In this document: positions 1 to 64,000 of the stretch, in pieces
How positions within the stretch are numbered: position 1 is the first letter of the stretch
Layout: the number at the start of each line of letters is the position of its first letter
Origin: Zygnema circumcarinatum SAG 698-1b
Lineage: Eukaryota; Plantae; Zygnematophyceae
Assembly: GCA_037447605.1 (NCBI GenBank)
Contig: CM074815.1
Location: 1 to 64,000 of the forward strand
Direction: 5' to 3'
DNA: 64,000 nt
The notes under the pieces: generated by a model
Seen by the model: the letters and a program-made list of their open reading frames with translations, nothing else
Told to the model about the DNA's origin: nothing
The model's database searches: none
Made by a program: the position numbers and the translations under genes

Positions 1-440
1 GGGGCGAAGGGGGAATGGGGGAGGGCGGATGGGAGTGGGGGGAGACGGGAGGGGGAGTTGGGAGGGCGAGGAGAGAGAGAGAGTGAGAGTGATAGGGGAG
101 GGAGAGAGAGAGAGAAAAAGAGAGGAGCAGGAACACAGAGAGAGAGCTGAAAGGAAAGAGAGACTACAACAAAGTGAAAGGGCAATAGTGGAGAGTGGCA
201 GAGACAGAGGGCCAAAGGCGGAAAGAAGAGGTCGAGTGCGCGAGAGTGACACACACTGAGGGCGAGATAGAGAGAGAGAGGGGGAGAGAGAGAGAGAGGG
301 AGAGAGGGAGTGCGAGGGAGAGAGAGAGAGAGGGGGGGAGAGAGAGAGAGAGGGAGAGAGGGAGAGCGAGGGAGAGAGAGAGAGAGGGGGAGAGAGAGAG
401 GGGGAGAGAGAGCGAGAGAGAGGGAGAGAGAGAGAGTGAG
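1..440. repeat. (GA)n / purine-rich low-complexity tract in a RAD50 intron
   Basis: Long GAGAGA/GGGA runs on the + strand; similar tracts at about 1450-1560, 1790-2420 and 3525-3850. Confidence 0.9.
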
Positions 441-447
441 CTCCCAC

Positions 448-3400
448 AATCGCGGTCGCCCTTCTTGACAGCCAACTCGCGCTTGGCATCGAGCACCCTC
501 ATAGTGAGAGCTGCCACCTCCTGACCCGCCGCATTCGCCCTTTGGTTGGCCTCGTCGTAGGCCTTACTGCTCGAACTACAAAAGAAAATTCAGATCAAAG
601 AAAGAAAGGAAAAAAAAAAAAGGGGGAAAAATAATAGCAAGTTAGTATCAATGGGGCAATGGTGATATAAACATTTGGAAAAGTCGACATAGGTAAGAAA
701 TTGTACATTAGCGACTAGATACAAGTTGTGGGGGTATCAGAATAGGGTTCTATGTATGCTCTACCTCAGAATTCTACTGATCTCTCTATGCAACTCCTTC
801 GTCTCCGGCAGCCTCCCTCCGAACGCTTTTCTGAACTTCTCCATATTGTCATCCATCCTGCATATCTCAAAACAACAAAAATGGTGCAGAAACAACCCAT
901 TAAAGGCATTAAAAGGGGGGGGAGAGAGGGGAGGAGGGCGAAGTCACACCTTCATTTAACTTTTTCCTACTTACAGCTGTTTAATAGCTCTCTCCCGAGC
1001 AGTGAGAGCCTCCCTCTTTATGCGGAGAGAGACTCTCTCTCCCGATTCTACCGCCAGTCCGTCCTTCTCTCTCTGAAGGTTCTTCAGTTTCTGCTCCACC
1101 CTGTAAACTTCCGATTTTGCCTCATCGATAGTTGTGTCAAACTGCCTCTCTCGAAGCTTGGATGCAACGGAATCCGCCGCTTCTTTCTGCAGGAAAAAGG
1201 GCAAAACGAAAAGCTTTTAGAGCTTTTGTAAGAGTTTACGAGATTTTGGGAAGATGGGAAATCTAAAGTTCTGAAGAAGAAAAAAAAGGTAAATACAAAA
1301 ACGAATATGTGTGTATATATATATCTATTGCAGCTTTTACCGTTGTCTTCTCCTTCTCCTCCACTCTCACAACTTCCGCTTCGGAAATAGCCAAAGTCTC
1401 CACTGCCTGCTCCTGATCCTGCAGATCCTGCTGCACTTCTTTCTGCACGCAAGAGAAAGAGAAAGAGAGAGGAGAGAGAGAGGGAGAGGGAGAGAGAGAG
1501 AGAGAGCGAGAGAGAGAGCGAGAGAGAAGGAGAGGGGACGAGAAAGAGAGAGGAGAGGGGAAAGTGGTTGGGGCGATTAGGGTTTCAAAATTTTGGAGGA
1601 CTTTTTTTTTTTCTTGCGAGCACGTAAAAGGCATAGAAATGGACTAAACTATAAGAGGAGGGGGGACAGAAGTAATTACTTTTTGGCTGAGGAGGAGTTT
1701 GATGTGACCGGAAGCCTCGAGCTGCTTCGACCTCACCGCCTCCCTTGAGGTCATCACACTCTGCAGCTCCGCACGGTTGGCTGCCTGCACGGAGAGAGAG
1801 GCAGAGAGGGAGAGGATGAGGGGAGGGAGAGGGAGGGAGGAGGCGGAAGACAGGTAGGAGGAAGGGAGAGGGGAGGGGGAAGACAGGTAGGAGGGAGGGA
1901 GAGGGGAGGGGAAAGACAGGTAGGAGGGAGGGAGAGGGGAGGGGAAAGAGAGATAGGAGGGAGGGAGAGGGGAGGGGGAAGACAGGTAGGAGGGAGGGAG
2001 AGGGGAGGGGGAGAGCAGGAGAGGTCGAGAGGGGGAAGGGAGAGAGGGGGAGAGAGAGAGGAGGGTAGAGGGTAGAGAGTGGGGGAGGGGGAGAGTGGGA
2101 GAGGTCGAGAGAGATGGGGATAGGAGAGAAAGGAGTAGAAAATGGAGAGACACGAAAAAGGAGAGAAAGGTAAAGAGAGAGAAGGAAATGGAGAGAGTCG
2201 AAAAAGGAGGGAGTAAAGGAGAGGAAAAGGAGAGAGAAGAACAAGGAGAGAGAATAAAAAGGCGCGAGAGAAAAGGAGAGGGGATGAAGGGGAGAAAGAA
2301 GGAAAAGGAGAGGGGAGAGAAGGAAAAGAAGAGAAGAAACAGGATAGCGAGAAAAGGAGAGAGAAGGAAAAGGAGAGAGGGAAAAAGAGAAAGAAGCAAA
2401 AGGGAAAGGAAAAGAGAGAGGCTTTTGCCTGCAACTGCGCGAAATTTTCGTGAAGTTCTTCAAGACGGATTTCCGCCCTTTTGAAGCATCTTGAGGCGAG
2501 TTCAGGACTTAGAGGAATTTTTCCAACCTCACCCAAATTATGCTTTGAAAACAGAACCTGCAAATAGGAATCTCGCTCTCGTTTGTCTTTCAAATGAGCC
2601 TGCAATTAACAAGAAGAAATGAATGACGCAATTAAGGAATCGTGAATCATCACATTCTCCTTCAGTTCATCAGCTTAACACTTTTATCTCACTGAGATTG
2701 AGGGATTTTTGGAAATCTGAGTCAATTATTGCCTTGGGAGAAAGGGAATGAAAGGGATATGTGATGGCTAATGGTGCGATTCCATTGAGGGTAAGTTGTC
2801 TGGATTGAACCAATCACAGCATGTCACGTCAGATAATATGCAAACGTGGCAAACCATGATTGGCTTTCGCATAACAAGGTACCTTCAATGGCGGAAAATT
2901 ATGGCTAAATGTTGGTTGAATACTTATGGTTAAAGCCTACCTCTGCCTCTGCTTGAAGTCTCCCTTTGGCTGTACAGCACTTATTATAATTCTCTTTTTC
3001 TGCCAAATTTTGAGTCTTCACATCATTCAAATCTCGCTCCATTTTTGAAATGTTCATTCTCAGAGTTCCCAAACTGTTCTCAAAATTCCTCTGCCAATCT
3101 GCGAGCTCCTCATCGGTGTCTGCATTCCCTCACATAACAAATCAAAACAGAAAAAAGAAAGGAGGAGGGGGGGGCGGAAGGAGGGAGAAGAGAAAGTCAC
3201 AACACCATTTCCTCCTAAAATTACTAAACGAAATTTAAAAAACGCAAAAGAAAAGACCTGTCCGAAACAACAGACAATTTCCAACGTACCCTCGTTCTCC
3301 ACTTCCAGGTCCCTGTACTGCTGCTGCTTGAGCTTGAGCAGAAGCTCCCTCCTCCCCTCCCTCTCCCTCGCCTCCTCCCTCAGTCTCCTCACTGCCTTCA

Positions 3401-5820
3401 GGGCCTCCTCCTTCTCTCCCACTCGCGCCTGCACGAGGGCGACCCGCTCCGCCCGCTGCCGCATTTGGCTCCGCAGATGGCTCGCCTTCTCGCGCTCGCC
3501 GTCGATGCTTTCTTGGAGCTTATGGGGGAGGTAGGGAGGGGGGAGGGAGGNNNNNNNNNNGAGGGAGAGAGGGAGGGAGGGAGGGAGGGAGGGGAATGGG
3601 CCGAGAAGGAAAGAGAGAGGTGGGGAAGGGTGGGAAGGAGGGGAGGAAGGGTGGAGTGGGGGAGGCCGGAGGGGGAGTGGGGATAGGGGAGTGGAGGAGA
3701 TGCGAGAAGTGAAAAAAGGAAAATGGAGGAAGAAGGAAGGAAAGGAAGAAAATAGAGATTTGGGAGGAAGGAAGCGTGAGAAGGGACGGTGCAAGAGAGA
3801 AAAAGGTAGAGGATGACGGAAAGCAAGAAAGAGTAGTAAAAAACAAACATAAAAAGGAGGGAAATGCAGAAAGTCAGAAGACCAAAATAAAAAGAAGAAG
3901 AAGAAGCTCGTAGGCTCTGTTCACATGTAATGGCCGAATGAACATCGGAGATTAATCTGGAAAAATATCTTATCTATGACTCGAATCCATTAAACTATAT
4001 TCCACCATCCTTTTACATCCTCCAGCCTGCATAGCATTAAGCGGGAGAGGTTCACCTTGTGAGCAGCATCTCGCAGCGTCTGCAGGTGGTCCATCTTCAG
4101 TTTGTACTCTTTGATTAACTGAGCCTGATCCTTGTGCAGCTTCTTAATTACCTCCAACGCCTTTGTGTACCTGCAGCATTAAAAAGGGTCAAAAAATCTG
4201 AGAAAAACACAGACATATATACAGTAAGAACAAAAGAGAGTAAATGGGAAGCAGAAAGTGAAGCAGCAGTGACATATATGACAGGTGACCCACCTCGTAG
4301 CAGAAAAAATATCATCAAATTTCTTCTTCAAAACTGCTCCTTCTGCCAAGGGCCAGTTGGCTTCATCTTGATGCACAAATATAACATTTTCCAAAATGGC
4401 CTTCGAGACTCCCATGAGAGCAGGGACTTCCCTATCCATATCGGCACATCGATAGCTGAGGCAAACTTTCTGCATGCCGAAAATGGAGCCTAAGTTTCCT
4501 AAAATGTTGGTCTTGAAATTTCTAAAAAGTGGGGGCTCAAACCTTCAAAAGGATGGGGCTTGAGTCTTCTAAAAGTGAGTCTTTAAACTTCTTATAAATA
4601 GGGCTTAAATATTTTAATTTATGGGGCTTCAATCTTTTAGAAAATGGGGTTTGCAGTTGAGTAAACTTCAAACATTTAACCACTTCAAGTAAAGTTACAA
4701 GTCACTGTATTTGTTCGTCATGTGCTGGAAACTTAGTTCGGTGTACGGATAGGCTAAACTTGATGTATATACTAAGCTTGTCAAGAAGTGAGGGAGTTCG
4801 TCCGTTTAAAATGAAGAGACGAAGGGTTTGAAGCGTACGGCTCACCTCTCCAGTGTGAGAATTAATGGTCTGCAAAACGCTTTCAATTGCTTTGTATTCC
4901 AGTTTTGAAGCTTTTTGGGTTAATTGGAAAGATCGAATGCAGACAACATCTTTTCCAGCCGCCGTTTTGAATCGCAGCTTTATTTGACCCTTCACCTCGG
5001 TTTCTCCGGCAACCTGAGATACAATCAAAGCAGACGAAATATATTGACTGTGAAATTTTGCTTGTCTTTGCTGTGATTGTTTAAAAAATCCCCACGATTT
5101 GCAGTTAAGTACAAATGGGGTCGATGGTCGACTGACATGCGTAGTCATTATTCTGAAAAGTTCAACTTGGTAGATGATAAGGCATAATCAAGAAGATGAG
5201 AATGGAACTTGAAAAAGTTATTGTGCCAAGTACTTGAATGCAAATAAAAATTAACCAGAGTGCGCTTGAGTGACTTTATTGATCAAGTCAATTTCAGTAA
5301 GGTTCAAAGTGAACCAATTATATAAAGGCAAGTCTCAAATCATGACCTCATGTTTGAAATTTCATTGAAGGGTGGGCTGTTGCAATTTGAAAGCCACATT
5401 TTTTTTTGCTTTTTGGCGACACAAATTAGAAAAGAAAAATGACGGTGAATTGCGCGCTACTGCTGTACCTTCGGATCATGAATAAATGTGTGCCCGGATC
5501 GCGCGTTTGGAGGAAGCTCACCGGTGCATGCATGTTTCAAACATTCAATGATGGTCTGGAAAGAGAAACAGAGCACGAACAAAATAAGGATGAAAGGAAA
5601 GGAATGAAGCTCAAAGCTTTATACTTCACCACTACTCAACCTGGTACCTTGGTAAAGTCACAGCCCTTGTCATGAGTAGCTTTCAGTTTGCCGAGCCTCA
5701 CTTTTTTCAAGTCGCGACTTTGCAGACATGCAGATGATTAGGGTGACGGTGTGTATGTGTGCGTACGTGTGAAAGCCAAAAAGTGCTTATAGAGGGAAGG
5801 GGTATTTTAATAATGCGCGC

Positions 5821-5851
<31 letters not shown>

Positions 5852-5981
5852 TAGAGACCGTTTTGCCCGCGCCATTGGGCCCCACTATGAGTGTGAGGGG
5901 GCGGAAGAAGGTGATGACGGCCGTGTTGTCCGGACTGAAGCTGCGGATGCCCTTGATCAGCATCTTGTCCACCGTGCACAT
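448..5981 (-). CDS. RAD50: DNA repair protein RAD50 (SMC-like ATPase of the MRN complex); 5' part only, the gene continues past the left window edge
   Basis: N-terminus [19 protein letters not shown]...[11 protein letters not shown] (Walker A), followed by [77 protein letters not shown] and [41 protein letters not shown]...[18 protein letters not shown], then coiled coil. Phase-consistent exons: 5859-5981, 5469-5555, 4846-5013, 4294-4469, 4056-4170, 3290-3518, 2941-3119, 2429-2599, 1680-1784, 1341-1442, 975-1186, 765-857, 448-575. Confidence 0.97.
1841..2005. repeat. About 5 copies of a 29-31 bp purine-rich minisatellite in a RAD50 intron
   Basis: The unit GGGAAGACAGGTAGGAGGGAGGGAGAGGGGA recurs with small variations. 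Confidence 0.85.
3551..3560. other. Assembly gap (10 N); further gaps at 12805-12814, 14051-14060, 20179-20188, 21591-21600 and 42080-42089
   Basis: Uniform 10-N runs next to homopolymer or low-complexity sequence, which suggests placeholders of unknown true length. Confidence 0.95.
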
Positions 5982-6014
5982 GGTGGCGACGTTCGCTGCA
6001 CCCTGACTCTGCCT

Positions 6015-6224
6015 CTGACTGTCAAACCCTAATTCTGGCTCTCAACCCTAATTCTGACTCTCAACCCTAATTCTGACTCTCAACACTAATTCTGACTCTC
6101 AACCCTAACTCTGACTGTCAACCCTAACTCTGACTCTCAACCCTAATTCTGACTCTCAACCCTAACTCTGACTCTCAACCCTAATTCTGACCCTCCACCC
6201 TAATTCTGACTTTCAACCATAATT
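6015..6224. repeat. 11-copy 19-bp tandem array (CTGACTCTCAACCCTAATT) with a telo-box/TTAGGG core, 33 bp upstream of the RAD50 ATG
   Basis: Units start at 6015, 6035, 6054, 6073, 6092, 6111, 6130, 6149, 6168, 6187 and 6206. A perfect telo-box AAACCCTAA is at 6024-6032. Confidence 0.95.
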
Positions 6225-9200
6225 CTCACCTTGAAGCGTAACTGGCGCTGAACCCTAATTTTGGTGTTTCCTTGCTCACTCCCTCACACTTCTTCTAAGG
6301 GTACATTACTAAGGTATGCAGTACAGTACGGCAGTGGGCGTACGATCAAAATCAGTACATGTAACACTACGGAAAGAGTTGTAAGAGCGAAATGTCATTT
6401 ACTTGTCTTGTACTTGTTTCGACTTGAACGCGTGACATCAACGGTAATTACTTGAGTAAAACCAAAACGAGTACATGTGATTATATGAAATAAGTTGTGG
6501 GATCGATATCAGAAGTACTTCTTTTGTTAGGGGCGAAGCGTGGAAATAACGGTTACTGCTAGGGCACGTTATCAAAACAAGTACCCTCTATTCTATGAAA
6601 TAAGCTGTAGACGAGAAATCAGAAGTACTGATTCTAAATTAAATACCGAAGCGCGGCAGCCACGGTAACTTTTTACCGTAGTAAGGAATTACTAATCGGA
6701 GTCAGTACATGAAGTCCTGTGTGTTGGGCTGAAAATTTGAAATGCGAAAAACTGTCTTCAAATGTGATGCTGAAGCGCGATACCAAGTGTTTACCAGGTT
6801 AGGTCGGTGTACTCGAAATAAGTATATTCCTACCCGTGAGACAGTGATAAGCCCTAGCTTCGATGTACAAGTTTCGAAATACGGTATTACCGAAAGGTTT
6901 GAACTTTGACGAACCCTAAAGAGTACGGTATCAGGAAAACTGTCGGTGGTGGCGGCAGGAGAATGTCGGTGGCAGCGGCAGGAGAATGTCGGTGGTGGCG
7001 GTCCTGACGGTGCAGCCAATCAGCGCCTTCTACGACTTCCAGAATTTCAAGATTCATTGAACGTGGACAGATATTTGCAGTCGCGGCAGTTACCAGTCTC
7101 CATGTAAAAAATCGCGTGAAAGTGGAAGTCGGTCAAACAGCTTCCCCACGTTCCGTCAGGATTCAGGAAGCGTCCTCCGCAGCGTCCGTCGTTGGGTTGG
7201 GCAAGTTGTCCACGTCGACATCGATTGGTAGCGTACCGTGCCGCCATCTGCTCCGCCATGGGTCCGCCCTAAAACGCTCCTTTTCTCCGCCCTTCGACTT
7301 CGGGTGGGACAGACTGAGCATTCTTGAACACCTCATCGCGTGGGGTTTACCAGCAGAACTTAGGTTGACTTCCAAAGTTGGTAGATCGCGTCACGGTTGA
7401 CCTGATCCCTTTGGCGTCCCGCTTTCACACTATGTCCTAAGGTTTAGTTGCCTTGATGCTCGATTTGGAAGCACTTGCTTCGCAAGTGCGCCATCGCTCC
7501 CTTGAGTGCGGGCCCGGCTCACGCAGCGATGCTACACTTTTATGGCAGCGCATCGTGGCCTTGCACGTGTCTTAGCTGCCGCGATGCCTTCGCATCCGCA
7601 GTTGTTAGACTCGTCCCAGTGAGTCTTGCGTCCTTTCCGCACGTGCTGCGCCCGCATGCCGACCTTCGCGAGCTGCTGTGATGCCGTGTTCTTCACACCG
7701 GATCAGATTTCGATTTCAGCTTTCTCTGTATGCGGGTGTGGCAACTCGATGTGACTCACCAGCCTTAGCGGAAAAATCTCGGCCAGCGTTTCGAGTTCAG
7801 AGAGAGAGCGGGAGCGGGCTCAAGGTTGGCGGGCAGCCCTTGTTTAATGTATAGGGTCCATCAAGGTGTAGTCTTTGACTCCTAGCGTGAATGTGCGGGC
7901 GTCAATGTAGTTGTATAGGACAATGTCATGTCTGAATGAGTCGTGTTTAGTGTAGGACCGAACATGAGGGGTGCCGTATCGTAAGGGCATGGTACGGCAG
8001 GGCATCAGGAAGGTCTAGGGTCGTAGAATGTGCGGCTTCGCTGAACCGTACCAAAGGGGGTGCAGCGGAATGTAGCTCGCGGAAGGAGCGCGTGCGGGCG
8101 TGGCGCGTGTGCGACGACGCGACTGATGGGCACGGAGTGTTTGGCGGACGCGGATCTCCGCGAAGCGGCGTGATTGGCCAGCGTGCAGATGGGCGCGCCT
8201 TCAGCGTGGATGACACGGAAGTCGGTTGAGAGGCTGAAGATGTGGCAGCGATGAGGCGCGGCGCGTGGCGTGCAATGGAGCCCTTGCTGCGTCCCCTCCA
8301 ATTCTCGGCAAAGGTCAGCCAGAAGGGGACCGGTCAGCGCTTGGGCGCGCGGCGGGTGTGAGCAGGAGCGGGCAGGGTGTGCGCCGGGCGACGGAGCACA
8401 GGCGACAGCTGCGTAGGTCGGTCCTGGCGTGGGTTCCACGTGAAGTGGTGTGGCTCGATCTTGGGGCAGCGTGGCTGCGGGGTGGCGGCTGCTAAGCATC
8501 TGGATGGGCTGATCTGCTGAGGTGCAGCCTGGCATGGCAATCCGCAGATGTGGCCGTGGCGACCCACACAGTAGTGAGAGGAGCGGGCTGGACAGCGCTG
8601 ATGCTCGCTCTCTCTGAATGTCTATGTGCTCGACCGTGTTGTAAAGGAAGATCCGCAGAGGTGAGGCCTGGGGGCCCGGCCTTGTGTATGAAGGTCGTGA
8701 AGGATGATCTTGGTGATGCCTAGCTTTAGTGAAGAAGTTGCAAATGGTGTGTCCCTCATGTGTTGAGGTGAGGGGAGTTCATGGAGGCATAGTAGTTTGG
8801 CTACTCCAGTTCAGGTGTGGGCTCTGTCTGAGGGGTAGGATGGTGCTCATGAGAGGCAGGGCACCCGCGTGAGGATGTGTGGGTTCCTGCAAGGGAGCTT
8901 GTGCTGACTCATAGAGTTTAAGGTTTTAGGGCCGTGGCGTTCTCCTTGTCCTTGTCATTTGTCATGTGAGCCCTCATATTAGATTGGCGTGGTGGATGGT
9001 CGGAGCGACCATTGTATGGGCGGTGTGTTGCTCGCGGAAGATGGTGGAGGCGTGGAGTTGAGGAGCCGAGAGCCGTCGAGGAGTTGAAGAACTGGCTTTG
9101 TCATGGGGTGTTTTAACCCCGCTGCCGCAGCAGCCCGCAAGATAGACGAGAAGGCATGTCGTGGCGGAAGGGCATTTATGTAAAGAAGAAAAGAAAAGTT

Positions 9201-9910
9201 TTGAGCTCTGGATACCCCCGGCATGTGTTGCCTTCCCTTGAGTCTTTCCTTCTTTGCTCCCCTTCCAGCCCGGCAAGTCCTAGGCAGAGGTGTAAAGCCT
9301 CGAATCCCCAATTCGTTGGTTCACAGTCTTCTGGGCCTGCAGCGCAGCAGGGTGGGGCTGGCGGGTCCGTGCCAAGTGATAACCGTTGTTGTCGGGCGAG
9401 CGAGAAGCCCAAAAGGGGGTGCGGGGCCACGGCCCCGAGATCCAGTGGCGAGCTCGATTGGTCCCCATGGTGCCCATAGTCGTGTGATACTTTGCTCGGC
9501 TCAAGAGGGAAGGGATCTTGGCCCACTGATGGTGGTAAAGTCTGCCTGGCGGCCCGCAGGTGAACCAGCTTCTTATGGTTCGAACCTAGGGAAAATGCCG
9601 TGGATGCTATGGGTGTCCGATGCCCTAACCGTAGTGCCTGCGTTTGGATGGAAACATGAAGCCACGCCGGCTGGGTAATCTCCCCCTTAAGATGGATGTG
9701 ACGTTTCGCTGCATTCCTCCCCCTGCTGAGAATATGAGCCAGCATTCACGTGTGTGGGGTAGTAAAGGCAGCTCGTAGTTTCAACGGCACGCGTCGAACT
9801 CTACGTGATAACCGGGAGGGCTCAGCGATAATCCCGGTCAAGTCCCTTTCCGAGTTGCGCGGGGACGGCTCAGGAACCCCCCGTGCCGCCCTCGCCCGCT
9901 CTCCTGCGGC

Positions 9911-12804
9911 CTGCGCCTCCCAGTACAAGTTGATGAGCTCCTGGCGTCGTTAGTTGCCTCAGACTTCCATGTGTGTTGGACCCCAGTCACCCGCGCGCTC
10001 GAGGTATTCATGACGGGAAGCCGGTCCTTCTCACAATGCGGTGGGCTTGAATGGTTTGACTTCATCTTTTCAAAATTACACCTTCAAAACCCACTGGTCA
10101 AGAGGTGAGTTGGGATTCCTTCCAGATAGATGCAGTGAGTCTTTCGCAAGCAGGCGTGAAGACCGAATGGCCCCTTCATGTGGGATGGTAGTGCCGGCCT
10201 GTAAGCGACGTGGTTGATTGGGGCTCCCGACCTGAAAGGTCCGATGGAGCGGGCCGCGGCCTGCGGTGTTCCACCATGAGCTTAGGTGTGGGTCACGTAC
10301 TTAGCAGAGCACCTCATCAGCCTTCATTGAATGCTGAGTTGGGTGCAGTGGCAGTCCACATCAGCTTTTGTGAGCGGCTGGGCCGCTCGCAGGCCTTCAT
10401 CCTGTAGCGCCTCGGCATTCATCGGACAAAGCCTGGCTTATCAACTTAGATCCCATAGGTGCCTCTCAGCTTCCAAGGTCGAGGTTTCTGTGGGCCATCA
10501 TGTTGGCGATCGGCTAGCCCCTTGGTTGCAGGGGATTTAGAGGATGCTGGCCAAAGTTCAGGAAGAAAGGGGTGGTACCAATGGACTCCTGGTAAGCATT
10601 ATTGATGGCATACTCAGCCACTGGGAGCAGTTCGTCCCACCCATCCGGGGTAGGTCCCACATAATGCCGGAGGTAATCCTCCAGGATCCTGTTCACCCGT
10701 TCCGTCTGGCCATCGGTTTGCGGGTGGAAAGCTGTACTCAACGCCTGCTTGGTCCCAACGATTTTGAGCACTTCCGTCCAAAAATGGCCGGTGAATCGTG
10801 GATCACGGTCAGACACAATTTCTGACTGAAGACCATGCTGGCTCCACACTTTGTCAACATACAACCGTGCAATCTCGTCGGCCCCAGCGGTCTTAGTAGT
10901 TGGTGCAAAATGCACCATCTTGCTGAGCCGATCGACAAAGACGAGGATGGAGTCATGCCCCCGAGGTGTCACAGGAAGATCTGTGATCAAGTCCGTACCC
11001 GCGCTGCATTGCAAAGGGAGTGTGAGGGGTTAGCTGCAGGGATCCTGCAATCCAGGTTTTGTTCGTGACAAGTGGGAAGGCGACTACGTCGCTTCAGCAT
11101 CCTCGAAAGTCAGCCAGAACTCTCGAGGCGTGCTCGCGGGTTTGGCAGCCCCCGTGTGACCTCGATCGGGTCATGGCTCGCCGGAGTGGATCAGGTGGTC
11201 CGGCCTTGGGCACGACCAACTGCTGGCCGTGGTACCAGAATCCGTCCTTAGACACCACTTTGTCCTTATAGCCATTACCTTGGCCATCCAGGAACAAAGG
11301 ATCACCAGCATACCCCTCCCGAATCATCTGTCTGAGATCAGAGAGAGCAGGAGGGCCGACTGCGTCGCTGGCGCAGGGATCTATGACAAAGCATGCTGGA
11401 GGACGGACTCGATGGCAAGCCACTCACCTGTCGTGTGGATACCTCAACACTGGAGTCAACGAGCGCACCAGTGGCAGGGTGCCGACTGCCTCTCAGTGGG
11501 TCTGCTACTTTCAGCCTTCCGGGCCGATAAACCCACTGGCAGTCAAACCTTTGGAGGAACTCAGACCAGCGTGCCTGCCGCCTAGACAGGGTCTGTTGGG
11601 TTGAGAGGAACGTTAGCGCGGCGGTGGTCACTGACCAGCGTGACCGCTTTCGCCCCCTCTAAATAGCACCGCCATGTCCTCAAGGCGTGGACCGCTGCGA
11701 GCGGTCCTGTCTGTTGCACAATGGTTAGGCTCCGCGGGATTCATTTTGCAAGAGCTTCGTGTGCCGATTGGCATCCTGAAACAAGCGACAACCGGCAACG
11801 AACCCCGAACATCACAAACCACTTCATAAGGCTTGGACGGGGACCGGCTGAGCAAAAAATCAGTGCGTAACGGGCGTGGCGCACGCCTTCGGATGAGTCC
11901 CTCACATTCGGGTCCACTGTAAAAGGACGCCGACGTACCGGGGCTTCACAAGACAGCCCGGTTTGCTAAACCCTTCAAATGAACTTACAAAAATAATTCG
12001 CAAAGCCCAGAAAAGACCTCACCTGGTGCAAGTCAGTCGGTGGCGCCCAAGTTTCTACCGCGGAAACTTTGGCAGGATCAGGTCGAAGACCCTGATCATT
12101 GAGGATATGCCCAAGATAAAGCAACTCACGTTGCATGAAGTGACACTTCTTCCTCTTGGCATAAAATTGGTGCTTCCTCAGGGTCTCAAACACTTTCGAA
12201 CGTGAGGAGTGACATCCTCTGTCTTCCTGGAGACAAGGATGTGGTGGAGGTGAGCCAAAACAAACTCGTCATGCAAAATGGAGCATTCCGTCATGGCAGC
12301 CTGGAAGATTGCGAGCATTCAGGGTCAATGCAAAGGCAATGCCTATCTGGAAATGACCAAATCGCATCCAGAAAAACACATTTTGGCACGTGAGCTTCCG
12401 TGACACACGATCTGATGGCTGTTCCACCTAGGCATGATGCAATGAAGTAAACACTCTCAGCAACCGTGAAGGCGATCGCAGACATGATGCGGTAAAGCAA
12501 AACGGTTCTTTATGGTGATCTTGTTGAGTGCGCGATAATCAATGCACATCCTTAACGAACCATCTTTCTTCCCAACAAACAAGATGGGCGCCCCAAAGGG
12601 GCTCTGACTGGGTTCTATCCAGCCCTTTTCACGTAAAGTTGCCAACTGCTTTCGCATCTCCTCGGTTTCTTTCGGGCTTAACCGATAGATCGGCCGCCAA
12701 GGCGGCTTTTGCTCAGGCTCAAGAGGGATTGTGTGCCCCACTCCTCTAGATGGTGGCAACCCTCTTGGAAGGTCGTCAGGGAAAACATCCCTGAACTCAT
12801 CCAA
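9911..12804 (-). pseudogene. Ty3/gypsy pol (RT-RNaseH-integrase-chromodomain) with frameshifts, stops and a destroyed RT active site
   Basis: RT segments [27 protein letters not shown]...[32 protein letters not shown] and FETLRKHQFYAKRKKC...YLGHI...RSFLGFANY. Integrase core DLITDLP...VDRLSKMVHF...IVSDRDPRF...STAFHPQTDGQTERVNRILEDYLR, then IGPF...INHVAYRPALP. The YLDD position reads HLHH (12241-12252). Confidence 0.92.
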
Positions 12805-13120
12805 NNNNNNNNNNAGGACATGGGAGGTGTTTCCCATGACATGGCACATTGCATGAGAACATCATCGCCCATGACATTGAGGATAAAGACATGCCAATCA
12901 CCATTCATCACGACATCCATAAACCCAGAAGGAGTCACTACAGTGGCAGGGGAAAGAGAAATGGAAGAAGGGAGTACATCAAACACAAAGAGATCTTGCA
13001 CTCCCAAAGGCCTGTCCACCAAGTTAAGAATGTCCAGGGTTCTAAGAAACAAGAGTCTTTTATCCCTGATGGCAGCCCCATTCCCTCCCCCTAGCCTAGC
13101 ATGTCCACCAGCAACGACCC

Positions 13121-14050
13121 CTAAGCTGCTGGTGGGTTGGGGTTTTCCGGCCCCTTGCCCTTCTTGTCCTTGGTGTTCAGAGGGCAATCACGGGCCTTGT
13201 GCCCCTCCTTGCGGCAGCGGAAACACTTGTTCTCCCGCTGCATCTTCTCCATTTCCTCTGGAGTCAACTTCTGCGGCCGTGCAGTGGGTGGGCGGGCAGC
13301 CACTTCCGGCTGCTTCCGCTTGTTCTTTCCTGCCAGTTTGGCAGGAGCTGAGGGTCCCGCCTTCCACGACCCTGTCACGTCGCCCGACCTCTGCTGGGGT
13401 CCGGAAGGGCCTGCATTGCCTGCAGGGGCGGTGTCCAACTGAATGGCTGCATCAAAGTACAGCTTAGAGTGAGCGGGGTCCCACGGTTTCAGAGTCCGTG
13501 GGTTAGTTCTCAGCTGCTTCCTCAGGTGTGGCTTCAAGCCATTCCTGAAGTGGAAAAAGAACTCAGCCTGTCCAGGCTTGTGAGTGGTGATTTGGGGCAC
13601 CACTTGTCGCAGGTCTCGCAGAAACTGCTTGACGCTGCCGGTTTGGACCATGTTCTGAAACTTATCCCGGGCCTCCAAGCCGGGATCCAAGGCCCCAAAG
13701 TGTTTGATAAGTTCATCTCTGAACTTATCCCAATCGTCCCCAATCTCATCAGAGAGGCCCTCATACACACGGTATGCGGCTCCTCTGAGTGCTGGGTAAG
13801 CAAAGCTTACCCACTGGAGGGGGGGACAGTTGGTCGCAAGAAGGTAACCCTTCGTTTGACCCAACCACTGCTCAATCGAGCAGTCCGTGGTAGGATGTTC
13901 GCCCCAAAAGGAAAGAGGGGCCACCTTGGCCCGATTCCGTCGGGCATCCTCAGTAGGTTGCGGGGGAGCAGTCCGAGGACTGGGATCTCCTCCGCCCCCA
14001 GCAGCTGCCCCCGACGGGGGTCCCCCACTGCTGGGTGGTTCGCCACCCCC
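13121..14050 (-). CDS. Retrotransposon Gag (capsid plus zinc knuckle), open from the N-gap to its stop
   Basis: Retrotrans-gag-like FRDELIKHFG...EARDKFQNMVQTGSVKQF...FRNGLKPHLR, and the CCHC knuckle CFRCRKEGHKARDC. The frame stays open upstream of the listed ORF as far as the gap at 14051. Confidence 0.9.
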   Translation of the reverse strand, partial: GGGEPPSSGGPPSGAAAGGGGDPSPRTAPPQPTEDARRNRAKVAPLSFWGEHPTTDCSIEQWLGQTKGYLLATNCPPLQWVSFAYPALRGAAYRVYEGLSDEIGDDWDKFRDELIKHFGALDPGLEARDKFQNMVQTGSVKQFLRDLRQVVPQITTHKPGQAEFFFHFRNGLKPHLRKQLRTNPRTLKPWDPAHSKLYFDAAIQLDTAPAGNAGPSGPQQRSGDVTGSWKAGPSAPAKLAGKNKRKQPEVAARPPTARPQKLTPEEMEKMQRENKCFRCRKEGHKARDCPLNTKDKKGKGPENPNPPAA

Positions 14051-14285
14051 NNNNNNNNNNAGCCAACACTATGTCCACACCATGCATGACCGTCAATGCT
14101 CGTCATATTTCCCTTTGCCAGTCTTGGCCTCCGGAGTTGCTCAGTAAAGCAAAGCAATGGGCAGCCCATAGATGAGAGGGCAAGAATGCGCCAACGATGG
14201 GGCCAGCCTTCCTCATACAAGTGGCATCCAACACGACGACAGGACAAGCTAAATTGCAGATTCAAGGGGAAGCGTCCGAACGCAC

Positions 14286-16681
14286 CCAATGCCGAGAGAT
14301 GAATTTGCCATTATGAAGTGTGGGATGGAGTGATTGCTCCGCCCAAGGCCCATGAGACCGTCTATAGCATCGTACACAGTCCAGCCCTCCCCGTTGTAGA
14401 ATATTCCAGTTTGGCGATTGCCACATCTGCATGTATGAGAAGGAAGAAACATTCAAACAGAAAAAAACGAAACTTGTGAACACACTGCAGGCTTTTCGTA
14501 ATGCATACAATGTTCGGACCTGATACGATACACTTGCAAGCGAAAGCATATCCCTATTCATGAACTTCACCTCCCGGGGAAATTCGCCAGGTTTTGGGCT
14601 GGAAGTGAACGTGGGGTTGACAAATTCTCGCACTGCAATATTTGGCTCTGAATTAAAGCACAGCTAGAAAAATCCGACTAAAAACACACCATATGTTGCA
14701 GGAAAGTACGTAAAAGAGACGTTTTAAGACGGCCGCATTAGTTACGATGGCCACACCCAATAGTGCCTCCAAGCGACCTGACAACAGAAAGGTAGTGGTC
14801 TCCAAAAAATTACAGGACCCAAGTTGAAACAAACAAACAAGAAACTTTTCTTAATCAAAACGAATAGGCAGAGAGAAAGAAAAGAGGAGTACTAAATGCA
14901 TCTTAAAATTTAGAAAATGAGTTTTTTAAGGAGTGGAGCGAAGCGAGTACCCAAAGACGACACGAGTTGGCACCCGCTGGGAACTATTCTTCAATGTCAG
15001 CCAGAATTCCTCCTCAATAAGTGTGCCGGATGTCGCGGTGCCGCCCGACAAGTAGCCGGCCTGATACGCGCACCGACCACTTTTGCACGGAAGGGCCGGG
15101 CTGTTGAGGTTGGTGTAGAACTCGCTCTGACTGACGTTGCAGTACGGAGAGGTGCACGATACTTCTTTCCACGTGGACGATTTTTCAGAGTCGTAAGGCG
15201 AGCTAAGTTGCTGCCATCGCGACACCCCAGGGTTGATGAGTAGGCTGGCACTTCACAAGAAGAGAAACAATAGTTCTTTTTTAAGAAGTAAAATGTAAAA
15301 AGGGGCCAAGGAAAGTAAATTGCTTGAAAGAACGTTCTGCAGTTCCTTCTGGATTTAGGAGTTTGCTCTGGGCAGGAAAGAGTACCACTTTTAAAAGATG
15401 CGAACTCATTCTCAGCATTCCTTTAAGACAAAACGGCGACTGTGAATGACCCAAATGAGCTTGCAAAGGACCCTGAGCCGCCATTTATGTGCTCGGGTGA
15501 GCAATTTCAGCATAACTAAGAACAGGAAACCCAAACGTGGGCAATCGAAGAAAGTCACACTTAAGAAAGGACAGAGAGGACAAATGTGACTCCGACGCTG
15601 CTGCGTACACATTTCCGGCGACTGGGACGCTGAAATACGTCTGCTTGTTACTGGCGACCTCTGACTGGGTGCAAAGCTGCTAGCAAAACGAGAATAGTAT
15701 ATGAACGGACACGCAGCTCGCTGGAAATAACGTTTGCTTGCTTCACATGCATTCGGTGATATCGCTCTTTCTCAACCGAAACTCTGCTCCCGATTTTCAT
15801 GCGTGCGAGATGAGCCTGCCTACGCAGAGTCAGCCTGTAAAATTGGAAGAGCGGGTTCTTGGGAAGACTGCTGCACCTGCACTCTTGACGAGGTGCATGC
15901 GTCACACGGCTGGCAATTGACCCACGTTAGGACACTGCCAGTGTCCAAAGCGACGTTGAAGGTTTGCTCAGGAGTGCCGAGAGCGATCATCGCTCGGTAG
16001 AGCCTGTTTGGGCCACACTATTGCAAGGTTAATGCGAGCTTCAAATCGATAGTTTTCTGGTGAAGAAAATCATCGAATAGGATAGTACACACACAGGCTA
16101 GTGTACATGCAAGAGTAGATAGCCTCTCTTTCTTCTCATAAAACCGTCCTTGAAAATAATTTCTAACGGCTTGAGCAGCAGCGTTAGTGTTTCTCCGTGG
16201 CGTACCCGGTGGGATAAACATTTCCCTGCATCGGAAGAAGCGACGAAGTGCTTTTCTGGCCCGTGGCCAACACCTCCCTCGCAAGAAAGTCAGGAAAAGC
16301 TTCCACCTCCGCTCCGCTCGTTCGGCGGTGCCGCCGCGAGCGCCGCGTCTGCCCGTGGCGCATGGCGTCGCGAGTGGCGAGCAACTTGTGGAACCTCCCG
16401 TCGCTCATTGTAAGGCCAAGCTTGCTCAGAGCCTCCGCGTTGAAGCTGTGATGGAGCTCGAAAAACGCGCCGCGACCTTCTCCAGAGTGGGTTGAAGCGG
16501 CTGCAAGAGAGTCAGCATCCCGCAGAGAAAACTCGGCCGAAGGACTGTGGAAGTAGGACCTGTATGGCTCTGCGGAGACATCTGCGAGAAGGGAGAGGAG
16601 ACACGCCAGGCTGAGGGCCAGAGTGCTGCGGAGCGGCCGCCCTCTGCCTCTGAGGCTAGGCGAGGCGTAGACCATGGCCAT
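14286..16681 (-). CDS. Pepsin-family (A1) aspartic protease, nucellin/ASP1/A36-like; only the N-terminal lobe is visible
   Basis: Hydrophobic signal segment LALSLACLLSLLADVSA, then MQGNVYPTG|LYRAMIALGTPEQTFNVALDTGSVLTWVNCQPCDAC (catalytic DTGS), PYDSEKSSTWKEVSC...CAYQAGYL...RVVFG|CGNRQTG...DGLMGLGR. Exons 16206-16681, 15877-16003, 14951-15210 and 14286-14426 are phase-consistent. The second catalytic Asp was not found. Confidence 0.92.
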
Positions 16682-17406
16682 AGCCGCAGGCGACGAGGCC
16701 AACCTCTGCCTACGATTCAGCGGATACAGATGCGGCACCGCAAGCACGCAACGAGCAAGCGAGCAGGCAAGGAGGCCGAAAGCACACGAAGCCGCGAGCA
16801 GGTAGGTCAGGCGGCCGCCGCCGTACGGCACCCCCTTTATTCCGTACGCGTTAGATACGATATGGTACAGTACAGTACGGCCGGCAGGACGGAGGCTGCG
16901 ATGCGATTTCATGCCATGCCATGCCATCCGGGGGCGGGAGCGGGGACACTCGCATTCATCATGACGTGACGTGATGTGACATGAATTGCAGGGAAGCCCC
17001 GAGGGCGGGGCGGGGCGGGGCGGGGGGGCGGCTCCATGGACTGCAGTTTCAACGGCGGTCGCTGTCGCGGTCGCAAGGGCGGCCGGGCGGTCGGGCTCCA
17101 TGAGGGCGCCGACGTGGCGCCTGTGGGCAGCAGGTTGACTTTCGGTTGTACGGTACCGTACCCAACTCTCGGCTTGGTCGTGCCTCGCGCGGTACGGCGG
17201 CTGGCTAGGCGGGCTGGGACGGGATACAGTACTGAAGGAATTGGGACCGACCGAGCGAGCGAGCGAGCGAGGAGGGGGCGAGGGAGGGCCCGGCCCGCCT
17301 CGCCTCGCCTCGCCTCGCGTCGCGTCGCATTGACGGGACATCATCGCATTGTGCGAGCGTGCGGGTGTGCATATGTTCAGGCTGGCGAGCTGCTTGGCTT
17401 GGGATA

Positions 17407-17441
<35 letters not shown>

Positions 17442-17466
17442 GCGGGCGGGACTGATTGAAAGCGCC

Positions 17467-19087
17467 ATGGCAAGGCCTGCGCGCGCGGCGCTCCTGCTTC
17501 TGCTTGTGTGCGCGGGCCACCTAGTTTCCACGCATGTTCACGCCGCTCCCAGTAATCGCCTCACTCTGCTGGCTTTTCAGATTTTTTGGGTATTTATGGA
17601 TTTAGAGCTTCCGGAGCTGCAGGACTGCGATCAGAAGCATGCTTTGCGGACTGTAAATTTGAACGCAGTCGAAATATTTTTTAGCGGAAATGTGTTCACC
17701 ACCTGTCAGACGTTTCTTTTCTTGTGCGTTCCGTGTCGCACTTCCCGCGTGCGCAGTCATTGGCGGTTGTCGGTACAAGAGGTGAGGTCATCAGGAAAGT
17801 AGATGCTGAAACCACCTGTGCCTGACTGAACTTCTTTTTCCAGCTATCACTGTGTTGCAGGAACGGCGCCCTGTTCAAGAGGCTCCGGCTAAATCGGATG
17901 GTTTCGCAGCAGAGGATGCTGGAAGGTTTGAAACTAATGAAAAAAAGTCAGAGGCAACGTTTGGAAGACAAACAAATGCTGACAATAATGAGTCTTGGAT
18001 GGAGAAAGTGGATGGCTATGAAGATGCCGTTGCAGAAGAACGGGTGACCGAGGATACGGAACCTGTTACACATGATTATGTTGAGGCTTCAAAAAGATGG
18101 AACGTCCGCGAAACCCATCCGGGTTCTGCAGCTGAAATCGGCGGAGATACTGAGCGGTGCCTAAGGAAGGCCAGTGACTTCGCTACTGCATCCGAGGACG
18201 GCGAGGGCGTGAAGGTCGAGTTTAAGGGGGAATTCGGTTTTGAGCTGATGGCAGTGATTCCTTTCGCTTACTTTCACTTTCTCAACGGAAGCCTGTCATT
18301 GACAGTCACTTGTGGCGATCCCTCCGTGTCGCTCTACTACTGGTTCAGTCCGAACCACCGCCATGACTTCAGCTGCCAGCGGGACGACCAGAAGAACGAC
18401 ATCAGTCCGTACGGGTGGGCGGGGGGCCTGCACTGGAGCAGCATCCCCGAAGCGTGGTTCCCGCCGCCCCTCGCGGGACGCTTCCGCGAATGGGGGAAGG
18501 CCTGGCTGGATGTTCCATCCGGGGCAAAGTTTGTCATCATCTCCAACAAGTTCTCAAACGAGTGGGGGAGGGGTCCTCTGAACCTCATTGATCTTGTTAC
18601 CTTGCGCCGGTTGGTGGAGATGTTCGTCCAGGCAGACTACTATGTTTTGTACAACAGACCGGGAAACCTTCTGAAAGAGGATCCTTGGCAAGCCATGGAC
18701 CCCGACAAGCCGAACTCGAATCGCTTTGACGACTACAGAGTTATTCGCAAGCTCTACTTGACTGAACCGTACGGAAAGCGAGTGAGGCTTATGCAAGACC
18801 TTCAAGACAGCCATCCGAGTGGGGTTTCATTCAATGAGATCCAACTGCGAGCAATGTCGCGAAGCAAGTGTTTTGTTAGTGTCCAGGGAGGCAACAGTAT
18901 CCTTTCCAGCTATTTTGGCGGCACCAATATTGTCTTTGTGAGACGGGGTTTGGAGCTTCATGGCAAAGCGTATAATCGCTTGTACACGCGTTTGTCGGGT
19001 GCAAAGGTCATAGTTGCCCGGAACTACAGAAGATTAATTCATCTTGTGCAGCAAATGATCCATAGAGAGGACTGTGCAGCGATTTAG
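17467..19087 (+). CDS. Secreted or type-II membrane protein with an acidic stem and an intronless, putatively glycosyltransferase-like (bacterial/viral-type) C-terminal domain
   Basis: Signal or anchor MARPARAALLLLLVCAGHLVSTHVHA. Exon(s) 17467-17652 (an optional in-frame 54-nt intron at 17552-17605) splice in phase 0 to a 1.2-kb exon at 17861-19087. Motifs: FKGEFGFELMAVIPFAY, IISNKFSNEW, VLYNRP, NEIQLRAMSRSKCFVSVQGGNSILSSYFGG. Confidence 0.75.
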
Positions 19088-20188
19088 GTTGCTCGTGTTG
19101 CTTGAGGACTTTTGATTGTAAATACCATGGACAGGCCGAAAGTCATGTAGCTCGATTATTTCAGGACTGGGATCAATGTGATAGTGATGACACGAGTCCT
19201 GTCTTTTGCCCTGTTCGTCTCAACGCGCAGAGTGCAGTGGAAGGCCACGTCAAGTCTGATGACGTTCGTTGCTGTCACTGGAAGACCGCAATGTCTTTCT
19301 CCGCGTCGAAGGAAAAGTAGAAGGTCCAGTATCACCATCAGGGTGCAGTGAGAAAAGCTGTCACATAGGGATCAACGACGTGCCGACAAATGCCTTTGTT
19401 TCCAGTGGCCCTCTCATTGTGCTGCTGACGACTTTGATGTGCAAACGGTCACAGGGCATAGCATGGCTTGTGTTTCGAGAGGGCAGCGTCAATGCGCGTG
19501 TCTGCACAATTTCTCCGATACAGACGTCGTGCGAAAATCCTACTGCAAAAAAAAAAAAAAAAACTTGTCGAAAGAAGTAGTAATTACATTCTGCTGCGGT
19601 TTACCGTCAGCCAAAATGACACACATCCCCTTGACTGGCCTTGAAGGATGGAGGGCTGTGATGGCCTTGCCACCCTCCGACCATGCCGACTCTACAGTAG
19701 CCATTTAAAACGTGCTGGCCACGTGGACGGCTGAGTGGATTGAACAGGACAACGAAAGACGGAGAAACACATTTGTTTCGTGTTTTTCTCCTTTCCATAA
19801 GTACAAGATACAGCAATATGGTACATTATTTTGCAGGACAGTTGGAAGGTGCCAACTGTAAAAGAATAGCCAAGGATATTCCTTGGAAAAAGCTATGTGA
19901 ACTTCTGCAACCCTAAACAAGACATGTAAGCAACAACTTTCTCGTGGCTGACGGGCATGTGCGGAGCCAGCCACGTGACAAGTGAAAACCACTTATTTTC
20001 TGCCTGAAGCCGGAGATGTAGAGGCATCAGGTTGTGGAGTTCGAATACAAGCTCGTAAAATACTAAGGGGGGGCGGACGGACGAGGGCGCCGTGAACAGC
20101 GCGTGCGCGTGCCGGGGTGGCCGGCAGCGCGCGCTGCAAAAAGTCAGAAGGGGGCGGGAGGGGGGGGGGGGGGGGGGGNNNNNNNNNN

Positions 20189-20228
<40 letters not shown>

Positions 20229-21590
20229 CAGGCAGTGGGTGACGGCGCAGCCGCGGCTTGCGACTGGGCCGCTCCGTCTGCAGGCTTCCCTCCCCTCTCC
20301 TTCTGCCGCCTCCCTCTGCCGGAGCGGGGTCTGCCCATTCCGCAGTGTTCTACGATCCAGGGGTGCACTGCAAACGACACAAGAAAGGGCGGTCAATAAA
20401 CGGCCAAGCGGACGCACGTTATCTCTCTACTGTACGCTGCCTCCCTCATCTTTCTATTCGCAGTTCTTAGCCGACACTTCCAATTATGAAGGCCTATTGA
20501 AAAAAGCAAGCTCCCCTCTTTTTAGAGGAAGTCAGGGCCTGGGGGGCCAGGGCGGCACAGACACAGAGAGAGAGGGTGAGAGAAAGAGGGGGGGAGGGAG
20601 GGAGAGGAGAATGGGGAGGGAGGGAGAGAGAGGAGAATGGGGGAGAGAAGGAGAGAGGGAGAGAGATTAAGGGGGAGGTGGGGGAGCGTGGCTAACCCTT
20701 GATCTGAGCGAGCGTGATCCGGCGAGTAACGTCCCTCGTGAGCATCTTGGCCACGAGGTCTGCGGCGCCGGGCGAGAGGGTCTGCCAAGCCTCCCCCGCG
20801 AGGTCGAGCTCGGCCGCCTCCACCGCGCGCAGAATGTCCTCCATCGCGTCGCCGGCGAAGGGCGGCTCCCCGCAGAGGAGGATGTGCAGGATCACGCCCA
20901 AACTCCAGATGTCCGCCTCCGGCCCGTATTCACCTTCCAGAACCTCGGGAGCCACGTAGTACCTGAAAATGGCAACTGTGTTAGACCGGCGCTGCTCCAG
21001 GAGGGAGTGAGGAAACGTCTGCAGGGGGAACTAACACTATCAATAAGTGCACAAGTGCACTTACGGAGTCCCGACGCATTCCGTAAGCTTTTCACCTGCA
21101 AGCACAACGCAAGCACAAACACAGAAGCCAAGAGGTCAGCATTTCAACGGCGCGTATGGGTGACCCGGACGCATCAGCGGTTGCTGCTGCTGCGAAACCG
21201 ATGCGGCGCGCGGGCACTAACCGGGCGTGAAGAAGGCGCAGTGGCCGAAGTCCGCGAGTTTGACGGCGGTGCGCGAGCCCGCGTGCAGGAGCAGCACGTT
21301 CTCGGGCTTCAGGTCGCGGTGCGCGATCCCCAGCGCGTGGCAGTGGCTCAGCGCCGACGCCAGCACGCGGCACACGACGGCCGCGTCCGCCTCCGCGTAC
21401 CGCCCCTCCGCCGCCACGCGGTCAAACAGGTCCCCCCCCCGGCACAGCTCCATCACCAGATGCACATCCTGCACCGCCCGAGAAGTACAGCATCAGAGCA
21501 GCCCAGCCTGTGCCACAACACGAACTTCTCAAGGACAGGCGGTCAACCACAGCCATGCTTTATCACGAATCGGGATCGACAGAAAGGAGT
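20189..21590 (-). repeat. Apparently identical 1.4-kb tandem copy of kinase exons 2-5, bounded by N-gaps (probable assembly duplication)
   Basis: Matches 21601-23002 at a constant offset of 1412 bp, including the same 39-G run. All ORFs are duplicated, exon 1 is missing, and both ends abut 10-N gaps. Confidence 0.9.
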
Positions 21591-21600
21591 NNNNNNNNNN

Positions 21601-21639
<39 letters not shown>

Positions 21640-21640
<1 letters not shown>

Positions 21641-23465
21641 CAGGCAGTGGGTGACGGCGCAGCCGCGGCTTGCGACTGGGCCGCTCCGTCTGCAGGCTTC
21701 CCTCCCCTCTCCTTCTGCCGCCTCCCTCTGCCGGAGCGGGGTCTGCCCATTCCGCAGTGTTCTACGATCCAGGGGTGCACTGCAAACGACACAAGAAAGG
21801 GCGGTCAATAAACGGCCAAGCGGACGCACGTTATCTCTCTACTGTACGCTGCCTCCCTCATCTTTCTATTCGCAGTTCTTAGCCGACACTTCCAATTATG
21901 AAGGCCTATTGAAAAAAGCAAGCTCCCCTCTTTTTAGAGGAAGTCAGGGCCTGGGGGGCCAGGGCGGCACAGACACAGAGAGAGAGGGTGAGAGAAAGAG
22001 GGGGGGAGGGAGGGAGAGGAGAATGGGGAGGGAGGGAGAGAGAGGAGAATGGGGGAGAGAAGGAGAGAGGGAGAGAGATTAAGGGGGAGGTGGGGGAGCG
22101 TGGCTAACCCTTGATCTGAGCGAGCGTGATCCGGCGAGTAACGTCCCTCGTGAGCATCTTGGCCACGAGGTCTGCGGCGCCGGGCGAGAGGGTCTGCCAA
22201 GCCTCCCCCGCGAGGTCGAGCTCGGCCGCCTCCACCGCGCGCAGAATGTCCTCCATCGCGTCGCCGGCGAAGGGCGGCTCCCCGCAGAGGAGGATGTGCA
22301 GGATCACGCCCAAACTCCAGATGTCCGCCTCCGGCCCGTATTCACCTTCCAGAACCTCGGGAGCCACGTAGTACCTGAAAATGGCAACTGTGTTAGACCG
22401 GCGCTGCTCCAGGAGGGAGTGAGGAAACGTCTGCAGGGGGAACTAACACTATCAATAAGTGCACAAGTGCACTTACGGAGTCCCGACGCATTCCGTAAGC
22501 TTTTCACCTGCAAGCACAACGCAAGCACAAACACAGAAGCCAAGAGGTCAGCATTTCAACGGCGCGTATGGGTGACCCGGACGCATCAGCGGTTGCTGCT
22601 GCTGCGAAACCGATGCGGCGCGCGGGCACTAACCGGGCGTGAAGAAGGCGCAGTGGCCGAAGTCCGCGAGTTTGACGGCGGTGCGCGAGCCCGCGTGCAG
22701 GAGCAGCACGTTCTCGGGCTTCAGGTCGCGGTGCGCGATCCCCAGCGCGTGGCAGTGGCTCAGCGCCGACGCCAGCACGCGGCACACGACGGCCGCGTCC
22801 GCCTCCGCGTACCGCCCCTCCGCCGCCACGCGGTCAAACAGGTCCCCCCCCCGGCACAGCTCCATCACCAGATGCACATCCTGCACCGCCCGAGAAGTAC
22901 AGCATCAGAGCAGCCCAGCCTGTGCCACAACACGAACTTCTCAAGGACAGGCGGTCAACCACAGCCATGCTTTATCACGAATCGGGATCGACAGAAAGGA
23001 GTGCGTGCAGAGGGCTAGCCGTACCTTGTCATCTTCCACGACATTGCGTAGACGCGCCACTGCGGGGTGTGTGTTCACCATTCCCAAAGCGCACACCTCC
23101 CGTCGCAGCTCCTCCGGGGAGCATCCCCCGTCCTTGGGAATGCTCTTGCAGGCGAGGACTTCTCCCGTGCGGCGGTCCGTGCAGAGGCGCACAACGCCGG
23201 CCATGCCCTCTCCGAGCTGCGCGCCAAGCGAGTAGCGCTGCGTGATATCCTCTCGCGGCAGGTTCAGCACGCGCAGGGGGGCCTGCGCCTTGGCGCGTGC
23301 AGTCGCGCCCATGGCCGCCTTGATCTCACCACTCACACGCGCTGCGGAAGTGGAGGTGGAGGTGGATGTAAAGGTAGAGGTGGAGGTAGAGCTAGAGGAG
23401 AAGGTGGATGTGAAGCCGATGCAGGGCTCTTTACCGGAGCAAGCCATTTCCTCCCTGCCGGCCAT
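21640..23465 (-). CDS. Ser/Thr protein kinase of the CDPK/CRK/PEPRK superfamily, lacking a calmodulin-like domain
   Basis: [12 protein letters not shown]...LACKSI...[56 protein letters not shown]...PPF, HPWI, then a short tail and TGA. Exons 23025-23465, 22634-22880, 22477-22507, 22109-22374, 21640-21779. Confidence 0.93.
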
Positions 23466-24032
23466 GGCCGCGTGAGGGCGAAGGCGCGACCTGGCGGCGG
23501 CGCAGGCGACGTGGCCCGTCCTCTCCTCTCGGCGCGGGGCGGTGCCGCCCGCGCACGCCCGCCCCTCGCGGCGCCACGTCGTCCCACGCGGCTGGCTGGG
23601 CCACGTGGCTGGCCTTCCGGCGGCCACCGCGACCGGCATGCAGCGCCGGCGGCCGGCACAACCGTCCCGCCAGCTGGCGCCACCCAGCCGTACCGTATCA
23701 TACGGCACCGTACGCGGCCGGTGGGGCGGCTTCATTGAAGGATGCTCGCGGCCACGTGGGTCACTGTACGGCGCGGGACCCGCGGGCGCGGGGGGGCGGG
23801 TTGTTGCCGCTGTACGGCTGCACGGCTCGTCTGTACGGCGAGCGGCGTCCCAATTCCGCGCGCGTGGCCCGCTTCCCTCCGTCGAAGAGCCGTACCGTAC
23901 CGTACCATGCCGTACCGCCAGGAGGGACGACGGAGAAAGGTCCGTTAATCCGACACCAAAAGGAGAACCTTACAGTACGGTACATATCCGGATGCAGAGG
24001 AGTACGGTACGGTACTCCGCATGTGGCAAATT

Positions 24033-25769
24033 GGAGGCGACTATTTAGGAAAATGATACAGCGGCCCCACTTTTTGGATATCGGCGCCCCCTTTTGGGAA
24101 AAAATGTACTTTTTTTCTGGCTAATCACTCCCCCCCTTGGATCTTTCGGGAGGAGAGATCTTGTAGACAATCGGACCCCGCGCCTCGCGCGAAGGATCCG
24201 ACTGTGCACCGACGTACGGCGCCGCGCATCGCGGCGTGGCCCGCGAGATGCGGCGAGCCTACGGAAAATTTGTCCTCACCTGACCCGTTTGGGTCAAGGT
24301 TGCCACGTGGCAGTCTGCCATTGGACAGCCCTGCTGCCGGTCCCCCATGCCGATACAGTGGACCCCCATAATATTTTCCACCTTGTACAGTGCGTCCCCA
24401 AGAAATTCGCCCCGATTTTGCCGAAACCACCTTTTTGTACGGTAACTCAATGTTAACGTACTAGGGGTGTTAACCTAACCTGACCTATTATCCAATACAA
24501 AATCTGTTTATCGAAACGGATTTCAAACATGGGTCACGCTTTTAAGCTGTACGGTAAGTACGAATAAAATCTCTAAGTCGTACGGTATACGTACGGCACC
24601 AATAGGAAATCGTGTATCTAAATCACGATACGATACGATACGTACAAACAGACATGAACTCTAACATAATACCGCTCGCCTATTGGTAACACGGACCTTA
24701 TATTTGCAAATTACAATATTTTCGCCCAGTATTTGCCGAAACCATGGCGAAAATATTATGGGGGTCCACTGTATCGGCATGGGGGACCGGCAGCAGGGCT
24801 GTCCAATGGCAGACTGCCACGTGGCAACCTCTTACCCAAAAGGGTCAGGCGAGGACAACGTTTCCGTAGCCTCGCCGCATCTCGCGGGCCACGCCGCGAT
24901 GCGCGGCGCCGTACGTCGGTGCACAGTCGGATCCTTCGCGCGAGGCGCGGGGTCCGATTGTCTACAAGATCTCTCCTCCCGAAAGATCCAAGGGGCGGAG
25001 TGATTAGCCAAAAAAAAAGTACATTTTTTTCCCAAAAGGGGGCGCCGATATCCAAAAAGTGGGGCCGCTGTATCATTTTCCACTATTTACAATGTCCTTG
25101 TTCTGAATAGTGTAGTGTACTTTTTCGCCGGGCAGCTTGTGCAAAGGATTTTTTTTGCGAAAAATGCTGTTTCATAATTTTCAGAATAGATACAGACCTT
25201 TTTTCGTCGGATGTACGGATAGTGATTTGAATGTACGAAGCGCGCGCGTCTACAAGGTATAAGGGCGCAACACGTGGAGCGACATGATTGGTCGTGGCAA
25301 CATATAACGTGACACGTATGTTTGGGACCGTGACGTGACGAATCGAGACGCGAAAAAAGTGGAGTCCGCGGGACGGCAGTCGGAAAACTGGCAGAAAAAG
25401 ATAGGGCACACAACGTAGCGTGTTTCAGGAAAAATCTGTCAGTTTTAATTCCCGCCATTTCCGACTGCCGTCCGCGTACTCCACTTTTTTCGCGTCTCGT
25501 TTCGTCACGTCACGGTCCCAAACATACTTGCCACGTCATATGTTGCCGTGACCAATCATGTCGCTCCACGTGTTACGCCCTTACATCTTGTCGACGCGCG
25601 CGCTTCGTACATTCAAATCACCATCCGTACATCCGACGAAAAAGGTCTGTATCTATTCTGAAAAGTATGAAACAGCATTTTTCGCAAAAAAAATCCTTTG
25701 CACAAGCTGCCCAGTGAAAAAGTACACTACATTCAGAACAAGGACACTGTAAATACTGTAGTCGCCTCC
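24033..25769. mobile_element. Older foldback MITE with about 310-bp TIRs; its left TIR is interrupted by the 24048-25081 element
   Basis: With the inner element removed, the left end GGAGGCGACTATTTACAATGTCCTTGTTCTGAAT... pairs with the right end ...ATTCAGAACAAGGACACTGTAAATACTGTAGTCGCCTCC. The arms are 24033-24047 plus 25090-25386, and 25458-25769, with a spacer of about 70 bp. Confidence 0.88.
24048..25081. mobile_element. Non-autonomous foldback/Mutator-like MITE with about 330-bp TIRs and an 8-bp TSD
   Basis: Left arm 24048-24378 (GGAAAATGATACAGCGGCCCC...) is the near-perfect reverse complement of 24749-25081 (...GGGGCCGCTGTATCATTTTCC). Direct repeats ACTATTTA flank it at 24040-24047 and 25082-25089. 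No transposase. Confidence 0.93.
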
Positions 25770-25783
25770 TTTTTTTAAGTCGA

Positions 25784-25865
<82 letters not shown>
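25784..25865. repeat. (CATGCC)n hexanucleotide microsatellite, about 13 copies
   Basis: A perfect run of GCCCAT units immediately right of the outer MITE. Confidence 0.95.
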
Positions 25866-28630
25866 CGCACGCCCACGACTTCGCGTGCCGGAGCGCCATG
25901 GCGCTGGCCCTAGCCCTGGCCCGCGATGACGGCCCGAGGACTGCCATCGGGCTCGGATGAGGCCCGCCCGCCCGCCCTGCCGGGCATGGCCAGCGCTCCG
26001 ACCCCCTTCTTTCCTCCGCAGTGAGTCAGTCGTCGGCGCGGGGCTTTGTACCTCTTCCAGTGCCGGGCAGGCAGGCAGGCAGGCAGGCAGGCAGCCTAAG
26101 CGATGGCGGCTGGCGGGTTCCTCAAGGACAGCGAGTTTGGGTGGCGGGCTTCGCGGCGTCGCGGTGGTCGGCGCGCGAGCCCTGCGAGCTGCAGGGCGGG
26201 TGCCAGGGGCCTGGACGGAAACAAAAGGCGGCTGCTGCAGCTCGAGGCGGACGTATCGCCTCCCGCGGCTTCCCAGGTGGGGGCTCCGTCCGGCCCTGAC
26301 AGCTCACGGGCCGGCAGTCATGGCTGCCATTTGGAGGAAGCACCAGGGATGTGGCGCCGGAGCTTTATTTGAAAGCACGGGCCGGGAGATGGGGACGGCT
26401 CAGGCTTCACCGGGCGACGCCTTTCAGATTCTGACGACGCCTGCCGCCCGTAGCGTGTCGGCTGGCCATGGCGGATCCTGGTCCTTTTTTTCTTCAGAGG
26501 CAATATAATTTTGTTTTCCTTGGCTTCTTTCTTGTGCCTGTAAATAACGTGATCCTCATTTCAGGATCCTGAATTAAAACGCGGCGCTTAGCAGCCATGC
26601 AGAAATCCATTGCAAAAGGGATTGCATCACCGCCTTTTTTTACATATTCTCTGCATTTTTTCTTGCCGTTTTCAACCTTAATTTTCCATTTTCTGGCGCT
26701 TCTGACGTTTATCGAGGGTTTCAGGATTTTCCAAGAAATGGTAATCACCGGCTGAGAGTGTGCTTCAGACTTTGGGAACCTAACAATCCATCCTTCAATT
26801 TTTTGCTTCCACAATTGTATGTCTTTTCTCGAAACTTGCAACATCTCTCTCTCACAGGCATGCACACACACAGACGCAGTCTTTCTCATGGACATTGTCG
26901 TCCTGCCACGTGTACACTCTCGGCTGCTTCTCCATCCTCTCCCCTTCTCACTCTCTCGCGATCCTGACAGTGGAGACGTCTGTTTTCCGTGCAGGTGTGA
27001 AGAAGGATTGGAATGGAGCTCAGCTCAGAGCTCCCGTGTTCTATGAGGTGCACAGCCCGTTGTGTTGGGAATTGTTGTCTTTATTCCAATACTTTCAATG
27101 GCGAGGCCAACTAAAATCCAAAGAGAGGAAGGACACCATTGGATGGGCAACCATTGGCCAACCATTGTTTGCCAATGGTTGTTTGGCCAATGGTTCACAA
27201 CCATTGGAATGGTTTGCGGCCATTGACGATTGTTGTCTAGGTCTCTGCCAATGGTTCAAACCATTGGCAATGGTCGCCCACAATATAAAATTGGATGGCT
27301 TCAACCATTTGCCAATTGGCAGGTTTGGCCCGTTAATACAACCGTTAGAAGCATCCAGTGGCTTCCAACCACTGCCAATGGTTGGAACCATTACTTGAAC
27401 GCAAAACTTACACGCCTTCTGGAAGATTCGAACTCACCCCCAACACCCTGTTGTTGCGACGTGTTTTTAAGCAGCACACCGCTACTTACGAACAATTATT
27501 TATTGTGTGAAGAAGAGAGAAATAGACTCTCTATCCAACTTTTCCAACCGTTGGCAATGACTGACTGAGTTGCTGACCAATAATTGGACGATTGAATTTA
27601 ACGGTTGAAACCTTCAGCAGTGGTTTGCAAGCATTCCAGTGGTAGATGAAATAATCGGAGTTGGATTTTTCTGGTCAGATCCATCAACTTAAAGCCGATC
27701 ATATTTCTTTTCGCACTCACGATGGCTCAATCGATGATTCGATTTTGATGACAAGGTCCAACTCGCAAAAATGGGTCATTTGGACAAAGGGGGTATCGTG
27801 AAAGGCTGAAACAAAGCTGTTGTTGTTGTTGTTTGTATCTTCAGCGATGGCAGGAGGTATCGCCTATTGCTGAAATTTCTTGATGAACGTTTGCTTTTTT
27901 TGACTTGGACTCAAGCCAATACAACCCGTTGATCAACGATCCTCCCTTCGTCTTTTCCGGAAACAAATCTCTGCGACGTTTATTGGTTCAGTGCCTTGTC
28001 AGCATGTTTTGGGCTTTTAGGGTTGCAGAAAGCGTCGAGTTTCAGAGTCAAGCATGTGAAAGAATACAAATTTCTTCGGATGTGTAATTGATGCAGTTTC
28101 AAAATGCAGCCCCCTTGCCATCACCCACATTTCATTCGACAAATCCTTGACCGTTGCAAAGCGTGGCGTACGGGAACCGAATGCCCCCCACGAACTCAAC
28201 AGTTACGGCTTTATTCCTGCAGCCCAATGACTACGAAGAAATCACAGTTACGACTTTATTCCTGTTCGCCTTACTTGCAAACAGGGACTAACTATAGAAT
28301 GTGGACCAATCGCTGTAACTTGCTTACGTAGCTTGCTGACGCTATCTATGTGCTGCGGTGGATACTGGCAGAGAAGCGATGTCAGCAGAATTTACAGTCC
28401 CCGCCATGCAGACGGAGTTGTGCTGTACACATATCCTACGCAGCTGACCCCCCTTTCCCCCCGCCCCCCCTCTGCCGCCTCCAGAAACGAGCACTGCCGC
28501 ACTACCTGCTGTTAGCGGGGTTCGCCCCTGCAGCAGCCTATAAGCACTCCTAAGAAGCAGTTTTCCTCATTCGAGAAGTGCAGCTCCTCAAAAAAAGCTA
28601 ACTGGTGGCATTCACATGCAAGACACCGAC

Positions 28631-29101
28631 CTAAAACTGCAGTCGCCTCTTCACCCGCGCATGGCCTGACCGTTTCTCCTCAGCCCAGTGAACCCCCAAC
28701 GCCTCGGAGTAGTACTTCTTTGGGGCCCTCGGCATCTCTGTGGGAGACCAGCACACCTCTTGTGGCGTTCGAGGAGAGAGCGCTGACAGCACCTCCGTCC
28801 CTCCTGTGGCATCTCCTACTTCCTTATTCAACCTCCCGAGCGGTGCAGATAACGACGATGGTTGCTCATGAGAGGGCGACCTCGCCACTTCTCCTTCCTT
28901 CCTAGCATCCATGTCATCTACCGTCAGATGCATCTTTGCGTCTGAGACCCGCTCTTCAAGGAGCGCACCTCCGCCTTCCACACCAACCATTTCGCAAGTG
29001 CGACCTTTCGCAAGGTCTGCACTAGCAGGATGGTTCTCACAAACGGGACTTGTTTGGCGGCGAGATGGCGATGACGTGCACGGTTCACCAGTGAGCGCCA
29101 T
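28631..29101 (-). CDS. Orphan 156-aa low-complexity ORF with S/T-P sites, a PRAPKK motif and a C-terminal KRRLQF; possibly an SMR-like CDK inhibitor
   Basis: ATG at 29101 and TAG at 28631. Ends ...LSPRTPQEVCWSPTEMPRAPKKYYSEALGVHWAEEKRSGHARVKRRLQF*. A strong donor AAA|GTGAGC near 30130 could close an upstream leader exon. No folded domain recognised. Confidence 0.35.
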   Translation of the reverse strand: MALTGEPCTSSPSRRQTSPVCENHPASADLAKGRTCEMVGVEGGGALLEERVSDAKMHLTVDDMDARKEGEVARSPSHEQPSSLSAPLGRLNKEVGDATGGTEVLSALSPRTPQEVCWSPTEMPRAPKKYYSEALGVHWAEEKRSGHARVKRRLQF

Positions 29102-30569
29102 TTTCAATGGCTGCCAGGAACCTCCTCACTCTGCGTACACCGTCAGTTCCTCACAGGACGGCCCAGCAGGGGAATGAAACGCCACACCGTGTTTCAGGCG
29201 AAGAGGATACGGCCATTCAAAAACCCCGTGATTTCTGCTTGGCATATGCTGTCCCCGTCATGATGGCCAAAGCCTGCATCACGGCAACATCGACGTTAGT
29301 GCATCGCCATGACTGCCTCGTCCACACAGCTATTCCTACGGCAACGACTCCGCGGGGTGCATAAAGCATGGACTTCGCCGCTAGAGAAACCAACGCGGAT
29401 CAGCTTCACCCTGTCAAGGCAGCGCCTCTTGACAGGACCGCTGCTCCGCCGGACACTGGCGGAGAACAGGGTGCGCTTTAGGCTGCTGTGATGACGCAGG
29501 CTCCTTTAGCCTGCCGGACATCGCCGCAGGGTATGCTAGAGGCAGTTGCCTCCATAGAGAACAGTTTGCAGTTGCCTTCCCGATACGACAAAGAAATGTC
29601 CGCATATTAGAGTGTTCACTCGACCCAAACAGGTTAAAGCTAATGATGTCTCGTCCCGGAAAGGGGAGAGCGAGAATAGAAGACTCAAAGCGAGTGCAAA
29701 AGCTTTTGAACATTATCAGCTAGTATTACCATCATAAGACGGCACGACTTATAATGTCACTACATATGGCGGCCGTCCACCTACAAAGCGTAGGCAATCG
29801 ACAAAAGCCACTCACTAAAGCTTTCACGACTTTTGTAGGGCAGAGAAGGGCTAAGCCCTAGTAGCCCTTTAGCTTACTCAGACGCAAGTACTGCAAAAAT
29901 TGGAAAACCGAACCAGACCAAAGCATTCGTATCCGGCTTTTAAACTATAGCTATTCGCGGCCCGCCGACAACCTGCTAGTCCGCCTCCTTCGGCTTCATC
30001 ACTCATACCTAAATATAAGAGAAACCCTAAGTGAAATGAGATCCAAATAAACAGGGAATAAAACCAAAGAAGACAGCAGCCATAGCGACCGTGGCAGTGC
30101 CGTCGAACAGTCACAGGGCAGTGCTCACTTTGAAGAGCTCCACTTGAAGCCTGACAGTCTTCGCAAAACTCCGTTCGCGGCGCGGTGCGTAGAGCGGCGA
30201 GCTCAGCGGTAGAGGCCAACACTCGAGTAGAGGGCGGGAGGCGGGGAGGAGGTGAGGGAGGGCAGGAGTGAAGCGGGGAAGGAGGTGGGGAGGGAAGGCG
30301 GGCGGGAGTGAGCGCGGCAGCGCGGAGGAGCGGGGAGGCGATCGCGGTCGCGGGGGCCGTTCGCGGCGGGTCAAGGTCCGCCTCCTTCCGTCCGCGTCCG
30401 CGTCCCTCCCGGCCTCCCCCGCGGGCGGGCGGGCGGGCGAGGGCGGTTGCCAAAGCGCAGCGCCGTACGGAAGGAAGGAGGGGGAGGCGAACGGCCGCCC
30501 TCGCAAACCGCGCGGCGGCAGGAACCGGACGGACACAGGCCGAGCCACAGGGCAGGGCGCCGGGCAGAG

Positions 30570-30830
30570 GCAGCACCCTAGCGGGCAGCCGGGCAGCACC
30601 CAAGCGGGCAGCGGGCAACACCAAGCGGGCAGCGGGCAGCACCCAAGCGGGCAACGGGCAGCACCAGCACCCACGCTGGCAGCGGGCAGCACCCAAGCGG
30701 GCAGCGGGCAGCACCAAAGCGGGCAACGGGTAGCACCCAAGCGGGCAGCACCCAAAGCGGGCAGCACCCAATCGGGAAACGGGCAGCGGGCAGCACACGG
30801 GCAGCAGCGGGCAGCGGGCGAAAGAGAGCG
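30570..30830. repeat. GC-rich degenerate minisatellite built on GCGGGCAGCGGGCAGCACCCAA
   Basis: Repeated GGGCAGCACCCAAGC units, which create spurious long ORFs in several frames. Confidence 0.85.
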
Positions 30831-32337
30831 CGGCCACGTGGAGGCGAACCGCCCGCGTCGCCGACGCTCGAGATTCCGAAGAGATTCCGCGAGGGGGGCA
30901 CCGTACGGACGAGCGGGCGGGCGGGCGGGCGGGTCCACCCGCGGCCAGGTCCGTTCGCACGGTGCGAACACAAAAATGGGCGCGCGCCCCCGCACTTGCC
31001 GCCCTCGCGAAGGGGGGCGCGGCTACGTGGCCGCCGCCGATAGCGGCAAACGGCGCCTCCTCATAGCGGCCGCCACGTGGCAGCGGTCGTGGCGTGTTCG
31101 GTTGGAACCAGCGCCAATTTCGGAGCGCGAGCGCGGGTCGGTCGTGGGCGCGGCGGCGAGGAGAGGGGAGGAAGGACGAGCGGGGGGCGAGCGGGCACGA
31201 GGGAGGATGCAGGCGCTTGTGCGCTCGGCGTCTCGGGGGAGGGAGGGAGGGAGGGAGGGAGGGAGGGAGGGAGGGAGGGAGGGAGGGCCGGTGCCCGGCG
31301 CAGCGCAAGGTCACTGGCCCTGGCGAGTGCTCACCGCCTCCTCACTCTCCCGTCGTCGACTGGAGGGAGGGAGGGAGGGAGGGAGGGACGGTTTTCAAGT
31401 AACTGGCGAGTTGATCCTGGCTCGTAGTCAGACGAGAACATGCGGTTGAGCTTGACGGAGAATGGCCACTTCCCTTTTGCATTGTCTCTCAGAGTGCACG
31501 CCGAGGAGTGAACGCTGCAGCGCGCCTTGTCCATGAGGGCGCTCATCCTCCACAAGTAGAGCACGCATTTGCCAATGTGTGGGCACTGTACTGGACTGAA
31601 TGTTTTTGGGGTTTTTGGAGGGTTTCTTGCCATCGGTCGCTAACCGCTTCCACACGGCATGGCATGGCGCACGCCGCTAGTCCTAACAACCTCCCTCTGC
31701 AGAAAAATGGGAGCATGGAATTCCCGGCCGCATGCTGCTGGCTCCCCACACAAACCCGCATGTCTTCATAGAGCGCGCAGTCACATCTGGTTGACACCGC
31801 GCTTTAGGATCACTCAAGATCCTGGATCGAGAAGTTTGGGGGAATGCAAAAAACCAGGGTGGCGACGACGTGTTAGCCTTCTGAAGGAAACGAGAATTTT
31901 GATTGAAAACAGCACGCAATGCAATGACAAGTCGTTCATTAAAAAGTGGAGGAGCGGTACGATACAGCTTTCAAGGAGCAAAATTTTTTCAGCCTAACTA
32001 CGAGGTCAGATTACGGACTGGTATTGGAGGCACAAGCCTTAGTCCCACAAAATAAAGCGAGCCCATATGTGGGGGAAGCCCAAATGCCGGTCGATGCGGA
32101 GCGCCTCTCAGAGCCCCGCGGGCCGCCCCCCACGCTGCGGTAATGAAGCAAGCAGCACATGGCGCCTTTGCAGGCCGACTGCCCCGCGACTTACTCCATT
32201 TAGAGGTAAGTAAACCCTTCTACACGTTGTTTTGGATCGCATTGGACTGACGTTGAAGTGTAATGCGCACTCACACGCTACTGCTCAACGTTCGCAGAAA
32301 GTTCGCTGTACTTGGGAACGCTGTCCCTGTAGAGCAG

Positions 32338-35300
32338 TCAGCTTTCGAATGGAGGAGGCAATCCGCGCAACGCCTGCAGCAAGCTCTTGTCGCCCGCACA
32401 CGCCGCTTCAAGTTGCTTGCAGCGGACGCGCCAAAGGGAAGGAGGCACACTCAGCTGAAGGGGGTCATCTGAAGGGGACACAGGCGATGTCGGGCACTTG
32501 ACTAAGGCTCCGAGGATGTTCTGCACATGCCCAACCAAGAACTTCAACTCTTTCTCTTGCAAGTTTTCTTAAGAACCCAGCATGCTGCATGGGTTCGACG
32601 TCTACTGGCATGCATACTCATCCGGAATCCACAACTCTGATCGCCCCGCTGTAATCTCGTCCTTTGCTCTTGTTGGGCCGTCATGTGCCACATTTTAAGC
32701 GAAGCCGTTCACAGAGTGGCGAGCATTCACCGCAGTCATGCATCGCATGGTCATGCTGTCCATGCGCATGCAAGAACGACCTTGGCACAGATCACAGCAG
32801 CATCTGCTATGTACAACTGCTACTGACTGAGGCAAGTCGGACGAGTGCATTGATTCAATTAATAAAGGATACAGTGCTAATATCACAGAGAAACAGGAAG
32901 ACAAGTTGTGCAGATTACCTTTTCCAAGGTGTCTCGACTCGCAGATCTTAGCAGAGCCCGAGCCATTGCCTCCCGTTTCAACTTGAAAGCGTCAAACGAA
33001 TGAGCCCCATGCTGAGCCGCCTCCTCGCACTGCCCATCCTGCCCGAACAGGAACCCCGCCACGTGCCGGACGGCCACCGAAACGGACATCGAGCCGGCTG
33101 CAAAGGCCTTGCTGCCTGCACCTGATGCCAAGTACGCACAATAATTCTCAAGCATTTTCATGCTATCCTGCAAGCACACAGTAATGACAGAAGATGTTAA
33201 AAAACAGTAAGCGGGTATAAGCTGCGACATGCTTTGCCAGGAAAATAGCTGAAAGGGTTGAACTCCTGTGCTCTTAAGTGCGTAGCCACACACCTTCTGC
33301 TCAGAATCCATACAACAATTCATGGACGGATTCAATCGAGATTCATAACTTGAAACAGTAAGCGGGTATAAGCTGCAACATGCTCCTTGCATGTCAAATG
33401 GTGGCCCCATGCAAAAGCTAGTCGAGTGATGAGAAAGCTACCTCGAGGGGGTGCAGATACCCCCGCCCCCCCCCGAGGCAGTCCCCAAGCGGCGGCAGCT
33501 GCGCCATGGCGGCCGCCTCCAGGGCGGTCCACGCACTCGCCCGGACCTCCTCCGCCACGTGTCGCCTCAGCAGCACCGCCACCTGGCGCCCAAACAGTCT
33601 GTCTCCGTACGACGCTGCGTCGAACTCCTCCGCCAGCTCGCGCGCGTACGCGGGATACGCGGCGGCCACGTCAGCAGCGAAGGCCAGCTGGGCGCCGTCC
33701 AGGTGGCGGCCGTACAGGGTCTGCAGGGCGGCCAGGGGGGCCCTCACCGCCTCCTTCAAATAGAGGGCACCGTCGGCGATGAACAGCTCCGAGAGGGAGT
33801 GGACCTTCCGCGCAAGAGGGATGCGGGCAACATGCACATCCGCACTGCCACATGACGCTGATGCTGCTGCCTCCATAGTTAACAGCAGTTCAAGCCAACA
33901 AGCTATGGTCGTTATTCCCGCTTCCTCACGATCATTATCAACAGCACTTCCTAGTGCTGCGCTCCCATTGCTCATTTCCCTCTGCTTGATCTCCCTTCGA
34001 CCATGCACGCCTTCAGAGGCGGGACTGAGGATCCAATGAGATGGCACGGGCAGCCGCTGCCCTACCCACTGAGACATCAGCCTCGCTCTCTGCGGCCTCT
34101 CCTCTGCAAGGGCAGACTCGTCGTCGGCCTCGTCCTCCACCTCCCGAATGACATCTAGTTGCCTCTCCCCCTGTTTTGCAACATTTCGCTCCCTTGTCCT
34201 TACGCCGGCCACGGTACCTGCTCCCCCTTTTCCTTTCTCGGCGAGCCACACTGCGACATAATGGCGGAGAAGGGACACCCTGAAGACTTCAGACGACAGT
34301 GAGCGCTCCGCATGGCAACTGCCCGTGTCGCGGATGGACTGAACCGTCTTCCCAAGTCCTCCCACATCCTGTTCTGATGACTTACCGTCCGTGGCTGTAA
34401 CACCACTCTCCTCTCCTCTCCAGCTCCACTTCAACGCTACAGAACTCGTTTTTATCGCATTATCTCTTAGCTTCTGCACCTCGACGAGGAACCCAGCCAC
34501 ACCTCGTTCGAACAAGGGTGCCTCTCTCTCAGCGGGTCCGATGAGAGCTAGTGTTCCAAGCCTCACATCCATCCTCCATGCAGTAGTTTCCTCATCCGCT
34601 AAGTCCAGTGGCTCAATCCCACCAGCCTCCCCCTCCCCCTCCCCCTCCCCCTGCTTCTGCTTCAAGGAGAGGGACAGGGGGAGGTCCAACAGGGCCCCCA
34701 CCACGCCGCCCTTCCCCCGCAGGGCCGCCACGTGGAGGGACCACCACCCCCCCCCAGGGCTGCCCCAGCCTGTTCCCAACCCGGGGGCCGGACCTCCCCT
34801 GTCATTCACTTCTAGGCCATGCAGTCCCCCCCTTTCAACGCCCTGCCTCACATCTTCCCCCATCTCTCTCAACAACATCACCATCTCCAGCTCCGCTGCT
34901 TGTAAGAAACTCACAGTTCGCCATGGTCCTTTAGCTCCCCCTTTGCCATTTCCACCTTCAAAACCCGTCCCTTGCCCATCAACGCCTTCCTGCACTCGAT
35001 CTGCAGCATTTCGTTCCTGACTCGGCTCTCTACAAATGACTTCATCTTCCATGGCAACAATCTCAGGCAGTGGCGGCTGCAAGGTTCCCTCCAGAGCGGA
35101 CAAGCCGACACCTAAGCCCGATGCAGCCAACGCTCGGTGCAGCACTTCAACCAATCGCGTGACGCCATGGAGGCAGCTCACAGCTCGCAGGGCCACCTCA
35201 CCGCGGCTGCTTCTTCCGGCCGCCACCAGACTCTTCAGAACATCTGTTTCTACCGTGCATCTTTTGTTCTTCATTTCTATGCCATCGGCAAACACAGGTG

Positions 35301-37045
35301 AGAACCTCACGAGTCCTGAGAGCAGAAGAGACCTTCCTACATGCTGCACAAATGGTGGGAGCCATGTTTGCCGCCCTGACTTCTCATATCTGTTGCCATT
35401 ATTATACTGATCAAATTGGGGTATACTTCTCTCCACAGCTGTTGCCAGAAAATGTAGAACAGCAGCCAGGGCTGCTAATTCCCCGCCTTGTTTTGAACAG
35501 CTGTAGGTTTCTTGCTCAACGCCGCCTCTCGATTCATGTCCTTCTGCACCCTCACCGACCTCTCCCATTGCCATTCGCAAGATTAGTCGAGGAGAGAGCC
35601 AAAGGGTGGCGGTGTGCACGAGCGGTAGCGCCACGCGCCACGTCAGACTCTCGCTTGCTGGCGAGCCACCGGCGGTGTCCTCTGCATCGAGAGGGAAGTC
35701 TTCAGAAGCTTCTGAAGCAGGAGGCGGAACAACACGCAGGCGAGGAAGGCCGGAAAATAGTGCTTCAAGAAGCAAGTAGGACTCCCTAGCCAGAGTCCAG
35801 GTTTCTTCAAGGCCCACATTTCTGTCCTCCACATTTTTGTGCTCCTGGTCTGAAGGCGTGACTGGTGTGCTCCTTGCTGTAGTTGTCATCTCACTGGGAG
35901 GCAGAAGCCAGAAACAGATAGAGGGATAGTAGTCGGAAAAGGCGTCCACACAGAGGCCATAGCGAGCGAATACTCGCCACAGCCGCAGCGCTTCCACAAC
36001 CACGGGGCCGTCACCACAGTCAGAAGAACGCCCAGAAGTGAGCGAAGGATTCGCCACACTAACGTTTCCCGCGCTGTGCACCAACAAATTGGATAGTGCC
36101 AGTTGGAATACTCCCGTCTCGAGAAAAGAGTTGGCAATGGTCTGATCTGCCAGACTCAGCACCTGCATGAAGTGAAAACACACATTATACACACAAGAAT
36201 CTCGCATCAGTTCTCATTGAAAAACTACACAGATGAACTCCCTTGAAACCCATGTAGTTGGCTGAATGATGCTGACTCCATGTGGGAGAGAGTAGCCGAG
36301 GCATGCAGAGAGCCCCCCATGGCCGCCCTACCTTGAGGAGACGCACGGCCAGCGCGCGCTCTGAGGAGGAGGAGGAGGAGGAGGCGGAGGCGGAGGGCCC
36401 CGCGAGGAGGAGGCGCGCGCGCAGGAGCGGCAATAGCCGCGGGCAGTGCGCCACCGCGCGGGCGCCCGCAGGGGAGTGCCGCGCAAAGGCCACCAGACAC
36501 TGCAGGAGGGCGCCCTCCGCCCCGCCGCCCGGCTGCACCACCTGCACTCACTCACTCACTCACTCACTCCATCAGCGACTGTGTGTGAGTGAGCCTGAGA
36601 GAGAGAGAGAGAGAGAGGGAGGGAAGACGTTATCACAGCACTGGCGACACCCCGAAGACTCGTTTTTTCAATAGGAGCAGTCTGCAGAGGAGATAACAGT
36701 AGGCAATGAGTAGTCACCGTTCATTTGCGTCACATTTGAAGCCACACAGCTCCAAGTATGTGTTGGTTGGGGGTTGTGTCAGCAAAAGCTAGCCTATCGA
36801 ACCAATCAAGCTAGTTTACCATTATTGCCGCATCCCCTGGAATCTCCACAGTGCATCACAACCGAAATGGTTGCTCCCAGACAGTTCACTTCGAATACGA
36901 TATTGAGGTTACTGGTCATTCCAGCTCACTGTGTGTAGATAGATAGATAGATAGTATGATAAACAGATAGTATGTTAGACATACACAAGGCCCCACATTT
37001 CCCCAGGCAAAGCCCATTCATTGTCCATAAGAAAGGGGCTGTAGG

Positions 37046-37086
<41 letters not shown>

Positions 37087-40000
37087 GCCGGAAGTGGACG
37101 TAAGTGCATCTGATGCCGACCTCGAGGATGTACCGCATGCGAGGGAGGACGCCCATTCGGAGGAGTCCCGCGGCGAAGTCGCGACTCGCCACGTCGGTGT
37201 CCGCCCCCACCGTCCCGCCCTCACTCGCCCCCTCCCCCTCAGACGGAGGGAGAAACTCCGACGGCTTCACCGTGTCCTTCCATCTCCCCGCCCCAAAGAA
37301 CCCGTTTCGAGCACTTGGACGTTGCCGGAAAATGGGACACGTGGCCACTGTCTCCTCTCCACGCCAAAGACCCTGTGAAATCACATCTCCAAACCACAGC
37401 ATTTTGGATCAGTCTTCACGACGAATGGAAATGTTAAAACACTAAAAGGGAGCCCGGTCACTCATACATGGCTGGTTGAACAGGGTGATGCGTTGCCATT
37501 CATGACTGCCGGTACCCATGGCCAGAATGCAGACCTCTTGGGCGTCGAAAAATGCTTCGTTCGCTGCCGAGTTCAAGCAGGTCTCCATGGCTCGAGCAGC
37601 TGCCACCACAACTGTCGAATGCGGGTCGTCGATAGCCATTCTGTAACAAGGAAAGCAGACAAGGATCACTCCCAATCCTCTCCTTGCCAGCTCCCTGCAG
37701 CTCTGCCATAGGGAGCCACTCGCGTCCTTCGCCAGGAATGACGACGAGGGAGGGCCCACAGAAAGTTGTGCAATGGAGTGAATCCCTTTTCTTCTTTATA
37801 GAGCTCTTACACAGTACCAATGCAGGGTCAACAAATAAGCGTTGTAAAGTTTTGCAAACACCAACTTAACGCAAAATAACAGCTCCAGATTCACAATACG
37901 CAGATGGCAGGACATACTCCCTTGCTGGTCTTGCTTGTGGCAAGTCTTCGCTATAAAAATTAAGCAACAAACATGATTGAATGAAACAAGCCCATGTTGT
38001 CCTCACCGCAGCACAACTCCCAGCATGAGCTCCGGGCCGAACGCATACGCCCACACGGCCTGCCAATCCGGGGCCGCCACATGGCGCTGTGGAGGCAGTG
38101 CCAGCAGGGCGAGGGCGGCGGCGGCCCTGGCGAGCGTGTGCGCGAGGAGGCGCAGCGCGGCGGCGCGCTGCGCGGGGAGGCCGCTGCGGGCGAGGGCCGC
38201 GGCCTCGCGCAGGGAGTACCCCGCCCGCCCGGGGGACCCATCCGACCGCAGCAAATCACGTTCCGCCACGTGGCGCACACTCAACTCCCGCACCATCTCG
38301 CCTTCGCTGTCTTGCTTCACACGCGCTGCGCAAGAGACGAAGGTGGACAGAGGTGACGGGCAGGAATAGATCGCAAAATACCGAGGGGCAAATTTGGGAA
38401 GACGTGCAAACAGGGTAAAACAGGGTAAAACATGCTGAGAACAGAAAGGCCATAATAGCAATAGATATCTGGACAGATTTTTCAGGCAGCTTACTGGAGT
38501 ACAGCCGCAAGGTAAAATGTCAAAAAATATAGTGCTGCTTATCCCCTTTTCAAGAACTAATATCCGAACGTCTAGCAAGCACAATTATTAACGACGACAC
38601 TCTTTATGACTTCTGGCACCAATTTCTTCTAAGAGCATTTACCATTCTCATGCTTCGGCTCAAACAGACTGGGAAGCAGACCGGATCTATAACTGCTCAA
38701 GTGCCAGATGCTCACCCGGCAAGCCAGTGCTGTCAGCTCGCACAATTCCAATAATATCCTCCGCCTCATTGGCTGTGGCTAGCGGCACTACGGAGCCATC
38801 CAGAGCAAATCTGATTCCCCTGACAGCCTCCACCCTTTCAGCCCAGTCCTTCCCCAGCAACAGAGGCAATCTGCTTGTAACCGACTCATCACCATCACCA
38901 GCTCCTCCCACACCAACAGGTTGTTCGCCCTCCACAGATGGTCCTACATTCTCAAGCTCAGAAAGCTTTTCTGAATGAGGCGAGTCTCTGCCAACATATT
39001 TTTCTGTTTTGCAGTCTACATCTGCTCGCACACCCTTCATCAGATGCGCGTCAGCACCACCTTCCGACATAGTCACTGGTAACAGCAGATCATCTGAGGG
39101 GAGAGTACTATCCGACGCCATGGAGATCACTTCTGCTGTGTCGCCTGTAATTTCCTGATTGACTTTCAGATCGTTGTCCATCCTTCTTATTGATGTAAGA
39201 GCTTCGTTTTGTTGACTTTCTGTGGAAGACAAGTTGGGCTCACTTCTCTCCATTGGTCTCCTTAACTTTCCTGCTCCACGTTTCCGCAGGGCCTCCAAAA
39301 CTCTAGCTGGCAGAAGCTCTGCAATCTCCTTCTGAGTAGCAGCCACTTCAGCAGCATCCATCCTTGCAATCCTTCTCGAGTTCTCTGCATCAATGTGTTC
39401 CAATTCCACTTCAAGTGCCCCTCTCGCTTGCACGGCAGCAAGCGTACCTCGATGAAGGCTTTTCTCCTCGCTTGACATCCGTCCACTACTGCCCCCATGA
39501 AGCCTGCTCTTAGCTCGAGTGTTCCACGCATCTGTCACAAATACGTCTGTGCTGTTTTCTCTGCCTGGCCTAGGACTAGGAGCTGTGAAGATTTGGGTTT
39601 CTGCCATACTGCTTTCAGGACTCTGTGCTATTTTGTCCAGCCCGTTTTCATCTAAACCTACTCCAGCATTTGAGATTCCCACGTTATCCGCAGGAGCGCT
39701 GAAAGGTTTCTGCAGCAAGCCTCTTTCTCGTCGAAACAAACTTAACTTTCCAGATCCCTTACTTCTACCGATTAGCGGCTGAGCCGCAGACAATGCATCT
39801 GGAGGGGCATCATCCTCGTCTCTGTTTCCAGGGCTGGACGGCTTTCCCAGTGCAGTTTGGGGCTGTAACCGTAGGTTCTGCAGCGAACGACAACATTGCA
39901 AAAAAAATCAGCAACTATAGTTGGAGGCGACTCAAGTGAACATACATTCACTTCAGTTACACAGAGCATGATAGTCTCTTACCTACGAGGGTACGAGATG

Positions 40001-41861
40001 AACAAACACTTCCAAACCATGCTATAGCTAAACGGGTTTGCTGACGATAAAATGATCAATCTCATTCTCAACCATGAAAACAAAACAGGCAGGCTTTTTT
40101 CAGTATACTCATTCGCAGACAATGAGGACAACGTTAAATTTAGGCGGTTACTCCTTAAAAGTACGGGGCTGGGCACTCCCTGCCTCCCGAGCAACTAGCC
40201 TTTTTCTCTTCTAATATTATCTTTCAGCGGGATTCAACATTAAGCCATAGATAACAATAGGGCGTGTCAGACTTAAAAACCGTTAGTATGCGTGTCCGTA
40301 AGTTTGACACCAGAACGAGTACTCAAGTAAAATCGCGATCGTTCTGCGGCGGAGTACTTTCGTAGCCTTTTTTTTCGTAACGCTTTTCGTAGATTTTATT
40401 AAGTCTGACACCCCCTATCGAGTGGACACTCGAAAATTTGTCACGCAATTGTGTTCGGCAAGAAATATGGATTCCCTGGAGCCTGGTTAACCCGTCCTCA
40501 CAACGTGTAGCTTTTTCAGAAATGGAAGAAAGACCAAAAAGGGTGGCATATGATCAAAACTTTCCGAAAGAATCCACTTGCTAGGGAAGAAAAGTACTGA
40601 AAAGCCTCTGGGTGCTTAATATTCGAGGAGCAGAAATGAGGCCTATTGCTTGTGCAATAGGGATTCGTACTGGCATGAAAGTAAAAGTACATACCGGCCC
40701 TTCTGAACGATGCCGAGCCACCGGAAACGGCCGTATATTCGGCTCCGGAACTCTGGGCTTTGAGGACTGCACCTCTGGTCCAAGTGTGAGCTTTGAAAAT
40801 CCCTTTTCTCTAACACTTCCCAGTACTTCCAAGGGTTTGTAAGGCTTGGCATTGGCCTCTTTCAGGTGAGGCACGGTGGCTGTTGTTGGAGCTACCCGGG
40901 ATGCGACACCTGGCACCATGGGTACCGAAGCCCTCTGAGCAGAGGAGCGCTGCTTGGATGCGGATGCAAGAGATTCAGGAGGTCCATGTTCCTCCACCGG
41001 CTCGCTATCGACGAACTTGTCGCCGTGTCCTGACTGGGCTGAACTGGTGAATGGAAACCGTTCCTTTTCTGTGGAAAAACCTGCCCGGCACACCCTGCCT
41101 CGACCTCAGCTAGAGTACTTCAGCATACGAGCGTGACAACTGTCACTACACAAAGCATACATTGCGCTTGATCAATTGTAAGAATTTTTCTTGCAAAGAT
41201 CGGCAACGTTAATCTATGAACGTCCTCAAACTCACAGCAAAGGTCAGATTATTTTTTTACACCTCCACAGAACCGCATACGTTTTCTTCTGCTGGATAAG
41301 CCCGTGTTTTTACATCTTCGAAAATAACGTGTACCCGTGTTTCACTCCAGAAATGTGCGTATTCTCACACGGAGTCATGAACTCGTCATCCTTGCTTTCA
41401 AAAGTAACGAGGAACCGCCCAAAAAAAGCCCAGTGTATGGAGAGAATTTATACAAACACTTGAATGGTTTTCCATTCTTGCAGTTGTCAAATATTTGTTT
41501 CAAAATGTGAGGAGCGATTTTCGTGATATTGGTGGGTTTGTATGCTGTGAATGATCTTGGGTTCCCCTGGGATGCTTAGGGCCAGTTTTCAGCACAATAA
41601 GCTCCATGCAAACACAGGCGCATTCGGTGGACGGGAGCGGCGCTGCGAGACCGAGCAGCAGAACGCACTTGGAGGAGCGGGCGGGTGGCGCGGCCCGGGC
41701 GTGGGCGTGGGCGTGGGCGCGGGCGCGGTGTGGCGGAGGCGCACAGCCTGCGCAGCAGGCGGCGGGCGCGAGGCAAAGAAGTCCGCCTGCAGCCGCAAGA
41801 GCTCCGCCTCCTCCGCCTCCGCCTCCTCCTCCTCCTCCTCCCTGCGTCCCCGGGCCGCCAT
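32338..41861 (-). CDS. RPAP1: RNA polymerase II-associated protein 1 (RPAP1 / MINIYO-IYO)
   Basis: N-terminus EAELLRLQADFFASRPPPAAQAVR; VLGSVREKGFS...RPFPVARHRSEGP; RPAP1_N IDAENSRRIARMDAAEVAATQKEIAELLPARVLEALRKRG; WAERVEAVRGIRFALDG; RPAP1_C VAERDLLRSDGSPGRAGYSLREAAALARSGLPAQRAAALRLL; C-terminus LEAACAGDKSLLQAL. About 10 exons, e.g. 41669-41861, 40695-41080, 38716-39877, and a large exon at about 33500-36165. Confidence 0.93.
40260..40415. mobile_element. 156-bp MITE in an RPAP1 intron (17-bp TIRs, TA flanks)
   Basis: GGGCGTGTCAGACTTAA (40260-40276) versus the reverse complement of 40399-40415, GGGGGTGTCAGACTTAA, a 16/17 match. TA occurs on both sides. Confidence 0.75.
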
Positions 41862-42131
41862 CGCCCGCTCGCCCCCGCTTGCTCAGCCCCGCCCCGCCGA
41901 GGTCGGTCGGGGGGGCGGGGGCGAAAGGATGACAACTGTGTACCGTACCGTACCGTACCGTACGGAGTGCGCGAAGGCAGAGGCACCGCACGCCCGCCCG
42001 CCCTTGCACGGGTCAAGGCCGCCTCGCCTTCTCCTCTCGGGCCGGGAGAGGCGGAGGGGGAGGGGGAGGGGGAGGGGGANNNNNNNNNNGGGGAGGGGGA
42101 GGGGAAGGGAAGGGAAGGGGAGGGGGCGGCC

Positions 42132-44818
42132 ATGGCCCTACTGCGTGCGCCGCCTCCGCGCCGCCCCGCCGAGCAGGCCCGCCAGGACGACGGGCCCGCC
42201 TCCCACGCTGCGCTCCGGAGGACCCACGCCGCTCGCCCGTCCACTCAGCAGCGCCGGCAGCCATGCCACACCCCGTTGCTCCCGGGCAACGACCGACTGA
42301 GGGAGGGACGAAGCCAAAGTCGCAGACGAAGTGAAGCTAAACTGTCTCTTGGAAGCCTCAACGAGCGGGAAGTGAGCAGCGTTCCCACCGCGGATGTCGG
42401 CCGTGGTGGCCGCCGAGAGCAAAGCAGGCGAAAAGTGCCCGTTCCAGCGAAGCGGACTGGTTCTGTGTCTGGGAAGCTGAGAAATGAGAAAAGGAAGTCT
42501 CCTGCAGGAGACGTCCTGTACGATTTCAGCCGCAGTAAGGGGGTGAAGAATTGTCCACTTGGAGTTGGAGGTGCTGTTGTCGTCCAGGAGTCATCAAGCA
42601 GGTAGACATGGGGAATGTCGCCGCCATTTTTTCTCATGGAAGTATCTTCGAACGACTGTGTCATCCATCCGTTTCCATGTGCACAACTAATGCGTGCATT
42701 CTTTTCCATGGTGGCAGACTACCGTCCTTTGAATAAAGTATGTTACGTTTGCAAAGTAGTGTACTCTTCGACAAAGAGCGAATCACCTTCAGGTCACAGT
42801 CATCTGGGGTCTGTTCTCGGCTGTTTCGTGTATGTTTTGTTCAAGGAATCGCTGCACTTTGACCTCGCATTTCAGTAAGAACATTTTGTATTCGTCACTG
42901 AACTCTCCAATATCCTTTGGGGTGCATAAGTGGAAGAATGGCGTGTGCGCAATTGCTCCTTCAGAATGAAACTTATCTATCAAGTTGATTCCCGCAAGCT
43001 TGCCTTTCACCAGCGAAAGTTGTGCTGTGTGCGTCTAGTCGTCAGCATTGCTGCAGTTTGTTGCAATCTCTGGATGTTTTGTGAGGGGAATGGCGAACTG
43101 TTTAGTCGTTTAACATGCATTTTGTGGGTGGTATATGTTCAACAGAATTGGAACTCTGCAGGATCATTCAACGTGCACAAGTGGAATCGGACATAAGGAG
43201 CATGGCTCAGCTTCTGACTGCTCTACCTGTAAGCCGAAAGTTCACGTCATTTTAGTTGTACCTTTATGATTTTCGCTCGCATGATTGGCTGAAAATTACA
43301 TTGTTGAGACTGATGAAAAACTAGTTTTCTCGCAGGTGGCATGCAACTACTACCGAAGACGTCGTACCCAAATTTAGCTGCAATGGAGGAAGCTGAGGTG
43401 AACTGGACAGAGGTATTGCTTCTGCACTTCAGCTATTGTGCTTGCAATATGGTGTCCACTGCGTGCACCAAGGGTTTCCCTGAAGCACGCAATTTGCCTT
43501 TCTTCTTTCTAGTCTCGGAGATTCACGTAGTTATTGTGGGAGACTTGCCTTTGGAGAATAACCATTCAACCAGATTGGGATGCTCTGCTGCTCCAAATCC
43601 GCTTGGTCATGCTTTATTCCTGTTGCAGCTCGATGACTGTGGAGCAACATTCCAATTGCGAGAATATTCTTCAGAATACCAGCAGAACTCCAGTGAGCCC
43701 CTTAGGCAGTCAATCCCTGGGTCGAGGTTGGATTTGAGATGTGGAATTGGTGAAAGAGTCGTCCAAACTTCAGCAGCGGGCAAGGTGCCGGATTGGGTGG
43801 AGCGAAGGAGGCAAGCAATAGCTGCACGATTGGCACAGGCGGGAGAACATGAGGTAAGTGTTGAACACTAGTTTCCTGCAACCTCAGTGGAAGGGAAAAT
43901 ATCTTGCTGAGAAAGATGGAGCCGGCTGACCTTGTATTTTCACTGGGTTTTTTCTGTAATCTCCTATTATGTCGCAAGCTGTTTTATGCGTCTCTTCTTT
44001 AGAAGGAAACGGAGTTGCTACGTGCAACCTGAGATTACTGAAACACTGTTTGTTGTGCTAAACTATTTTGTCTATTTGGGGTGCTTGATTGTTTAAGAGA
44101 TCAGGGTGCAGTCTTAGAGGCTCGGCAACGACTGGATGAACGTCTGCGAACTGCTGGTCAGCCGAACCGACGCCAGGGCTCTTTTAGCTTGAGAACGGCT
44201 GTGTCAGGGTGGAAGAACACCTCAATGCTGTCAAGGAAATCACAACAGCGCAAGGAAGATGCACAACATAGGGGAAGAGAATCTCGAGGAGGGCAGCCCT
44301 TTGGTTCACATACGAATGGCACGCGAACTTCTCATCCTTCCATGTACTCACGTGAATGGGCTAGGGATTTGCCTGCTCTGTCGTCCCAGTTAGGTGAAGG
44401 CATAGGGATATGGAGAGGCGACCTAGCGTTCTTGGAGAGGTATTCTGCTATTCAGGAGATTGAGGCAACGCGGGTGAAGGAGTGCGGTGGCAAAGGACTG
44501 GACCAAGCAGCAATTGATGTCCTGACGAGGGAGACATGGGTGGAGGGTTTGGAAGTGAAAGAGCCATGGTTTGGTTGGCCGCGCTTGGGAAAGCTTAAGC
44601 TAGTGTTAGGGAGGCGGACTCCATTGGGCGCTCATGAAAGCAAGACCGCGCCAGAGGATGGCGTGACAACGAGGGACTGCCCCATCTGTCTCGACAACTT
44701 CACAGCGGGGGAGGTCCTCCTCCTCTTGCGGTGCGGCCACAGGTTCCACGAGGGCTGCATCGTGCCGTGGTTGAGTCACCAAAGGCGGTGTCCTTATTGC
44801 CGGTCGACCGTCACGTAG
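42132..44818 (+). CDS. RING-H2 E3 ubiquitin ligase (RHY1A-like); last exon certain, 5' exon structure uncertain
   Basis: The terminal exon 44105-44818 encodes LEARQRLDERL and the C3H2C3 RING CPICLDNFTAGEVLLLLRCGHRFHEGCIVPWLSHQRRCPYCR. The preceding exon ends GAG|GTAAGT at 43853 in phase 0. The ATG at 42132 is the first plausible start. Confidence 0.8.
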
Positions 44819-45288
44819 CAGCCATGGCTTGGCACTCTCCACAAATAGAAATAAGTGTTGTATAGGAGGAATGTCCCTCACTCTCATAAGGTATAATGTA
44901 CATTTCCTGTGTGCTACAGCTTCGGAGAAAACAAGATGTCACAGCGTTAATGCATTTTTCCTCCTGTTGAGTGTCAAGCGCTTGTGCTGTCTAGGGCGAA
45001 GTAATTGCTTACACAGGTTTTAAATTTGAAGACACATGCTTCTGCACCACTCGCTGTGTGATCCTGCTTGCGCAGTCCGCCCTCCCCGCGGTGTCATAAT
45101 CGTTTGACATCACCTCTTTGCCTGGTATGCGGTATTTCCAAACCATGGCACCATGGCACAACAACAGTTAGAAAGAATGAAAATCTAGTTAATTCGAGAA
45201 AAAACTGAAACAGAAAAAAAAATGTTCGACAGCAAACTAGCTATCCATATCTAGCTCTCCAGCCCGCACGTCGTCGCCCCTTGCCTGC

Positions 45289-45330
45289 CTGCTCCTGCTC
45301 CTGCTCCTGCGCCTGCTTCTGCTCCTCTCT

Positions 45331-45369
<39 letters not shown>

Positions 45370-45370
45370 C
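45289..45370. repeat. (GCTCCT)n-type microsatellite upstream of ABCB29
   Basis: Tandem CTGCTC/CCTGCT units in the GC-rich 5' region. Confidence 0.85.
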
Positions 45371-45439
45371 GCGGAAGGGGTATACATAACGGTAGCGGGC
45401 GGCCAGCTTGCCTGCCTGCCGGGCCGCCCGCTATCGAGC

Positions 45440-48400
45440 ATGCGCGCCTCCTCGCCCGCGCTTGCGCTTGCGCCTCCGCCAGAACGTAGCGCCTGTCTCG
45501 CCGCCAGCATCCGCTGGGCCTGCCAGGGGCGTCTCCCCCGGTGCACATTCACACACATATGTCGAAACCCTACCCAAGCGCTGGCACTGCGGAAATCAAG
45601 AACTTGCACCTGGCGGCTCGGAAGACGCTTGTTAGGCAACCATGGGAACAAGCTTGTGACACACACTGTCAGAGCGTCAGATGCCATTCACGATGCTGAA
45701 CACCGGGCATACAATCTCCTCAACAGCGGTGAACTGACAGCGTTTTCTGCATCTGATTCTAATGACAGCCAGCAACAAGCATCAGCGTCTGTCACTTCTC
45801 AATATGGACAGTCAGTACTTTCCGACAAGCCAGGGAGAAGCCTGCAAAAATTGCTGCCGTTCCTGATGCCCTTCACTCGACAAATAGCGCTTGCATGGCT
45901 GTGCACAGTTGTGGCGGTTTCATCTCTTGTCCTGTTTGTGCCACGAATTGGAGAAATCTCAGCTGTACTGGCCGCAGGCGAGTTGTCAACCGTGGTTCGG
46001 AAGGGAGGGCTTCTCCTGGGGCTGGTCGCAGCGAGGGCAGTCGCTCAATACTGGCAAGATGCGTTGCTTTGGCAAGTGGCTCTCTCAGTCACGCTGTCTC
46101 TTCGCTCTTTTCTGTTCGAGAGGATACAGCAGATGGACATAGCTTCGTTTGAAGGCCGAGATGCTGCTGCCTTGGGCGATATTGCATTCCGTATTACGTC
46201 GGAAGCGGAGGATGCGGGAGACACAGTATTTGCCATGCTACATGTAAGAGCAACATTAAGCAACGAATGTGACTTTCAAATTAAGAGCCTTATCGTTAAA
46301 GATATCGTGGTCGCCTAAGTGCACATTGCGGGTTATCAGAATCCTCAGGAGGGAAGTTTGCTGCAGGCAAGGGAACAAGCTGATGTATGGGAAGAGAATA
46401 AGATACCCTTAAAATTTTGTAGGACCACTCAAAAGGCATTCCTTGAAAAACTGATTTGAGCCGTGCAAGCAGCACCTGCCGTGTAATTTGCTAGATGACA
46501 CCTTTGGACTATGGTGGTAGTTAGATATTTTCTGATACAGTAAACCCGCAGCAGACCACACACTGATCACTTAAAATCTGGCAATCCAAACGTTAGGTCT
46601 TTGCAAACTTATTAGTGCGTAGGAAGGGCCCTTTCTAGGTTGTTAGTTCGTTCATGCACCCTTCATAGGAATGACAAGAATTGAACGAGGTGATGGAGTT
46701 GTGCAAACGTGTATAGCAATGTTGCGGGAAAAATGTCATAAAGCGCCAATATAGCGAATATGACACTATCTCATATTTTGAGTGATCTGTGCTGCAGGCT
46801 CTGCTCCCCTCCGTGCTGCAGCTTGGAGCTATGGTTGTGCGCATGATCGCACTCAGCCCGCTGCTTACCCTGGCCACATTCTGCGTATGCTGCCTGTCCT
46901 GGAAAATTTTGGTCACCAATGAATTCTATCTGCGAAAGAGCCTACATACATGTGAAAGGGTTTCTTGAAAAATCTTTCGGACTGTGTTAAAGGAACTTTG
47001 AAATAAAGCCGCATGCAGCCTTACGCTGCAGAGCCAAATGAAACGTCATTCTTGAATGTTTGGACCATTGTCTTCCTGTGAAGTAGGTCGTGCCAGGCAT
47101 GGCCATCGTAATCGCCCTGTTGGGAGAGAGAGTACGACGAATATCCCGGACAGGGCAGGACTCCATGGCTGCACTTTCCGCTTACATGAACGAGGTCTGT
47201 CCTCTTGCTATTGATTTGATGCCCTTCCCGCTGTTGTATCGTCTCTGCAATCTTCAAACAGCATGCAGTCACCCTTGCTCGCTTCCACAAGCTGCAGCCA
47301 CTGTGAAGCGCCTTTTCCATTTCTAATCACAGTTCCTCAGCCGTTTCCAGCTCTGAAGGCAGCGAAACTGGATGCTTTCATGTGTAGGTCCTGCCAGCCA
47401 TGATGGTTGTGAAGGCTCATGCAGCAGAGGATTTCGAGAGCCATCGATTTCGTGAGTTAGCAGAGGCGGACTGCTCGGCCAGACTGCGCAAGAAGCGCTT
47501 GAAGGCGCTCTTCCCGCAGGCCATCACGGGCGCATACGCGACGGCCGTCATGACTCTGCTCGCTCTGGGGGCGTGGGCCATAGCGCGCGGCAACTTCTCC
47601 GGCCCGAAGATGGTGTCCTTCATAACATCGCTCGTGCTCCTGGTGGAACCTTTGCAGGTTGGTTGTACTCTTGCGTTGTTTTTTGGAAAGGATGGTGTGA
47701 TTTGGATGCAATAATGTGTGTTTTCTCTCTCTGCTGAATCTCTGACAGACTGGGTGGATGTCTCATCAGGCTGTGGGCAGTGCCTACAATGAGATTAAAC
47801 AGGGAGAGCCGGCTGTGGAGCGCCTGCTGGTCCTTTCTGCAGTCAATCCCAAGGTGCCAGCTACTTGCTGGGCTTCGTCCAAACTGTTCCATCACAGCTG
47901 TCTTGCCATTCCTTAGGCTACGTGATACAGACGTTTGGAAGGGTATTTCGACTTGCGCTTTTACGGCTGGTTTAGAGAGGGATGCCGGGTTGGTGGTGCA
48001 GGTCGTGGAGGCTGAAGATGCGCAAGAGCTAGGCCCCGTGGAAGGCAGAGTGGACCTGGAGGGAGTTAGCTTTGCATATGAGGAAGGCGGCCCTCTCGTG
48101 CTCGACAATCTCTCCTTGAAGGTCATTCCAGGAGAGACGGTTGCTCTGGTGGGGCCCTCCGGCAGCGGCAAATCTACTGTGCTGAAACTGCTGCTGCGTC
48201 TCTACGACCCCTTGCAAGGTACAAGTTGCTGCAAATGTGTAGGCAAGCTCGCAACGTTAGTTTGACTGTCACGGTTATGCCTCATTCTTGCCTCACCCCC
48301 TCTCTAAGAAAGCATACGTGCATGTTACATAAGTGTGTTGCCTGAAAGATTTCCACGGTCTGACGAGCTTTAGCCTTTGCATTGCTTCTGGCACAGCACA

Positions 48401-49633
48401 GGGAGAGTCCTCCTCGACGGCCACGACTTGCGGCGCATAAAGCTCAAGGCCCTGCGGAAGACAGTCGGCATCGTGCCGCAGGAGACTGTGAGTCTGTTCC
48501 CGGCCTTCTTCTCCGGCTGGGAAAACTCTGCACTCTTTCGAGAAGCCCATGCAGTAATGTAACATTTTTAGGCCCCCGGTTGCCCCATACCCAGGAAACA
48601 ATTATGTCGGTTAATTAGTCAAGGTTTAAAAATGGAAGACCCCGCACCTTTTGGGCTCCTGTAGTAAGCTGAGGAAAAGCACTATGTACTGTTATATTCA
48701 GTTGTTGTTATGTTTACGTGTTTGAATGCTGTGTATCTACAGGCTCTCTTCTCGGGCACTGTGGCCCAGAACATTGCCTATGGCTTCTTGCCAGAGATTG
48801 TTTCCATGCGGGCAGTCGAACGAGCGGCCCAACTGGCAAACGCAGACAGCTTTATAAAGCGTTTAGCGCATGGCTACAACACCCAATTGGGCGAGCGCGC
48901 AGCATCTTTGAGTGGAGGACAGCGGCAGAGGTGAGACCTCGACACCGATAAGAGCATCAAGTCCCATTGCATTGCTGGACTGCTCGCACACTACAGGGTA
49001 ACGTGATGATGGAGACGTCCGATCCGTGTTGCGCTTGTCTTTGCAACCTAAGAGGTGCCCTGGAAAGCAAGCTGCCACCGGTCTGAGCGTGCCTGCTGTT
49101 GTGCTGCCTCTGGACCCACGCTTGCGCCACGTGGCACGTGGCACGTGGCAGGCTGGCCATCGCTCGAGCAGTGTACCACCAGCCGGCGATCATGATGCTG
49201 GATGAAGCCACGTCAGCGCTGGATAACCAATCAGAGGAGCTTGTGAGAGAGGCCCTTAACCGGCTCATGGTCGGTCGGACGGTGAGCATGCTCAGCGTGC
49301 AAGCTGTGCTTTCTAAGGGTAGTTCATTCTAGAGATTCAAGTGTAGTTGAGGGCGACTGAGAGTGCAAAGCATTCCTTACAGGATAGTTTTTCCCTTGGA
49401 ACGCTACTGGCAATACCCGAGAAGGGAGCAGTCTGTGTTGCATATTCAGTACCATTGGGGTTCACCGCTTGTGGACGCAGGTGGTGGTCGTGGCTCATCG
49501 CCTTGAGACAGTGCGAAATGCAGATCGCATAGTTTGCATGGACGGAGGGCGGATAGTGGAGGAGGGCACACACGCCGCCCTCTTGGAGCAAGGTGGCGTG
49601 TACGCGTCTCTGTATAGAGGCCAACTGGTGTGA
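45440..49633 (+). CDS. ABCB29: ABC half-transporter, subfamily B, plastid-type (ABCB29-like), with a probable transit peptide
   Basis: Ser/Arg/Ala-rich N-terminus; TMD with [11 protein letters not shown] and ELKQGEPA-type [13 protein letters not shown]; Walker [10 protein letters not shown]; signature LSGGQRQR; Walker [11 protein letters not shown]; VAHRLETV. Exons 45440-46243, 46798-46884, 47087-47194, 47388-47657, 47770-47853, 48002-48218, 48402-48487, 48743-48930, 49152-49281, 49481-49633. Confidence 0.93.
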
Positions 49634-50722
49634 CTCGAGCGGAGTCGTGGCTGCCTCTCAGGGCTTGCCTCCTCTGCCAAGTGTGATGGTCGGTCGATGC
49701 CAGCACCTGCTTGTGACAACCACTTGCAATGAGGAATGAAAATGAATGAAATGAAATGAGGTGGTGCGTCCAAAGTGTTCAGTTGCTGGGAAGAAAACAC
49801 CGAATGTCGAGGGGATTTGGAGCTGCGTTCGACCTGTCTACGACAACGTCGATCAAAACGAATGTGCCGCATCGTCATTGGTGAAACCGCCTGAAGGGCG
49901 TCGAGACAGAAAGGTGCCGCAGAATCTCATGGCATGGCATGTCACGGACAAATTCTGGCACCCTGGAGTGCTATGCGGTGCTAATCACTCGGTAGAGAGT
50001 ATGAGCACCACACTTTCATGTAAACAGGGGCAGCCGATCAAACCGTTTTTGATGATTGCATCATTGTGTTGAGTTGCCATGCCATGCATTAGCCGTTCAG
50101 AGCAGGTGGCCATCCATCCATCCCTCCCTCCCATCCCATCCGGCGCGGCCAAGTCGCGGTACGGTACGGTACGGTACGGCACGGGGCGACTGCAGCGCCG
50201 AGCGCAGCGTGGCTCGTGTCCGGCTCCCTCCGCCTCTGGGGGAGGGGGCCGCCATCATTATCATCCATAATCCATCTGGAGAGAGCTGAGCGCTGCGGCC
50301 ACGGGCGGGCGCAAGCGTACGGACGGGCCGGGCCGGGCCCGCCGCGGTACCGCTTCTCAGCGCGCGGCACTGCGCCGCCACGTGGCGTGCGCGGACTCGT
50401 CCACTGGATTGGAGGCCCGCTCCAGCGTGGCAGTCCGTGGCGGGGCGGGGCGATGCGGGACCCCGCGAGGGAGGGGAAGGGAGGAGCCATGGCCTCGGCC
50501 CCAGCCCTGGACTGACTGCGCCGGGCGGCCAGAGGAGGAGGGAGGGAGGTTGGGAGGGAGCACAAACGCGGGAGAAGCATCGCCGGTGCGTCCGCATCGA
50601 CGGCGGCTTGAGGAGGCAGCTCAAGGGATGACTTCGATTTAGAGACCCTCCCCCGTTGAGGGGCAACCATTATACATGCGATTGGACCAAGATTCAACTC
50701 TGTGTCTGCTCTTCTCTGAATC

Positions 50723-53700
50723 ATGGCTGCATTCAATCAAGAAGACTTAGATTTCCTACAGGTACGTAGTGCCATTCGCTTTTGCGGCTTTTCAACTGAA
50801 ATGGCGGAGCTATTCGTAGTATTAAATTCATTCGAAGTCCAACCTCGGGCCCTCCGTATAGGAAGAGGCTGCGTGTAATGGACGGACCTCCACATCTTCT
50901 GAACTGTCCTGAGCGACACCAGCACTAGTGCAAGGGAGGAGGTCCTCAGGTTTCACAGTGCATGCGTATATTTTGCAGTTCCTTAGCCACAAAAACGTTA
51001 GCACCAGTAGGAGCACATTGGCAGCACTGTAGGTCGATGAGAAGAGTACGGTGTCTTGCACGAGCTATCTTAAGTAGATAATTAGCTTCTTCGAAAATTC
51101 TGCAGTGAAAGGCGCGATGGTCTTGATACGTTTTCAAATGTGCAAGAGGACATCTTTAATGCAGCATACAGCATGTGCTACATCACTTTGCCAGGGCTCT
51201 GAGAGTAGAGTGAGCCCCGGACCAGTCATGTATGAACAGCTCAAGCCAGAGCAGAGTTTCGCTTGTTTGACACTTTGGCTTGTTCCCTGTTCGAACTGCA
51301 TGCCCACTGGCGCAAGATGTATACCGGTGGCAATTCATGAGTCTTTTTCGCTCACCAGTTTCTTAGTGCAAAAGGCAAATTTTCTGGCGAGACAGGAGAC
51401 AGATATTCAAATGTGGTTCCTATTCTCAACCACCATACATCAACCGGACCTGTAGGTGCATCGACCTAGATATTCTTTTGAGGTAGCAACGTGATTCGTA
51501 GCCTGACTTCTGGCTGCAGGCTCGTGCAAAGCGGTGGCTGGAAGCAACCTTGCATCAGCCGCTACCAAAGGAGGAGAGCTTGTCAGCAGTGTTGGCTGAT
51601 GGACAGATCTTGTGAGTTCTTAGGCGCACTCATGTTCACATTCGTATTCAAAGTCGCGCAATTAGTCCTTGCGCAATAAGGTTTGAGCCTGTATCACTTT
51701 ACGAACTTTTCACCTCAAAAGCAAAAGTAAAGCAGGTCTGACGTTTTGGAATGCATATTGAGTGTGTAAGGAACTAGACACGCTTTACGCACATTGTATA
51801 AAGGTTTTTCTCGTGTTTGTAGGATTTCTTGCACACTAGTTCGAAGATATTCTTTTCGCGATCAAGCAACTCTGGCAAACGAAAAACCTGCTCGTATGCA
51901 GAACCTCAAAGGGTTGAAAGTGGGACTTCAAGATGTACTGAATCAGATTGCTGGACGTTTATGCAGGGCAAAGGTAGCTACAGAAATCTGGAAGCTGAAG
52001 CAAAATCACAATGGCGACAGTCATATGAGGACATCTAGCACAGCTCTTGGACCACATCCTTCTCGATCTGCAACAGGATGGTCACGCTTGGCAAATGTTG
52101 AAGTATTTTTGAAGGTATAGCTGCAATTACGCCTATTTGTCTAGTTATTTTCCGCACATAAATTAGCTACTTTTGTCCCGGGAGAGGATACAACATGATA
52201 AGCTGCTATGTAGTAAATCATACAATCATACTCTGAGTGCTTTAAACGGACATGGTTGCCCTAGTGAAGTTCTCTCCAAATAGGAGGGAAAAAAACGTTT
52301 CCATTTAACCTCCTACGGGTGCTTACTGTCCAATACACAAGCATGAAAAAAATTCATATCAAATTTCTTGATATCGCAGATGTGTAAAGATATCGGGTTA
52401 CCGTCAAGTGATTTGTTCTCAGCGACAGATGTGATACAAGAGAAGGAGATAAAGAGATTATGCCTGTGTTTTCGAGCACTCGCAAAGAAGGCACAGGCTA
52501 TGCATCTAAAGGTACAGTGGCGAACGGCCCTCTTTTCCAAATGTTCCTTGTTAGATGAAAGTGATGAATGCAAGCCAGCTCCGAAAGTCCAAATACTCCT
52601 ATGTTTACATCATGTATGCAGCCAGATTAGACTGCTTTAGTATGTTCATTTATTTCGGTCGCATTAACTTTCGCTCACATCGACGTAGGTCATGTCAGGA
52701 AACAAGCCCTGTTGAACATGGAGTAAAAATTGTAAACCACAGTTTTCTCCCCTAGCCTATGGATAAATTGCCAATTCGGAGTATGAATAGGAGAAGCAAT
52801 ACTTGCTCTGAAAGCTATCAGACAGTCAATAAAGCGAATCTGTGAACATAAAGCACGTTACCTCTCTCAACTCTAGGGCAACTGCTGTGCATGTCTTCCC
52901 TTTCCACACTTTCTTTACGCGAGCTACTTCGATATGTTCTTTGTGTCACCTGATACTTGACACTTGCAATTGCTTGTGCTTCCCCCGCTTTCAGAAATGC
53001 CTTGAGAAAAGTAGTTTCTATCGATTTTGTGTGTGTTTTACAACCAGTCTTCCGCAGCTCTCGAGTTCCCTTTCTCGTTGGTTATTGAAGCATGGTAAGG
53101 ACCTAATCTCTGTTTCGTTCGGCTGTTATCCAATGTAGGTGCCTGATTTTGACGATACAAGCTCATCGCTTGTTCGGCCCCGTTCAACGGGACTTGTGGA
53201 ATCAGCCAAGAAGGATCTTCTAGAATCTACAGCCACACATGAAAAGGCTCCTCCTTCTGGAGTGGGCAGATTGACAATTCCGGAAGAGCTGCTTAAAGAG
53301 CAGGTATTTTTCTGCATGCTTCTTTGGGCTGAACCGGAACAGTGAGTAAACATTGTCAGTCCTATCCTGCTTTGGATTTAAGTATGATTCGGTCTAGGCA
53401 AGGGTGAATATATGAAGGATCAACGGCGAGATGCGTTTGTACATGCGCTAACGTGGTGATCCACAAACACTGTCTTTTGCGTTTGCTTTCATTATGCAGT
53501 CTGGGAACCATGAGCCAGTTGATTATGGGAGATATCGAGGGCTGCCATCCTCTACAAGCTTTTCACCTGATAAAGTGTGTCAACGAAACTCCGCAAAGTA
53601 CTCTTGGCCACAATGGAGGCTTTGTGACTCAGAAACTGGAGTTTTATTGCCTTTAATAAGTTCATAGTGAGTTAAGTTCAATGTCATCGGTTCGCAGCAG

Positions 53701-54403
53701 ATTGTCAAGGATTTTCCCTGTGTAACCTTCCAATCAGTCTTGAATTCTCTTCGACATCAGTTCCTCACGCATTCGTCATAACCTTGTTACAGCCCTGTTC
53801 GCGTATCTCTTGTGGATGTAGGCAAGAAGCTCGAAGAAGACGAACAAGGGGTCAACCGCAGGCCGCAATCATGAAGAGGCGCGGCGCAAGAAGCCATGGG
53901 CTGTAATTGCAGTCGGAGCTTTTTGCCTAGTTGGAGCTGCTGCCCTATTGCTGTCCAAGAGTCGGAGGTAAGGAGTATGAGCATGCCAAACAACTTTTAT
54001 TTCATTTTTCTATGAAATTTGAGGTGTATGCAGGGAGCATCTAGGGATTGCGAATGTTATATGATATGATATGTTTTGATATGTTTTTTCTGCAGGTAGC
54101 GAGTGATTTTTGCTCTTTTCATTCGGAGCCTGGTGCCATTCACAGGGAGCTAGCCTCTTTGAAGTTTTCATTGTCACTGTGAATGGGTGCGAAGCATCTG
54201 TGATTGCTATCTAAAATGGATTGTTACTTCTCTGCAGGTCCCGGACGTACCGAGTACGTCAGGGAGACACATTGTATGACATCTCGAAGAAGGTGATGAT
54301 TGAGGATTGGAGAAAACTGCATGAAAGTAACCCCCATGTGGCGGATCCAGACCTTATCTATCCTGAACAAACGCTCCGCTTGAAGCCAGGAAACAAACGC
54401 TGA
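50723..54403 (+). CDS. About 295-aa protein: N-terminal calponin-homology domain, single transmembrane helix, C-terminal LysM domain
   Basis: Seven phase-consistent GT-AG exons: 50723-50761, 51520-51611, 51967-52114, 52380-52511, 53139-53303, 53822-53967, 54238-54403 (888 nt). CH domain: ARAKRWLEATL...VLADGQILAKVATEIW...LANVEVFLKMCKDIGLPSSDLFSATDVIQEKEIKRLCLCFRALAKKA. TM helix: WAVIAVGAFCLVGAAALLL. LysM: YRVRQGDTLYDISKKVMIEDWRKLHESNPHVADPDLIYPEQTLRL. Confidence 0.85.
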
Positions 54404-55374
54404 ATGCCGTTATTCGTATCGTCGTATGGGGTACAGCACCCGAGCTCTGTGTGTTGGGTTAGTCTCTCGCCTCTGGCCTTCTTGGTGTGTGTGCTCTTTA
54501 AGCGGGCCATTGTGGTAGAGTAGATCATATTGGCTTATTTCGCTAACTTTTTTTTTTCCCCAATTATCTGGGCCTTAAGGTTGACCAGATTTACGAAGCT
54601 CTGAAAGAGTTTCTCAGTGCGCCTGCTGTACAGAAAGCTGCTGAGGGTGTCCGAGCAACCGTGTAGAGGGTTTTGCCATAGCGAGTTCACCATGTGTCCA
54701 GGCGGCGGTGCAACCACCAGACAGCCCGCCCAGGGCCTGCGTTGTACTGACTCGCGGAGGCCGGCATGCATGCATGCATACTTCAGCCTCCAGCTATCTG
54801 GCAATGAATGCGGTGCAGGCACAGCACAACGTAGGGATTGGCTTGGGATAGCCAAAGGACTTGGTTTGAAGGGATGGTTTCAAAGATATAGACGGCAGAT
54901 TTGTGGTCTGCTAAAGGCACACAATGAGGGGTATCGTTTTTAAAAGAAATTTTCCACAAAAGGGAAGCAAAAATATTCGTAAATTTGATATCGACACAAG
55001 TTTTTTGGTGACGAGAAGATCAGCTCACGAATACGTACAGATTCTGAACTCGTTTCCGAGACGAACCTTCCCTGCAGTGGATAATTTGACATCCTCTACT
55101 GTAATAGGGCTTATCATTTTTGAGAAGATTCTCTTTCAGGAAGTGACAAAAGCCAGTACATGCTTCCTAGGGAATCAACTGTAACCGCGAAAGCAAAAAG
55201 TATTGCTTTCAAAAGTCACCTGTAAGCGAATCCCAAATGATTTTCTTAAACTTGGCAAGCCCTGCGGTACACACGCTAGAACACGAGCTGCAAGGCCAAC
55301 CACGGAAGCTATCGTGGTCGAACCTCCAGTAAGTCACGACTCCGGAGATGCATAAGAGTGAATTCGACCACTCT

Positions 55375-55428
55375 GGACATGATGGCGCGGAGTCAGAAGG
55401 CGGACATGATGGCGCGGAGTCAGAAGGC
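55375..55428. repeat. Perfect 27-bp tandem duplication
   Basis: GGACATGATGGCGCGGAGTCAGAAGGC occurs twice. Confidence 0.9.
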
Positions 55429-55528
55429 GCCGCCGGGGGACCGAGACTTGTTTGTCGCAAGACTCGCCGGGCGGAGTGAGCGAGCGATCGAGCGAGAGGC
55501 TGGCGGCAGTCCCCGGCTCGGCCCGGCC

Positions 55529-55586
55529 CCATGCCATGCCATGCCATGCCATGCCATGCCATGTCGAGTCGAGTCGAGTCGAGTCG
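55529..55586. repeat. Compound pentanucleotide microsatellite (CCATG)n(GTCGA)n
   Basis: About 7 CCATG units followed directly by about 4 GTCGA units. Confidence 0.9.
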
Positions 55587-55629
55587 TACCGCGCGCGCCG
55601 CAGCGTGCTCTCTGGCTCTGACCGGGCCC

Positions 55630-55640
55630 AAAAAGCAAAA
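55630..55640 (-). terminator. RNA polymerase III oligo-dT terminator of the tRNA-Leu gene
   Basis: TTTT-GC-TTTTT on the - strand, about 20 nt downstream of the tRNA 3' end. Confidence 0.7.
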
Positions 55641-55658
55641 GATGTTCGCTATGCGCAG

Positions 55659-55742
55659 TGTCAGGAAGGGGGTTCGAACCCCTGCCCTCTATCGAGGACC
55701 AGAACTTGAGTCTGGCGCCTTAGACCACTCGGCCACCCTGAC
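55659..55742 (-). tRNA. trnL-CAA: tRNA-Leu (anticodon CAA), intronless, long variable arm
   Basis: GTCAGGGTGGCCGAGTGGTCTAAGGCGCCAGACTCAAGTTCTGGTCCTCGATAGAGGGCAGGGGTTCGAACCCCCTTCCTGACA: acceptor stem GTCAGG/CCTGAC, anticodon stem CCAGA/TCTGG around CTCAAGT, and T-loop GTTCGAA. Confidence 0.97.
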
Positions 55743-56039
55743 GATGGGTAACGATGTTGGTAATAACAATTTAAACTATTACATAAGCCACTAGTAGCCA
55801 ACACCCCCTACTACCCGTGCCCTCTGCCGCCTTCGGCATACCGCAGCGTACCGAATGTGGCCGGTACGTGGCCGGGCCGGGGCCGAGGACGGCAGCCGGC
55901 AGGAGGGAGGGAGGGAGTGAAGCGGGCGGCAGGTGCGAGCGGGGGAGGGGTGGGAGGGAGGAGACTCAGGAGAGGGGGGAGAGGGCGGGCAGGGGCAGGG
56001 CAGGGCGAGGGCGAGGGCGACGGCGACGGCAAGAGCGCC

Positions 56040-60431
<4,392 letters not shown>

Positions 60432-60844
60432 CGTCCTCCCTCCTGTCATTATGGAGGGAAACTCACTCTCTTTGCGCCATCTCCCGCCAACACAACATTC
60501 CCCTCTCCCTCTCTCGCTCTTCGTTTTCACACACACACCATATCTTGCGCTCTCTCATCTTTCGCTGCTTAGCAGCGCAGGAGTTAATCTTACCTGTTAC
60601 AGGTAAGGCGAAAAAGAGCCGCCTTCCATGTGGCGGTGCAGCAGCTCCAGACGGCGCCCAGCGAGCTGAGCGGGGCCATGTTGTGTGCGTTGTGCTCAGG
60701 TGGACATGTTTCATAGCGGCAGTTGAACAGGACTTCTGTTCCTGGGGGTTTTTTTTTTTTTTTTTATCTGTACTATTGTATTTGTCAAAAATAGTTTTTC
60801 GACTTCTATGGTATCCTTTGTTGAGGTTGGAACGAAGTAGAGCT

Positions 60845-61270
60845 GCCTGCCCGTCTGCCCATGCCAATCTACCCGTCTGCCCATGCCAATCTACCCGTCT
60901 GCCCATGCCAATCTACCCGTCTGCCCATGCCAATCTACCCGTCTGCCCTTTGGTCCATCTGCCAGTCTGCCAATCTGCCCGTCTGCCCGTCTGCCCACCT
61001 GTCCGACTGCCCATCTGCCCGCCTGCCCGTCGGCCCGTCTGCCCATCTGCCCTTCTGCCCATCTGCCCGTCTGCCCATCTGCCCTTCTGCCCATCTGCCC
61101 GCCTGCCCATCTGCCCGTCTGCCCACCTGCTCACCTGTCCGACTGCCCATCTGTCCTGGCCGCCTGCCCGTCCGTCTGGCCGTCTGGCCGCCCATCTGCC
61201 CATCTGCCCGTCTGCCCGTCTGCCCATCTGCCCATCTGCCCGACTGCCCGTCTGCCCGTCTGCCTGCCGA
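60845..61270. repeat. CTGCCC-based minisatellite: 4 copies of a 22-bp unit, then a degenerate 8-bp array
   Basis: CCCGTCTGCCCATGCCAATCTA four times, followed by CTGCCC(A/G)T units. Confidence 0.9.
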
Positions 61271-61903
61271 CGGCCGCCCGGCGAACGAGCACACCGCGCG
61301 AGCAGTCCACGGCCACCCCGTGACGTCACCGGCATATCTGCCCTCCAGGCCCCAGCGCGCCGCCGTGACGTGACGCGGCGTGACGGCCGACGGCGAGTAC
61401 CGCAGTCCGCCGCCGGGCGGCGCCACGTCGGACGGAGGGGGGGGATCCGCCGGGCGCCTTTCGCGTCCACGTCAGTGCCACGTGGCCGTCGGAGGTGCCG
61501 CGAGGCGCGCGGTGGGCCCGCTGCGACGCGGTCCGACGTGGCGCGGCGGGCGGCCAGCGCGGCCGGCGCTATCCGGGCCCCCCCCGATCGGGGACCGTAC
61601 GGTTGGTAAGTTGGCCGCTGCGCCGCGTCGATGTTCGCGTAGTCCGGAAGCGGTATCTCGTCTCTTCTCCTTCGCTTAATGTCGGAGCGAGAACATGTAC
61701 GATTTTCGAAATCGTTTGTGTTTATTGAATTGTAATGTGAAAGGTTGGCACTGCTCTGCTATGCGATGCTGTGGGGCGGGCGGGGCGGGGCGGTATAAAG
61801 CGGGGGGGGGGGGAAACGGGGCGGGGTATAAGCGTGCAGGCAGGCAGGCAGGCAGGCAGGCAGGCAAGGCAGGCAAGGCAGGCAAGGCAGGCGGGCGAGG
61901 AGC

Positions 61904-64000
61904 ATGGAGATGCAGGTGGCAAGGCGCGCGGCGCTGCTGGCGCGGCATCTCGCCGCGCCTGACGTGGAGACGACGCACCTGTCTGCCCTTGAGAGCGCAC
62001 CATGCCTTCAGTACATGCCCCCGGAAACACATGCTGGTAAGGCCTCATCGAACTGCCGTTCCTTCCTCTCTTTTTCTTCAACACAGTAAGGTGTCAACAC
62101 AGTAAGGTGACAGGTGTTGGTTTCTGGAGCTCTTTCTTCCTGGTGCCCATCAGAGCTTGCTCGACCACTTCTGCGTATTTGAGGTGTTAGGATTTGGGAA
62201 GAGTGGATTGAAATGTTTTTAAACGTATTTTAAATTCTGCTCTCCGCTCTTGAAGAGGTCCGCCTGCGCCCGTCGGCGAACCGCGCTCTTGGAGCGATAT
62301 AGCATTCTGTGTTTCGTGGATTGATTTATTTTGTGGGCTTTTTAGGGAAAGCAACTTTCAGTCCTTCCATTCTGCGCGGAATGCTTGATTCCGATGGAGT
62401 GCGGATGATAGACGAAGTGTTCGGCCTTTTCGAAAAGAACAAGATATTTTGGCCGAAAGGAACTCCCCAGGGCGGACAGTTGTACACTTCCATGGACTAC
62501 AATTCGACCAAGGAGGAGCAGCGGGACGTGACCTTCAAGCGCATTTTGTTTATGAGAGATCACGGCTACTTCAGGAACTGGCTGACAACCGATGATCCGG
62601 AGGTGCTTAAGCAGAAGTCAGCCATGCATGAAGCGATTGGCATTTACGATCACTCTATGGGCGTCAAGCTCGGCGTGCACATCCATCTCTGGTAAGTGCA
62701 GCTGCTGTCCTTCGATGGATTGGCTTTTAGAGGCACCTCGAGCCCCACGGACACTTCGATTCAAAATCTGAAGCATGTATGTATGCATGGTTTTGCATTG
62801 CGCGTTGTTGGTCGTTTCTTAAGCGACCTTTACAAACTTGTCATTCCAATCTCCTCTGACGCCACCACTTCTAACGGTGGGCAGGGGAGGCGCTGTGAAG
62901 TATCTGGGAACAAAACGGCATCATGACAAGTGGCTAAAAAGGACTGAAGACTATGACGTTGCTGGTTGCTTTGCACTCACAGAGCTTGGACATGGAAGCA
63001 ACGTGAGTGCTGTCTTTCTGCTCGGCTTCAGTACCTCCGATGCTGTATGGACGTTTCCGTTGCAAACAAACGAAGTGCACATACTTAATATGAACTTCGC
63101 AGTGTTCGGCCAGCTACCTGGAGGCACGCTAGGTTTTCTAACCAGAAAATTTGTTTGCTGATCGGAAGCGTCAGTCGAGATGATTTCTTTTTGTTTGTGC
63201 TGCGTTTAGGTCCCTAGGCTAAAACTGTTATTTTGACGAAAGGGGATGGCTCACATGGAGCAGGTGCGTGGAATTGAAACAATAGCGACGTACGATCCAA
63301 GTACTCAGGAGTTCATTATTACCACTCCTTCTGAATCTGCGCAGAAGTACTGGATAGGCGGTGCAGCACAGGTGAGACCTTGCTGTGCATGAAACCGTGG
63401 ACGCTTTTAGTGCAACGAATATATGCAATAGGTCCATCATAGGTGTGGCTATGGCTCCTGCAGCTGCGCTTTTTTTTAACTTTCATGATTTTTTGACCGT
63501 TGAGTAAGATTCTTCGTTGAAATCTCTCGTTCAACATAAGAATCCAGGCAGTAATTCTTTCTTTGCTTCTGGATGTGCAGCATGCAAATCATACTGTGGC
63601 GTTTGCACAACTGCACATCGGCGGAAAGAATGAAGGTGTACACGCTTTCATCGTTCAGATTAGAGATGCCCAGAGCAGAGTATGCCCGAGGATTCGCATT
63701 GCAGATTGCGGCCATAAGATCGGCCTCAATGGCGTTGACAACGGCCGGATTTGGTGAGCTCGCAAATTCATCGAGAACTGGTGGGACTTGACCATTGTGA
63801 ATTGCCACCTGGCGACAGCCAGTCGCCGCTTGCACCTTAAAGCAGGTTCTTGAGATGCTTGGAGATGCATGACTTGACTTTGGACAGGGCTGAGCACCTT
63901 GTACGAGGTTCTGCAGGTTTGACAACGTTCGCATACCACGTGAAAATCTTCTCAATGCGGTTGCTGATGTATCTCCGGACGGACATTACCAGAGTGCCAT
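61904..64000 (+). CDS. ACX3: Peroxisomal acyl-CoA oxidase, ACX3-like, with an N-terminal PTS2; truncated by the window end
   Basis: PTS2-like [116 protein letters not shown]. Exons 61904-62036, 62346-62691, 62885-63002, 63264-63371, 63581-63753, 63917 to beyond 64000. Confidence 0.95.

Follow-up and report, generated by a model that had tools for sequence, protein, structure and literature searches.

The described enzymes that appear closest in fold to the protein reported here are the GT9 heptosyltransferases (WaaC, WaaF and TibC; PF01075), which are compact two-lobed GT-B proteins. They carry a G-D-x5-P motif with an acidic residue at the start of helix 1 and a lysine after the first strand of the C-terminal lobe, and in WaaC the catalytic aspartate is D13 and the donor is contacted by K192 and D261. 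A second point of reference is GT61 (DUF563), to which plant XAT/XAX1 and animal EOGT and POMGNT2 belong; it is also of GT-B fold and presumably has a loosely similar glycine-rich motif. In terms of layout, the relevant comparison is with the type-II glycosyltransferases of the Golgi, in which a short cytosolic tail leads into an uncleaved hydrophobic anchor (about 17-22 residues), and the catalytic domain is carried on a stem in the lumen. In a full-text search of the literature, no paper was found that describes a GT9-like enzyme from streptophyte algae (the matching on the word GT9 also caught GT90).

Here we analyze a gene located at positions 17467-19087 of the window, that is the 64,000-nucleotide stretch of Zygnema circumcarinatum DNA under study. 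A first-pass annotation made from the letters alone had proposed that this gene encodes a horizontally acquired glycosyltransferase-like enzyme fitted with a eukaryotic secretory leader. We examined its transcription, the fold of its product, the family to which it belongs and its relatives in eukaryotes.

Results

The gene is expressed and spliced

The gene at 17467-19087 is real, expressed and spliced. A search of RNA-type runs found five runs, all from a single organism, that hold this stretch of the window, and splicing was read from the contigs of three of them (X2, X3 and X5, from one study) aligned on positions 17000-19900. These contigs show zero sequence differences from the window and all three lack the intron, evidence of both transcription and splicing. 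They align from position 17453 on the plus strand, and the alignable part of the 5' UTR is thus 17453-17466; about 38 further 5' letters of the contigs fall in a repeat stretch (17240-17452) that was excluded from the alignment. A (GA)n microsatellite, read directly, lies just upstream of the first aligned transcript position, at 17409-17439. The reading frame starts at the ATG at 17467 with a short hydrophobic leader, and the coding part of exon 1 (17467-17551, plus strand) runs from this ATG through 28 codons and 1 base to a GT donor at 17552 that is used in the three runs. The contigs of X3 (depth 240) and X5 (depth 186) carry the joint 17551>17844, which skips 292 nt from GT to AG and defines the sole intron, of phase 1, at 17552-17843. 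An alternative joint, 17551>17861, skips 309 nt and was found in the X2 contig only. The two acceptors differ by the 17 nt at 17844-17860, which are kept by the former and dropped by the latter. Because exon 1 contributes 85 coding bases, the frame is kept by acceptor 17844 only; use of acceptor 17861 causes a frameshift and a stop at codon 39, and represents a minor variant. The productive coding sequence therefore joins 17467-17551 to 17844-19087, giving two exons separated by one intron, 1,329 nt and 442 amino acids. The start of the main exon, placed at 17861 by the first-pass annotation, has to be moved accordingly, and the several introns that it had assumed in the leader are reduced to one, whereas its statement that the domain itself is free of introns is correct.

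On the plus strand, an uninterrupted open reading frame extends over 17852-19087. Exon 2 starts with an acidic stem of about 122 residues (17844-18208), continues with the domain of 292 residues (18209-19084), which is contained in this single exon, and ends with a TAG stop codon (19085-19087). The 3' UTR reaches from 19088 to at least 19515, where contig 4 of X2 ends, and a genomic A-run is present downstream of it at 19547-19562. A separate and more abundant transcript starts beyond about 19570, and the X3 and X5 contigs continue into it. The GC content of the gene is 52% vs 53% for the window, and no second copy of the gene was found within the 64 kb. Retrotransposon remnants are present 3.5 kb upstream of the gene.

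The product has a leader, an acidic stem and a single globular domain

The protein has one hydrophobic segment, at its N-terminus, followed by the 122-residue stem and the 292-residue domain. The leader comprises an n-region, MARPAR, then a hydrophobic core of about 14 residues and the sequence VHA|AP, and residues 7-27 form the highest Kyte-Doolittle window of the whole protein. Since the core is only about 14 residues long and is followed by VHA|AP, the leader, judged by eye, resembles a cleavable signal peptide more than a type-II anchor. The order of leader, acidic stem and domain that had been proposed from the letters alone is retained, with a leader that is probably not an anchor. The stem contains 29 D+E vs 15 K+R in 122 residues and one NES sequon, is little conserved, aligns poorly and differs in length among relatives, and is probably disordered. 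Two cysteines, C35 and C56, are present in 22 out of the 22 members of the eukaryotic clade described below, and C221 and C289 occur together in 15 of them. Prokaryotic and viral members have neither C56 nor the C221/C289 pair. We infer that the clade-specific cysteines (C35, C56, C221 and C289) may form lumenal disulfides.

The domain is predicted to adopt a GT-B fold close to GT9

An AlphaFold2 model of the domain was built on a 21-sequence alignment, the product of exon 2 being used for the fold and for the searches. The model (pLDDT 90.4, pTM 0.90) contains two Rossmann-like lobes, and on this basis the domain can be confidently predicted to be a two-lobed GT-B fold. Its nearest structural relatives are the GT9 heptosyltransferases. 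Foldseek against the PDB placed WaaC and WaaF first with a probability of about 1.0. An exhaustive VIA-align comparison also returned GT9 first (1psw, Z 15.6; 3tov, 15.4; 2h1f, 14.6; TibC, 13.2), with other GT-B families at Z of about 10. In a second structure comparison the top eight PDB matches were all GT9 heptosyltransferases, with Z between 13.4 and 16.1 (1psw, 16.1; 3tov, 15.4; 2h1f, 14.6; 4rap, 13.7). The alignments to GT9 structures cover 221-232 residues at 3.2-3.7 A. The likeness to GT-B enzymes, which the first-pass annotation had proposed for the C-terminal part, is therefore borne out by the model. Among GT-B proteins that are not glycosyltransferases, UDP-GlcNAc 2-epimerases and NeuC matched with Z 11-12 and the plant NDH subunit 7wff chain a with Z 12.6. 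In the ESM Atlas the best matches were unnamed Bacteroidota clusters (TM 0.82-0.84) and phage clusters (0.80), followed by GT9 (0.67) and by a cluster of CDP-glycerol glycerophosphotransferases of the TagF type (0.59). A feature search of the Atlas gave mostly phage-dominated unnamed clusters and one cluster in which 30% of the members carry PF01075. The best match in BFVD was an uncharacterised Terrestrivirus protein (E 3e-15, TM 0.77).

Membership of a large unnamed family

In contrast to its fold, the sequence of the domain does not place it in GT9. None of the 21 aligned members matched PF01075 at E<=1, and hhalign against WaaC, WaaF and WaaU of E. coli gave no significant alignment (probability 0.3-0.7%). 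The 408-residue product had no match in Pfam at E<=10, and scans of NCBIfam and PHROGs returned no family for the domain. The only hit in these family-library scans, to XopAV (E 0.037), falls in the stem and was discarded as a chance match. Searches of PDB sequences with profiles of 21 and 60 sequences found no genuine relative, the matches to ribosomal L9, interferon and UPF0217 being spurious. Some bacterial members are named "Glycosyltransferase family 61 protein" in UniRef, a naming that is not reproduced by Pfam: none of the 10 bacterial members scanned, three GT61-named ones included, matched PF04577 at E<=10, and one out of the 21 aligned members matched it at E 0.014, which is below the threshold.

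When 1.84 billion cluster representatives (clusters at 50% identity) were searched with a profile, 1,033 were assigned to the family at E<=1e-3, including 412 at E<=1e-30, with E-values down to 1e-89. Many of these are stand-alone proteins of 250-320 residues and many others are 500-1,100 residues long. Additional transferase domains were found in seven out of 10 long members scanned: GT2 in five, WbsX, and a combination of GT2 and a GT7C/GT64-like domain. In GTDB, 144 loci were confirmed, mostly in Bacteroidota (Hymenobacter, Pontibacter, Dyadobacter, Spirosoma and Pedobacter); the others belong to Opitutaceae, Pirellulales, Bryobacterales, Lysobacterales, Bdellovibrio and Lokiarchaeum ossiferum. 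The family is thereby present in Bacteroidota, Verrucomicrobiota, Planctomycetota, Acidobacteriota and Proteobacteria, among other phyla, and in one Asgard archaeon. IMG/VR contributed 24 loci, some of them in giant-virus MAGs (GVMAG contigs). The labelled bacterial and viral loci are 20-34% identical to the window protein by tblastn. The relatives in bacteria and large DNA viruses that the first-pass annotation had proposed are thus confirmed, and they include bacteria, giant viruses (GVMAG contigs and Terrestrivirus) and the phage-dominated Atlas clusters.

Conservation was counted over 87 diverse sequences, the family being defined by profiles A2 and A4. At about 30 positions the residue is shared by at least 85% of the eukaryotic members and likewise of the others, and all of them are intact in the window protein. 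In domain numbering, Y44, R58, N113, Y148, N209, G227 and G228 are invariant; E8, E12, H50, E118, D158, Q212 and E249 are conserved in at least 90% and are all present in the window domain; F9, P18 and G238 are further residues conserved across the family; and position 114 is K or R in every sequence (K114 here). The motifs quoted in the first-pass annotation (GEFGFEL..P, NKFSNEW, YNRP and VSVQGG..SSYFGG) are present and coincide with the most conserved positions. Over its full length the window domain can be aligned with members from bacteria, viruses and algae, and it is thus a member of this unnamed GT9-like family.

Bacterial members are encoded among polysaccharide genes

The genomic context of the bacterial members points to polysaccharide synthesis. 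Three homologues (P0020, P0022 and P0023) have GT1, GT2 and GT4 genes around them; one of these loci also holds Bac_transf, GLF and epimerases, and another a polysaccharide deacetylase. The copies of Hymenobacter, Dyadobacter and Pedobacter are flanked by GT2 or GT4 genes, and sugar epimerases/dehydratases, an acetyltransferase, an initiating Bac_transf and UDP-galactopyranose mutase are also found as neighbours. The last of these is encoded in the flanks of 5 out of 5 loci of one prokaryotic sub-clade and on one viral contig, and in none of the Bacteroidota loci. UniRef labels on some bacterial members include "Capsular polysaccharide biosynthesis protein-like".

Eukaryotic relatives other than Diplonema form a single clade

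A word-index protein search returned 25 relatives. The closest are unnamed EukProt transcripts and Logan/ENA contigs (54-59% identity), followed by many Closterium proteins (42-46%) and Chlorokybus (38%), and about seven metagenome proteins of 285-402 residues have 26-35% identity. One unlabelled relative comes from a contig whose gene calls are fragmented and eukaryote-like. The first-pass annotation had recognised no land-plant family and, accordingly, no land-plant or chlorophyte protein came from two length-limited word searches or was present among the best 150 of the 1,033 profile matches. The labelled eukaryotes found in these same searches and best 150 matches were this alga, Closterium, Chlorokybus, Rhodelphis and Diplonema only, a patchy distribution in comparison with the broad one in prokaryotes.

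A phylogeny had been suggested as a way to look for nesting among bacterial or viral sequences. In the tree that we computed (IQ-TREE, LG+C20 PMSF, 87 sequences, unrooted) the window protein groups with other eukaryotes, in a clade of 22 sequences supported at 100/99. This clade contains the EukProt transcripts, all Closterium proteins, two Chlorokybus paralogues, Rhodelphis marinus and nine unlabelled metagenome/Logan proteins; it holds all labelled eukaryotes except Diplonema and no labelled prokaryote or virus. A viral donor was looked for, but none of the IMG/VR sequences was placed within the clade. Its inner order is Rhodelphis, then Chlorokybus, then Closterium with the window group, and its sister node has a support of 21/51. 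Since the tree is unrooted and this node has so low a support, the direction of any transfer is read solely from the breadth of the distribution. The protein of Diplonema papillatum, which has three tandem copies of the domain, lies outside the clade when the topology is free, although the AU test does not reject its inclusion (p 0.318); consequently, we make no claim of a separate acquisition in Diplonema.

Most members of the clade have a hydrophobic N-terminal leader. In Closterium sp. NIES-67 the exons encode residues 1-29, 29-101 and 101-409; the introns are confined to the leader and stem, the first one being at residue 29 as in the window gene, and the domain lies within one exon. The marks of a recent transfer are absent from the window gene, which has a spliced intron, a GC content of 52% vs 53% and orthologues in Closterium and Chlorokybus. 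With orthologues also in Rhodelphis, any transfer must predate the split of these algae; a horizontal origin is plausible but would be ancient. The acquisition proposed in the first-pass annotation may therefore stand as an ancient event, and not as a fresh or lineage-specific one.

Discussion

On balance we lean towards reading the locus as a nuclear two-exon gene for a 442-residue protein of the secretory pathway, a GT9-like GT-B glycosyltransferase that goes back to an ancient transfer. We infer that the protein is an active nucleotide-sugar glycosyltransferase of the ER or Golgi lumen. Exon 1 supplies the signal-type leader and exon 2 the stem and the compact GT-B domain. According to this proposal, the enzyme would carry out nucleotide-sugar-dependent transfer onto a cell-surface glycan or glycoprotein. 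The donor would sit in the cleft between the lobes, where by analogy with GT9 the N113-K114 loop, D158, N209/Q212 and the S-V-x-G-G...Y-F-G-G loop-helix are candidate binding elements, and E8/E12, which open helix 1 as the catalytic aspartate does in GT9, may act as the base. The eukaryote-specific cysteines would pair in the lumen. The eukaryotic clade probably arose by one ancient transfer from a prokaryote or a virus, after which the leader exon was gained, and the gene would later have been lost in land plants or would never have reached them.

Several other explanations have to be weighed against this proposal. The domain may have a GT-B fold and yet a function other than glycosyl transfer, such as the transfer of a non-sugar group (glycerol-phosphate, pyruvate ketal), the epimerisation or hydrolysis of a nucleotide sugar, or a role as a non-catalytic subunit. 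The matches to UDP-GlcNAc 2-epimerases and NeuC (Z 11-12), to the non-catalytic NDH subunit (Z 12.6) and to the CDP-glycerol glycerophosphotransferase cluster (TM 0.59) go in this direction, and modifying enzymes of such kinds also occur in polysaccharide clusters. However, each of the best eight structural matches is a true GT9 transferase, the members found as fusions are joined to glycosyltransferases, and the strictly conserved acidic, Lys and Gly-Gly positions argue against a non-catalytic role, so that we regard a function of this kind as unlikely. Membership of a very divergent branch of GT61 is much less probable than that. It would account for the UniRef names of some bacterial members, for the single match to PF04577 out of 21 and for the Z of 9.1 obtained with POMGNT2 (8kb7), but the GT9 structures are far ahead (15.6 vs 9.1), the window protein has no Pfam match and none of the 10 bacterial members scanned matches PF04577 at E<=10.

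The history of the gene can also be read differently. An ancient eukaryotic gene (Archaeplastida or older) may have descended vertically with many losses, viruses and bacteria having taken it from eukaryotes or the family predating the split. In the unrooted tree the eukaryotic clade is indeed set apart by a strongly supported branch, its order of Rhodelphis, Chlorokybus and then Closterium with the window group is compatible with a species tree, the AU test allows the Diplonema group in it (p 0.318), and giant viruses carry members. Against vertical descent, the diversity is far greater in prokaryotes and phages (144 GTDB loci, 1,033 clusters), the bacterial members sit in typical operons, the eukaryotic genera with the gene are a handful, and the domain is intron-free inside intron-bearing genes of two distant algae. 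We consider this history unlikely. A recent lineage-specific acquisition, or contamination of the assembly by bacterial or viral DNA, is hardly credible. Although the domain is intron-free, has bacterial and viral homologues and is encoded 3.5 kb from retrotransposon remnants, RNA contigs identical to the window have a spliceosomal GT..AG intron spliced out, the base composition matches that of the genome, Closterium has the same leader and intron layout, and the nearest relatives are algal proteins with 45-60% identity as compared with 20-34% for labelled bacterial and viral loci.

Returning to the GT9-like secretory enzyme of ancient transfer, a bolder extension of it can be formulated, namely that the family is a new one at the CAZy level and that its eukaryotic branch makes an algal surface glycan not made by land plants, possibly from a furanose donor (UDP-galactofuranose). 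The idea of a furanose donor comes from the sub-clade with UDP-galactopyranose mutase in 5/5 loci; land plants are not known to possess this mutase. We view this extension as a long shot. If the protein is active, it belongs to a sizeable and widespread glycosyltransferase family that is undescribed in Pfam, NCBIfam, PHROGs and PDB sequences and that spans bacterial capsule/O-antigen-type clusters, phages and giant viruses. Early streptophyte algae would then have carried a secretory enzyme of a type not found in land plants, which makes it a concrete candidate for building features of the wall, mucilage or glycoproteins that are peculiar to these algae, and there would be a dated case in which a domain of prokaryote or virus type received a eukaryotic leader exon. 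Bacterial-type transferases are not rare in algae and no long-standing question is answered here.

Compared with GT9, the domain shares the compact two-lobed GT-B fold, with the best structural matches extending across the whole domain. Its G-x-E-x5-P resembles the G-D-x5-P of GT9, and it has the lysine after the first strand of the C-terminal lobe; in the model E8/E12 and K114 occupy positions equivalent to those of GT9 in terms of secondary structure. hhalign places VSVQGG...SSYF on VSVDTG...TAAL of WaaC, the sole stretch that it aligned, with a probability below 1%. In contrast, the position of WaaC D261 is not conserved in the family (Q, H, L or E), and the protein is eukaryotic and secretory with cysteines of the disulfide type; use of ADP-heptose is unsupported. 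GT61 shares the GT-B fold and lends its name to some bacterial members in UniRef, and differs by the absence of a Pfam match and by its lower structural score. With respect to Golgi type-II enzymes, the stem and domain are likewise present, whereas the leader has a core of about 14 residues followed by VHA|AP, as compared with the 17-22 or so hydrophobic residues of their anchor. The bacterial, phage (Uroviricota) and giant-virus relatives are true homologues with 26-37% identity over the whole domain and the same conserved residues; they mostly lack the leader and stem and are stand-alone or fused to GT2 or WbsX. The proteins of Closterium (e.g. CLOP_g21912), Chlorokybus (Chlat1/5609 and 5288) and Rhodelphis marinus (m.13153), none of them characterised or named, belong to the same clade and have a leader and the domain, with 38-60% identity. 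In Chlorokybus the domain begins within about 20 residues of the leader, whereas Closterium, which has many paralogues, possesses a stem as in the window protein, but a longer one.

Splicing and transcription of the gene

Analysis of the RNA contigs showed that both of two acceptors located 17 nt apart, at positions 17844 and 17861, are used. Splicing at 17861 shifts the reading frame and leads to a stop at codon 39; this form is therefore an unproductive isoform or splicing noise. The RNA contigs also contained a separate transcript of far higher abundance than that of the gene, which starts just past its 3' end and covers positions 19572-19900 and beyond. The depth of this downstream transcript was 145-181 versus about 5 for the gene in RNA run X1, and 388 versus 142 in run X2. 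In contigs from runs X3 and X5 the transcript of the gene was fused with the abundant downstream one.

Neighbouring features in the window

On the upstream side of the gene, at a distance of 3.5-7 kb, LTR retrotransposon remnants were found on the minus strand (10517-11014 and 13124-13924), with matches to an integrase core (rve, E 2.8e-6), gag (E 2.8e-8) and a zinc knuckle (E 2.8e-6). On the other side, the C-terminal part of a minus-strand ORF (22944-23735) aligned to the beginning of the protein kinase domain (PF00069, E 5.6e-8). This ORF probably represents one exon of a kinase gene located downstream of the gene on the opposite strand.

Genomic context and domain architecture of family members

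The family member of an Asgard archaeon was found in locus L009 (Candidatus Lokiarchaeum ossiferum, chromosome positions 4984130-4994921) and is identical to protein P0031 across the aligned domain. Its gene lies beside one encoding a NosD/beta-helix protein and is immediately followed by a UDP-galactopyranose mutase gene. Within the flanks as fetched (5-10 kb), this mutase was present in all five loci of one prokaryotic sub-clade (L001, L009, L010, L035 and L080) and in the viral locus L085, and was absent from every Bacteroidota locus of the family examined. This distribution hints that the mutase-linked sub-clade uses galactofuranose.

The euglenozoan Diplonema papillatum protein DIPPA_05170 (P0028 / P0175, 1,033-1,146 aa) contains three tandem copies of the domain. 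In the annotated protein P0003 of Closterium sp. Yama58-4 (693 aa), a C-terminal piece of one copy forms the N-terminal end and a complete second copy follows, which suggests that tandem paralogues were joined within a single gene model.

Structural resemblance to a plant NDH-PSI subunit

Profile searches of the PDB found no sequence relation between the family and a subunit of the NDH-PSI supercomplex of plant chloroplasts, represented by 7wff chain a, 9grx and 7f9o. Structurally, this subunit has a GT9-like fold, as does the family domain, which matched the three entries with Z scores of 11.8-12.6.

Follow-up and report, generated by a model that had tools for sequence, protein, structure and literature searches.

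A Zygnema gene coding a calponin-homology protein with a membrane segment and a C-terminal LysM domain, a candidate cytoskeleton-to-glycan tether

The window under study, a stretch of 64,000 nucleotides of Zygnema circumcarinatum SAG 698-1b (contig CM074815.1, positions 1 to 64,000), contains a gene coding a protein in which a calponin-homology (CH) domain, a linker, a single transmembrane (TM) segment and a LysM domain follow each other; that the gene is real and has this architecture is almost certain. The sequence suggests, with slightly less than an even chance, that its product is a trans-membrane tether between the cytoskeleton and a glycan. More tentatively, it may be anchored near its C-terminus, with the CH domain on the cytosolic side and the LysM on the far side; the most coherent site for such a tether would be the plastid outer envelope. 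A placement in the plastid outer envelope with peptidoglycan specifically is possible, but doubtful.

Gene structure

The locus is composed of eight GT-AG exons with consistent phases, all on the forward strand, with the start codon at 50723 and the stop codon at 54401-54403, and it codes a product of 320 aa. A preliminary description of the same DNA had proposed a spliced ORF with this start and this end (54403), which is retained, whereas the seven exons and about 295 aa given there become eight and 320. Its layout of CH domain, linker, single basic-flanked TM helix and C-terminal LysM agrees with both the spliced protein and its orthologue from another streptophyte, P0041, and the motifs quoted in it, RRKKP-WAVIAVGAFCLVGAAALLL-SKSRR and YRVRQGDTLYDIS...PDLIYPEQTLRL, are both found exactly.

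Exon 1 (50723..50761; aa 1-13) carries the start codon, and 10 of its 13 residues are identical at the N-terminus of P0041. An in-frame stop lies at 50717, two codons 5′ of the ATG, and another one ten codons 5′ in the P0041 transcript; thus, a longer N-terminus is coded neither in exon 1 nor in the P0041 message. Exon 2 (51520..51611; aa 14-44, ending in phase 2) contains CH helix A and the LADGQIL motif, and is 65% identical to P0041 residues 11-44 in tblastn. Exon 3 (51967..52114; aa 44-93) covers the CH helix past LADGQIL, a variable loop rich in S and the beginning of the WSRLANVEVFLK helix. Splicing at 51823 would lengthen exon 3 and keep the frame as well (368 aa), but this acceptor was rejected in favour of the acceptor at 51967, because P0041 aligns collinearly with the latter alone. 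The C-terminal CH core is coded by exon 4 (52380..52511; aa 94-137) and belongs to the best-conserved stretch of the protein, with 81% identity to P0041 over aa 81-134.

The linker is distributed over exon 5 (53139..53303; aa 138-192), whose motifs VPxFDD, VESAKKDLLES and IPE(E)LLKEQ are kept in P0041, and exon 6 (53500..53574; aa 193-217), identified from the P0041 alignment; no Pfam family matched this region of about 100 aa in the scans of exon 5 and of P0041. Exon 7 (53822..53967; aa 218-266, ending in phase 2) comprises the basic juxtamembrane region, the TM helix and the start of the positive region that follows it, the TM segment WAVIAVGAFCLVGAAALLL occupying 53897..53953 (aa 243-261). 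Exon 8 (54238..54403; aa 266-320 and the stop codon) codes the LysM tail, in which the LysM domain proper (54248..54382; aa 270-314) begins 8 residues past the TM.

Orthologue, selection and distribution

P0041 aligns end to end with the Zygnema protein (57% identity, 320 versus 320 aa, BLASTP E 2e-126), and no indel occurs at any exon junction. It is an intronless ORF found on identical, read-derived 1.6-kb transcript-like contigs from seven sequencing runs, one of which begins with Illumina adapter sequence. Since this ORF has no introns, the CH, TM and LysM parts form one uninterrupted frame in that streptophyte. The preliminary description had set beforehand a LysM exon not spliced to the CH exons as a reason to abandon the reading; in these transcript-like contigs of the relative, the LysM exon is in the same frame as the CH exons. 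The alignment indicates that domain layout and length are kept residue for residue in a deeply diverged streptophyte. Comparison of the two sequences gave an overall dN/dS of about 0.13, with saturated dS; part by part, the LysM has 0.11, the N-terminal CH part 0.18 and the CH loop 0.74, and the protein appears to be under purifying selection, with both end domains constrained.

No family member besides P0041 was returned by protein searches covering 77-245 aa and 176-560 aa, which were word-index searches of a collection of public genomes and metagenomes having NCBI and UniRef among its sources. The preliminary description had mentioned angiosperm relatives that share the CH domain and keep a remnant of the LysM; these are unsupported, P0041 being the only sequence retrieved. 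Nor could its proposal of a family that follows plastid peptidoglycan through the Viridiplantae be upheld, as no orthologue was found in this collection, which may or may not include the proteomes of peptidoglycan-bearing model plants. In the searchable literature, no description was found of a CH domain combined with a membrane anchor and a LysM.

CH domain

The Pfam CH profile (PF00307), which the preliminary description had put forward as a check, passes its threshold on P0041 residues 1-140, with 32.0 bits over a cut-off of 26 (E 1.5e-7, profile positions 8-107 of 109); the match is lost when full-length P0041 is scanned, or when the Zygnema exons are scanned singly. The assignment in Zygnema was made through a profile that includes its own exons and through the CH core, which is 64-81% identical to that of P0041. 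The domain spans aa about 12-134, including the variable S-rich loop.

Among solved structures searched with phmmer, the best match was the CH3 domain of GAS2, 9kbx_A (E 1.1e-6, 121 residues aligned, with two one-residue gaps only), followed by calponin, transgelin, IQGAP1, Rng2 and Vav3. The ranking was unchanged with the profile containing the Zygnema exons (3.8e-6, 9.6e-4 and 3e-3, all CH domains), and Zygnema exon 4 alone matched residues 121-157 of 9kbx_A with an E of 0.04. The nine significant or near-significant PDB matches are GAS2, calponin-1, calponin-2, calponin alpha, IQGAP1 (three) and Rng2 (two), while spectrin-type ABD, EB1, Ndc80 and Nuf2 chains are absent from the PDB matches. 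These comparisons assign the domain to the type-3 CH domains (GAS2/calponin/IQGAP-like), and not to the CH1/CH2 tandem or EB/Ndc80 types. The AlphaFold models were poor (pLDDT 36 and 53), and the fold search reached a TM-score of 0.34, which is not significant on structure.

The 9kbx structure is that of GAS2 CH3 bound to F-actin, and GAS2 CH3 alone binds F-actin, full affinity requiring the ABD1 N-terminal hook (aa 13-31); the absence of the aromatic residue of ABD2′ is said to explain the weak actin binding of the EB type (PMC12084551). In the phmmer alignment, F108 and R144 of GAS2 correspond to W83 and to a K, respectively, which are kept in both orthologues; F109 is replaced by S, T129 by R in P0041 and S in Zygnema, and E133 by S in P0041 and A in Zygnema. 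The ABD1 hook has no counterpart, as only 11 residues precede the aligned region. Actin binding is not universal among single type-3 CH domains.

LysM domain

Zygnema exon 8 matches Pfam PF01476 with 35.3 bits, above the cut-off of 20.9 (E 1.1e-8, profile positions 1-42 of 43), bearing out the second domain named in the preliminary description; the LysM of P0041 scores 29.9 bits. The domain is 70% identical between the two proteins, being the second most conserved part, and both retain GDTLYDIS and NP..(D/N)PDLI(Y/F)P. Binding of a GlcNAc polymer, peptidoglycan or chitin, is a putative function suggested by these conserved motifs.

The LysM had been described as single and bacterial-type, and this holds: receptor-specific LysM models stay far below their cut-offs (LysM2_NFP, 15.4 bits against 36), the relatives are those of bacterial wall enzymes, and neither a cysteine nor an N-glycosylation sequon was found in the LysM when the sequence was read directly. 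The nearest non-orthologous LysMs occur in Rpf transglycosylase, M23 peptidase and phage-lysozyme proteins, whereas the solved relatives are LytE, 6ve2_O, Kbp and SafA, with 6ve2_O as the best single-domain match. The best bacterial LysMs reach 35-56% identity over the best matched segment and at most 50% near full length, and they come from many phyla; judged from such scattered matches, the donor lineage of the LysM is not identifiable.

Membrane segment and targeting

The TM segment is the sole hydrophobic segment of the protein, with a Kyte-Doolittle mean of 2.46 over 19 residues, and no other stretch of the protein exceeds 1.4; the equivalent P0041 segment (aa 246-265) has a mean of 2.14. 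The helix is Ala/Gly-rich, moderately hydrophobic and directly followed by the basic stretch SKSRRSRT. The net charge of its 15-residue flanks is +3 N-terminally and +5 C-terminally, with six K/R in the 15 residues past the TM in Zygnema and five in P0041. Basic flanks are also typical of mitochondrial and peroxisomal anchors. As noted in the preliminary description, signal and transit peptides are lacking: a second hydrophobic segment is missing, residues 1-10 are acidic, and from about residue 12 the sequence belongs to the CH domain.

A single TM domain near the C-terminus and the lack of an N-terminal signal are traits of tail-anchored proteins, which are defined by a maximum of about 30 residues after the TM domain (PMC8644595). 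The 59 residues of Zygnema and the 55 of P0041 are about twice this limit; the protein is therefore better called a C-terminally anchored type II protein than a tail-anchored one in the strict sense, and the targeting rules of tail anchors may not transfer to it. The signal for anchoring in chloroplast and mitochondrial outer membranes consists of a TM domain with a Wimley-White value below 0.4, followed by at least three positive residues, a rule derived from N-terminal signal anchors and short-tailed tail-anchored proteins; an RK/ST motif serves some plastid tail-anchored proteins (PMC8836251; PMC8644595). The positive region is present in both orthologues, while the hydrophobicity limit is kept by the Zygnema TM (mean 0.32) and exceeded by that of P0041 (0.52), with scale values entered by hand.

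Proposed function and alternatives

Because of the missing signal and transit peptides and of a folded N-terminal part of 240 aa, the CH domain would stay in the cytosol, while the LysM would be pushed across the membrane and lie flat on its far face. On the outer side, the CH domain would bind a cytoskeletal filament; F-actin is the likeliest one, given that GAS2 CH3, the closest relative of solved structure, is bound to it. On the other side, the LysM would grip a GlcNAc-containing polymer. By analogy, this would follow the bridge logic of nesprin/KASH, with the LysM replacing the KASH peptide. Among the compartments delimited by chloroplast and mitochondrial outer membranes, peptidoglycan occurs in a single one, the intermembrane space of plastids in non-seed streptophytes. 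The plastid outer envelope is favoured because the TM helix with its positive region resembles the anchor signal and only the plastid intermembrane space has a ligand for the LysM. There, the protein could act as a LINC-like bridge, with F-actin bound to the CH outside and peptidoglycan to the LysM inside, coupling the relic wall, the inner envelope and the division site to the cytoskeleton; taken as a whole, this scheme is possible but doubtful. A general service to plastid peptidoglycan would predict orthologues in annotated peptidoglycan-bearing model plants, and none was found in the word-index searches, which speaks against this role.

Plastid peptidoglycan is required for plastid division in moss, and genes for its synthesis have been reported in ferns and in some gymnosperms. 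To our knowledge, the proteins that touch it are only the synthesis enzymes and DipM. With a LysM on one membrane face and a cytoskeletal-type domain on the other, the Zygnema protein is a candidate link of the plastid wall to the outer envelope or the cytosol. If the bridge is true, it would be the first protein connecting plastid peptidoglycan with anything outside the organelle, and a eukaryotic substitute for the bacterial connections of outer membrane to wall that have been lost; if the protein resides at the cell surface or in another organelle, it would still represent an undescribed, kinase-less wiring between a LysM and the cytoskeleton. The significance is limited by a family so far seen in two streptophytes only and by functional statements that are all inferred.

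An artefact, namely a chance ORF, a chimeric assembly or a decaying gene, is effectively refuted: although the Zygnema protein is absent from the protein collection and P0041 is its only transcript-like support, the seven introns are canonical with consistent phases, a full-length orthologue was recovered in seven runs, dN/dS is 0.13 with saturated dS, and both end domains score above curated Pfam thresholds. A real protein might otherwise be a type II protein of the secretory pathway or plasma membrane, with the LysM outside or lumenal, sensing or holding chitin, peptidoglycan fragments or GlcNAc glycans, and the CH domain directed to the cortical cytoskeleton. This is unlikely, even if a cytosolic N-terminus and an external C-terminus fit the architecture equally well, the ligands of plant LysMs are best known at the cell surface, the TM domain of P0041 is fairly hydrophobic (Kyte-Doolittle 2.14, Wimley-White 0.52) and, with 55-59 residues past it, a late co-translational or SND-type insertion into the ER is conceivable. 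Five to six K/R past the TM domain would need to cross the ER membrane, and a positive region after a moderately hydrophobic TM domain diverts anchors from the ER (PMC8836251). Moreover, the LysM is unlike plant surface modules, lacks cysteines and N-glycosylation sequons and is separated from the bilayer by 8 residues only, which limits its reach to ligands touching the membrane. This surface protein corresponds to the kinase-less surface sensor of the preliminary description.

Just as unlikely is an anchor of another membrane (mitochondrial outer membrane, peroxisome, ER or nuclear envelope), in which the CH domain would be the working part, a cytoskeletal or scaffold adaptor that positions the organelle, and the LysM, instead of binding a polysaccharide, a small folded plug or a protein-interaction module. 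Eukaryotic intracellular LysM proteins without a known glycan ligand do exist, and the very narrow distribution suits a lineage-specific adaptor. The basic stretch directly behind the TM domain, with its dibasic pair (RRS in Zygnema, KRQ in P0041), agrees as well with the signal for the mitochondrial outer membrane of plants (PMC8644595). However, the conservation of the LysM, at 70% identity and a dN/dS of 0.11 second only to one other part of the protein, and the GDTL and N-P...P-D-L-I-Y/F-P motifs shared with its nearest, peptidoglycan-binding bacterial relatives argue for a retained ligand site. A further alternative keeps the tether, and has the CH domain binding microtubules, as in EB1 or Ndc80, or nothing cytoskeletal, like the CH domain of calponin, which is not itself the actin-binding site. 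It is consistent with the functional diversity of CH domains, the missing ABD1 hook and the three of five core contact residues that differ from GAS2; on the other hand, EB1, Ndc80 and Nuf2 chains are absent from the PDB matches, which are all type-3 CH domains with an F-actin-bound one as the best, and the ABD2′ aromatic is present as W83 (PMC12084551), so that this version is quite improbable.

Comparison with known proteins

The metazoan GAS2 and GAS2-like proteins, with CH and GAR domains, have the closest solved CH domain, in which the loop separating the long helices is equally long. However, the Zygnema protein has neither the GAR domain nor the ABD1 hook, shows no Pfam domain beyond CH and LysM, and ends in a TM and a LysM, where GAS2 has a microtubule-binding and dimerising region; its homology to GAS2 is limited to one domain, and it falls outside the GAS2 family. 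An analogy in layout may be seen with nesprin/KASH proteins and calmin, in which a linker joins a cytosolic CH part to a C-terminal anchor, and a small far-side domain grips a structure internal to the envelope. Compared with nesprin/KASH, the Zygnema protein has one type-3 CH domain instead of the CH1-CH2 pair, lacks spectrin repeats and carries a LysM instead of the KASH peptide; Pfam scanning returned no KASH family, up to an E of 10 for the Zygnema exons and of 1 for P0041, and the C-termini of the two orthologues (…LRLKPGNKR and …IRLKQ) are without a KASH-type end.

DipM, which combines LysM and M23 domains, is nucleus-encoded and acts on plastid peptidoglycan; it was located in the glaucophyte intermembrane space by immuno-EM and at the chloroplast surface in moss, where its authors inferred the intermembrane space, and moss DipM1 has no predicted transit peptide (PMC4015805). 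The Zygnema protein resembles it in being nucleus-encoded with a bacterial-type LysM; however, DipM is a soluble hydrolase of cyanobacterial descent with several LysM repeats, whereas the former has one LysM, an anchor and a presumably cytosolic CH domain, and no M23 domain was found in the Pfam scans of the Zygnema exons or P0041. The bacterial LysMs of 6ve2_O/TsaP and Kbp/YgaU are the best single-domain solved matches (29 bits for 6ve2_O and 23 for Kbp) and have in common with the Zygnema LysM the pattern W..L...NP.I.(D/N)P.LIYP. These proteins are bacterial, periplasmic and exported by a signal peptide, while the Zygnema one is eukaryotic, intron-containing and CH-fused; by analogy, the role of 6ve2_O/TsaP, an outer-membrane component held to the wall beneath, would match the one proposed for the plastid.

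The plant LYK/LYR receptors, LYP/CEBiP, LysMe and LysMn proteins and the animal LYSMD3/4 share the LysM, and none of them has a CH domain. Plant LysM receptors combine a signal peptide with three tandem, disulphide-bridged LysMs (CXC), unlike the Zygnema protein with its single LysM, cysteine-free tail and no signal. LYSMD3/4 also cross the membrane once, carry a single LysM and lack a signal peptide, but their LysM is N-terminal to the TM, whereas it is C-terminal in Zygnema. Finally, CHUP1, an actin-binding protein of the chloroplast outer envelope involved in positioning, may be regarded as an analog for the proposed cytosolic job, an envelope-actin link; in a comparison made by description, it differs in having an N-terminal anchor, a non-CH type of actin binding and nothing in the intermembrane space.

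Gene Structure and Orthologue

The Zygnema CH-LysM gene (50723-54403, + strand) codes for a protein with an N-terminal CH domain, a linker, a single transmembrane segment and a C-terminal LysM. Assembly of the exons read in the 50300-54900 region gave an ORF from an ATG at 50723 to a TGA at 54401-54403, in exact agreement with the limits (50723 and 54403) of the preliminary description; the seven exons and about 295 aa proposed there were slightly off, the gene having eight exons (50723-50761, 51520-51611, 51967-52114, 52380-52511, 53139-53303, 53500-53574, 53822-53967 and 54238-54403) and seven introns, every one GT-AG, with a product of 320 aa. An in-frame stop is found two codons 5′ of the ATG. 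A longer exon 3, using an acceptor at 51823, is in frame and would give 368 aa, yet it was rejected because its 48 extra residues are absent in P0041, the orthologue from another organism.

P0041 was retrieved when the LysM exon was used as query in an exhaustive phmmer search of 1.84 billion representative proteins: the matches were mostly multi-LysM bacterial proteins, and a single orthologue was present among the 150 listed. It is 320 aa long, carries the LysM at the extreme C-terminus and aligns with the window product from the first to the last residue (57% identity, BLASTP E 2e-126), with zero indels at the exon junctions. The P0041 ORF is unbroken on the five contigs examined (1.7-2.3 kb; five of the seven on record), which derive from runs SRR8128902-08 and are identical across ~1.6 kb, Illumina adapter sequence being present at the start of one; an in-frame stop precedes the start by ten codons. 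The 5′ leader (positions 1-637 of the longest contig, L001, and also present in L002-L005) is unusually long, ~640-710 nt, AT-rich and the same in all runs. Since the window gene has seven introns, the best reading of these contigs is that they are assembled transcripts, and CH, transmembrane segment and LysM are therefore contained in one reading frame in a relative. L001 also contains a convergent ORF (1780-2310, - strand) with a PB1 domain of the ARF/Aux-IAA type at its end (AUX_IAA, 43.9 bits), which identifies the species of P0041 as a streptophyte; a CT-rich, low-complexity stretch lies where the two messages come together. The window and the P0041 contig showed no synteny, and the AUX/IAA-PB1 neighbour has no counterpart in the window.

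Comparison of the two coding sequences gave a saturated dS of ~2.4 and an overall dN/dS of 0.13. The C-terminal CH core has 81% identity (dN/dS not computable), the CH domain's N-terminal portion 64% (dN/dS 0.18) and the LysM 70-71% (dN/dS 0.11); identity is 48% in the linker and 34% in the juxtamembrane and transmembrane region, where dN/dS was not computable, and 23% in the CH loop (dN/dS 0.74). Both end domains have been retained across a long divergence, with order and overall length unchanged. That the gene is an artefact is effectively excluded, with the P0041 contigs, the end-to-end alignment over eight exons and the dN/dS of 0.13 all standing against it.

Domain Architecture

The N-terminal CH domain of the preliminary description (PF00307) was recovered on residues 1-140 of P0041, which score 32.0 bits against a cut-off of 26 (E 1.5e-7, profile positions 8-107 of 109). 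Pfam reported no CH domain in the window exons scanned singly, nor in full-length P0041 (E up to 1); scans of full-length proteins can thus miss this CH domain, a possible explanation for a precomputed annotation that lists the LysM alone. Among solved structures, the P0041 CH domain is closest to 9kbx_A, the F-actin-bound type-3 CH domain (CH3) of GAS2 (E 1.1e-6), followed by calponin, transgelin, IQGAP1, Rng2 and Vav3. A profile built from the N-terminal region of P0041 and window exons 1-4 gave the same order of solved matches (E 3.8e-6, 9.6e-4 and 3e-3), and window exon 4 matches 9kbx_A by itself. The alignment of P0041 to 9kbx_A covers 121 residues with two one-residue gaps and no more, which implies that the long inter-helix loop equals that of GAS2 in length. 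Two GAS2 actin-contact residues are kept, the ABD2′ aromatic F108 as W and R144 as K; F109, T129 and E133 are changed, and the N-terminal ABD1 hook is absent. The CH3 domain of GAS2 is sufficient alone for F-actin binding (PMC12084551). AlphaFold2 models of whole P0041 made without an alignment (pLDDT 36) and of the CH region made with the N-terminal alignment (pLDDT 53) were both too poor; a Foldseek search with the CH model returned 9kbx_A at the top (TM-score 0.34, E 0.025) and is not counted as structural evidence.

The linker, of ~100 aa, matched no Pfam family; the motifs VPxFDD, VESAKKDLLES and IPE(E)LLKEQ are kept in both proteins. A single hydrophobic segment follows in each, at residues 243-261 in the window product and 246-265 in P0041, with Kyte-Doolittle means over 19 residues of 2.46 and ~2.10, respectively, and values of at most 1.4 in all other stretches. 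Basic stretches border it on both sides, more strongly so on the C-terminal side, where six K/R are present in 15 residues in the window product and five in P0041. The window segment is Ala/Gly-rich and is followed by SKSRRSRT, whereas that of P0041 is more hydrophobic and is followed by TKRQRYQT; 55-59 residues come after the membrane segment, exceeding the tail-anchor definition of PMC8644595. The ten N-terminal residues, which are acidic, form part of the region immediately preceding the first CH helix, and therefore no signal or transit peptide is present, as had been proposed.

The C-terminal LysM (PF01476) is likewise borne out, window exon 8 scoring 35.3 bits against a cut-off of 20.9 (E 1.1e-8, profile positions 1-42 of 43). 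The phmmer matches were re-ranked by best single domain, because summed repeats lift multi-LysM bacterial proteins in the list; the nearest non-orthologous LysMs reach ~36 bits at most and reside in proteins bearing Rpf-type transglycosylase, M23 peptidase, phage tail lysozyme or TIR-CHAT domains. Solved relatives are LytE, 6ve2_O, Kbp/YgaU, SafA and TsaP. Plant receptor-type LysM models scored far under their cut-offs on the tail, which is cysteine-free; these findings support the earlier assignment to a single LysM of bacterial type. A pattern-based search for a donor, in which each bacterial and archaeal species was represented by a single genome and which is biased by its patterns, returned 72 loci from many phyla, with 35-56% identity over the best matched segment and at most 50% near full length; no donor can be named from these scattered loci, which include no cyanobacterium, the domain being too short for a tree. 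Taken together, the Pfam and structure matches, the single hydrophobic segment and the N-terminus show that the architecture first described (CH, linker, a single membrane helix with basic flanks, LysM) is correct.

Distribution

Searches with full-length P0041, its CH region and, in the shorter length class, the CH profile returned P0041 alone, and a scan of JGI metagenomes for relatives gave nothing. The family searches need shared five-residue words and cover proteins of 77-245 aa and 176-560 aa only, so there may be further kin that are distant, longer or fragmentary; the collection draws on public genomes and metagenomes, including NCBI and UniRef, and may lack the proteomes of peptidoglycan-bearing model plants. 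The angiosperm CH proteins with a LysM remnant that the preliminary description mentioned did not surface in these word-index searches, and its proposal of a tracking of plastid peptidoglycan across plants is not supported, P0041 being the only relative found in a collection perhaps without those model plants. A literature search found no paper joining CH and LysM in one protein. In the CH-LysM protein, familiar modules are combined in a new way for which no counterpart has been described; to date the protein is known from two streptophytes.

A Putative Trans-Membrane Tether

The N-terminal part of 240 aa, with a folded domain first and no signal sequence, would remain cytosolic; the LysM would then have to sit on the opposite side of the membrane, at a distance of 8 residues from the bilayer. 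The CH domain would hold a cytoskeletal partner, F-actin, binding of which is plausible but not assured from the residues kept; alternatively, in the same tether, it may bind microtubules or be non-cytoskeletal. The logic is that of the nesprin/KASH bridge, with the LysM standing where the KASH peptide is. That the protein is a trans-membrane tether in this general sense is a serious, if tentative, proposal.

Anchors of the plant chloroplast and mitochondrial outer membranes have a moderately hydrophobic membrane segment followed by a positively charged region, which also steers them away from the ER, and an RK/ST-rich tail serves some plastid tail-anchored proteins (PMC8836251; PMC8644595). 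The Ala/Gly-rich segment and SKSRRSRT of the window product seem to fit this signal, TKRQRYQT of P0041 less so. To our knowledge, among the spaces bounded by an outer membrane, a LysM ligand is found only in the intermembrane space of plastids in non-seed streptophytes. A precedent is DipM, a nucleus-encoded LysM protein working in that space, whose moss form has no predicted transit peptide (PMC4015805). A LysM anchored in the outer envelope could thus reach plastid peptidoglycan; this site is the most coherent one, although as it stands the plastid version of the tether is less likely than not, and less likely than the tether in general. The architecture is also compatible with a type II protein of the plasma membrane or secretory pathway exposing the LysM externally, but in that case a very basic stretch would need to cross the ER membrane. 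A mitochondrial, peroxisomal or ER anchor, whose LysM would lack a glycan ligand, agrees with the restricted distribution and with the dibasic motif, while the strong conservation of the LysM does not fit it.

Genomic Surroundings

The CH-LysM gene is free of the six runs of exactly ten N in the window (3551-3560, 12805-12814, 14051-14060, 20179-20188, 21591-21600 and 42080-42089), which are assembly gaps or masking. Its body has 44-49% GC, in contrast to GC-rich islands (63-66%) at 20001-24000, 30001-32000 and 60001-62000, and also at 50089-50600; the islands contain long overlapping ORFs on both strands and a kinase fragment (22941-23735, - strand). The sequence immediately upstream of the gene, with GGGCC-type repeats, has the look of a GC-rich promoter or leader. 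Downstream, 1.25 kb from the stop codon, a tRNA-Leu(CAA) (55658-55742, - strand; Rfam 54.7 bits, and ARAGORN) separates it from a plant-type CDPK, whose first coding exon lies at 56469-56897 (+ strand, the gene continuing onward; Pkinase 76 bits) and best matches 'Calcium-dependent protein kinase 3' (9vhu_A, E 1.3e-35), with animal kinases far behind. Together with the RPAP1 and RING-H2 neighbours it marks the genome as eukaryotic, and the CDPK itself suggests the plant or green lineage. A tRNA-Ala(TGC) of 100 nt (27176-27275, + strand), called by ARAGORN alone and not reported by Rfam at gathering score, could represent either an intron-containing tRNA or a pseudogene, or else be called falsely. 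The window also comprises a RING-H2 finger ORF (44081-44818, + strand; zf-RING_2, 54.6 bits), an ORF with a weak, sub-threshold match to an ABC-transporter membrane domain (45281-46318, + strand) and the gene for RNA polymerase II-associated protein 1 (RPAP1; 33418-39901, - strand), in which the region TPR_RPAP1 lies in an unusually long single ORF of 2.8 kb and RPAP1_N in an ORF upstream.
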